From Candidatus Iainarchaeum sp. (GTDB lineage Archaea; Iainarchaeota; Iainarchaeia; JAADDC01), in contig JASUTF010000002.1 in the NCBI GenBank assembly GCA_030445695.1, positions 1 to 32,000 of the forward strand: DNA of 32,000 nt, in the 5' to 3' direction. Shown piece by piece: positions 1 to 32,000 of the stretch; within the stretch, counting starts at the first letter, position 1, and every line of letters begins with the position of its first letter. A program made the translations under genes and the position numbers. Below the pieces are notes generated by a model that had not been told where the DNA came from, did not search any database, and saw only the letters and a list, made by a program, of their open reading frames with translations.

Positions 1-485
1 ACGTCTACCATTTCAGCGGCCACTGCCGCCGCAGACCCGGAGGACGATCCTCCGGGAACCCTTTCAGTATCCCTGGGGTTTCTCGTGGGGCCGAAGTATG
101 AGAACTCTCCGGAAGAACCGCAGGCAAACTCGTCCATGTTTGTCTTTCCGACGATCACGCCGTTGTTCTTCAAAATGCGTTCAACCACCGTTGCGGTGTA
201 CGGTGGCACGTAGTTCTCCAGCATCTTTGAACCGCAGGTCATCCTCACGCCCTTGAGAGCGAAGTTGTCCTTTATTCCCCACACAAGACCGTAAAACGCC
301 TCACCCTTCCCCTGCTTTACGAGTTTATCCACCTCTTTTGCCTGCTCTCTGGCAAGCTCGAACGTTTTTGTGATGAACGCGTTTATCTCCCAGTCGCGGG
401 ACTCGATAATCTCGATCTTCTCCTCCAGGTGCTCCGACGGAAGGATATCTCCCGACTTCAGCCGCTGAACGAGTTCCTCTATCAT
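1..485 (-). CDS. gatA: Asp/Glu-tRNA amidotransferase subunit A (GatA), N-terminal part; the gene runs off the left edge
   Basis: My own translation of the minus strand from the ATG at 485 gives MIEELVQRLKSGDIL...IKDNFALKGVRMTCGSKMLENYVPPYTATVV...GKTNMDEFACGSS...PGGSSSGSAAAVAAEMVD. This carries the amidase signature GGSSxGSAAAVA typical of GatA. It starts 5 nt after the gatC stop. It is absent from the ORF track because it is open-ended. Confidence 0.85.
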   Translation of the reverse strand, partial: MIEELVQRLKSGDILPSEHLEEKIEIIESRDWEINAFITKTFELAREQAKEVDKLVKQGKGEAFYGLVWGIKDNFALKGVRMTCGSKMLENYVPPYTATVVERILKNNGVIVGKTNMDEFACGSSGEFSYFGPTRNPRDTERVPGGSSSGSAAAVAAEMVD

Positions 486-490
486 GGGCA

Positions 491-769
491 TCACAGGTTT
501 GGTGGGACCTTTGCATAGCGGTCCTTCTTCTCGGGGAACTGTTCCACAATGGCATCCGGATCCTCAAAGGGGTTTGAAGCGTCCTCACGGAACTCATTCT
601 CGTTTTCCGTCATGACTATGGGCTGTGCCTCGGCGAGCGGCAGTTCCTTTACCCTCTCGAGGAGCCGCAAAATATCGTTAAACTGCGGCAGGAGCTCGTT
701 GATCTCCTCCTCTGTGAGCGCGATGCGGGCGATCTTTGCGATGTGCTGCAACTCCTCCCTTGTTAGCAT
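491..769 (-). CDS. gatC: Asp/Glu-tRNA amidotransferase subunit C (GatC)
   Basis: The internal ATG at 769 gives MLTREELQHIAKIARIALTEEEINELLPQFNDILRLLERVKELP..., a typical GatC of about 92 aa. The 42 upstream codons of the 134-aa track ORF overlap degV and look non-coding. A TATA-like TTTTTTAAAA (791-800, read on the minus strand) lies about 26 nt upstream. Confidence 0.8.
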   Translation of the reverse strand: MLTREELQHIAKIARIALTEEEINELLPQFNDILRLLERVKELPLAEAQPIVMTENENEFREDASNPFEDPDAIVEQFPEKKDRYAKVPPNL

Positions 770-809
770 GGGATAATTTTGAGCGGCTGATTTTAAAAAA
801 CAGAAACGG

Positions 810-1616
810 TCACTCCAGAAACGCCACGCCAAACGACCCGTAGCCGAGACGCGCTCCAATCGCGGGATCCACGCTGCAAACGACCACACGTTCACAGTTC
901 TCCCTTATCTCGCTTGCCATTCTATCGGCGTACTCGTTCCGCCCCAGAACGCCGGCCCAGACCTCTTTTTTACCCCTTATCAGATCCGCGAACTCCTGCA
1001 CGACTCGTTCCTGTCCCCTGACCGTTTTCCACAAATGGAACACGCCGTCCTTCACCACAAAGATGGGGTTAAGGCGCAGAAACTTTCCGATCTTGCCCAC
1101 AACGTTCGGCAACCTTCCGGAGCGGGCTGCCGCTTCCATATCGGCGACCACAAGGTATATTCTCACCCGATTAACGAGTGCTCTCAACTTTTGAAGGGCA
1201 TCTCCGATTGGGACCCCCTTCTCTGCCATCTCTTTCGCCCTTGCCACGAGTATTCCGGCACCTATGCTCCCTGTCAGCGAGTCCAGTACGTGTACCTCAA
1301 AGCCCTTCTTGGCGAGCATCTTCGCAGCGATCTCTGCCGACTTGAAGGTGCCGCTGAGCTTCGAGCTGATTGTGATGGCGAGTATGGGGAGGTCATTACC
1401 AAGGGACTCAAAGGCACGCATCCACTCCTTGACAGACGGTGCAGCAGTCCTTGCCCGTATCCCCTTTCTGGTGATGTCCAGCAGGGTATCCACAGTGAAA
1501 TCTACCTTGTCCTTCATGTCAACTATTCCGGCATAGACGTGCACAGGGACGAAGGGTATGTCCCATTCGGGCGGAAAATCGGCCGTGGAGTCGGTAATTA
1601 TGCGAAAACTTACCAT
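810..1616 (-). CDS. DegV family fatty-acid-binding protein (FakB-like), divergent paralog
   Basis: 268 aa. It has the DegV pattern IITDSTADF, ISSKLSGTFKSAE and ARSGRLP. The usual TSQPS motif is TAAPS here. There is a 7-nt overlap with the upstream DAK2 gene. Confidence 0.85.
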   Translation of the reverse strand: MVSFRIITDSTADFPPEWDIPFVPVHVYAGIVDMKDKVDFTVDTLLDITRKGIRARTAAPSVKEWMRAFESLGNDLPILAITISSKLSGTFKSAEIAAKMLAKKGFEVHVLDSLTGSIGAGILVARAKEMAEKGVPIGDALQKLRALVNRVRIYLVVADMEAAARSGRLPNVVGKIGKFLRLNPIFVVKDGVFHLWKTVRGQERVVQEFADLIRGKKEVWAGVLGRNEYADRMASEIRENCERVVVCSVDPAIGARLGYGSFGVAFLE

Positions 1617-2491
1617 ATCTGATCAATCCTCTCCTGGACGATCTGACCGAAAGGCAGGAGGCGCTCCTTTACCTTCTCCGGATCTGTGCTGTGGATGTGC
1701 ACCTTCACCTTTCCGTGGCCTCCCACCACCACGATGGAGTCGCCGAGGTCCGCTATGGCGCCCCTTATCTCGTCGGCGGATGTGCCGTTGTTGGTCTCAA
1801 TCATGAAGTTCGTACAGTACAGTGCAGGACCGCCTCTTGACGTTTCGCGCTCGGCACGCATGCCACGGACACGGTATCCCTGAACATCGACGCCCAGGGC
1901 GTGCACAAATCCCTCAACGATGAGCGTGAATCCGTATGCACCGGAGTCGATGATCTTTGGCTTACCGAGCTTCTTCAGCATCTCCGGTGTCTTTTCCAGC
2001 GCCGAAAGAGCCGCCTGGTACGTGTGGTGGAGTATCTCCGGAACGGAGTTATACTGCCGGGCGAGCCGCTGGGCCGCCTCCGCGGTCTCACGCATCACCG
2101 TAAGTATGGTCCCCTCAACGGGGTTTGCCACCGCCTGATACGCCCAGTTCTTACCCTCGCCAAAGGCAGCCGCTACCTTCGTCCTGTCCAGCGCCGCCGC
2201 ATCGCCAATACCTTCCCGGAAGCCCCAGAAGAACTGGGAAAGGATGACCCCGGAGTTTCCGCGGGCACTCTCCAGGGCAGCATCGGCGACTGCCTCTGCA
2301 ACTTCACCGGCGTGTTCGCTGTCCACGTCCTTTACTGCTTCCCATATGCCCTTCATGGTGTTGTACATGTTCGTCCCGGTGTCCCCGTCTGCCACGGGGT
2401 AGACGTTTATGGCGTTTATGAACTCCATTTCCTTCTCTATGAGGTCCGTTGCAAGCTTGATGCCTTCTTTGAGGTGTTTTCCGTTCATCAT
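1610..2491 (-). CDS. DAK2-domain kinase, FakA/YloV-like (N-terminal and central domains only)
   Basis: 293 aa with ADGDTGTNM, ARGNSGVILSQF, VDSGAYGF-like IIDSGAYGFTLIVEG and KVKVHIHSTDP. It is about half the length of bacterial FakA, with no C-terminal domain. The start overlaps the stop of the plsY paralog (ATGA-type overlap). Confidence 0.8.
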   Translation of the reverse strand: MMNGKHLKEGIKLATDLIEKEMEFINAINVYPVADGDTGTNMYNTMKGIWEAVKDVDSEHAGEVAEAVADAALESARGNSGVILSQFFWGFREGIGDAAALDRTKVAAAFGEGKNWAYQAVANPVEGTILTVMRETAEAAQRLARQYNSVPEILHHTYQAALSALEKTPEMLKKLGKPKIIDSGAYGFTLIVEGFVHALGVDVQGYRVRGMRAERETSRGGPALYCTNFMIETNNGTSADEIRGAIADLGDSIVVVGGHGKVKVHIHSTDPEKVKERLLPFGQIVQERIDQIW

Positions 2492-3078
2492 CCCTTTCCA
2501 CCCCAGTAATGCTTTGGCAGTTCGCCCCTCACCAGCAGTTCTGCCTTTTCACGGTAACGCAGCCAGACAGGTATGAGTGCGAGCACAAGGGCCTCCGGAA
2601 CGCTGCCGAACAGCACGTAGTAGATCGCAGGTGTAAAAATATGGCCGAGCATTGCCCCCACGGCAATATAACCGCTCACTGCGTATCCTACGGCCCAGAG
2701 GGCTGCCCAAATTACTGCGAACTTCCAGTCGAGGTAGAGCGCGGACGCGAGCATGACCGCGATGCCCCTTCCGCCCCGGAAACGCGTCCAAACTGGATAG
2801 TTATGGCCCAGCACGATGAAGAACGGGGCGAGCCACAGCGCGGAAGGGAAGTAGTTCTGCACGATCCACAGCGCCAGGATCGCCTTGAGGACATCAAGAA
2901 CCACGACGGCGACAAAGAGTATCTTTGAACCGGTGGCCCTGTACGTGTTGAGTGCCCCGACGTTTCTGCTGCCGACTTCCCAGATGTTCTTGCCGGTGGC
3001 CAGCTTCACCGCAATGTACGCCGTGGGAATGGACCCCAGCAGATACGATATCAGAGCTGCCGCCGCGTACATGTTCAC
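2488..3078 (-). CDS. PlsY-like membrane protein (divergent glycerol-3-phosphate acyltransferase paralog)
   Basis: 196 aa and polytopic. It has LLGSIP, GSRNVGALNTYR (a degenerate GSGNxGATN) and LGHNYPVWTRFRGGRG. The start is either GTG at 3078 (4-nt overlap with the upstream gene) or ATG at 3072. Confidence 0.65.
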   Translation of the reverse strand: MNMYAAAALISYLLGSIPTAYIAVKLATGKNIWEVGSRNVGALNTYRATGSKILFVAVVVLDVLKAILALWIVQNYFPSALWLAPFFIVLGHNYPVWTRFRGGRGIAVMLASALYLDWKFAVIWAALWAVGYAVSGYIAVGAMLGHIFTPAIYYVLFGSVPEALVLALIPVWLRYREKAELLVRGELPKHYWGGKG

Positions 3079-3710
3079 ACCTTGTCCATTGTTATGGAAC
3101 GCTTTCCTTTGTGGGAAAACCGCTGTTCTTCGAGTTTGCCCTGTAGCATGAGCACGATATTATCGCGATGGCTGTAGAGCACGGCAAGGGCGGCAAACGT
3201 CACGTATGTGGTCATAAGCGGGTCTGCGATGAGGGCGTGGAGCGGGATCGCCGTCACAATGGTCACGATGTTGGCGAGGCCCGTCATCTGCGTCAGAAGC
3301 ACCACCACGAACCACGTCGTGATCATGACGGGGAGCGGGCCCCACGTGCCTGTGGCCGTAACGAGGGCGAGGTAACCGCCCGTGATCGTGGCGAATCCCT
3401 TTCCGCCCCTGAACTTCAGGAAGATGGAGAATACAGCACCGATAATGGCAAACATCGCCGCAAGAAGGGCGTAGTGGATTCCAGCATATGCATGCGCGAG
3501 GTATGCCGGCACGAATCCCTTCAACAGATCCAGGAGCATGACGAGGACTCCATAGCCCATGCCGAGGTTGCGGGCGACGTTGGCACCGCCGATGTTGCCG
3601 CTGCCCCTCTTTGTGATATCAATGCCCTTCGCTCTACCCACTAAGTAGCCCCAGGGTATCGAGCCGCTGATGTACCCGGCAAGGGCCCATATCACCGCAT
3701 TCACGTCCAT
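3075..3710 (-). CDS. plsY: PlsY, acyl-phosphate:glycerol-3-phosphate acyltransferase homolog
   Basis: 211 aa and polytopic, with ISGSIPWGY, GSGNIGGANVAR, FLKFRGGKGFAT and YSHRDNI. A TATA-like box at about 3738-3747 (minus strand TTTTTATAAG) and a GGAG lie upstream. Confidence 0.8.
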   Translation of the reverse strand: MDVNAVIWALAGYISGSIPWGYLVGRAKGIDITKRGSGNIGGANVARNLGMGYGVLVMLLDLLKGFVPAYLAHAYAGIHYALLAAMFAIIGAVFSIFLKFRGGKGFATITGGYLALVTATGTWGPLPVMITTWFVVVLLTQMTGLANIVTIVTAIPLHALIADPLMTTYVTFAALAVLYSHRDNIVLMLQGKLEEQRFSHKGKRSITMDKV

Positions 3711-3776
3711 CTTAACCGATCTCCGTAGGAAAACAGCTTATAAAAATGTTAAAGTTGGGGTTGGACGATCGCCGAA

Positions 3777-5036
3777 TCACGGGGTCAGGATGTCCGGCGT
3801 CCTCGGGTATGGCATGGCCTCCATGATCTTGTCCAGATTGAGCAGAGCCAGCGTCAGACGCTCCACACCCATTCCGAAGCCGCCGTGAGGCGGGAAGCCA
3901 TATTTGAACATCTCCAGGTACCAGCCGAACGCCTCCGGACGCATGCCCTTCGCGATCATCCTCTTCCGCAGCTTCTCCGGGTCGTTCTCACGTGGTCCGC
4001 CGGAGGAGAGTTCAAGACCGTTCTCTCCGGGCGCGAGGAAGTCCATCTTCTCTGCAAAGAAAGGATCCTCCTCCCTGAGTTTGTAGTAGAAGGCACACTC
4101 TGTTTCCGGGAACTCGGTGACGAAGAAGGGCACGTCGAAGTGGCTGCAGAGCTGCCTCTCTTCCGGTGCGCCGAAGTCGTCGCCCCTCTTTATGTCCACG
4201 CCGTCTGATCGCAGGAGTTCGATGGCCTCGTCGTAAGATATCTTCTCGTACTTGTTTGGAACGGGGACTTCCTCTATACCCAGGAGCTTGAGCTCGTCCG
4301 GCACCTCCCTGTTCAGACGCTCTGCAGCCGTCTTATATATATCAAACTGAATGTCCATGAGATCCTTTTTCGTGACGAAGGCGGCCTCCACGTCAATCTG
4401 CCAGAACTCCGTCAGGTGCTTCCTTGTTCTGCTCTTCTCCGCTCGGAACGACGGCGCTATGGAGAACACGCGTCCAAGGGCAGGAACGAGCGATTGTTTG
4501 TACAGCTGGGCGGACTGTGCAAGGAACGCTTCCCTGTCAAAGTAGACCAGCGGGAACAGTTCTGCACCGCCTTCCGTTGCCGTTGCGATGATTATGGGGA
4601 AGAACGCCGCCTCGTGGAAGCCCCACTTACGGAGAACCTGGCGTGCGGCGTCAACGATGACGCTCTTCGCCTTGAATATGGCTGCTATACGGGGTTTCCG
4701 TAGATCAAGGTAACGATATTCCAGCCGGGTGGGGAACTCCGCGGGGGTTTTTTCGGTTAAATCTATGGGGGTCGGCTCGGAGTTTGCAATAACTTTCACG
4801 TCTTTCGCCACGAACTCGCGGCCGTTGGGCGCCTTCTTGGACTCTACCCACTCGCCCTGGATCTCCAAAAGCGTTTCGGGGTTATACTTACCCGCTTCCT
4901 CCAGAACTTCGTCAGGCACGTTGCCCTTCTTCACGACCACCTGCTCAATTCTGTTTTCAGGGAACGTTCGTATGAGTATGAACTTGAGCTTGCCTATGTC
5001 ACGAACGTTCCAGACCCAGCCGCGGATTGTTTCCAT
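3777..5036 (-). CDS. Class IIb aminoacyl-tRNA synthetase, Asp/Asn type (AspRS or AsnRS; signatures are mixed)
   Basis: It has an N-terminal OB fold (IRGWVWNVRDIGKLKFILIR), motif 2 SFRAEKSRTRKHLTEFW and motif 3 PPHGGFGMGVERL, and ends in ...PRTPDILTP. The start is taken at the ATG at 5036 (METIRGW...). The 31 upstream codons of the track ORF run through the divergent promoter region. Confidence 0.8.
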   Translation of the reverse strand: METIRGWVWNVRDIGKLKFILIRTFPENRIEQVVVKKGNVPDEVLEEAGKYNPETLLEIQGEWVESKKAPNGREFVAKDVKVIANSEPTPIDLTEKTPAEFPTRLEYRYLDLRKPRIAAIFKAKSVIVDAARQVLRKWGFHEAAFFPIIIATATEGGAELFPLVYFDREAFLAQSAQLYKQSLVPALGRVFSIAPSFRAEKSRTRKHLTEFWQIDVEAAFVTKKDLMDIQFDIYKTAAERLNREVPDELKLLGIEEVPVPNKYEKISYDEAIELLRSDGVDIKRGDDFGAPEERQLCSHFDVPFFVTEFPETECAFYYKLREEDPFFAEKMDFLAPGENGLELSSGGPRENDPEKLRKRMIAKGMRPEAFGWYLEMFKYGFPPHGGFGMGVERLTLALLNLDKIMEAMPYPRTPDILTP

Positions 5037-5113
5037 TCGTCCCACCGGGTAAGAACGGGAAGGGAAGGCATAAAAACGCTTTTCATTAAAAGCGGGCGAA
5101 GGGATATTATAAC

Positions 5114-6355
5114 ATGGAGGAGGCTGCACGACGTCTCATCGAGTCCATGCCCGAAAAACTACGAAAAGAGCACGAGAAGATTATTTCTGCGTTGAAGGAC
5201 GCCGTAGCGGAGGGCAAAAGCATCGTTGTCTTTGCAGACACGGACGCAGACGGCGCGTCGGCGGAGGCGTGGCGCATAATCGCCAAGAAACTAGGAGCAA
5301 GGGACGAAAACATAGAAGTGCGCCACGTTGACCGAAGCAACGTGAAGTTCGACCGCGACGCCTTCTATATAGTCCACGACATCACGCTCCTGCCCGCACA
5401 CCTGCAGAACGTGGCGGCGGGCGCGAAGATAGTGAACATCGACCACCACGGTCCAAGATTGGGCGAAGACGAAAGTTACGACACTGTTCTGAACCACCCA
5501 GCAGTTGTGGCGGTTGCCAACCCCTTTGCTACTGAAGTTGATAGCCCTGGCAAGACCAAAATGAGCAGGGAAGATAGTTCCCGCCTTTATGCTTTCAATC
5601 CCTCCGCCCAGCTCGTTCACATTGCCCATCGCGTCGGTGCAAATGACATGATATACAAACTTGCGGCCATTGGCATCGTTGGGGACAGGGCGCACCAATA
5701 CTCCGATGTGGCGAGAGAGTTCGCGGAAGCGGTGGCAAGGAAAACGAGCGCCACGATTGAGGACCTCGCAAAGTTGGCGGGACTCTTCGAGCTACAAGAG
5801 AACTTCCCTGGAAAGGTGACCGCCGAGGAGATAAAGGCGGATATACTTGCAGGGCTGCGGGAAAATGACCTCAAGAGCATACCGCGTAGCAAAAAGCTCA
5901 GGGAATTGCTGGAGAAGAAGGAGAAGGTGCTCGAGAAGTATCTGGAAAGGGTGAAACGCGGAGAGTACGAAAAGGAAGAATTGGAGGTCAATGGCAAGCC
6001 CGTGCGTATTATTCTAATTCACGTGGATGACGATGACGCAAAGGAGGTGCAGAAGATAAAATCCGACTTGGGTTCAGCACTGCTCGACAAGTTTTCGAAA
6101 GATCCAACCCCAACCGTTGTTCTTGCGGGCCAGTGGGAGCCGGGAGACGTTGTAAACTACCGCATCGGCGTGAACGGAGCGGGCCAGGATATTGGGTTGC
6201 ACGCCGGAGAAATCGCAAGGACACTCTCATCAAGGTTCGAACTTCCCGGCGGCGGACACGCAGCGGTTGGTGGTTCAAAAATCCCGCACAGCGAGAAAGA
6301 ACGGGCAATGGAGCACATAAAGGACGTTTTGAAAAGCATCTACGGGCAACACTAA
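5114..6355 (+). CDS. DHH/DHHA1 family phosphoesterase (archaeal RecJ/NrnA-like)
   Basis: 413 aa with FADTDADGAS, NIDHHGP, GIVGDRA and GGGHAAVGG. A TATA-like TTTCATTAAAAG at 5081-5092 lies about 27 nt upstream of the ATG, so the transcript is probably leaderless. Confidence 0.75.
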   Translation: MEEAARRLIESMPEKLRKEHEKIISALKDAVAEGKSIVVFADTDADGASAEAWRIIAKKLGARDENIEVRHVDRSNVKFDRDAFYIVHDITLLPAHLQNVAAGAKIVNIDHHGPRLGEDESYDTVLNHPAVVAVANPFATEVDSPGKTKMSREDSSRLYAFNPSAQLVHIAHRVGANDMIYKLAAIGIVGDRAHQYSDVAREFAEAVARKTSATIEDLAKLAGLFELQENFPGKVTAEEIKADILAGLRENDLKSIPRSKKLRELLEKKEKVLEKYLERVKRGEYEKEELEVNGKPVRIILIHVDDDDAKEVQKIKSDLGSALLDKFSKDPTPTVVLAGQWEPGDVVNYRIGVNGAGQDIGLHAGEIARTLSSRFELPGGGHAAVGGSKIPHSEKERAMEHIKDVLKSIYGQH

Positions 6356-6381
6356 AAAAGGTTCCTCTCTTTTTCTTCTGC

Positions 6382-7422
6382 ATGGAGATCCCGGGGAACC
6401 TGAAGCGCGCGATCCGGACGTTCCGCGACAGGTTGGACGACGGCCTTTACCACGTGGAGCATGACATTGACATGGATGGATTCGCATCGGGCATTATAAC
6501 CACGGTGGCCCTTCGGCGAATGGGGTTCGATGCACACCCCTACGCCACCGAAAGGGATAAGTGCTTCGTCCCTGAGAAAGGAGCGCTCGTTTTTACGGAC
6601 ATTGCACTTGATGGCGAGCCCGTGGAGATAGTGCAGGGCGCGAGCAAATCGGGAAGAAACGTTTACGCAATCGACCACCACCCGTGGCGGAAAGACGTCG
6701 AGAAAAAACTGCATGCGTACGTGAACCCGCACTTCACGGACGTTCCAAGTCCGTCACAATGGAATACGGGCTTTCTCGCGTATCTGACGTTCAGGGAGCT
6801 TGTTTCGGACTACGACTGGCTCGCAGCGATCTCCATATACACAGATCACTGTATAGCACCCTGGAACGAGTTCTTAATCCAGCGATTTGGATACGATAAA
6901 GTAAAACGGGCAGGGGATCTGCTATCGGCATACATTGCAGTAATTGAAGACCTTTCAGAACTTGATTACATCTTGCTCAACGATATCCACAGCTTAAACG
7001 ATGTTCTGAGCCGATCCGAGTTCATAGACGCAGAAAACAAGTTCGAGGGAACTGTAAAGAAATACGTTGAAGACCCGAAGGAGCAGGCAGTCATCTGGGA
7101 TGAGAGGAGAAAAATTATAGTTCGGGTAACGGAGGAGAAGTACAGGCAGATAAACTCCATCGTTTCTACGCGCGTCTCGACGCTGCCCGAGTACAGGGAC
7201 TGGATTGTAATAGTACTTGGAATGGACAGGAACGGTACGTTGAAAGGTTCCTTCCGCTGCCAGGAGTGGGAAAAGAGGGGCATTCACTTGGGCGAACTCG
7301 CCAAACGCATTGCGGTCACGCTGGGTGGAGAAGGGGGCGGCCACCCCATGGCAGCTGGCATGCGAATCCCCAACGGTAATCTCAACTCTGTCCTTTCCGT
7401 GATCAACGAGGTGATAAAATGA
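6382..7422 (+). CDS. DHH/DHHA1 family phosphoesterase, second paralog
   Basis: The ATG at 6382 gives MEIPGNLKRAIRTF...HDIDMDGFASG, AIDHHPW and GGEGGGHPMAAG. The track ORF starting at 6133 overlaps the previous gene, and that upstream part is Arg-rich and unlike real coding sequence. Confidence 0.75.
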   Translation: MEIPGNLKRAIRTFRDRLDDGLYHVEHDIDMDGFASGIITTVALRRMGFDAHPYATERDKCFVPEKGALVFTDIALDGEPVEIVQGASKSGRNVYAIDHHPWRKDVEKKLHAYVNPHFTDVPSPSQWNTGFLAYLTFRELVSDYDWLAAISIYTDHCIAPWNEFLIQRFGYDKVKRAGDLLSAYIAVIEDLSELDYILLNDIHSLNDVLSRSEFIDAENKFEGTVKKYVEDPKEQAVIWDERRKIIVRVTEEKYRQINSIVSTRVSTLPEYRDWIVIVLGMDRNGTLKGSFRCQEWEKRGIHLGELAKRIAVTLGGEGGGHPMAAGMRIPNGNLNSVLSVINEVIK

Positions 7423-7886
7423 GCGGTATAGACATCGTTGAGGAATTCATTCGTGAAGAAGGTCTTGATGCAGAGGTCATACGGTTCGCAAAGCCGGTAA
7501 GAACGGTGGAGGATGTTGAGAAAATGGGCATTCCTCCCAAGGCGGTCGTAAAGACGCTCATAGTTAAGGTAGATGACAGTTTCGTGGCCGTTCTTATCAG
7601 GGGCGACGCCAAGCTCGATTTAAACAAGTTAAAGCGTGTCTTCGGGGCAAGATCTGCACGCATGGCGTCCCCGCCGGAGGTGCGGGAGGTAACGGGGGTG
7701 AGCATAGGGGCAGTGTCTCCGCTCATGCCATACGCGAAACGGATCAAGGTGATTATCGACAAGGGTGTGTTCGAACTGGAAGACGCGTATGGCGGTGGTG
7801 GAGACGAGAAGGCACTCGTGCTCTTCCACCCGCGAGAAGTTGCAGAAAAACTAAACGCAATGATAGCAGATGTGGCCCGGGCGTGA
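7419..7886 (+). CDS. YbaK/ProX-type aminoacyl-tRNA deacylase domain protein
   Basis: 155 aa with KTLIVKVDDSFVAVLIRGDAKLDLNKL...VTGVSIGAVSPL. A GAGGTGA Shine-Dalgarno sequence lies upstream. There is a 4-nt ATGA overlap with the preceding DHH gene. Confidence 0.75.
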   Translation: MSGIDIVEEFIREEGLDAEVIRFAKPVRTVEDVEKMGIPPKAVVKTLIVKVDDSFVAVLIRGDAKLDLNKLKRVFGARSARMASPPEVREVTGVSIGAVSPLMPYAKRIKVIIDKGVFELEDAYGGGGDEKALVLFHPREVAEKLNAMIADVARA

Positions 7887-7927
7887 AACCCCGGATCACG
7901 CCTCACCGGAGCCGTCCCACCCGGGCC
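7874..7927. terminator. Inverted repeat between the convergent ybaK-like and BI-1-like genes (possible bidirectional 3'-end structure)
   Basis: GGCCCGGG (7874-7881) and CCCGGGCC (7920-7927) are exact reverse complements. An inner hairpin CGTGA-N9-TCACG sits between them. Confidence 0.25.
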
Positions 7928-7934
7928 AAGAGCA

Positions 7935-8552
7935 TCATTCTCTTTCTCTTGTTAGGACAAAGAGGCGAAGGAGCTCTACAACGATGCCCACGAGATCTAT
8001 CAGGAGCTGGACCGCCGCGCGGTACTCGTCGGGATACTGACGCACTTTTGAGGCGTCGTATGCGGCGAAGAGCAGGAAAGCGATGAGCGCGATGACCGTG
8101 GTCACCAGATCCAGTTCATAAGAATACCATTGGAAGAATGAGCCGATCACGAGGGCGAGGGATCCGATGAGTGCAATCACGATGAGCGCGAAAGCGGCAC
8201 GGCCCGCTGACTCCCCGACCTCACGCTCGTTGAATACCAGGGCAGCAACGGCGAATGCAAGGGCACCGCCGGCAACAATGCCGAAAACAATCGGGCCGTA
8301 TGCTGCTGCCAGCACCGGGACGATGGAGAGGACGTAGCCCTCCGTCACGGCGGCGAAGAGCAGATACGTGCCGAGGCCCGGCCGGTACATCACTATGAAG
8401 AGCGGGACGAACGCAAGGATCGCAAGGAGTATTCTGCCAGCCGAACCGACGGATGCAAGGAGTGGAAGGTATGCGAAGCCCGCCACAAGGGCAAGGACGA
8501 AACCGGCAGCCACCAGTGAATATGTCTTCTGAACGTCCGCCATATGCCCCAC
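7935..8552 (-). CDS. Bax-inhibitor-1/YccA family membrane protein
   Basis: 205 aa with about 7 hydrophobic segments. The C-terminal FAAYDASKV...AAVQLLIDLVGIVVELLRLF resembles the BI-1 family tail. Confidence 0.6.
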   Translation of the reverse strand: MGHMADVQKTYSLVAAGFVLALVAGFAYLPLLASVGSAGRILLAILAFVPLFIVMYRPGLGTYLLFAAVTEGYVLSIVPVLAAAYGPIVFGIVAGGALAFAVAALVFNEREVGESAGRAAFALIVIALIGSLALVIGSFFQWYSYELDLVTTVIALIAFLLFAAYDASKVRQYPDEYRAAVQLLIDLVGIVVELLRLFVLTRERE

Positions 8553-8553
8553 C

Positions 8554-8805
8554 TCAGAAGCTCCGTGATCGGAGAACCTTGTCCGGCGTGAACGCCGCGG
8601 CGAGCGAGCGGAAGAGCATCTCGTTCTGGGAGTGCACCACTATGCGTTTCGGCTTCACGGACTTCAGAAACACGATGAGCTCATCAATCTGTTCCCCCTC
8701 AAGGGCAACGGCGTGCCCCTCCTCGAAGTTCGCATCCTCTATGCTCCACGGATCCACTACGTTCCAGACGGTGGAAGGAATTGAGGAGGGACGGACCAGG
8801 ATCAT
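8554..8805 (-). CDS. Hypothetical small protein (83 aa)
   Basis: The ORF is wedged exactly between metK (1-nt TGATG overlap at 8805) and the BI-1-like gene (1-nt gap). I recognise no motif. Confidence 0.5.
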   Translation of the reverse strand: MILVRPSSIPSTVWNVVDPWSIEDANFEEGHAVALEGEQIDELIVFLKSVKPKRIVVHSQNEMLFRSLAAAFTPDKVLRSRSF

Positions 8806-10016
8806 CAGAACACCCTGATCTCGCCGTTTATGAGCTTGTCCACCACATCCATGATGTTGTCAAGGTGCTTGTGGACGATTTCTTCCGCCTCTGGCTGAAC
8901 TTCCTTTAGTTTCGTGCCCTTCTCCGGGAGGAGCTTGACGTGAATGATCTCCGGGTCGTCTATGGGCTTCCCTATTCTGCTGAGGAGGTAGACGTATGCC
9001 TCGTGGACGCCGGAGACGTTTTCATAAATGTCCTTGGCGATCTGGTTCGCCACGACGTTGTATATCTTGCCCACGTGGTTCACAGGGTTTTTGCCGGCAG
9101 CCGCCTCGAGGGACATCCCGCGGGCCGGTGTTATGAGCCCGTTCACCCTGTTACCGCGTCCTACCGATCCGTCGTCGCCCGCCTCAGCAGAGAGACCGGT
9201 GACGGTCAGGTAAACAACACCGTTCTCTATGTCGTCGGCCGTGTTTACGTGAATCTCCACTTCCTTATCGGTTATGTTCTCGGCCAATTCTCGCACCGTC
9301 TCAAAGATCGCCGCCTTCGTCTCGAGGTACTCCTGCACGTTGTTCAGCTCGGAGTCCACCATAGCAGCGGCGATGGTGAGTTCGATCTTGTTGTTCTTTC
9401 GGACCGCCATAACCTTGATGTCCTCACCCACGGCGGGGTACTCGCGCTTGAACGCGTCGGAGTTCAGGAACCTCTCCGTCTCGAGGGTGAGCGCCTCCGT
9501 CTCGGTGAGCGGGGCATAACCGACGCCCAAGGACGTGTCGTTGGCCAGAGGTATCCCATTCTTTCGCTGCTCAAAGAGGTGTTTCAGGTCCACAGACCCG
9601 TGTCCTATCTTGGATTCGATAATAACGTGGCTTTCCACGTCTAGGTGCCTGAAATTCTCCCAGAGGAAGTCCTTGGCCGCCTCAATAGCGATGCGATGAA
9701 CAGGAATCCATTCACCATCGACCATGCTCGTCGCACGACCAGAGAGAAGGATGTATATGGGCTTGATGACCTCGCCGCCACCCCACATGGGCCGGGAACG
9801 GCCCCCGACAACCTCCACCTGGTCCGTGTTGTGGTGCAGAACAGTCCCGAAGAGGTGAACATACTCGGCGCAGAGGGCCCTGCTCACTGCCTCCGCGATT
9901 CCGTCCGCGATAGAATCCGGGTGGCCCACACCCTTTCTTTCGACGATCTCGACTGCCTGCTCCTCCACAGGAATTGCCTGAACAGTGTCAATTACCACGT
10001 TCCTTTTCCCGGCCAT
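8805..10016 (-). CDS. metK: S-adenosylmethionine synthetase, archaeal type
   Basis: 403 aa with [24 protein letters not shown]...[12 protein letters not shown]...[12 protein letters not shown], which is diagnostic of archaeal MAT. Confidence 0.9.
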
Positions 10017-10042
10017 CGAGAGAAAAAGAGGGAAAATGCTTA

Positions 10043-10321
10043 TTATTGTTTCCGGGTGGTAACGGCAATCGCCACCGCGAGCTCCGGGTAGCGGGCGATG
10101 GCAAGTCCATCCTCGGGGCTTGCAAATATAATGATACGTTCGCCGTCTTTTTCAAGTTCTGCGTAGATTCTCTCCCTCCCGTAGGGAGAATACGACTCTA
10201 CGTAGCGTTTTAATTCGTAACCCGCGTCCACGTGCCTCTGAACCTCGTAACGGGCAAAAAGCAATGCCTCGTCCCAATATCCGTCGTCAAACACAACCCT
10301 TTCAATCACGTCGGCTATCAT
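10043..10321 (-). CDS. Hypothetical protein (92 aa)
   Basis: The ORF has a TATA-like CCTTTATAAAAC (10340-10350, minus strand) about 25 nt upstream of its ATG. I recognise no motif. Confidence 0.5.
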
Positions 10322-10373
10322 GTTTGGAGAACGGAACCGTTTTATAAAGGGTTTTTGGAACAGTTGCTTTCCC

Positions 10374-10532
10374 CTAACCTTCCGCAGTGTTTAGGTTCAG
10401 ATCGACCGGTAGGGACGTTATGCCTATGGCCATGCCCGTCGTCGTCCACTGGTACCATGCGAGTGCCAGAAAGAGCACTGCAAGCAGCACGAACGCGAAC
10501 GCCAGCCATATGAACAGGGAATCTATTCCCAT
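10374..10532 (-). CDS. Possible small membrane protein (52 aa; below the ORF-track cutoff)
   Basis: My own translation is MGIDSLFIWLAFAFVLLAVLFLALAWYQWTTTGMAIGITSLPVDLNLNTAEG*, with one clear transmembrane helix. The AT-rich box AAATATAAATAT (10555-10566) lies about 28 nt upstream. Confidence 0.3.
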   Translation of the reverse strand: MGIDSLFIWLAFAFVLLAVLFLALAWYQWTTTGMAIGITSLPVDLNLNTAEG

Positions 10533-10554
10533 GCAAGAAGATATTTGGTAGAAG

Positions 10555-10566
10555 AAATATAAATAT
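10555..10566. promoter_or_regulatory. AT-rich TATA-like box shared by divergent small genes
   Basis: AAATATAAATAT lies about 25 nt upstream of the ATG at 10585 (+) and about 28 nt upstream of the ATG at 10532 (-). Confidence 0.4.
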
Positions 10567-10584
10567 CCAACACGTGTTTAACAT

Positions 10585-10926
10585 ATGTCCCTGCGGTTCT
10601 TTGGGGAGAAGAAAAGAAAGGAGCCGCCCCGGGAAAGGCCGGTCTTCGATGGAGCGAGCGAAAAGACGAAAATGAAAGATTTACTTGCCAGCGTACACAA
10701 AGCGGAAGAGCAGCAGAGAAAACTTACCGAAAAAGAGCGGGAGAAGATACACAACCTCCTCGACGCCTTCGCAGGAGTATTAGGTGCCGAAGACCACAGA
10801 GTCCGCCACGACTCGCATTACTACGTTCTGAAAATGGAGGACGGATATCACCTTCTCCGGGTGGGCTACAGGGGAATCGAAAACCAGCTGAGCTTCCGTG
10901 TACTGAAACTGGGGACAAGCGCGTAG
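10585..10926 (+). CDS. Hypothetical protein (113 aa), possibly the 5' part of a split gene
   Basis: The ORF has a basic N-terminus and a leaderless-type TATA spacing. It ends at a TAG just after a GGGG run. Confidence 0.45.
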   Translation: MSLRFFGEKKRKEPPRERPVFDGASEKTKMKDLLASVHKAEEQQRKLTEKEREKIHNLLDAFAGVLGAEDHRVRHDSHYYVLKMEDGYHLLRVGYRGIENQLSFRVLKLGTSA

Positions 10927-10949
10927 ACCTCGAGAAAGCGATCGAACAC

Positions 10950-11243
10950 ATGGACAGGATTGCAGACAGATTCCACGGTATTGAGTTCGACGCAAAATAC
11001 ATGGGCGGTGCTCTGGCTAAAAAGATATTGGAAGATCTTCTGGAAACACTAAAAGATGCTTACGGCGAGGAGAGAGTGAAGCAGATCATAAAGCCCGCTG
11101 AGAGGGAGGATGCAAGGAAGATCTACGATGTGTTGCGAAAGATCTACCACGAATCAATGCTGCCTCAACCAGAGTCGGAAGAAGATCTGGAGAACCTGAA
11201 AAAGGAAATACTCAGAAGGATTCGCGAAATGCAAAATGAGTGA
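10950..11243 (+). CDS. Hypothetical acidic helical protein (97 aa), possibly the 3' part of a split gene
   Basis: The ORF has no Shine-Dalgarno sequence or TATA box of its own. Its frame stays open upstream, back past the stop of the previous ORF. Confidence 0.45.
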   Translation: MDRIADRFHGIEFDAKYMGGALAKKILEDLLETLKDAYGEERVKQIIKPAEREDARKIYDVLRKIYHESMLPQPESEEDLENLKKEILRRIREMQNE

Positions 11244-11246
11244 GAG

Positions 11247-11320
11247 AGCCCCGGGCGGGATTTGAACCCGCGACCTCTCGCTTACCAAGCGAGCGCTCTA
11301 CCAGGCTGAGCTACCGGGGC
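11247..11320 (-). tRNA. tRNA-Thr (anticodon GGU)
   Basis: Minus-strand cloverleaf: GCCCCGG UA GCUC AGCCUGGUA GAGC G CUCGC UUGGUAA GCGAG AGGUC GCGGG UUCAAAU CCCGC CCGGGGC U. No CCA is encoded. Confidence 0.9.
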
Positions 11321-11375
11321 GACCATGCGAACCAACGATATTCTACTGTGCTGTGTGGTCGGTTGCTCCGCAACC

Positions 11376-11405
11376 GGCCTCGCGGACCCGCGGGCCGCGT
11401 CGGCC
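11376..11405 (-). other. GC-rich imperfect hairpin/palindrome between a membrane-protein gene and tRNA-Thr
   Basis: The minus strand reads GGCCGACGCGG-CCCGCGGGT-CCGCGAGGCC. It has stems GGCC/GGCC and CGCGG/CCGCG, and the loop contains the palindrome CCCGCGGG. Confidence 0.4.
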
Positions 11406-11406
11406 C

Positions 11407-11421
11407 CTGAGCTACCGGGGC
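11407..11421 (-). repeat. Exact 15-nt copy of the 5' end of tRNA-Thr
   Basis: CTGAGCTACCGGGGC occurs at 11306-11320 (inside the tRNA) and again at 11407-11421. On the minus strand this is GCCCCGGTAGCTCAG. Confidence 0.8.
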
Positions 11422-11450
11422 ACGCTTTCAATGAAAGGGAAGGAATGTTT

Positions 11451-12374
11451 TTAACCCTGTGGCCTCTTCCCGCCGATCCCCGTGACGAGCTTGAAGACGG
11501 CGGCAACCACGAATGCAACCCACTCTGCAAAGAGCGTTATGATCGAGTAGAGCATCGCGCCGACAAACGCGTAAATGTAGTGCACGTTCTCGAAAACAGA
11601 GCGGAAAACAGGCATCTCGCGAATCTGCCGCTCTATGGCCGACCTCATAACATTCTCGTCCGGGGACTTAATGCTCAATGCGAGCGCCTCCCGGATGCCC
11701 TTCTTTATGCCCTCATACTGCTCAAGATACTGGTTGATGAGCTCCTGTTGCTGCTCCGGCGAGAGGGAATCCCAGTTGGGCACCGAACTCTTGACGCTTT
11801 CTATGATCTTTTCACGCTCCTCGGGAGTTATGCCCTCGGGAATGATCTGGTTCACGTCCAGAATGTTTTTCTGCGAACCCGCACCGGTGAGTGCCAGTTC
11901 AACTATGCGGTCCACGAGGAGGGGCTGGAGGGTGCCAGCCATTGTGGAACCGTGATATATGAGAACAACGAGCACTAGGGCAAAACCCAAACTCTTGGGC
12001 GACGAAACGGTGTGCCAGACCCCCATCTTGCACGGATCATCGCTGGAGACGGGCAGGATACCCCCTGCAACGGTCGCCACGATAAAGGCAGAGACAATTG
12101 GATCCAGACCCAGCAGCACCGCGCCCAGGACCGCAACGGTCAGTTCAACAGCCCAGTAGATGACCCTCTGGCGTCTGCTGTCGGAGGACCAGCGGAGAAG
12201 GAAGACGGACAGCAGAACAGCAGTTAGGGGAATAACAAGACCGGCTGCGGACCGGAGGAGCATCATATCGGGAATTACAATGGATTCAGGTGAAAACGAC
12301 ACGCCAGTGACAAGTATCTCCGCAAGGACCGTGAGAACCACCGCAGCAACCGCCAGTACGTATCGATCGCCCAT
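11451..12374 (-). CDS. Hypothetical polytopic membrane protein with a central soluble insert
   Basis: 307 aa with several hydrophobic helices and a charged middle region (ITPEEREKIIESVKSSVPNWDSLSPEQQQELINQYLEQYEG). It starts 6 nt after the map stop. Confidence 0.6.
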   Translation of the reverse strand: MGDRYVLAVAAVVLTVLAEILVTGVSFSPESIVIPDMMLLRSAAGLVIPLTAVLLSVFLLRWSSDSRRQRVIYWAVELTVAVLGAVLLGLDPIVSAFIVATVAGGILPVSSDDPCKMGVWHTVSSPKSLGFALVLVVLIYHGSTMAGTLQPLLVDRIVELALTGAGSQKNILDVNQIIPEGITPEEREKIIESVKSSVPNWDSLSPEQQQELINQYLEQYEGIKKGIREALALSIKSPDENVMRSAIERQIREMPVFRSVFENVHYIYAFVGAMLYSIITLFAEWVAFVVAAVFKLVTGIGGKRPQG

Positions 12375-12380
12375 TCTCCC

Positions 12381-13277
12381 TCACCAACTTACAAGGTCGA
12401 AGACATCTATAAGGATTTCCGCCCCGTCGGGCTCCACAACCACCGTTGTCTCGAACTGGCCCACTGCCGCGCCCTTCTGCTCCATCAGAATCGGATACTG
12501 GTGCAGGGACCCCAGCTTCGCCAGTTCGAACAGTGCCATCCGCCCCTGCAGTCCAAACTCCCGCTCGATCCACTTCTGGGCAAAGGGAAGCGGGCCATAT
12601 TCTTTCTCTATGTGGGAAAGAACCTTCTTGGCCAGGGGAGTCCTCGCCCTCGCACGCTGGAGGGAGAATATCGTGACGCTGGGACCGTTGTTCACGTAAC
12701 CCCTGCCGTCCGTCATAAACGGCTCAATGGCTATCTGCATGCCCTCTTCTATGACTGCTCGGCCCTCAGGAACGTTAGGAATGAAAAGACCTGCGTGCAA
12801 GTTGTATCTTTTAATTTCATGGCCCCCCAGGTTCGATATGGGCCTGACACCGTACTTCTTCGCCACGTCTGATATTACCTTCCCGATCTCAGATACCTGC
12901 ATGCCGGGCCGTATTGCGTGTACTGCCTCGCTCAGCGCCTCGTACGCTGCCCTTGCAACCGAGACGTAGAAATCGTCGAGCACGTAGGTGAAAGCGGCGT
13001 CGGATATCCAGCCGTCTACGTGGGCGCCCGCGTCAATCTTCACCAGCTTTCCGCTCGAGAAGTCCGCCGTCTCCGTGTCCGTGGGTGAGAAATGGGCGGC
13101 CACGTGGTCCACTCCAACGTTACACGGGAATGCGTTCCTTGCCTCCTCCAGAATGGCCTGCTCCACGGAGTCCGCCACTGCCAGACCCGAACGCTCTCCA
13201 GAATCAATCTTCCTGAAAGCATTCCGCAGGGCCCTCTCCAGAACTTTACCAGATCTGCGGAGCGCATCCGGATCCAT
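12381..13277 (-). CDS. map: Methionine aminopeptidase, type 2 (archaeal)
   Basis: 298 aa with CNVGVDHVAAHFSP, KIDAGAHVDGWISDAAFT, GHEIKRYNLHAG and QIAIEPF. Confidence 0.9.
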   Translation of the reverse strand: MDPDALRRSGKVLERALRNAFRKIDSGERSGLAVADSVEQAILEEARNAFPCNVGVDHVAAHFSPTDTETADFSSGKLVKIDAGAHVDGWISDAAFTYVLDDFYVSVARAAYEALSEAVHAIRPGMQVSEIGKVISDVAKKYGVRPISNLGGHEIKRYNLHAGLFIPNVPEGRAVIEEGMQIAIEPFMTDGRGYVNNGPSVTIFSLQRARARTPLAKKVLSHIEKEYGPLPFAQKWIEREFGLQGRMALFELAKLGSLHQYPILMEQKGAAVGQFETTVVVEPDGAEILIDVFDLVSW

Positions 13278-13283
13278 TCCGCA

Positions 13284-14111
13284 TCACTCGACAAAAAGCA
13301 TACTGACCGCTCCCGGGCCGGCGTGCACCACGATAACGGGGCTAAGGAGCACCTTCTCCTCTACTTTGATACCCCTATAGTTCAAGTGTTCCTCCAGTGC
13401 CTTTCCGTCGTCCCCTCCAGGCGCGTAGGCCATTAAAACGGACTCTGAGCCCGCGAGAGCAGCCATCTCCGCCCATAGTTTGTTCTTGCGAACCGTGTTC
13501 TCAAGATCCACCCTGCCCTCACGGATCGTCAGTATCGGGCGGATACCCACTATCTTGGCCAGTGTCGCCTTGAACGGGTCGAGACGTCCCCCTGCAACAA
13601 GGTAGTCAAGCGTGGGGACTGCAAAGTATATTCTGATCCTGCTCCTCAGCGCCTCAAGGGCGGGTATCACTTCCTCAATGGTTTTCCCTTCGTCCCGCAG
13701 GCGCAGGGCCTCACGGACGAGAATGCCGATGCCCGCGGACACGGACAGCGAGTCGAAAACGTGGAGATTTACTCCCTTCTTTTTCATGAGGTTTGAAGCG
13801 ATAAGGGCTGCGTTGTACAGGCCGGAGAGCCGGGATGATAACGTTATGTAAAGCACGTCTCCTTCCATCCCCTCCACGGCGGACATGATCTGCTTTGGCG
13901 ACGGCTGACTCGTCTTAACCTTGCCCGGCTTCATCTCGCGGATATAACTGAGCACGTCTTCCTTTGATATGGTTCCCGGATACGTGTACTCCTCTTCGCC
14001 TATGAAAACATTGATGGGAACCTTGAGCACGTCCTCCGGCGTTCCGCTGAGCAGGTCGGCACCGCCGTCTACCACGATTTCAAACGCCACGTTCCAATAT
14101 GGCACGATCAT
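13284..14111 (-). CDS. DegV family fatty-acid-binding protein (FakB-like), canonical paralog
   Basis: 275 aa with KTSQPSPKQ, LSSRLSGLYNAA and DYLVAGGRL. It stops 6 nt before the map start. Confidence 0.85.
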   Translation of the reverse strand: MIVPYWNVAFEIVVDGGADLLSGTPEDVLKVPINVFIGEEEYTYPGTISKEDVLSYIREMKPGKVKTSQPSPKQIMSAVEGMEGDVLYITLSSRLSGLYNAALIASNLMKKKGVNLHVFDSLSVSAGIGILVREALRLRDEGKTIEEVIPALEALRSRIRIYFAVPTLDYLVAGGRLDPFKATLAKIVGIRPILTIREGRVDLENTVRKNKLWAEMAALAGSESVLMAYAPGGDDGKALEEHLNYRGIKVEEKVLLSPVIVVHAGPGAVSMLFVE

Positions 14112-14139
14112 TTAAAACCCTGTATCCCCGTTCTACTAG

Positions 14140-14598
14140 ATGGACTATAACGCGGCCATTCTGGTACTCCTCTCGCTTGCCCCGACAATCGAGACAAGGT
14201 ACACGATTCCCCTTGCCATCGCAGCTGGCTACAACCCCCTAATCGTTTTTGCAACTGCATCTGTTCTCACGTTTGTCCTGACAGCGGCACTGGCATACGG
14301 GTTGTGGATTCTGGAACTGCTGATACGTAAAATACCCATCATCCGGGATCTCTGGGAGAGATATGTTAACAGTGCCCGGAGAAGAGTGCGTCCCTACGTT
14401 GAGAAGTACGGTGCTCCTGGCGTAATACTTTTCGTGGCGGTACCGCTGCCCGGAACCGGTGTATGGACTGGCAGCATTGCAGGATACCTCCTGGGGATCG
14501 AACCAAAGAAACTGATGATATACACAACGATAGGGGGTATAATAGCCAACATTATCACATTTTTTGTGAGCGTGGGCGTCATCACAATGATTTTGTAA
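14140..14598 (+). CDS. Small membrane protein of the putative small multidrug export family
   Basis: 152 aa with IETRYTIPLAIAAG and ILFVAVPLPGTGVWTGSIAGYLLG. A TATA-like ATTTAAAACC lies about 27 nt upstream. Confidence 0.65.
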   Translation: MDYNAAILVLLSLAPTIETRYTIPLAIAAGYNPLIVFATASVLTFVLTAALAYGLWILELLIRKIPIIRDLWERYVNSARRRVRPYVEKYGAPGVILFVAVPLPGTGVWTGSIAGYLLGIEPKKLMIYTTIGGIIANIITFFVSVGVITMIL

Positions 14599-14639
14599 GA
14601 AATTAAAGAAAAAAGTCAAGAATTTGAAGTAACTCCAAG

Positions 14640-14645
14640 TTTTTT
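14640..14645 (+). terminator. Oligo-T tract downstream of the 14140-14598 gene
   Basis: A T6 run lies about 42 nt after the stop codon, in an AT-rich intergenic region. This fits the archaeal oligo-T terminator type. Confidence 0.3.
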
Positions 14646-14692
14646 ACAAACTATGCATTTTATATTCTATTACTGGGTGTATTTACTATACG

Positions 14693-15097
14693 GTGGTTAC
14701 AATGGTTACCGTTATGCTCCCGGGTCTCCGGGGAGTAAAGGCAGAGAGGGAGTTGCTGAAACTTGCCGCAAAACTCAAGCACAAGTATGATATTCACTAC
14801 GACAGAAACGCCAACGATGAGTTTGAAGCACTCTACGGCATTCTCAAGGGTCTTGATGAGATCATAGAAGATCTGAAGAAAAGAGAGTACGAGGTGGACA
14901 AGACAAAGGCGTTCATAGATGCCATCATCTCGGAAAAAGGCGAGATAACTGCGGAGGGCGTCTACGTCTGGCCCAGGCATCTGAAGGAAGAGGCAGAAGA
15001 ACTTGGAGTTGACTGGGAAGAGTTTAAGGAAGAACTGAAGAAGGCAGGAGTTATTGAGTTTGACCCGAAGAACAAAAAGTACAAGGTGAAGCTCTGA
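14693..15097 (+). CDS. Hypothetical charged protein
   Basis: The ORF starts at GTG 14693, with alternative ATGs at 14702 and 14714. TTTTATAT lies at 14658-14665 upstream. I recognise no motif. Confidence 0.5.
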   Translation: MVTMVTVMLPGLRGVKAERELLKLAAKLKHKYDIHYDRNANDEFEALYGILKGLDEIIEDLKKREYEVDKTKAFIDAIISEKGEITAEGVYVWPRHLKEEAEELGVDWEEFKEELKKAGVIEFDPKNKKYKVKL

Positions 15098-15127
15098 TTT
15101 TTATCTTCTTTTACCCTTCCTAATAAC

Positions 15128-15292
15128 ATGAGTTACCAGTCGCTCGCGCTGGCGTTTTTCACGGGGTTTGTGGTTGGAGTAATTTTCAGGGCTTTGAAGC
15201 TCCCGATCCCCGCACCAAACACGTGGGAGGGCATTCTCGGAATACTGGGCATATTCATCGGCTATATGATACTAAAAACACTGGGTGTCTGA
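15128..15292 (+). CDS. XapX-like small membrane protein (54 aa; below the ORF-track cutoff)
   Basis: My own translation is MSYQSLALAFFTGFVVGVIFRALKLPIPAPNTWEGILGILGIFIGYMILKTLGV*. The LPxPAP plus Gly-rich helix pattern fits the XapX domain. The stop lies 1 nt before the alaX ATG. Confidence 0.5.
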   Translation: MSYQSLALAFFTGFVVGVIFRALKLPIPAPNTWEGILGILGIFIGYMILKTLGV

Positions 15293-15293
15293 C

Positions 15294-16028
15294 ATGACGG
15301 AAGAACTATACCTTGAGGACCACTACTTGAAGGAGTTCGACGCGACCGTCGTGGAAGTAGGAGAGGATTACATCGTCCTGGACAAAACAGCATTCTTTCC
15401 GCGCGCCTCCGGACTGGAGGGGGACACGGGAAAGATCGTGACAGAAGACGGTAAAGAGTACAGGGTGATCGGCGGGAAAAGAGTTGAGGGAAAGGTTCTT
15501 CATTTCCTCGAGACAACGGAAGGGCTCGAACCGGGCATGAAGGTTCACGGAGTGATCGACTGGGAGAACCGTTACCGTCAGATGCGGCTGCACACGGCAT
15601 CGCACATCGTTGCGTCGCTTTTCTACCAGAAGTACGGTGCAGAAATTACTGGGGGCCACATAACAGCGGAGAAGGCAAGGGACATGCTCAATGTTGATCA
15701 ACTGACGCCGGAGATGATTGACGAGGTGTTCTCAGAGGCCAACGAGATCGTGAAGAAGGAACTCCCGGTCAAGGTCTACTGGCTCTCCCGTGAAGAGGCG
15801 TTAAAAATTCCGGGAGTCGTGAAACTGGCGGCCCGCATGCCCCCGAACATCGAGCGCTGGAGAATCGTGGAGATCCCGGGAGTAGACATGCAAGCGGACG
15901 GCGGCCCACACGTGGCGAACACCAAGGAGATCGGCGAGATCGTCTTCCTCAAGAAGGAGAACAAGGGGAAAGGCAAGAAAACGATACATTTCACGGTGAA
16001 GCCGCAACTACTCTTCCCAGAACCTTAA
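15294..16028 (+). CDS. alaX: AlaX-type alanyl-tRNA editing protein (AlaRS editing-domain homolog)
   Basis: The ATG at 15294 gives MTEELYLEDHYLKEFDATVV..., then RLHTASHIV (HxxxH) and MQADGGPHVANTKEIGEI (the CGGTHV-like position). Confidence 0.8.
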   Translation: MTEELYLEDHYLKEFDATVVEVGEDYIVLDKTAFFPRASGLEGDTGKIVTEDGKEYRVIGGKRVEGKVLHFLETTEGLEPGMKVHGVIDWENRYRQMRLHTASHIVASLFYQKYGAEITGGHITAEKARDMLNVDQLTPEMIDEVFSEANEIVKKELPVKVYWLSREEALKIPGVVKLAARMPPNIERWRIVEIPGVDMQADGGPHVANTKEIGEIVFLKKENKGKGKKTIHFTVKPQLLFPEP

Positions 16029-16087
16029 TCTTATCCTTCTTCCAGATGCAGCACGCCAGGTGGCCCCTGCGACAAATGAACCTATGA

Positions 16088-16330
16088 TTATGAAGCCCTC
16101 CAGATAGTTCGTTCCACGTGTTCATCTCCATGAACCGGGGGGTTTCCCCGTGTTTCGCCAGAGAGTGGGTTCTCGATTTCTTCCGCGGTGTTTGATATAA
16201 GACCGGACCCCTCATACGCCAGAAATATGAGAAAAACCGCGGCAAGTCCGAGGACAGAGAATATGCCACCGCCGATCATACCGCCGATGCCGATCGCCAC
16301 TGCATCCCACAGCCCGATTGTCCTACGCAC
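16088..16330 (-). pseudogene. Relic of an APC-family amino-acid permease
   Basis: From GTG 16330 the sequence reads VRRTIGLWDAVAIGIGGMIGGGIFSVLG, a typical permease N-terminus and TM1. It is joined directly to FLAYEGSGLISNTAEEIENP, a motif normally about 170 aa further on. Unrelated sequence and a stop follow. Total length is about 80 aa, against about 430 aa or more for intact family members. Confidence 0.5.
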
Positions 16331-16393
16331 AAGGAATGGAACGAATCCAGCATTTTTAAATCCTCTGCACCAAAATACACCTGCGAGCCAGCA

Positions 16394-16466
16394 GCGCCGG
16401 TAGTCTAGCCTGGTAGGACGTCGGCCTTCCACGCCGACGACCCGGGTTCGAATCCCGGCCGGCGCA
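16394..16466 (+). tRNA. tRNA-Gly (anticodon UCC)
   Basis: Cloverleaf: GCGCCGG UA GUCU AGCCUGGUA GGAC G UCGGC CUUCCAC GCCGA CGAC CCGGG UUCGAAU CCCGG CCGGCGC A. No CCA is encoded. Confidence 0.9.
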
Positions 16467-16480
16467 TTTCATTCTTCGAG

Positions 16481-17053
16481 TTATAGCACACCCCTTGCGT
16501 CGATCAGCACTGGTAGCCCGCGCAGCAGTGAGAATAGCACGAGATATAGTGAATACCAGAAGGAGAATTGCCAGGAGAAGGGAACAACCCCATAGCGCAT
16601 AAGCGTGAGCACAAGGAAGAAAAGCACCTTGGAAACGCCATAGAGCCCGCGGACAAAACGGCTCTTCACGAAGGTCCTTCCCCACCAGGAGCGCATCATA
16701 CCGTAAACGGAAACGTTCTTCCCTGCAGCGCGGCCCCGAATGGCATCGGTAAGGGCAGCACGGGAGAGAACGATGATCGGGGCCCAAGCCGGGACGTAGT
16801 CGATCGCAAGGAACATCAGCCAGAGAACGATTTCCGTCATTCTATCTCCGACCACGTCCAGAAGCGATCCAATAACCGTCTCGCACTTGTAGCGCCTCGC
16901 CACGTACCCGTCCAGCGAATCCATGGCGAACGCGATTATAAGGAGGATAACTGAAAGCCACCACGGCCCCCACGCGTAGTATACAAGAACAGCAACCACA
17001 AAAACGAGGACCGTCCTGATAATCGTGATCCAGTCGGCAGGAGTCACGGTCAA
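16481..17053 (-). CDS. CDP-alcohol phosphatidyltransferase family protein
   Basis: 190 aa membrane protein with DSLDGYVARRYKCETVIGSLLDVVGD, which matches DGxxARx8Gx3Dx3D. Confidence 0.8.
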   Translation of the reverse strand: MTVTPADWITIIRTVLVFVVAVLVYYAWGPWWLSVILLIIAFAMDSLDGYVARRYKCETVIGSLLDVVGDRMTEIVLWLMFLAIDYVPAWAPIIVLSRAALTDAIRGRAAGKNVSVYGMMRSWWGRTFVKSRFVRGLYGVSKVLFFLVLTLMRYGVVPFSWQFSFWYSLYLVLFSLLRGLPVLIDARGVL

Positions 17054-17080
17054 AAAAAAGAAAAGGTTGTATAAAAAGGT

Positions 17081-17608
17081 TCAGCGGGCAGCCAACGCTA
17101 TGCCGATGAACGTTGCCCCGCTGAACAGCAGGTCCAGAGACACGTAAAGCCCGAGGAACCAGAGCGCTGCGCCGGGCCACTGGATTGCTATTAAGACACC
17201 GAGAGCGATGCTAATTATACCGGAAAGCACTATCCAGCCCCAGTACGGGAGCACGTCCCTGTTCTGCCAGGCAATCCAAGCACGCACAATGCCTATCGCT
17301 ATGAACGCCGCAGCCATGGCGAGGGTTATTGCAGCGCTGGCCATCACGGGGTTGTAGAATGCTAACGCACCGAACACTATGTAGAGCAATGCAAGGACTA
17401 TGTTCGCCACCCTGCTGACCCAGCCACCCGTATGCGTGAATCCATTTATGAGCTGAACGACACCGGCGATAATCGCAAGTGCTCCGAAGAATAACACTGT
17501 TGCCATTGTGGTTAGCGGCAGATACAGCAAACCCGCCACTCCCAGCGCGATGAAGAAGACGCCCACACCAAGCATCCATGCCCAGTACTCCTTTACATCG
17601 CCGAACAT
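17081..17608 (-). CDS. HdeD/DUF308-like membrane protein
   Basis: 175 aa with repeated Gly/Ala-rich transmembrane pairs (GALAIIAGVVQLINGF...). A strong Shine-Dalgarno sequence, AAAGGAGGTGAAATC, lies before the ATG. Confidence 0.6.
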   Translation of the reverse strand: MFGDVKEYWAWMLGVGVFFIALGVAGLLYLPLTTMATVLFFGALAIIAGVVQLINGFTHTGGWVSRVANIVLALLYIVFGALAFYNPVMASAAITLAMAAAFIAIGIVRAWIAWQNRDVLPYWGWIVLSGIISIALGVLIAIQWPGAALWFLGLYVSLDLLFSGATFIGIALAAR

Positions 17609-17664
17609 GATTTCACCTCCTTTTTGGAATTGCCAATAAAATTTGGGTAGAAGTGGTTAAAAGT

Positions 17665-19023
17665 TCAATCTATTATCTTCTTCATCCATCCCGTCCAGAA
17701 CACGAAGTACAGGGACAGCAAACCACCAAGCACATTGCTCAGGGCCATACCGAGGAAAACACCGTTCACTGACCCCCAGGCCCGGCCCAACAGGTATGCT
17801 AACCCCACGCGGAACACCCAGAGCCGCACAAATGCAAGCGTTGCTGAAATCTTCGTCTTTCCTGCAGCGCGAAGGGCATTCATCACGGGGAAAAAGATGC
17901 CAAAGAACGGGACTGAGAGCGAGAAGTAGAACAGGAGCATAGCACCAGTATTTATCACCGCTGGATCAGATATGAAGATCTCGATCAGGTCGTAACGGAG
18001 CGCGAACACCACGAGGGCAAGAACGGACATTGTCGAAAACGTGATCTTTATCGTGGTTGCCAAGATGTGCTTTGCCCTTTCATACTGTTCTGCACCGATG
18101 TTCTGGCCGATCATAACGGACGCTGCCTGCGACATGCCAAAGGCAACAGCGGAGACGATGTTGATTATACGCATGCCGATTCCATAGGCGGCCACTGCCA
18201 CCGAGCCGAAAGCAGAAACGATCGCCATAATAGTAGTGAATGCAAGGCCGTTGAGCGAATTGGAAAGTCCTGCAGGCGTACCGATGCTGACTATTTTGCT
18301 AATCAGCGATCCGTCGGGAATCAGGTGCTCCAGACGGACATGTATGTGTTTCCAGCCCTTAAAGAGAATTACAAGCGAGACCATAGACGCAACGGCGTTT
18401 GATAGTGCTGTTGCAATTGCTGCACCTGCAACACCCATCGCAGGAGCACCCAGCCAGCCGAATATGAGTACCGGGTCAAGGATAGCGTTTAGCGTGATGG
18501 TTGCGAGGTTAATCTTGGTCGGTGTCCACATGTCACCAACGGCACGCAGCACCATGGAAAAAACAAACACCACGAAGGAGAACGGGAGCGACGCAAAAAT
18601 TATTCTGAGATACGTTGCGGCTTCAGGAATTACATCTTCAGGGATTCGCAACAGGTGCAGGATCTGGGGCGTAAAAACGTACCCGAGCACACCGAAAACG
18701 ATGGAAAGCGCACCAAGAAGAACAAGGAGGTTTCCAACAACTTTATCGACCCTTTCCCACTTGTTTGCACCAACGTACTGTGAAACGAGGGCCAGTCCCG
18801 CCGTTGCAAATCCCCCGCCAAACATCGTTACAGTAAAAACAATGGGCCAGGCGACGGCGGGGGCAGAAACGGCTGCACGGCCGAGACGCCCCAACCAGAA
18901 CGTGTCCACAAGGTTGTAGAGAATCTGAACGAGCTGCGTGAATATGAGGGGTGCTGAGAGCTTTAGCAAAGTCCTGACAACGTCTCCCTCGAGTATCTGC
19001 TGGCGCATCCTGTGTGGCGTCAT
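17665..19023 (-). CDS. MATE family efflux transporter
   Basis: 452 aa with about 12 transmembrane helices. The N-terminus LLKLSAPLIFTQLVQILYNLVDTFWLGRLG is typical of MatE. Confidence 0.85.
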   Translation of the reverse strand: MTPHRMRQQILEGDVVRTLLKLSAPLIFTQLVQILYNLVDTFWLGRLGRAAVSAPAVAWPIVFTVTMFGGGFATAGLALVSQYVGANKWERVDKVVGNLLVLLGALSIVFGVLGYVFTPQILHLLRIPEDVIPEAATYLRIIFASLPFSFVVFVFSMVLRAVGDMWTPTKINLATITLNAILDPVLIFGWLGAPAMGVAGAAIATALSNAVASMVSLVILFKGWKHIHVRLEHLIPDGSLISKIVSIGTPAGLSNSLNGLAFTTIMAIVSAFGSVAVAAYGIGMRIINIVSAVAFGMSQAASVMIGQNIGAEQYERAKHILATTIKITFSTMSVLALVVFALRYDLIEIFISDPAVINTGAMLLFYFSLSVPFFGIFFPVMNALRAAGKTKISATLAFVRLWVFRVGLAYLLGRAWGSVNGVFLGMALSNVLGGLLSLYFVFWTGWMKKIID

Positions 19024-19069
19024 ATTTGCTCACCAAAAAGCAGGCGGATATAAGGTGTGGTACGTAGCG

Positions 19070-19080
19070 AATAAAAAAGA
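19070..19080 (-). terminator. Oligo-T tract after hisS
   Basis: The minus strand reads TCTTTTTTATT about 17-27 nt downstream of the hisS stop. Confidence 0.35.
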
Positions 19081-19096
19081 AGTGCTGGAAAGGAAT

Positions 19097-20326
19097 TTAG
19101 TGCTTCTGTCCGGCGAGTTCAGTTATAGGCACTGCCTTCTGTTCCCCGCTCTCCATATCCTTAACCACAACTTTGCCCTCTTCCGTTTCCTTGCCCACGA
19201 TGATTACGGTTTTTATCCCTCTTCTCTCTGCGTCTGCCAGTTGCTTTCCGAGTTTCCTTCCTGTAACGTCCATGAACACGCGTTTTCCGGATTTCCTGAG
19301 TTCTTTTGAGATCTTTATTGCCATATCTTCATACCCCGGAATCACCGCGACGAAGATGTCCGCCTCATCTGCGTTCAGGTTCATGGAATCCACGTAGAGA
19401 TCAAGAACCCGGTCCACGCCTATGCTGCCGCCCGTCGCTGGAACCTCCTTTCCTCCCAGAAGTCCAATGAGTTCGTCGTATCTTCCGCCGGAGAGTATGC
19501 TCGTGGGTCGGTCCACAAACGTCTCAAATATCGGCCCCGTGTAGTAGTCCAACCCGCGGACGACGAACACGTTGAATGCCCAGAGCACGCCGAAGTCGTC
19601 CAAATACTCGCCGAGTTTCAGCAGGTCGTCCTTTGCTTTAGAGATCTCTTCGCTCTTCTCGGGCAGTTCATCCAAATCCACGTTGAACTCAAGGAACTTA
19701 TCCAGGAACGGTGCGAGATCCTTTAGTTCTTCACGAACGCCATCCTCCCCGATCTTATACCACTTGTCAATGGCGCGATAGAATTCGTCCCTCCGGTCTT
19801 TGGACAGTTCAATGTAATCGGCGATAGCGTCCAACAACCTCCGGTCGTTTAGCTGTACAGTTCCCTCAAGACCTGCACGCTTCAGCGCAGTCCAGGGTGC
19901 CGCAATGACTTCTGCATCCGCCAGCAGGTTCGTCGTTCCGAAGATATCCACATCCGCCTGAGTAAATTCCCTAAAACGTCCGGCCTGCGGACGGTCATAC
20001 CTCCATACCTTGCCGATCATATAACGCTTGACGGGCAGGGGCATGGTCTTGTTCTCCGCCAGCACACGGGCGGTCGGGAGTGTCAAATCAAAGCGAAGAC
20101 CGATGCCTCTCCCAGCCTTGTCCTTGAACAGATACAATTCGTCACGAATTTCTTCTCCGCCCTTAGACGTGAGCAGCTCAGCTGTTTCGAGGGCGGGAGT
20201 ATCCCAGGGGGCGAAGCCGAACTCACTGTAAGTTTCCTCGATGATCCTCAGAAACTCAGCACGTTTCACGCTCAGCGGCGGCAGAAAATCGCGGGTTCCA
20301 CGAACGCGGTTAGTGAAGTCCATCAC
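19097..20326 (-). CDS. hisS: Histidyl-tRNA synthetase
   Basis: 409 aa with VRGTRDFLP, WRYDRPQAGRFREFTQ and SGGRYDEL, plus a C-terminal anticodon-binding domain. A TATA-like CTTTTTATTATCC lies about 30 nt upstream. Confidence 0.9.
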   Translation of the reverse strand: MMDFTNRVRGTRDFLPPLSVKRAEFLRIIEETYSEFGFAPWDTPALETAELLTSKGGEEIRDELYLFKDKAGRGIGLRFDLTLPTARVLAENKTMPLPVKRYMIGKVWRYDRPQAGRFREFTQADVDIFGTTNLLADAEVIAAPWTALKRAGLEGTVQLNDRRLLDAIADYIELSKDRRDEFYRAIDKWYKIGEDGVREELKDLAPFLDKFLEFNVDLDELPEKSEEISKAKDDLLKLGEYLDDFGVLWAFNVFVVRGLDYYTGPIFETFVDRPTSILSGGRYDELIGLLGGKEVPATGGSIGVDRVLDLYVDSMNLNADEADIFVAVIPGYEDMAIKISKELRKSGKRVFMDVTGRKLGKQLADAERRGIKTVIIVGKETEEGKVVVKDMESGEQKAVPITELAGQKH

Positions 20327-20372
20327 CCATCACAATCACCAGACGTAACGGAAACAAGGATAATAAAAAGGA

Positions 20373-21542
20373 TCACAGTCTCTCCAGAATCTGCTGAATA
20401 ACCCGTTCCGGCTCTGTTGTGGACAAAGAAACAGCATTCGGGTGGCCCCAGTACTCTGCAGCGCCCAAATTCTTTACCATTGAGAGCAAATCTCCCTTCC
20501 CGCGCATTGTGACGGTATATCTGAAGCTCTTCTCTGCATCCGTGACAATTACGATGTCGTAGCCCCTTTCATCCATCAAGCACGAGGCAATCTTGCCCTT
20601 GTGTGGGTAGTTTGGCGTATATGAAAGTTTCACGATGAGAGCCCGCTTCCCGTTGATTTCCTTCTCTTCCATCTCCGCGTTCTCCAATGCCATTTCTACT
20701 TTCATTCTGAACAGTTCGTAATATGTCTTCCAGAGGTCCGTTTCCAGTATCTGTTCGGCCAGACGGAGGTCAGCACGAATTGCCTGTGACATCTCCAGCG
20801 CCAATGCTTTCTTCCTGTCCTCTTCGCCCCATTCAATCACCGAACTCTTATCTCCCGCGGCAGCAATCCTCCCCCACTCTGGCTTCTCCACCCACGACTT
20901 CACAAGGTACGAAACGAGCGTTGCCGTGTTGTATTTGGACAGCTCCGGTGAGTGAAGAGCAGGATTAATCACCACACCGAAGCCGTGCTGTTTTTCAGCG
21001 TAGTGGTGGTCCACAACGAAGGTCGGGCCGTAACTCGAAAGCAAGAAAAGGCCGGGGCGATCTCTCCAGTCACTACCCACGTCCAGAAGGAGATAAAGAG
21101 GTGCATCTGACAGCCAGATTTGGGCCTCACGAAGCGTCCAATGCGAAATCGTTGAAAACGCTCTGTCCGAAAGTCCGAGTGCCTTCTTTATCAGGAGCGC
21201 CGCGATGATACCGTCCGCGTCGTTGTCGTAAAAGACCTGCGGCGTTTCACCCGTTACCTTGAGAAACGCCAGTTCCTTCCAGAGCACTTCAAAGTTGCCG
21301 CGGAGGAAAGCAATCTCGTCGGGCAGTTCCAAATCCACCTTCAGGCCAGATAGAAAACGTTCCTTCACCTTCGGGCGGACGCTTTCGCTCAGCGAGAAGA
21401 GTTTGCCGTCCCGCAACTCCACACTGTCCCCAGTCCTGAACCGTTCTCTAGAAACAGCCCTGTAATACTTCTCGCCATCAAAAATCACGTACTCCGTCCC
21501 TTCCCTCCCGCGGAAAGATGATGTGATAATACCACGAGGCAT
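20373..21542 (-). CDS. DHH-family protein with a degenerate DHHA1 motif and an N-terminal extension (third DHH paralog)
   Basis: 389 aa with FYDNDADGIIAA, LLLDVG, VVDHHYAE and AAAGDKS. The GGGH position reads YWGHPNAV. About 90 aa of extra N-terminal sequence are present. Confidence 0.6.
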   Translation of the reverse strand: MPRGIITSSFRGREGTEYVIFDGEKYYRAVSRERFRTGDSVELRDGKLFSLSESVRPKVKERFLSGLKVDLELPDEIAFLRGNFEVLWKELAFLKVTGETPQVFYDNDADGIIAALLIKKALGLSDRAFSTISHWTLREAQIWLSDAPLYLLLDVGSDWRDRPGLFLLSSYGPTFVVDHHYAEKQHGFGVVINPALHSPELSKYNTATLVSYLVKSWVEKPEWGRIAAAGDKSSVIEWGEEDRKKALALEMSQAIRADLRLAEQILETDLWKTYYELFRMKVEMALENAEMEEKEINGKRALIVKLSYTPNYPHKGKIASCLMDERGYDIVIVTDAEKSFRYTVTMRGKGDLLSMVKNLGAAEYWGHPNAVSLSTTEPERVIQQILERL

Positions 21543-21566
21543 AAAGATAATTATTGTGGGAATAGT

Positions 21567-22223
21567 TTACAAATACTCCTTCAAAATTTCTCTCAGCTCT
21601 TCCCAGTTCTTCGCTTTTCTCAGCCGCGGTATCGTCTTTGCCACTTCCTTCTCCCACTCTGCTGTCGTCGGGAACTGGAACCAGACGGGGACAATTCTTC
21701 CATTCACGTTGTGGCGAAAGCGGTGCGGCCTGTCATCCACCCAGATGAATATAGCGTCTCTGTATTGCTCTCTCAGGTTTTCCAGCAACTTTTTCCGCTC
21801 CCTGTAGTCGCGGAAGCTCACAACATCGTCAAAATACTTGTCCAGCCCTGTTCTTCGGAAACGCCGCTCCTTGTAGTCGGAAACCCAGTCCTTCGACGAG
21901 AAGAGGATAATAGTGGCGCCCCGACGCTTTGCCCACTTCAGCGTCTCCTCCACGCCAGGGAGGACTTCAGAATGTTTAGCCAGCGCCCGGTTCCACGCCA
22001 CGAGAACGGGATAAAAGATTATACCAACAAGACGACCGAGAACCCCTGGCTCCCCCTTCGTTCCCTTTCGCTTCACATACCTCCCATAAATCCTGTCCAG
22101 AATTTCACGCTTTCGGGGCAGGAAAGGGAAGAACAGTCGTGCAACGTCCTCCGATGCGTCCACGAAGTGCGCCGGCGAATCCACAATCACTCCGTCAAAA
22201 TCGAGGAGCAAAACAACCCGCAT
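21567..22223 (-). CDS. HAD-superfamily hydrolase
   Basis: It has MRVVLLLDFDGVIVDS (motif I), IILFSSK and IWVDDRP. The start is taken at the ATG at 22223 because the ATG at 22235 lies only 3 nt from the promoter motif. Confidence 0.6.
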   Translation of the reverse strand: MRVVLLLDFDGVIVDSPAHFVDASEDVARLFFPFLPRKREILDRIYGRYVKRKGTKGEPGVLGRLVGIIFYPVLVAWNRALAKHSEVLPGVEETLKWAKRRGATIILFSSKDWVSDYKERRFRRTGLDKYFDDVVSFRDYRERKKLLENLREQYRDAIFIWVDDRPHRFRHNVNGRIVPVWFQFPTTAEWEKEVAKTIPRLRKAKNWEELREILKEYL

Positions 22224-22238
22224 GGATAGTTTCATGGA

Positions 22239-22267
22239 CTGAAACCAATAAATATATTCGGTTTCAG
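22239..22267. promoter_or_regulatory. Divergent promoter: a TATA box flanked by a perfect 8-bp inverted repeat, CTGAAACC-N13-GGTTTCAG
   Basis: The sequence is CTGAAACC AATAAATATATTC GGTTTCAG. The right arm ends 13 nt before the ccdA-like ATG at 22281. The left arm ends 15 nt before the HAD ATG at 22223. Confidence 0.55.
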
Positions 22268-22280
22268 CGTGGGTAGAAAC

Positions 22281-22949
22281 ATGGACGTTCAGACGTTGTG
22301 GACGATCACCGGACTAGCAGCCGTCGACATGGTAAATCCCTGCACCCTTGCAGTGCAGGTACTCCTACTATCTGCTCTTGTGTTAACGAAGGGCAGAAGA
22401 GACGCAATTATCGGCGGAATCCTATTCACGGTAACGATATACATAATGTATCTGCTCTACGGGCTTGGCGTGCTTCAGCTCATTTACACGCTGGGAATTC
22501 AAGACCTCTTGCGTGCGATTCTCAAGATTCTGATACTCGTGATGGCAGTTCTCGAAATCATGGCTTTCTTCAAGTACCGTCCCGGCTTCATATCCCTTGA
22601 AATGCCCATGTCCTTCCGACCCATCGCTCAAAAAGCTCTGAAGTCCGTTGAGAACCCGTGGATGGCCGTACCCGTCGCCGTCCTCTGCTCCGTACTTTTG
22701 CTCCCCTGCTCCTCCGGGCCATACCTTTCCGCAATCATCCTACTTGCAAACACAGCAGTTGAAAAAATCTTCTACCTTCTTTACTATAACATGATATTCA
22801 TCCTTCCGATGATTGCAATAACGGCAATCGTTGGTTTTGGAACAAAACCGGAGGCGGTGATGGAATGGAGAAAAAGACACATAAGGGAACTGCACCTGAT
22901 CGCGGGAATACTGCTGCTGGCGGTGTTCGCTATGCTATCTATGGAGTAA
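22281..22949 (+). CDS. CcdA/DsbD-type transmembrane thiol:disulfide electron-transfer protein
   Basis: Polytopic membrane protein with two membrane-embedded Cys motifs, VNPCTLAV and LLPCSSGPYL. The start is taken at the ATG at 22281; the track ORF begins at GTG 22269. Confidence 0.7.
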   Translation: MDVQTLWTITGLAAVDMVNPCTLAVQVLLLSALVLTKGRRDAIIGGILFTVTIYIMYLLYGLGVLQLIYTLGIQDLLRAILKILILVMAVLEIMAFFKYRPGFISLEMPMSFRPIAQKALKSVENPWMAVPVAVLCSVLLLPCSSGPYLSAIILLANTAVEKIFYLLYYNMIFILPMIAITAIVGFGTKPEAVMEWRKRHIRELHLIAGILLLAVFAMLSME

Positions 22950-23431
22950 TTTTCTCAATCATATTGCTGGTAGCGGCCCTTGCGTGGTATTCCGGCCAGA
23001 CAGGCGGCGGGAAAGATATGCCACAGGAGGGCAACCACTTGGGCGTTCTCGTATACTCTCCAACCTGCCCGCACTGCCACTCACTGATGAAATACCTAGA
23101 CGAGAAGTATCCGGACGCTCCGATACTGAGAACAACGGACGGCTCCAAGATAAAGGAGTACCTAAAGGAAGCGGGCGTTTCATGGGACGGTGGCGTCCCA
23201 ATCATGGCGGTGCGCGTGGATGGAAACGTCTTCGTGCTTTCTGGCTTTCCGTCGGAGAACCAGGACGTGAACGGCTACTTCATGGGCAGAGAAAAGGAAC
23301 TGTCACTCTGTAAAGGAATGCGAGGAACGCCGTACCCTAACGAGCAAAACTACCTCTTCTGCATACTTCCGGACGGAAAAATACTGGGAAACAAGTACGT
23401 AGTGGACTGGGTGCTCTCTAAGATCGGATAA
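22865..23431 (+). CDS. Membrane-anchored thioredoxin-like protein (CPHC)
   Basis: 188 aa with a basic N-terminus, one transmembrane helix (VRYAIYGVIFSIILLVAALAWY) and VLVYSPTCPHCHSL. The only plausible start, ATG 22865, overlaps the ccdA-like gene by 85 nt in another frame. Confidence 0.65.
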   Translation: MEKKTHKGTAPDRGNTAAGGVRYAIYGVIFSIILLVAALAWYSGQTGGGKDMPQEGNHLGVLVYSPTCPHCHSLMKYLDEKYPDAPILRTTDGSKIKEYLKEAGVSWDGGVPIMAVRVDGNVFVLSGFPSENQDVNGYFMGREKELSLCKGMRGTPYPNEQNYLFCILPDGKILGNKYVVDWVLSKIG

Positions 23432-23864
23432 TGTCCTTCAGTGCGGGGCCGGGGAGGATAATATACGTTTTTCCCACTCTTTCCCGCCTGATAACGTCAC
23501 GGGCCTCGAGGGCTGCCACCGCCCTGCTAGCACGGACCTTCCCGAAAAGCTCGGAAATCTCGGACTGAAGGACGCTGCCATTCTCAAGGACGGATCGGAC
23601 GATGAACCACTCTTCCTCCTTGTCAAAGAGCGTGGCGATCCTATCCAGATCATAATGCGAAGTGTTTCCTCCTTCCGGAAATAGTTTCAGGAGGGCGATG
23701 CCCGCGATTATGCCAACCGCAAAGAACGTGGGGATATATAGCGGAACGGGGAAGGAACAGCCACAGACGTTACCGCTCGCAATGATCTGCTGGACGTGGT
23801 AGGTCTGGTACGCCACGAGGAGCGTGGACGCGATCAGTATCCCCGCCGGTATGTATTTCCTCAT
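23418..23864 (-). CDS. Membrane-anchored winged-helix transcription regulator with a CGC motif
   Basis: 148 aa with two N-terminal transmembrane helices flanking NVCGCSF. The C-terminal wHTH-like segment is SVLQSEISELFGKVRASRAVAALEARDVIRRERVGKTYII. There is a 4-nt overlap with the thiI stop. Confidence 0.6.
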   Translation of the reverse strand: MRKYIPAGILIASTLLVAYQTYHVQQIIASGNVCGCSFPVPLYIPTFFAVGIIAGIALLKLFPEGGNTSHYDLDRIATLFDKEEEWFIVRSVLENGSVLQSEISELFGKVRASRAVAALEARDVIRRERVGKTYIILPGPALKDIIRS

Positions 23865-25174
23865 TGTGCGATCCTCCTATACGTCTTCTCGTCGAGCGCG
23901 TAAACGTCAAATCCCTGCTGGCGGAGGACAGACGCCTTTGCCATAGCCGCCGTGCCGGTGGGGCAGATCAAGAGGTATTTCCTCCCTTTCTCCGGCACGA
24001 AGTAGGGGTTCTCACGCAAGTTCACCACGACAAAACCCTTCAAGCTCTGGCCGTGGAAGATAACATCTTCGTCAGCGTGCTTCTCCGTCTCGCGAAGCCG
24101 ATCTACAAACTCTTCGTAATTAAAACCGAGCTTACCTACGAACATCTGGACCTTTTCGGGCTTCGGGTTCGTTACCGCGTGCTTCGACAGGACGCAGACC
24201 TCCGGTACCTTTTCTGACGCTTCGAGCGTGCCGATCCTCCGGGCAAGTTCGACGATCTCATCCTTGTCGTATGAGATGAGTGGTCGGAAAATCGGGCGTG
24301 AAGCGTATCTCTCCAGAACGGTGAGCGACTCCAGCGTCTGCGTGGATACTTGAGATAGAACCTCACCCGTTCCGATCGCGGGGAGATTCAGCTCGTCTGC
24401 CACTGCATCGGCGATTTTGTACAGGACTGCCTTGAACACGATCTGGCGGTAACCCTCGGGGACCGTATCTATGATCTTATCCATTATTTCCGGTGCGTCT
24501 ATAACGTAGAAGTGCAGGTAGGGGAACCACTCTGCCAGACGTTCGTAGACGCTGTATACGAGGGTTTCCTGGGCAGGCCCGGCAACGTTGACGAAAAGGA
24601 GTGTTGGCTGGACTCCACGCTTTGCCAGTCGCCATACTGCCACGGGTGAGTCGATTCCACCGGAGAAAAGGAAGAGTACGCGGCCTGCAACGCCGACAGG
24701 CAGCCCGCCCGGACCGGGAAACACGTCGCGGAAAACATAAGCTTTCCCGTTGATAATCTCTATGCCGATGTTTAGCTCTGCGTTCTTCAAATCGACGGTG
24801 GCACCAGTTTTTTCCTTGACATAGCCGCCGACGAGTCGATTAATCTCTGGAGAAGTCCAAGGCACGTCCTTAGTCACACGCTGCGTCTTCACTGCGAAGG
24901 TCTTCTCCCCGCGGTAGAGGGAAAGTGCCGCCTCTCTCATTTTCTCCGGCTCCGCGGGGACAACGATTGCAGGGGAATACGACTTCACTCCGAAGACCTT
25001 GCCCACCTTTGTCCAGTCGCCACCCTTCAAAATGATTCTGGCTGCCTCGCGGTGTGCTTTCCCGCCTGTCTGGCGCTCGAGATTCCTGACTAACTGCTGC
25101 TCGAAGCGTATGCGAACGGGTCGGCTCTTCAGGGCAATCTCAGAGTGGCGGACAATCACAACGTCGTAGTTCAC
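23861..25174 (-). CDS. thiI: tRNA 4-thiouridine synthase ThiI (THUMP + PP-loop + C-terminal rhodanese-like domain)
   Basis: 437 aa with LFSGGIDSPVA (the SGGxDS PP-loop). The C-terminal YLLICPTGTAAMAKASVLRQQGF resembles a rhodanese Cys loop. It has a GTG start. Confidence 0.85.
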   Translation of the reverse strand: MNYDVVIVRHSEIALKSRPVRIRFEQQLVRNLERQTGGKAHREAARIILKGGDWTKVGKVFGVKSYSPAIVVPAEPEKMREAALSLYRGEKTFAVKTQRVTKDVPWTSPEINRLVGGYVKEKTGATVDLKNAELNIGIEIINGKAYVFRDVFPGPGGLPVGVAGRVLFLFSGGIDSPVAVWRLAKRGVQPTLLFVNVAGPAQETLVYSVYERLAEWFPYLHFYVIDAPEIMDKIIDTVPEGYRQIVFKAVLYKIADAVADELNLPAIGTGEVLSQVSTQTLESLTVLERYASRPIFRPLISYDKDEIVELARRIGTLEASEKVPEVCVLSKHAVTNPKPEKVQMFVGKLGFNYEEFVDRLRETEKHADEDVIFHGQSLKGFVVVNLRENPYFVPEKGRKYLLICPTGTAAMAKASVLRQQGFDVYALDEKTYRRIAQ

Positions 25175-25187
25175 AAAAGTAACAGAA

Positions 25188-25204
25188 CTGAAACCAATAT
25201 ATTA
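25188..25204 (-). promoter_or_regulatory. thiI promoter: TATA box directly followed by GGTTTCAG
   Basis: The minus strand reads TAATATATT GGTTTCAG, followed by 13 nt and then GTG (25174). This is the same motif and the same 13-nt spacing as at the ccdA-like promoter. Confidence 0.5.
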
Positions 25205-25597
25205 CCTCGCGTAGAGGTGGCCCACTTCGAGGTGCGGGCGGAAGATGTGCGGTGCGTAAATTTCGATAAGAGCGTTGGTGAACTCTTCGGATCTGCCGTC
25301 GTGTATGCCCTTCTCGGCGATCTGATCAGAAAGCATGTAGTGGAACTCGTCCTCGCTCATATTCCCGCGGTAGACGTAGATTATCTCGCCCTCGGGTATG
25401 TTGTAGCGGGAACGGAACTCCTCCTCCATTTTCCGGGCAATATCGTTAATTCTTTCTTCTCCCTCAAAACCGTCTAGGCCCTGAACACCCCTTCTGGATA
25501 GCAATGCAGCCAGTTTTACCAGAGACGTCCGAAGAGGCGTCAGCTTCTGCCCTGCACGGAGAAGCGCCATACCCTTGACTTCGAGATACGTGGGCAC
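25202..25597 (-). CDS. Hypothetical protein (131 aa)
   Basis: The ORF has a GTG start about 27 nt downstream of GTTTTTATATTG (25619-25630, minus strand). I recognise no motif. Confidence 0.5.
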   Translation of the reverse strand: MPTYLEVKGMALLRAGQKLTPLRTSLVKLAALLSRRGVQGLDGFEGEERINDIARKMEEEFRSRYNIPEGEIIYVYRGNMSEDEFHYMLSDQIAEKGIHDGRSEEFTNALIEIYAPHIFRPHLEVGHLYAR

Positions 25598-25632
25598 GGA
25601 TTAATAAGGCAGCGGAACAATATAAAAACAAC

Positions 25633-25686
25633 GTGATGACGCCAAGCCGCTACTGACGAAAGGATGATGAAAGGAGGGATTGCTGA
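25633..25686 (+). ncRNA. C/D-box sRNA candidate (2'-O-methylation guide)
   Basis: The layout is GTGATGA (C, 25633-39), a 13-nt guide CGCCAAGCCGCTA, CTGA (D', 25653-56), a 7-nt spacer, ATGATGA (C', 25664-70), a 12-nt guide AAGGAGGGATTG, and CTGA (D, 25683-86). TTAATAAG lies about 28 nt upstream. Confidence 0.65.
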
Positions 25687-25714
25687 TTATAAACTACTGA
25701 TTTCAGTTCTAAAT

Positions 25715-26371
25715 ATGAAAGAAGAGTGGAAGGGGCAGCTTCGTATCTCCACGAACTATACCCACTCGGTTGTAACCGCATTGGGGATCAAAGAGGGCCA
25801 TCGCGTTCTGGACGTTGGCTGTGGGCCGGGCTATCACTCGGCAGTAGCCCACGTTCTTGGCGCAGAGGTGCACGCAATTGATCTGAACAAGAAAAACGTG
25901 GAGACGGCGAAGAAACTCATTATGCATCTCAATGAACTGAAAGAGGCCAAAAAACTTGAGCTACCGGGAGACCCGGCCAAAATACAAAAGATAATACTCA
26001 ATGCAATGAAGAATGAGCCGCCCAAAAAGCTTCCTGAGCGAGCACACATATATCACGGAGATGCGGCGGAACTGGACCGGCATATCTCCGATAAAGACGA
26101 ATACTTTGACGTAGCGCTGGTAATAGACGTATTACACCTGGTAAACATGCAACGCGGCCCAAAAGGTATAATGAAGGTGCTAAAACAGGTGCATAAAAAG
26201 TTAAAACCGGGTGGAAAGCTCGTAGCATTCAATTTCGAGCCAGGAATTCAGAACTACATCAATAAGATACTTGAGAGGTGGGGCTACCAGAGAATTGGCC
26301 TCTCCGAGCATGGAATTACAGAGCATGACAAACTAGCCCTGAAGCACGTGTGGATAAAACCCAAAGTATAA
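25715..26371 (+). CDS. Class I SAM-dependent methyltransferase
   Basis: It has VLDVGCGPGYHS (motif I) and KPGGKLVAF. The start is taken at the ATG at 25715 (MKEEWKG...). The track start at 25664 coincides with the C' box of the sRNA candidate. Confidence 0.7.
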   Translation: MKEEWKGQLRISTNYTHSVVTALGIKEGHRVLDVGCGPGYHSAVAHVLGAEVHAIDLNKKNVETAKKLIMHLNELKEAKKLELPGDPAKIQKIILNAMKNEPPKKLPERAHIYHGDAAELDRHISDKDEYFDVALVIDVLHLVNMQRGPKGIMKVLKQVHKKLKPGGKLVAFNFEPGIQNYINKILERWGYQRIGLSEHGITEHDKLALKHVWIKPKV

Positions 26372-26395
26372 AAGCATCTTTTTCGTTTTGAGAAC

Positions 26396-27127
26396 ATGGA
26401 CTTCAGCTTTGACGTGCCACAGGAGAAGGACCCGAAGAAGGAAGCACTGCTAAAATACTCAAAAATCGTGTTCATCGGCTGCTCGAGGAACGAAGAAAAA
26501 GATGCACACACCGTCCCAAAGTTCATGAAGGAGCACGGGTACGAGATCGCCTGCGTTAACCCCTTCGCAGAAGAGAACATTCTCGACGCGCCCACGTTCA
26601 AAGATATTGCAGACGTTCCAGACGAGTTCCTGGAAATCATCGATGTATTCCGCCCCTCTGAGGAGATACCGAAGATAGTGGACAGAATCATAGAAACGGG
26701 CAAGATTCCGAAGGTATTCTGGATGCAGGACGGGATAAGAAGTGAATACGCCCGCCAGAAACTCGAGCCATTGGGAGTCACGGTCATCGAGGACTCCTGC
26801 ATCATGCGCAAGCATATGGAGTTGTTCGTGAGCAAAGACCCCGTTTATGAGGCGATTCTGCGGTTTGCACGTACATATGCGAAGGCACAGGGCTTTGTTC
26901 TGAATCCAGACCCCGAGAAATTGGACGAAGTTATCTCAGGCCTTGCATACAACCAGAAGACGTATGGCTTCCGCTACTGTCCCTGCCGACCGATTACTGG
27001 AGATCTGGAGGAAGACAGAAAGAAGATCTGCCCGTGCTTCTGTCACCGCGACGAGATAAAACGCGACGGCCACTGCCACTGTGGCTTGTTCTGGGATCCG
27101 GAAGCTGCAAAGAGGTTGCAGAAGTAA
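26396..27127 (+). CDS. Fusion protein: CoA-binding domain + ferredoxin:thioredoxin-reductase catalytic-subunit-like domain
   Basis: The N-terminal part, [33 protein letters not shown]...[13 protein letters not shown]...FWMQDGI, is of the CoA_binding/YccU type. The C-terminal part, [39 protein letters not shown], has the CPC...CPC...CHC pattern of the FTR catalytic subunit. Confidence 0.75.
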
Positions 27128-27157
27128 ATATGCAGGGTCTGACTAACATTGTTAATT

Positions 27158-27187
27158 CTTTAAAGAACCTTTGCACAATTGTGCAAA
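27158..27187 (+). promoter_or_regulatory. gdhA promoter: TATA-like CTTTAAAGAA followed by the 18-bp perfect palindrome TTTGCACA-AT-TGTGCAAA
   Basis: The palindrome is at 27170-27187 and the TATA-like box at 27158-27167. The Shine-Dalgarno sequence AAGGAGGTGG and the ATG at 27211 lie downstream. Confidence 0.55.
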
Positions 27188-27210
27188 TATACAAACAAGG
27201 AGGTGGTCAG

Positions 27211-28437
27211 ATGGTATTTGAGCAGGGTATAAAGCGGTTGGAGCACACGGCAGAGAAGATAGGACTTGAGGACTGGATTCTGGAGGCACTGAAGCGTCCG
27301 AAACGTGTTGTTAAGGTCTCCTTCCCCGTCAAGATGGACAACGGAACCATAAAGACGTTCACGGGCTATCGCGTTCTCTACAACGACGCACGCGGCCCAG
27401 GCAAGGGTGGAATCCGCTATCACCCCAACGTGAACGAGGATGAGGTCACGGCACTGGCGTTCTGGATGACCATTAAGAACGCTGTAGTGGATCTGCCCTA
27501 CGGCGGTGCAAAGGGCGGAATTACTGTTAACCCCAAGGAACTATCGCCAACGGAACTCGAACGCCTCTCCCGCGCATACATAAGGGCAATAGCGGATGTC
27601 ATCGGCGACGAGAGGGACATCCCCGCACCTGACGTCTACACGAACCCCAAGATAATGGCGTGGATGGTGGACGAGTACGAGACCATCGTCCGCAAGCACG
27701 AGAACGGTGTGATAACGGGCAAGCCCCTCTCCATCGGCGGTTCCAAGGGAAGATTTACTGCAACGTCCTGGGGCGGATTCTTCGTCATGGAGGAGGCCTT
27801 GAAGACCTACGGCATCGACGGAAAGACCGTGGCAATCCAGGGTATAGGCAACGTGGGTGGTGGGCTGGCACAGATACTTTACGACAAGGGCTACAAGGTC
27901 GTGGCTATCTCCGACTCCAAGGGCGGCATATACAACCCGGACGGTCTGAACATTCCCGCAGTGATGGAGCACAAGAAGAAGACGGGCCGCGTCTCCGGAT
28001 TCCCAGGCGCAAAGGACATAACCAACGAAGAATTACTAGAATTGGACGTGGATGTTCTCGTCCCCGCAGCCATAGAGAATGTCATAACGAAGGAGAACGC
28101 GGACAGAATAAAGGCAAAGATTGTTCTGGAACTGGCAAACGGCCCGACAACCGCAGAGGCGGACGAGATACTCAAGAAGAAGGGCATCGTCGTCGTCCCA
28201 GACGTCCTGGCCAACGCGGGCGGAGTGACTGTATCCTACTTCGAGTGGGTGCAGAACCGCATGGGCTTCTACTGGACGGAGGAAGAGGTGCTCGAACGCC
28301 TGAGGAACAAGATGGTCTCAGCGTTCCATGACGTCCACAAGAAAGCAGAAGAGCTCGACGACGATTTGAGAACAGGAGCCTACGCAGTGGCTGTGGAAAG
28401 GGTTGCGGAGGCCATGCGCGACCGCTACGGCCACTGA
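27211..28437 (+). CDS. gdhA: Glutamate dehydrogenase
   Basis: The ATG at 27211 follows a strong Shine-Dalgarno sequence and gives [11 protein letters not shown]...[16 protein letters not shown]...LPYGGAKGG...GIGNVGG (408 aa). The upstream 59 codons of the track ORF cross the intergenic promoter. Confidence 0.9.
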
Positions 28438-29483
28438 ACCCATTCTTCAACCTCTTCTTTGCATGCATTGAATTCTACCCTCTCGTCACACGGGCAGTAG
28501 AACGGGATGAAATCGTCCGAAGAGTGCCAGTAGATCGTGCCGGAATAGCACTCACAGTTTATAGAAGAAGAACCCAATTCAATTAAGGGCGATTCTGCGT
28601 TACTGCAGATGTATGAATAACTGTCTACCACGAGTGTCACATTCGAGAAGTTAGCGTAAATCGCAGGTCCCAAAGTGGGCCGGAGAATCCGGATTCGTTT
28701 CAGCATAATGCCATCTGAAAAACTAATGACAAGCGGTGCTGCAGCGTCAGCCCAGAAGTCCTCTCCATTCTTCGTCATTTGCTTATCAAGATACGCGATG
28801 GATACGCCGTCTAGCCGGCAGGAATCAGAATTGTACAAAACAACTCCAGATCCCGTAGGGTCTGTCGGTACTGCTACCTCGTGAAGAGTAACGTCGTAAG
28901 AGTTCTCTATGCGTATGGCAGACCCGCCATAACCATGAAATCCGACCACAAGGTTGTGTAGAACGACGCGTGAGACACCATCCAAATGAATGGAGCTTGC
29001 CCAGCCAGCATAATCCCACACCTGAACATTAATGTCCTCCAAAGACACACCAGTGGACGAGTTTATCTCAATTGCCGGTGAACTGTTCGGGTTGAAATGC
29101 GTTGCATATATAAAGTGTCCGTTTCCGTCAAAGACAATCCACCGTTTATACGGTACGCGCAACCCCGATACTTTAATGCAAGAGCCGTTCTGTCTACCAA
29201 TATCCCGCGTTAAAGTAACATAGACGTTGATACCCATCGCATTAGCAATTCTATTGGCCTCCAGAAGAGCGTTGACGCACGATTCGCAAGAGTTACATTC
29301 AAGATGGCCTATATTTTGAATGTTAGGGTGTTGGGATCCGTGTTCTTTCGCGCTCCTGGGCTGGATGTTCACTAATGTAGAATCGACGCGCACCAGCGTA
29401 TTTGAAAACTGAACAATCGCCACAACAACAACTAATAGAATCAAAAAGATTACAGCAAGTTCCTGTAGCTTTGGGCGATACAT
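28425..29483 (-). CDS. Membrane-anchored, Cys-rich right-handed beta-helix repeat protein (NosD/pectate-lyase-like fold)
   Basis: 352 aa with an N-terminal transmembrane helix, then [18 protein letters not shown]. Repeated V/I-x-L/I-x-N/D-type beta-helix rungs follow ([36 protein letters not shown]). It converges on and overlaps the gdhA 3' end by 13 nt. Confidence 0.55.
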
Positions 29484-29502
29484 CGAGATATATAATGCCT
29501 CG

Positions 29503-29814
29503 CTACTTTATTATTCCTGGCGTCGGTTTTTCAGCGCTCAGAGTTTTCTCTGCCAGTTCAAGAATTCTGCGGACAGCATCAACGTCGTTCACGTAGACGA
29601 TTATCTTCCTGCCCTCACGACGAGAAGTGACTATCCCGGCATCCTCAAGAACCTTTATGTGACGCCAGGCGGTAGAAACGTCCTTTCCTATACACGCAGC
29701 AACGTCCTGAGCACATTTGGGGTCGGATATTATTTCGTAGAGTATGCGCAACCGTGATTCGCTGGCAAGAGCACGGAAAAAGCGGGCAAGACGTGTTAGA
29801 TCGTGATAATTCAT
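29503..29814 (-). CDS. ArsR/SmtB-family winged-helix transcription regulator
   Basis: The ATG at 29814 gives MNYHDLTRLARFFRALASESRLRILYEI...CAQDVAACIGKDVSTAWRHIKVLEDAGIV. The track start at 29832 is a TTG inside the operator palindrome. Confidence 0.8.
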   Translation of the reverse strand: MNYHDLTRLARFFRALASESRLRILYEIISDPKCAQDVAACIGKDVSTAWRHIKVLEDAGIVTSRREGRKIIVYVNDVDAVRRILELAEKTLSAEKPTPGIIK

Positions 29815-29815
29815 A

Positions 29816-29846
29816 TTTGCATAGTTATGCAAACATCTTTAAAAAC
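29816..29846. promoter_or_regulatory. arsR/pdo divergent control region: the 18-bp perfect palindrome TTTGCATA-GT-TATGCAAA next to a shared TATA box
   Basis: The palindrome is at 29816-29833. The TATA-like CTTTAAAAAC is at 29837-29846. On the minus strand this reads TTTAAAG-ATG-palindrome-T-ATG(arsR). Confidence 0.55.
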
Positions 29847-29896
29847 AACGATTCCATTTAACAGGGTTAAAGTTCCGATTATCGAGGTGAGAAATT

Positions 29897-30574
29897 ATGG
29901 TTTTGAGTGACAAAGACAAAGAGGGTGTTAAGAAGCTCCTCGAGCCGGTTCAGAGGGACGTGAAGATCCTGTTCTTCAGGGACGACTCTTCGCGTTGCCA
30001 GTACTGCGATGTTATAGAGGAACTGCTCGAAGATATTCATTCTGTCAACGAGCACGTCATCTACGAGGTTCTGGACGCGAACAGCGACAAGGCAAAGGAA
30101 TACGGCATTGAGGGTGGCCCCGTCCTCCTCTTTGAGGAGAGGCCGAACATCCGCTACAGGGGAATTCCTTCAGGTCACGAGTTCCCAGCATTCCTTGATG
30201 ACATCGTTACAATCGCAAAGGGATCCGTGGATCTGAATGCAAACGCCGCGAAGAAGATCGCAAGGATACAGGAGCCGCTCCACGTGCTGATCTTCGTCAC
30301 ACCGACCTGTCCATACTGTCCACTGGCAGTTAGGGCTGCACACCACTTCGCATACGCCAACGACAAGATACTGGCAGAGATGGTAGAGGCCATTGAGTGG
30401 AGTGACCTGGCAGACCAGTACCGCGTCTCCGCGGTGCCCAAGATCGTTGTGCTCGACCCCGAAACGGGCAACGAACTGCTGGAGTGGGAAGGTGCCGTCC
30501 CTGAGGAAGTGTTCGCAGACTACCTGCTCCATGCGCTTGAGCACAAGCACGGGGCCCACGACCATCACCACTGA
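29897..30574 (+). CDS. Protein disulfide oxidoreductase (glutaredoxin-like; two thioredoxin folds)
   Basis: 225 aa with two CxxC sites (SRCQYCD and PTCPYCP) and a His-rich C-terminal tail, HKHGAHDHHH. A GAGGTGA Shine-Dalgarno sequence lies upstream. Confidence 0.8.
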   Translation: MVLSDKDKEGVKKLLEPVQRDVKILFFRDDSSRCQYCDVIEELLEDIHSVNEHVIYEVLDANSDKAKEYGIEGGPVLLFEERPNIRYRGIPSGHEFPAFLDDIVTIAKGSVDLNANAAKKIARIQEPLHVLIFVTPTCPYCPLAVRAAHHFAYANDKILAEMVEAIEWSDLADQYRVSAVPKIVVLDPETGNELLEWEGAVPEEVFADYLLHALEHKHGAHDHHH

Positions 30575-30586
30575 GGAGGTGGTGGC

Positions 30587-31576
30587 ATGCCGTCCCCCTT
30601 CTCTTTTTCCCTCGAATCACCGGTGCTATCGAAGGCAGAGCTGAAGCCGGAATATGACGTGGTCATCGTCGGCGGAGGACCTGCAGGCCTCGCAACAGCC
30701 ATCTACGCAGCCCGTGCCATGCTCCGAACCGCTGTAATCTCCAAGGATTTTGGAGGGCAGGTTTTAGACGCACACTCCGTGGAGAACTATCCCGGATTCA
30801 TCAAAACAACGGGGCAGGAACTCATGAACGCGTTCAAAGAACACGCGGAGCATTTCGGTGCTGAACTCATTCAAGCAACGGTAAAGGACATCTGGAGGGA
30901 AGGCGATCACTTCGTCGTCGACACAGACAGAGGAAGCACAAAGGCACCGGCCATCATATACGCAACGGGCTCAACGCACAGGAAACTGGGCGTTCCGGGC
31001 GAGGAAGAGTTCCTCGGGAAGGGGGTTTCTTACTGTGCCATCTGCGACGCCGCTCTGTTTCAGGGTAAGGTCGTTGCTGTCGTTGGCGGGGGCAACATGG
31101 CGTTCATGGACGCAGACCTGCTCACTCAGCACGCCTCCAAAGTTTATATCATCCACCGTCGCAACGAGTTCCGTGCAGAGCCCCTCTGGGTTGAACGCCT
31201 GAAGAAGAACCCGAAGGTGGAGTTCATAACGCCCTACGTTGTCGAGCGCATCGAGGGCACAGACAAGGTCGAGAAGCTCATCATAAAGAACAGAGAGACG
31301 GGAGAGACGAAGGAACTGCCCGTAGACGGTGTGTTCATCGACATCGGCATGATCCCGCAGACAGAACTGGCAAAAAGGGTCGGTGTGGAACTGAACGAGC
31401 GTGGATACATCATAGTCAGGGAAGACCAGAGCACAAACGTTTCGGGCTTCTTCGCGGCGGGAGACGTGACCACGGGCATGAACGGCGTGCATCAGATCGT
31501 CACCGCAGCGGCGAAGGGAGCCATAGCAGCTCTGTCCGCCTACGACTACCTGAAGGGCAAAGGCTTCGTGAAGTAA
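30587..31576 (+). CDS. trxB: Thioredoxin reductase (low-Mr flavoprotein disulfide reductase)
   Basis: 329 aa with YDVVIVGGGPAGLATAIYAARA, the redox-active CAICDA, VVGGGNMA and FAAGDV. A GGAGGTGG Shine-Dalgarno sequence lies 6 nt upstream. Confidence 0.85.
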   Translation: MPSPFSFSLESPVLSKAELKPEYDVVIVGGGPAGLATAIYAARAMLRTAVISKDFGGQVLDAHSVENYPGFIKTTGQELMNAFKEHAEHFGAELIQATVKDIWREGDHFVVDTDRGSTKAPAIIYATGSTHRKLGVPGEEEFLGKGVSYCAICDAALFQGKVVAVVGGGNMAFMDADLLTQHASKVYIIHRRNEFRAEPLWVERLKKNPKVEFITPYVVERIEGTDKVEKLIIKNRETGETKELPVDGVFIDIGMIPQTELAKRVGVELNERGYIIVREDQSTNVSGFFAAGDVTTGMNGVHQIVTAAAKGAIAALSAYDYLKGKGFVK

Positions 31577-31609
31577 ACCCTTTTATTGTTCGTCACTCTT
31601 CTCTTTCTC

Positions 31610-32000
31610 GTGCCAGAAAAGAAAAAGTTCCGCTACTCACTTAAACGGCCTGAAGACGTTGCAGGAGAAGCATACTTGCGGTCACTGACCGGCAATGAGG
31701 CATCAGAAATATCCAGAAGTATGAGGGGAACAGGACTTCAGAACAACCCAAAGCTGTGGGGTACCAAACTAAGGAGAAACGCGAGATTCGCGGCGGTTCC
31801 CAAGAACGTGGAGGAAATACGCAGAATTCTTGGAATAGGAGACGAGCATACTGTGATTGTAGCGCCAGTATACTCCGGAGAGTGGAGCAAAATGCACCCA
31901 AATGCCGTAGGAATCGATTTCTCCGAGGAAGCCCTTAAAAGACACCACAATGAACACAGAGTCCTGGCAGATCTCCGGAACATTCCGCTCCCGGATAGTT
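31610..32000 (+). CDS. Open-ended ORF, possibly a methyltransferase-like protein (5' part)
   Basis: This frame is open from 31577 to the window end. Candidate starts are GTG 31610 and ATG 31721. The translation ...VIVAPVYSGEWSKMHPNAVGIDFSEEALKRHHNEHRVLADLRNIPLPDS resembles the xxGIDxSEEML...LPF layout of class I methyltransferases, but the Gly-rich loop is not canonical. Confidence 0.35.
   Translation, partial: MPEKKKFRYSLKRPEDVAGEAYLRSLTGNEASEISRSMRGTGLQNNPKLWGTKLRRNARFAAVPKNVEEIRRILGIGDEHTVIVAPVYSGEWSKMHPNAVGIDFSEEALKRHHNEHRVLADLRNIPLPDS

Follow-up and report, generated by a model that had tools for sequence, protein, structure and literature searches.

Homologues of the acyl-phosphate:glycerol-phosphate acyltransferase PlsY have been reported in archaea since about 2017. 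Archaea that carry PlsY without PlsX or PlsB have been described, and Coleman et al. considered it unlikely that archaeal PlsY takes part in membrane synthesis (PMC6431249); because PlsX, PlsB and acyl-ACP are absent and no source of acyl-phosphate was known, the enzyme has been left unexplained. These 'orphan' PlsY and PlsC homologues of Marine Group II/III, Asgard and DPANN archaea were read as bacterial transfers, with acyl donor and function left open (PMC6431249, PMC9385802). Small-cell CPR fractions, whose genomes encode PlsY and lack PlsX, show an enrichment of lysolipids (PMC7242380).

In the bacterial FakA/FakB systems of S. aureus and S. suis (PDB 7W7H, 7RM7, 4X9X), FakA combines a Dak2 domain, bearing an Asn/Asp/Asp/Thr/Asn/Asp set, with a Cys-His-His middle domain, and a separate DegV partner holds the fatty-acid carboxylate through a site that includes Thr, Ser and Arg; fakA-degV adjacency is common. 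An engineered S. aureus truncation that keeps only the N and linker/middle domains, FakA_NL, is active in vitro, its Km for FakB being 0.99 uM versus 0.09 uM for full-length FakA (PMC9136124). Bacterial PlsY takes glycerol-1-phosphate (G1P) as well as glycerol-3-phosphate (G3P) as acceptor (PMC13400652).

Here we describe a locus that joins PlsY genes to those of a Fak system. The stretch analysed, hereafter the window, comprises 32,000 nucleotides of a contig labelled in GenBank as 'Candidatus Diapherotrites archaeon', a DPANN lineage; at positions 810-3710 of its minus strand lie four tightly packed open reading frames, plsY-1, plsY-2, a short fakA and degV (Table 1). The operon probably encodes all that is needed to turn free fatty acid into ester-linked acyl-glycerol-phosphate, and its gene content marks it as a variant of the known bacterial fatty-acid-activation pathway in an archaeal host. 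The initial annotation held that no such module was known to have been described experimentally in archaea. This stands in part: our literature search found no publication describing a FakA/DegV/PlsY module in archaea, but archaeal PlsY homologues (PMC6431249) were already known, and GenBank already names the four products as fatty acid kinase, its binding subunit and acyl-phosphate:G3P acyltransferase.

Table 1 Features of the fakA-degV-plsY cluster and related genes in the window
Feature	Position	Strand	Length	Profile match or location
PlsY-1, acyl-phosphate:glycerol-phosphate acyltransferase homologue	3075..3710	-	211 aa	PF02660 135.4 bits (threshold 24.1)
PlsY-2	2488..3078	-	196 aa (GTG start; 194 aa from ATG at 3072)	PF02660 123.9 bits (threshold 24.1)
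Short FakA, Dak2 ATP-binding and FakA middle (Cys-His-His) domains	1610..2491	-	293 aa	Dak2 146.6 bits; FakA-like_M 65.3 bits
Operonic DegV/FakB-like fatty-acid-binding protein	810..1616	-	268 aa	DegV PF02645 177.8 bits (threshold 27)
TATA-box-like element TTTTTATA	3739..3746	-		28 nt upstream of plsY-1 ATG
Second DegV	13284..14111	-	275 aa	DegV 186.7 bits; TIGR00762 191.1 bits
CDP-alcohol phosphatidyltransferase	16481..17053	-	190 aa	PF01066 61.9 bits

Gene organization and archaeal context

The overlaps of 4, 4 and 7 nt noted in the initial annotation can be read from the junction sequences, which are GTGA (plsY-1/plsY-2), ATGA (plsY-2/fakA) and ATGGTAA (fakA/degV). The first hinges on a GTG start for plsY-2; GenBank's identical protein of 194 aa begins at an ATG 6 nt downstream, leaving a 2-nt spacer and no overlap. 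With either start, the four genes are tightly packed. A TATA-like box had been placed near 3738-3747, and TTTTTATA is found there; all 8 related archaeal loci compared have an equivalent TTTT(T)ATA element equally far upstream of the gene that opens the cluster. This element is likely the archaeal promoter of the operon, which would then yield a short-leader or leaderless transcript. Within the cluster, the only terminator-like site predicted is on the opposite strand, and none was found on the coding strand. Strand, overlapping or abutting frames, a single upstream promoter element and gene order all fit a predicted translationally coupled operon.

The module sits between genes for an archaeal-type AspRS and GatC on a contig that also bears an archaeal-type SAM synthetase scoring above its NCBIfam cut-off. 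Together with the GenBank label, the two archaeal-type enzymes confirm the contig as archaeal rather than bacterial. The GC content of the module falls inside the window's range, and the nearest non-archaeal relatives are from Bacillota and Chloroflexota.

A two-domain FakA

All four proteins exceed the Pfam thresholds of their expected families (PlsY for both paralogues, Dak2 plus the FakA middle domain, and DegV), and the motifs on which the first assignments rested, GSGNIGGANVAR, FRGGKGFAT, YSHRDNI, ADGDTGTNM, ARGNSGVILSQ and KVKVHIHSTDP, are all present in the translations. The description of the DAK2 kinase as FakA-like is right for the Dak2 and middle domains and their nine key residues but not for the C terminus, where the FakB-docking domain is absent: a Pfam search gave no match to PF13684, the C-terminal DegV-like docking domain. 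The protein ends at residue 293, aligning to positions 3-291 of the 530-position YloV model and to residues 10-315 of 554 of PDB 7W7H_A (E 3e-50). Largely because half of each model is absent, it scores under the NCBIfam cut-offs, at 296.1 versus 396.1 for TIGR03599 and 193.1 versus 975 for NF038248.

N29, D35, D37, T38, N79, D182, C226, H265 and H267 do not vary among 23 archaeal sequences and correspond, respectively, to N32, D38, D40, T41, N82, D185, C240, H282 and H284 of S. aureus FakA, residues found important by mutagenesis or structure (PMC9136124, PMC10848957). The fourth zinc ligand of S. suis FakA (H226) is not conserved in the archaeal short form. By its residues, the short FakA is a natural two-domain FakA that lacks the docking domain and keeps all nine nucleotide, Mg and Cys-His-His positions. 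Archaeal two-domain FakAs form two clades, of 283-293 aa and 312-314 aa, while all 74 complete bacterial homologues that we examined are about 540-600 aa long. The short form differs from bacterial FakA in its missing docking domain, its archaeal host and its operonic association with PlsY. It shares the domain composition of FakA_NL, but its truncation is natural and conserved in both archaeal clades, and the DPANN form stops before the terminal helix that tightens dimerization in S. aureus. A Dak2-fold nucleotide subunit with a separate EDD-fold substrate subunit, as short FakA and DegV would be, is also the design of DhaL-DhaK dihydroxyacetone kinase; there, however, the substrate differs, FakA has its additional middle domain, and DhaL models match weakly (E about 1e-7).

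Two DegV proteins

The assignment of the last gene of the cluster to the DegV fatty-acid-binding proteins is borne out by PF02645 and by TIGR00762 (189.7 bits, over the cut-off of 99.7). The operonic DegV matches FakB2 (PDB 4X9X) with an E of 5e-24, and its score of 91.4 against the FakB1 equivalog model is under the cut-off of 350. Taking T61, S93, H264 and the tunnel-entrance R170 of S. suis FakB2 as reference for the carboxylate site, we found that Thr, Ser and the tunnel-entrance Arg are kept, while the window's allele, unlike the bacterial proteins, has an arginine (Arg256) in place of the carboxyl-binding histidine. All orthologues have histidine here, as do the second DegV paralogue and a contig of 99.8% identity. 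Two close relatives (L097 and L098) have lost the operonic DegV. We also considered whether this protein might be a detached FakA C-domain; in the related locus L095, which encodes both a DegV and a FakA with its C-domain, it resembles the former and not the latter, which rules this origin out.

The second DegV is 32% identical to the operonic one by BLASTP and has the complete Thr/Ser/His/Arg set. It is probably a second FakB partner, with a putative tie to the operon.

Two non-canonical PlsY paralogues

Both paralogues share Ser35, Asn37, Arg45 (Aquifex numbering here and below) and the GG(K/R)G loop, and resemble Aquifex aeolicus PlsY (PDB 5XJ5-5XJ8) in its seven-helix fold, motif 1 (SxN...N..R), motif 2 (GG[KR]G) and overall length. 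PlsY-1 matches 5XJ5 with an E of 4e-25 and narrowly misses the TIGR00023 equivalog cut-off of 137.2, with a score of 135.9; PlsY-2 is below it at 117.7. Unlike Aquifex, this archaeon has two tandem paralogues from different subfamilies, in conserved order, and to judge from their active-site residues neither is fully canonical.

PlsY-1 had been called canonical-looking. This is largely true of its glycerol-phosphate pocket, which retains Ser35, Arg45, Lys104, His177 and Asn180, with Ser142 replaced by Asn, but not of its acyl-phosphate-binding side chains, both of which are replaced (Thr41Ala and His92Ala). His92 is a histidine in 97.8% of 7,288 PlsY homologues, and Aquifex PlsY carrying His92Ala has 17% of its activity left. 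Among the best 150 matches, the PlsY-1-type His92Ala occurs in only the 4 closest cluster representatives.

PlsY-2 retains Ser35, Asn37, Arg45 and His92 and carries the replacements Thr41Leu, Lys104Arg, Ser142Ala, His177Tyr and Asn180Lys, so that it is without His177, described as indispensable, and without Asn180 and Ser142. This signature is kept in at least 12 orthologues; indeed, the signatures of both paralogues persist in distant DPANN lineages, where orthologues are only 38-60% identical. An AF2 model of PlsY-2 has a pLDDT of 95.2, and its only structural matches are PlsY structures 5XJ5-5XJ8, with TM scores of 0.77-0.83; PlsY-2 is thus confidently predicted to adopt the PlsY fold. In a tree it groups, with 77% bootstrap, with divergent PlsY-like proteins, some labelled in GenBank as Bacteroidota, Ignavibacteriales or Calditrichia. 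Tree and residue changes agree with its first description as a divergent PlsY paralogue and place it in a separate subfamily whose acceptor pocket appears altered.

Conservation of the module

Our survey of gene neighbourhoods showed that FakA, DegV and PlsY are clustered in 10 of the 11 informative archaeal loci, from DPANN and Heimdallarchaeota, and that gene order is conserved in relatives (L083, L085, L090 and L095) down to 38-60% identity. PlsY adjoins a short or full-length FakA in the window and in L083, L085, L086, L088, L090, L091, L092, L095 and L098. In bacteria, DegV is adjacent to fakA in 50 of 80 loci, and PlsY was found within 6 kb of fakA in none of the 80. With 10/11 archaeal versus 0/80 bacterial loci, the linkage is more than chance. 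The same arrangement recurs in independent assemblies, and in other lineages the module lies beside genes for archaeal ribosomal proteins and RNA polymerase subunit D. In L095 it is back-to-back with CarS-like (CDP-archaeol-synthase-like) and CDP-alcohol transferase genes; the PlsY of the Heimdall-type cluster is canonical throughout, and one sequence, P0019, is a decayed PlsY-2/FakA fusion.

Proposed pathway and alternatives

These observations support, with refinements, the initial reading of FakA, FakB and PlsY as a three-part pathway, whose enzymatic steps, substrates and physiological role we deduce from sequence and gene context. DegV, as FakB, would extract free fatty acid from the membrane, presenting its carboxylate. 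The two-domain FakA, a natural equivalent of the active S. aureus FakA_NL, would convert it with ATP-Mg to acyl-phosphate, and the membrane proteins PlsY-1 and PlsY-2 would pass the acyl group to glycerol-phosphate, giving a lysophosphatidate-type lipid that could go on to CDP-activation and receive a head group. Either G3P or the archaeal G1P may serve as acceptor, given that bacterial PlsY can use both. Because archaea lack PlsX and acyl-ACP, their acyl-phosphate would have to come from Fak alone, which would explain why fakA, degV and plsY share an operon in archaea and not in bacteria. The most likely role would be to let an organism of limited lipid-synthesizing capacity exploit fatty acids that it scavenges.

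A more far-reaching version, which we put forward tentatively and consider doubtful, is that DPANN archaea have an ACP- and CoA-independent phospholipid pathway running on acyl-phosphate throughout, with a minimal Fak acting on scavenged fatty acids. PlsY-1 would acylate glycerol phosphate, and PlsY-2, in which the residues that bind the 2-OH are replaced, would either carry out a second, acyl-phosphate-dependent acylation as a PlsC analogue or be specific for G1P or archaeal lipids; CarS-like and CDP-alcohol transferases would then turn the products into ester or mixed ester/ether membranes. If so, the minimal Fak-PlsY cassette of Heimdallarchaeota would be a concrete candidate mechanism by which an archaeal lineage might start on bacterial-type lipid synthesis.

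The same chemistry might instead trap or detoxify free fatty acids or, like S. aureus Fak, signal their presence, yielding a lysolipid or minor lipid rather than bulk membrane. The fact that no second-acylation enzyme (PlsC) was seen near the module, the lysolipid enrichment in CPR fractions with PlsY-bearing, PlsX-less genomes (PMC7242380) and the dispensability of the operonic DegV in close relatives are consistent with such a role, yet it is unlikely given that the L095 neighbours point to phospholipid assembly and that detoxification alone hardly accounts for two conserved PlsY paralogues. Slightly less probable is that DegV and FakA activate another lipid carboxylate, such as an isoprenoid acid from host lipids, and that the PlsYs acylate G1P, GGGP or a lyso-archaeal lipid to form hybrid lipids. 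PlsY-1 has lost the acyl-phosphate-contacting His, in PlsY-2 the three side chains by which the G3P 2-OH and phosphate are positioned have all changed, and two UbiA-family genes past the window end and the CarS-like neighbour in L095 would suit this reading; the DegV carboxylate-binding residues and FakA active site are, however, of the fatty-acid-kinase type, the Heimdall-type PlsY is canonical, and canonical PlsY itself accepts G1P.

The truncated FakA, the substitutions in both PlsY active sites, the His-to-Arg allele and losses of DegV, and the fusion P0019 could be taken as signs of non-functional, decaying relics of bacterial horizontal transfer, but this is very improbable: every reading frame is intact, orthologues at only 38-60% identity carry identical substitutions, 23 sequences share the FakA catalytic residues without exception, gene order and promoter element are kept across DPANN lineages, and the PlsY-2 model reaches a pLDDT of 95. 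That mis-assembly or mis-binning brought bacterial DNA into an archaeal genome, as the typically bacterial families and the Bacillota and Chloroflexota relatives might suggest, is effectively refuted by the flanking AspRS and GatC, the archaeal SAM synthetase on the same contig, the recurrence in independent assemblies, the ribosomal protein and RNA polymerase neighbours in other lineages and the GC content.

On the favoured reading, a Fak system in the PlsY operon of DPANN and Heimdall-type archaea is a specific, testable candidate acyl donor for 'orphan' archaeal PlsY, its input being free fatty acids, probably scavenged. It bears on the lipid divide, with the question whether some archaea produce ester-linked lipids in the first place; on how genome-reduced DPANN cells acquire or remodel membranes; and, through the Heimdall cluster, on eukaryote origins and the ways in which an archaeal lineage could come by bacterial-type lipids. 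Enzymologists gain a natural minimal FakA, along with two PlsY variants whose active-site changes are informative.

Other lipid genes in and just beyond the window

We saw no gene for PlsC, G3P dehydrogenase or a fatty-acid source in the 32-kb window. The CDP-alcohol phosphatidyltransferase (Table 1) is a candidate for the head-group step downstream of the pathway; its best NCBIfam matches, PgsA (58.7 bits) and archaetidylinositol-phosphate synthase (49.2 bits), are both under their cut-offs, and the transferase gene adjoining the L095 module belongs to the same family. Two UbiA-family genes lie just past the end of the window.

Cluster structure and archaeal origin

All four products of the minus-strand cluster score well over the Pfam thresholds for their families (PlsY twice, Dak2 and DegV), and every peptide motif quoted in the initial annotation is found in the translations. 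The junctions read GTGA, ATGA and ATGGTAA, bearing out overlaps of 4, 4 and 7 nt; the first of these hinges on a GTG start for plsY-2, as the 194-aa version in GenBank starts at an ATG 6 nt later and leaves a 2-nt gap. The TATA-like box proposed near the cluster start corresponds to TTTTTATA, and a matching element precedes the first gene of the cluster by the same distance in all eight related archaeal loci, including GC-rich ones in which such a string is improbable by chance. Our scan for sigma-70 promoters and intrinsic terminators used bacterial models and is not meaningful for an archaeal host. The most likely start of gatC, downstream of degV, is at 769 instead of 895, as called on a related contig, which leaves the two genes without overlap.

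Features of the cluster and related genes in the window
Feature	Coordinates	Strand	Description
plsY-1	3075-3710	-	ORF, 211 aa; G3P_acyltransf (Pfam) 135.4 bits
plsY-2	2488-3078	-	ORF, 196 aa, GTG start; G3P_acyltransf (Pfam) 123.9 bits
fakA, short	1610-2491	-	ORF, 293 aa; Dak2 146.6 bits and FakA-like_M 65.3 bits (Pfam)
degV, operonic	810-1616	-	ORF, 268 aa; DegV (Pfam) 177.8 bits
TATA-like element TTTTTATA	3739-3746		28 nt upstream of plsY-1 start codon
Second degV paralogue	13284-14111	-	275 aa; 32% identical to operonic DegV; full Thr/Ser/His/Arg set
CDP-alcohol phosphatidyltransferase	16481-17053	-	190 aa

The archaeal context ascribed to the operon is well founded. The window encodes an archaeal-type S-adenosylmethionine synthetase (PF01941, 589 bits; NF003364, 612 bits, over cut-off) and an archaeal-type non-discriminating AspRS (NF003483, 415 bits, over cut-off), together with an archaeal-type glutamate dehydrogenase and RecJ-like DHH proteins. 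Identical proteins are deposited in GenBank under 'Candidatus Diapherotrites archaeon' (MDN5358249-52), named by the submitter as fatty acid kinase, its fatty-acid-binding subunit and, twice, acyl phosphate:glycerol-3-phosphate acyltransferase. The GC content of the cluster (0.55-0.58) is inside the range of the window, and the synteny of AspRS, cluster, GatCAB and RuBisCO is shared with a Diapherotrites MAG whose FakA is 60% identical; taken together, these observations leave contamination or recent transfer not viable. Three DHH/DHHA1 (RecJ-like) paralogues lie within 16 kb (5114-6355, +; about 6380-7422, +; 20373-21542, -), and the tandem pair among them is kept beside AspRS in the same 60%-identical relative.

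Linkage of plsY to fakA

The adjacency seen in the window recurs in relatives: our gene-neighbourhood survey found PlsY adjoining FakA in the window and in nine other loci, namely the DPANN loci L083, L085, L090, L091, L092 and L095, the Heimdall-type L086 and L088, and the metagenome contig L098, with fakA alone at a single locus (L096, Heimdall clade). Gene order differs by lineage (Y1-Y2-A-B, Y2-A-B, A-Y-B or A-B-Y, where Y is plsY, A fakA and B degV); varied order with kept linkage is the pattern expected of selection on co-expression, not of mere inheritance. A genome-collection scan with a short-FakA alignment query, whose patterns are common to bacteria, listed bacterial matches throughout; we used the 80 loci listed as a bacterial control, in which fakA is followed by a separate DegV in 50 cases and PlsY is within 6 kb of fakA in none. 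In bacteria, PlsY is supplied mainly by PlsX, from acyl-ACP. Archaea are without PlsX and PlsB (PMC6431249), so that Fak would be their sole acyl-phosphate source, which we offer as a reason why the linkage is seen in archaea and not in these bacterial loci.

In the Heimdall-type clusters L086 and L088, a 313-aa short FakA, DegV and a canonical 239-aa PlsY sit beside RPA-like and folliculin-like genes. Both contigs are labelled Heimdallarchaeota, but the L088 protein is labelled Bathyarchaeia; the common synteny suggests that the latter label is a misclassification.

A kinase shortened at its C terminus

The 293-aa FakA aligns to the YloV model (530 positions) over positions 3-291 and to S. 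suis FakA (554 residues) over residues 10-315; by these alignments the cluster kinase is made up of the N (Dak2) domain and the middle domain and has no C-terminal DegV-like domain. Nine residues are invariant in 23 aligned archaeal short forms (N29, D35, D37, T38, N79, D182, C226, H265 and H267), and each has a single S. aureus counterpart, either among N32, D38, D40, T41, N82 and D185, the ADP-Mg ligands, or in the Cys-His-His set C240, H282 and H284 (PMC9136124), which the S. suis structure reads as a zinc site and not a catalytic triad (PMC10848957). The reading of this protein as a FakA-like DAK2 kinase is thus upheld for the Dak2 and FakA-like_M domains and for all nine nucleotide, Mg and Cys-His-His residues, but the C-terminal docking domain is missing. 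An engineered S. aureus truncation with the same two domains, FakA_NL, is active with an 11-fold higher Km for FakB1, the increase arising because FakA_C is the FakB-docking domain (PMC9136124); the archaeal protein is thus a natural FakA_NL.

Among the matches listed, 74 of 77 bacterial homologues with flanks are at least 500 aa long, and a contig end truncates at least one of the other three. In a rough neighbour-joining tree, the DPANN short forms (283-293 aa) make up one clade (bootstrap 99), and forms of 312-314 aa, labelled Heimdallarchaeota, Asgard or, probably wrongly, Bathyarchaeia, make up another, whose two sub-clades have bootstraps of 100 each and a joining node of 62; with backbone support below 40%, the tree does not separate one origin of the DPANN and Heimdall short forms from two. 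The short form is not universal in DPANN, as the Nanoarchaeota-labelled L095 has a full-length 505-aa FakA inside the same operon.

We also considered P0019, a 400-aa protein on a 9.3-kb JGI contig in which PlsY-2 is in frame with a complete short FakA, as Rosetta-stone evidence, and rejected it: its PlsY-2 half has an internal deletion and is without motif 1, and it is probably a product of decay, or an assembly or gene-calling artefact, and not a functional fusion.

The DegV proteins

The operonic DegV has an alignable counterpart in S. aureus FakB2 (4X9X; E 5e-24). Of the residues that act in FakB, it retains the Thr and Ser hydrogen-bonded to the fatty-acid carboxylate and the tunnel-entrance Arg, which is essential there for kinase activity. 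The third carboxylate ligand, His, is replaced in the window by Arg256 (CGT; position 850, codon 256) through a single-nucleotide polymorphism. His (CAT) occupies this position in the 99.8%-identical contig L081; the second paralogue and all orthologues likewise have His there, and both alleles are seen on several public contigs. The Arg256 allele is real, as the exact protein is in GenBank, on 14 contigs.

Could this DegV be the C-domain that the short FakA has shed? In L095, which encodes both, its match is the separate DegV (E 5e-13) and not the C-domain of FakA, and it has the tunnel Arg, which is absent from FakA_C; we therefore rejected a detached FakA_C and regard it as FakB-type.

A metagenome scan yielded only two close relatives, L097 and L098 (FakA 77-79% identical), and is informative for degV loss alone. 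Both read plsY-1, plsY-2, fakA, about 93 nt and then gatC, the operonic degV having been lost secondarily in this sister lineage, whose kinase must use a DegV encoded elsewhere. In the window, the second degV is packed head-to-tail with an M24 peptidase gene (12381-13277) and a 307-aa ORF without a family match (11451-12374).

Two divergent PlsY paralogues

In Aquifex PlsY, Ser35, Arg45, Lys104 and Asn180 form the clamp on the G3P phosphate, and the 2-OH of G3P is held by Ser142 and His177. Acyl-phosphate is bound by just two side chains, Thr41 and His92, and Asn37 stabilises the intermediate. Of homologues, 97.8% have His at position 92, and the His92Ala variant retains 17% activity (PMC5700162).

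Aquifex PlsY pocket residues and their counterparts in the cluster
Aquifex residue	PlsY-1	PlsY-2
Ser35	kept	kept
Asn37	kept	kept
Thr41	Ala	Leu
Arg45	kept	kept
His92	Ala	kept
Lys104	kept	Arg
Ser142	Asn	Ala
His177	kept	Tyr
Asn180	kept	Lys

PlsY-1, initially called canonical-looking, does sit among canonical PlsYs by neighbour-joining, but its Ala92 departs from them: of the best 150 cluster representatives found in 1.84 billion proteins, only the four that make up the PlsY-1 clade have Ala92. By contrast, 21 of the same 150 have Ala41, which is unremarkable. PlsY-2 was rightly taken for a divergent PlsY, with five changed pocket residues, a pattern shared by at least 12 orthologues; its confident AlphaFold model (pLDDT 95.2) has only PlsY as structural matches (TM 0.77-0.83), and it groups with divergent PlsY-like proteins (77% bootstrap, neighbour-joining), partly labelled Bacteroidota, Ignavibacteriales or Calditrichia in GenBank. 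Lying in different tree groups, the two are not a recent duplication. Their pairing and order are repeated in L083, L085, L090 and, at only 38-39% identity, in L095, with Asn92 in its first paralogue and Ser177 and Arg180 in its second. Changes that are conserved and complement one another in this way speak for two separate functions being kept, and not for decay. Elsewhere in DPANN, L091 has a PlsY-2-type gene only and the PlsY of L092 is very divergent; the Heimdall-type clusters encode a canonical PlsY whose sole difference is Thr41Ser.

Proposed pathway

Judging from sequence, we consider it fairly probable that the general function of the operon is fatty-acid phosphorylation coupled to PlsY acylation. 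Either DegV paralogue would load a free fatty acid, a short FakA dimer would phosphorylate it, PlsY-1, PlsY-2 or both would transfer the acyl group to glycerol phosphate, and CDP-activation and head-group enzymes would complete the lipid. The bacterial-type three-part lipid-acylation pathway first read from the cluster is supported, with refinements in the missing FakA_C and the altered PlsY residues. Bacterial PlsY takes G1P besides G3P (PMC13400652), so the archaeal backbone would be no obstacle. For docking without FakA_C, our guess, with DhaK-DhaL as the model, is a direct contact between DegV and FakA_N. The usual donor for a second acylation is absent without PlsX or ACP, which may leave a lysolipid as the product. 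PlsY-2, in which the residues replaced are exactly those that bind the 2-OH, may instead carry out a second, acyl-phosphate-dependent acylation or prefer another acceptor.

The bacterial Fak-PlsY pathway is already known, and the GenBank names of these four proteins are on record. PlsY and PlsC homologues have also been reported from archaeal bins of Marine Group II/III, Asgard and DPANN and read as bacterial transfers, their function unexplained (PMC6431249, PMC9385802). In agreement with the initial annotation, which knew of no such archaeal module, we found no description of FakA or DegV in archaea, of their operonic linkage to PlsY, of natural FakA_C loss or of paired PlsY variants in full-text literature covering few subscription journals. 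The protein families are ordinary and easily recognised; the point of interest is their context, which answers a standing question on archaeal PlsY and is directly testable.

Neighbouring genes

The genes around these modules are suggestive. In L095 (2878-7273), the module (Y1-type plsY, Y2-type plsY, fakA and degV) is back-to-back with CarS-like (CDP-archaeol synthase family) and CDP-alcohol phosphatidyltransferase genes, near archaeal ribosomal proteins S19e and L31e; that of L091 abuts an S13-S4-S11-RpoD operon. In the DPANN MAG L090, free fatty acid might come from a GDSL-family lipase, whose gene (7392-8054) lies 0.7 kb past degV, downstream and on the other strand. The CDP-alcohol phosphatidyltransferase of the window scores slightly higher with bacterial PgsA than with archaeal inositol-phosphate or serine synthase models, all below cut-offs, and a local search of the window found no CarS-like gene. 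About 2.1 kb past its 3' end, on contig L093 (9222-10931), two divergent genes stand in tandem for UbiA-family prenyltransferases of 274 and 291 aa, which NCBIfam models did not identify as DGGGP synthase and which could be DGGGP-synthase-like.

Elsewhere in the window, ORFs of 352, 226 and 188 aa without a Pfam match lie at 28425-29483 (-) and 22269-23431 (+); the 352-aa ORF, also without an NCBIfam match, is conserved in related contigs. A gene at 26396-27127 (+) fuses a CoA-binding domain to a ferredoxin-thioredoxin-reductase catalytic-subunit domain, about 2.8 kb upstream of thioredoxin-like and thioredoxin reductase genes (29897-31576, +).

Follow-up and report, generated by a model that had tools for sequence, protein, structure and literature searches.

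In ferredoxin:thioredoxin reductase (FTR), ferredoxin reduces a disulfide by way of the enzyme's cluster, and the substrate face described for the enzyme binds thioredoxin folds (PMC3838966). Thioredoxin is also the substrate reduced by the ferredoxin:disulfide reductase (FDR) of M. acetivorans (4TPU; PMC6262447), and an FDR from Desulfotalea psychrophila (7PWE) is fused to glutaredoxin. For CoA, the flavin CoA-disulfide reductases (CoADR/NSR) of Thermococcales use a single cysteine and a tightly bound CoA to reduce di-, per-, and polysulfides (PMC6026696), and in Bacillus, TrxA and YtpP remove CoA from proteins (PMC10136147). Approximately 200 B. subtilis proteins are CoAlated under stress; according to the CoAlation literature, counterparts of glutaredoxin that act on CoA have yet to be discovered, and few organisms are known to have CoA-disulfide reductase. 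The YccU/YneT family of CoA-binding proteins occurs in bacteria and archaea, and its Pfam model matched 11 of 14 control genomes, in some cases through ligase domains. Several of its structures are solved and are described without an assigned function.

Here, we describe a gene in which these two kinds of domain are joined. The window (the whole 32,000-nucleotide stretch of DNA that was analyzed) belongs to a 664-kb archaeal genome that is 88.6% complete, and the gene occupies 26396..27127 of the + strand as a single open frame of 243 amino acids without an internal stop. Its YccU/YneT-type CoA-binding Rossmann domain (residues 10 to 146; 26423..26833, + strand) is supported by PF13380, alignment to PH1109/3Q9N, and fold match, and its [4Fe-4S]/disulfide domain of the FDR/FTRc type (residues 148 to 243; 26837..27124, + strand) by PF02943 and alignments to 7PWE, 4TPU, and 1DJ7. 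Both Pfam matches were well above their cutoffs (CoA_binding_2, PF13380, residues 23 to 140, E = 8e-27, 94 bits versus 22.8; FeThRed_B, PF02943, residues 152 to 241, E = 3e-24, 85 bits versus 22). In the AlphaFold2 model (pLDDT 92, pTM 0.85), two helices join the domains, with about 3 residues between the helices. Both domains were found in a single protein in 16 clusters from NCBI, JGI, ENA, and Logan, at 48 to 87% identity. Because these four independent sources carry both domains in one chain, the fusion is not an assembly artifact. Comparison with four close loci gave a dN of ∼0.06 to 0.11 against a dS of >1.1 for both halves, indicating purifying selection; together with the multisource fused homologues, this rules out two genes fused by sequencing error. 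The proposal of a sequence-only reading of this DNA, that a CoA-binding domain and an FTR-type domain share one gene, was therefore borne out by the frame, Pfam, homologues, and model, and the two halves are not separate genes.

The second domain belongs to the FTR family by motif, profile score, and fold. The six-cysteine FTR pattern noticed in the sequence-only reading was confirmed as CPC at residues 195 to 197, CPC at 212 to 214, and CHC at 227 to 229, such that Cys195, Cys197, Cys212, Cys214, Cys227, Cys229, and His228 are all present; the six cysteines were found in all 16 complete fused rows aligned, and no second copy of the pattern exists among the six-frame ORFs of the 664-kb genome. 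With roles assigned from established FTR chemistry, Cys195, Cys212, Cys214, and Cys227 would be the cluster ligands and Cys197-Cys229 the redox disulfide. Ferredoxin and SUF-like genes are present in the genome. The CPC-x14-CPC-x12-CxC spacing and fold are the same as those of the M. acetivorans FDR (E = 3e-14; Z = 12.9) and of the D. psychrophila fusion (E = 9e-17; Z = 13.8), which also has an N-terminal partner domain, and the modeled domain superposes on the FDR domains of 7PWE and 4TPU (Z of 13 to 14; rmsd of 2.3 to 2.4). In contrast to these two proteins, however, the extra domain here is a one-cysteine CoA-binding Rossmann fold and not rubredoxin or a CxxC glutaredoxin. The catalytic subunit of plant and cyanobacterial FTR (1DJ7, 7BZK) has the same fold and Cys/His motif (Z = 11.5; rmsd of 2.3), whereas the fusion differs in cysteine spacing, in its added CoA domain, and in its nonphotosynthetic host; no FTR variable subunit was seen among the window neighbors of the gene. 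Against the FtrB double selenoprotein model (NF041072), the fusion scored 88.5 bits, below the cutoff of 160, and it has no in-frame TGA. Two other FTRc domains near the fused clade (P0050 and P0052) have a C-terminal extension; that of P0052 matches a class III signal peptide, and two genes may have been read as one.

The first domain of the model superposes on TT1466 and PH1109 (Z of 21 to 22; rmsd of 1.6 to 1.7) and also on 1Y81, with single-domain relatives scoring an overall Z of 17 to 22. Proteins of the YccU/YneT/TT1466/PH1109/PF0725 type (PF13380; 1IUK, 2D5A, 1Y81) share its fold, CoA-contact residues, and CoA-proximal cysteine; these relatives stand alone and are described as uncharacterized, whereas the PF13380 domain here is tied to a reductase domain. 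Published CoA contacts include Ser28, Arg33, Asp34, Ala35, Asn53, and Pro54 in 3Q9N, a PH1109 derivative, and Ser15, Lys20, Asn40, Pro41, and Gln92 in 1Y81 of P. furiosus (PMC9312308 Table S3). Alignment to these lists placed Ser30, Lys35, Asp36, Ala37, Asn55, Pro56, and Gln111 of the fusion protein at CoA-contact positions, while three 3Q9N contacts are replaced (Lys30 by Asn32, Asn55 by Phe57, and Tyr56 by Ala58). Thus, CoA-contact residues, whose absence on alignment the sequence-only reading had named as an outcome that would count against it, are present.

Alignment to relatives also identified Cys135 (codon 26798..26800, + strand) as the candidate site of a mixed disulfide with CoA. Cys129 of 3Q9N, Cys116 of 1Y81, and Cys126 of YneT all align with this residue; Cys129 lies 2.7 Å from CoA and Cys116 is disulfide bonded to it (PMC9312308 Table S3), and B. 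subtilis YneT, CoAlated at Cys126, was one of four proteins identified in spores and was identified again under diamide (PMC8127865). At the position of Cys135, cysteine is found in each of the 88 aligned stand-alone proteins and in 15 of 17 fused rows, and it has disappeared solely where the remaining CoA site has gone as well. By analogy to the solved relatives, we infer that the first domain of the fusion is organized to place the thiol of CoA against a single invariant cysteine. The same fold, by structure superposition, is found in the alpha subunit of succinyl-CoA ligase, in which Cys123, within a similar motif, carries linked CoA in a crystal and undergoes CoAlation in cells of rat and Bacillus; its equivalence to Cys135 rests on motif and fold. 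Because this ligase is not a reductase, a CoA-cysteine bond can be passive, arising from proximity alone. Ligases vary at the similar position (isoleucine in the host's own acyl-CoA synthetase and in Korarchaeum ACD1), whereas the YccU family is invariant. With the alpha subunit of ADP-forming acyl-CoA ligase, the fusion shares the CoA fold alone and lacks the ligase domains. Other cysteines of the protein were also compared: Cys53, mostly replaced by proline in stand-alone proteins, recurs in 15 of 16 fused homologues, Cys29 recurs in 14 of 16, and Cys216 is found in this protein alone. Cys29 and Cys53 could be resolving cysteines.

The fusion is narrowly distributed. Among 215 genomes of the phylum, it was detected in a single Micrarchaeota family, in 8 of 14 genomes, two of the eight copies being cut by contig ends; it was not found in the remaining 6, one of which is 94% complete. 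Two genomes of the host's genus presumably come from hydrothermal deposits, judging from their sample names. There are also a few more distant fused proteins, which are archaeal. In a profile search of 1.84 billion representatives, two 50%-identity clusters span both domains among the best 150 matches. A search for longer fused forms found none, which is weak evidence; an ESM Atlas feature search gave no usable match, and in an Atlas shape search every match was either a stand-alone CoA-binding protein or a fusion to a Cys/Met-metabolism PLP enzyme. No publication naming a CoA-binding/FDR fusion was found in the literature searched, a set outside which the main FDR papers fall. The architecture is new, its parts are known, and its spread is narrow. 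In quick trees, the fused FTR domains form one group and the fused CoA domains another, so a single origin of the fused domains may hold. Nested among the fused proteins in the CoA-domain tree is a stand-alone CoA-binding protein encoded beside RuBisCO (P0038; L055:6001-6387), possibly a fission product of the fusion.

In one sub-lineage (P0013/G200 and P0015), Cys135 and most residues of the CoA site are lost and all six FDR cysteines are kept; the FDR domain can thus persist without the CoA site. The decayed-site loci are L163:4489-5899, L164:792-6796, and L048:3692-4934. Upstream of thiI at these loci, we observed a LutB-like Fe-S gene, a membrane protein, and a CCG-domain gene. This CCG/LutB-like cassette was considered as a substitute reductase and set aside, since it occurs at two loci alone and a search of the 14 family genomes gave no CCG.

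The gene neighborhood points to a redox partner. A glutamate dehydrogenase gene (27211..28437, + strand) begins 83 bp downstream of the fusion gene, an arrangement conserved within the genus only. After it, 2.8 kb downstream of the fusion gene, lie genes for a protein disulfide oxidoreductase (PDO; 29897..30574, + strand; CQYC and CPYC motifs; above the TIGR02187 cutoff) and a thioredoxin reductase (30587..31576, + strand; CAIC and an NADPH-type HRR motif; above the TIGR01292 cutoff), with an ArsR-family regulator (29503..29832, − strand) divergent from PDO. Judged by its motifs, the thioredoxin reductase would be a second, NAD(P)H-fed route to PDO. The order of fusion gene, glutamate dehydrogenase, and PDO is common to the genus only. 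Elsewhere, the fusion gene stands among unrelated neighbors, and outside the genus we found no redox neighbors in common and no thioredoxin beside it. In G200, L163, and L164, PDO directly follows the fusion gene, overlapping or abutting it, and at L163 no thioredoxin reductase follows PDO. That the gene with a decayed CoA site adjoins PDO suggests that the FDR domain passes its electrons to PDO, which is likely the thioredoxin-fold partner of the fusion.

Several other genes were also noted. The gene for the tRNA sulfurtransferase ThiI (23861-25174, − strand; above its NCBIfam cutoff), whose product has a short C-terminal cysteine-containing tail, lies 1.2 kb upstream of the fusion gene and is directly divergent from it in L164. 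At 22269-23431 (+ strand), a gene for a CcdA-like-looking membrane protein without a Pfam match overlaps one for a membrane-anchored CPHC thioredoxin-fold protein, a pair that forms a possible route for exporting thiol electrons. Between the glutamate dehydrogenase and ArsR genes, 28425-29483 (− strand) encodes a protein of 352 amino acids that is rich in cysteine, has a hydrophobic segment in its N-terminal part, and matched nothing in Pfam. In the sister genus (L167:5367-7658 and L169:7176-9395, genomes G208 and G210), an FNR-like FAD/NAD-binding gene comes after PDO and thioredoxin reductase; the host genome showed no such gene.

An unfused version of the association was found in other Micrarchaeota, in which FTRc, CxxC thioredoxin, and CoA-binding genes are tightly packed on one strand (L038:5306-6470; L041:5472-6659; L172-L183; the first two in G063 C9 and G073 C5). 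This order was found in 11 of 12 loci of the closest relatives of the operon CoA protein, across three families, and the thioredoxin gene lies between the other two in 11 of 11; 8 of these operons have a 2[4Fe-4S] ferredoxin directly upstream, and three have a second thioredoxin. The equivalent of Cys135 is kept in 12 of 12 of these closest relatives. None of 18 more distant relatives of the operon CoA protein had an FTRc neighbor. The operon CoA protein shares ∼30% identity with the fused domain and is nearer to 1Y81, and in quick trees both it and the operon FTRc branch apart from their fused counterparts, which argues for two or more origins of the FTRc/CoA-binding association; being related to one another, the eleven operons count as one event. 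A winged-helix regulator and a pair of Fe-S P-loop ATPases were also seen after the ferredoxin-FTRc-thioredoxin-CoA-binding operon.

Each half of the fusion has further thiol-redox partners in other proteins. Among the fusion partners of CoA-binding domains are thioredoxin, on either side, and glutaredoxin; those of FTRc include thioredoxin, glutaredoxin, and ferredoxin, the thioredoxin or glutaredoxin taking the N-terminal position that the CoA domain holds here. The YccU-type fusions observed (P0044, P0167, P0087, P0179, and P0145) involve thioredoxin, glutaredoxin, ThiS, and carbon-nitrogen hydrolase. A thioredoxin or glutaredoxin neighbor was present in 35 of 77 unfused metagenome FTRc loci. 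A CoA-binding neighbor, on the other hand, was found in 0 of these 77 loci (flanks of up to 3 kb; loci partly redundant) and in 0 of 23 Acidobacteriota FTRc loci (1.5-kb flanks), and the closest stand-alone relatives of each half showed no FTRc/CoA-binding neighbor pairing. General linkage of FTRc and CoA-binding genes was thus not found outside Micrarchaeota in the loci sampled.

Gene content across the family suggests a metabolic setting for such a protein. A 2-oxoacid:ferredoxin oxidoreductase was found in 12 of 14 family genomes, and the host genome encodes an AOR/GAPOR-family enzyme, a small 2[4Fe-4S] ferredoxin, a peroxiredoxin, and, as a separate 453-amino-acid gene, the alpha subunit of ADP-forming acyl-CoA synthetase. 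Full-length CoA-disulfide reductase and coaBC (CoA synthesis) were each detected in 0 of the 14 genomes, which also had no detectable NiFe hydrogenase or complex I-like membrane oxidoreductases; these are incomplete assemblies, and absence across 14 is unlikely from assembly loss alone. In the host genome, FeFe hydrogenase, the reductase dimerization domain, and an FNR-type domain were not found. The host cell thus probably has few visible ferredoxin sinks, although its ferredoxin-reducing enzymes are present. The fusion is not the sole sink in the family, because it is missing from six genomes; in the 94%-complete fusion-less genome, an FNR-like gene follows the thioredoxin reductase. Given that coaBC is absent across 14 assemblies, CoA is probably scavenged, and the suggestion of the sequence-only reading that CoA is the organism's major thiol found no support. 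A role for the FDR as donor to ribonucleotide reductase was set aside, as the 89%-complete genome yielded no such reductase of class I/II or of class III.

We propose, as a tentative reading to which we give somewhat less than even weight, that the fusion acts as a relay, powered by ferredoxin and free of flavin, that would reduce CoA disulfides by way of a CoA site with a single cysteine, turning over Cys135-S-S-CoA and releasing CoA. The residues, folds, gene associations, and gene absences behind this proposal are observed, and every catalytic step is inferred. The 2-oxoacid:ferredoxin oxidoreductase and AOR/GAPOR-family enzyme, whose genes were found, would reduce 2[4Fe-4S] ferredoxin, which in turn would reduce the [4Fe-4S]/Cys197-Cys229 site in two one-electron steps, following established FTR chemistry for which the residues are present. 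The N-terminal domain would bind CoA with its thiol beside Cys135, as in solved relatives with the same conserved residues. Cys135 may then attack CoA-S-S-CoA, CoA persulfide, or a CoA-protein disulfide, with one thiol leaving and Cys135-S-S-CoA staying. Finally, a thioredoxin-fold protein, probably the neighboring PDO, would take electrons from the FDR domain, resolve Cys135-S-S-CoA, and free CoA, a step suggested by the operon and by deCoAlation by Bacillus TrxA/YtpP. Overall, a pool of scavenged CoA would thereby stay in reduced form for use in peptide fermentation, and some reduced ferredoxin would perhaps be consumed. The Bacillus proteins are a precedent for a thioredoxin fold resolving protein-S-S-CoA, although they are NADPH fed and no dedicated CoA-binding carrier has been described for them. 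The flavin CoADR/NSR enzymes (TIGR03385; FAD/NAD(P)H-binding; ∼440 amino acids) offer a working analogy only. No flavin CoA-disulfide reductase family in Pfam or NCBIfam matches the fusion, which is not a member: its fold is unrelated and has no FAD/NAD(P)H site, and its electrons would come instead from ferredoxin via [4Fe-4S]. Against the relay, a CoA-linked cysteine is also present in the nonredox succinyl-CoA ligase, and CoAlation under stress extends to the ∼200 B. subtilis proteins noted above; the FTRc-CoA link is not general, and one sub-lineage keeps the FDR without a CoA site; the fusion was not found in 6 of 14 family genomes and has no common redox neighbors outside the genus; and PDO already has an adjoining thioredoxin reductase.

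The same observations can be arranged differently. If the protein were an ordinary ferredoxin:disulfide reductase for PDO joined to a CoA sensor or store, then CoA, acyl-CoA, or CoAlation of Cys135 would tune or buffer it without CoA turnover. We consider this main rival rather unlikely, although thioredoxin or glutaredoxin is the usual partner of FTRc (35 of 77 loci, and fusions), the sub-lineage without a CoA site keeps an intact FDR that abuts or overlaps PDO (L163 having no thioredoxin reductase after PDO), and succinyl-CoA ligase sets a precedent for a CoA-linked cysteine without reductase function; the adjacent helices predicted to link the domains (pTM 0.85) would also be compatible with allostery. 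Such a sensor accounts less well for a cysteine that is invariant in the stand-alone family when ligases vary at the similar position, and the operon CoA protein, a chain of its own encoded after a dedicated thioredoxin, is more readily seen as a substrate than as an allosteric domain. The sequence-only reading instead favored a self-contained ferredoxin:CoA-disulfide reductase; in such an enzyme, Cys197 would attack Cys135-S-S-CoA directly, in the chain or across a dimer, with no need of thioredoxin. This we regard as quite improbable. It would fit with the CoA domain holding the N-terminal position of thioredoxin or glutaredoxin in other FDR fusions (7PWE) and with the fusion gene standing without an adjoining thioredoxin outside the genus. 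However, the unfused version places a thioredoxin gene in between in 11 of 11 cases, the ∼3-residue linker between two helices in the model would limit docking of one domain on the other, and the described substrate face of FTR binds thioredoxin folds (PMC3838966). The operon thioredoxin and the decayed-site gene adjoining PDO therefore make a thioredoxin-fold shuttle likelier than direct reduction. The link to CoA-thiol chemistry drawn in the sequence-only reading is strengthened by Cys135, which that reading had not seen, whereas direct action of the Fe-S domain on CoA is not supported and neither is CoA as the major thiol.

A slightly more improbable alternative is that two neighboring stress genes were fused incidentally during genome streamlining and that each domain works independently. 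The fused FTR and CoA domains may have a single origin, few clusters span both domains (two at 50% identity in the best 150 matches from 1.84 billion proteins), and the domains can decay separately, all of which would favor this alternative; however, both sites remain intact in fused homologues with as little as 48% identity, and the same two families meet independently in the operon and are each fused to thioredoxin elsewhere. Very improbable, in our estimation, is a persulfide-handling module in which Cys135 or bound CoA would carry sulfane sulfur for the FDR to release or deliver for tRNA thiolation or Fe-S assembly. CoA-binding domains fused to ThiS and to Cys/Met-metabolism PLP enzymes, the thiI gene upstream in the window and divergent in L164, and a TtuA-like and ThiS pair flanking a distant homologue are consistent with it, but the sulfur-relay neighbors lie on the opposite strand and are missing from most other loci, and the operon version has none.

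Returning to the ferredoxin-driven relay, a broader extension, which we judge unlikely, is that the YccU/YneT family as a whole would be a single-cysteine CoA carrier for thiol-disulfide exchange (a "CoA-redoxin"), with the fusion acting as a flavin-free ferredoxin:CoA-disulfide/persulfide reductase and as an electron sink to CoA-bound sulfur in a vent DPANN lineage, for which searches gave neither hydrogenase nor membrane-bound oxidoreductase. The fusion, the independent operon, and the invariant CoA-linked cysteine together yield a concrete redox hypothesis for the YccU/YneT family, and two questions meet in one small protein suited to expression and assay. If true, this would give the widespread YccU/YneT family its first role, and a ferredoxin-fed route would account for CoA recycling in anaerobes that have no flavin enzyme and would point to a way in which ferredoxin is reoxidized in a fermenting DPANN archaeon where hydrogenase was not detected.
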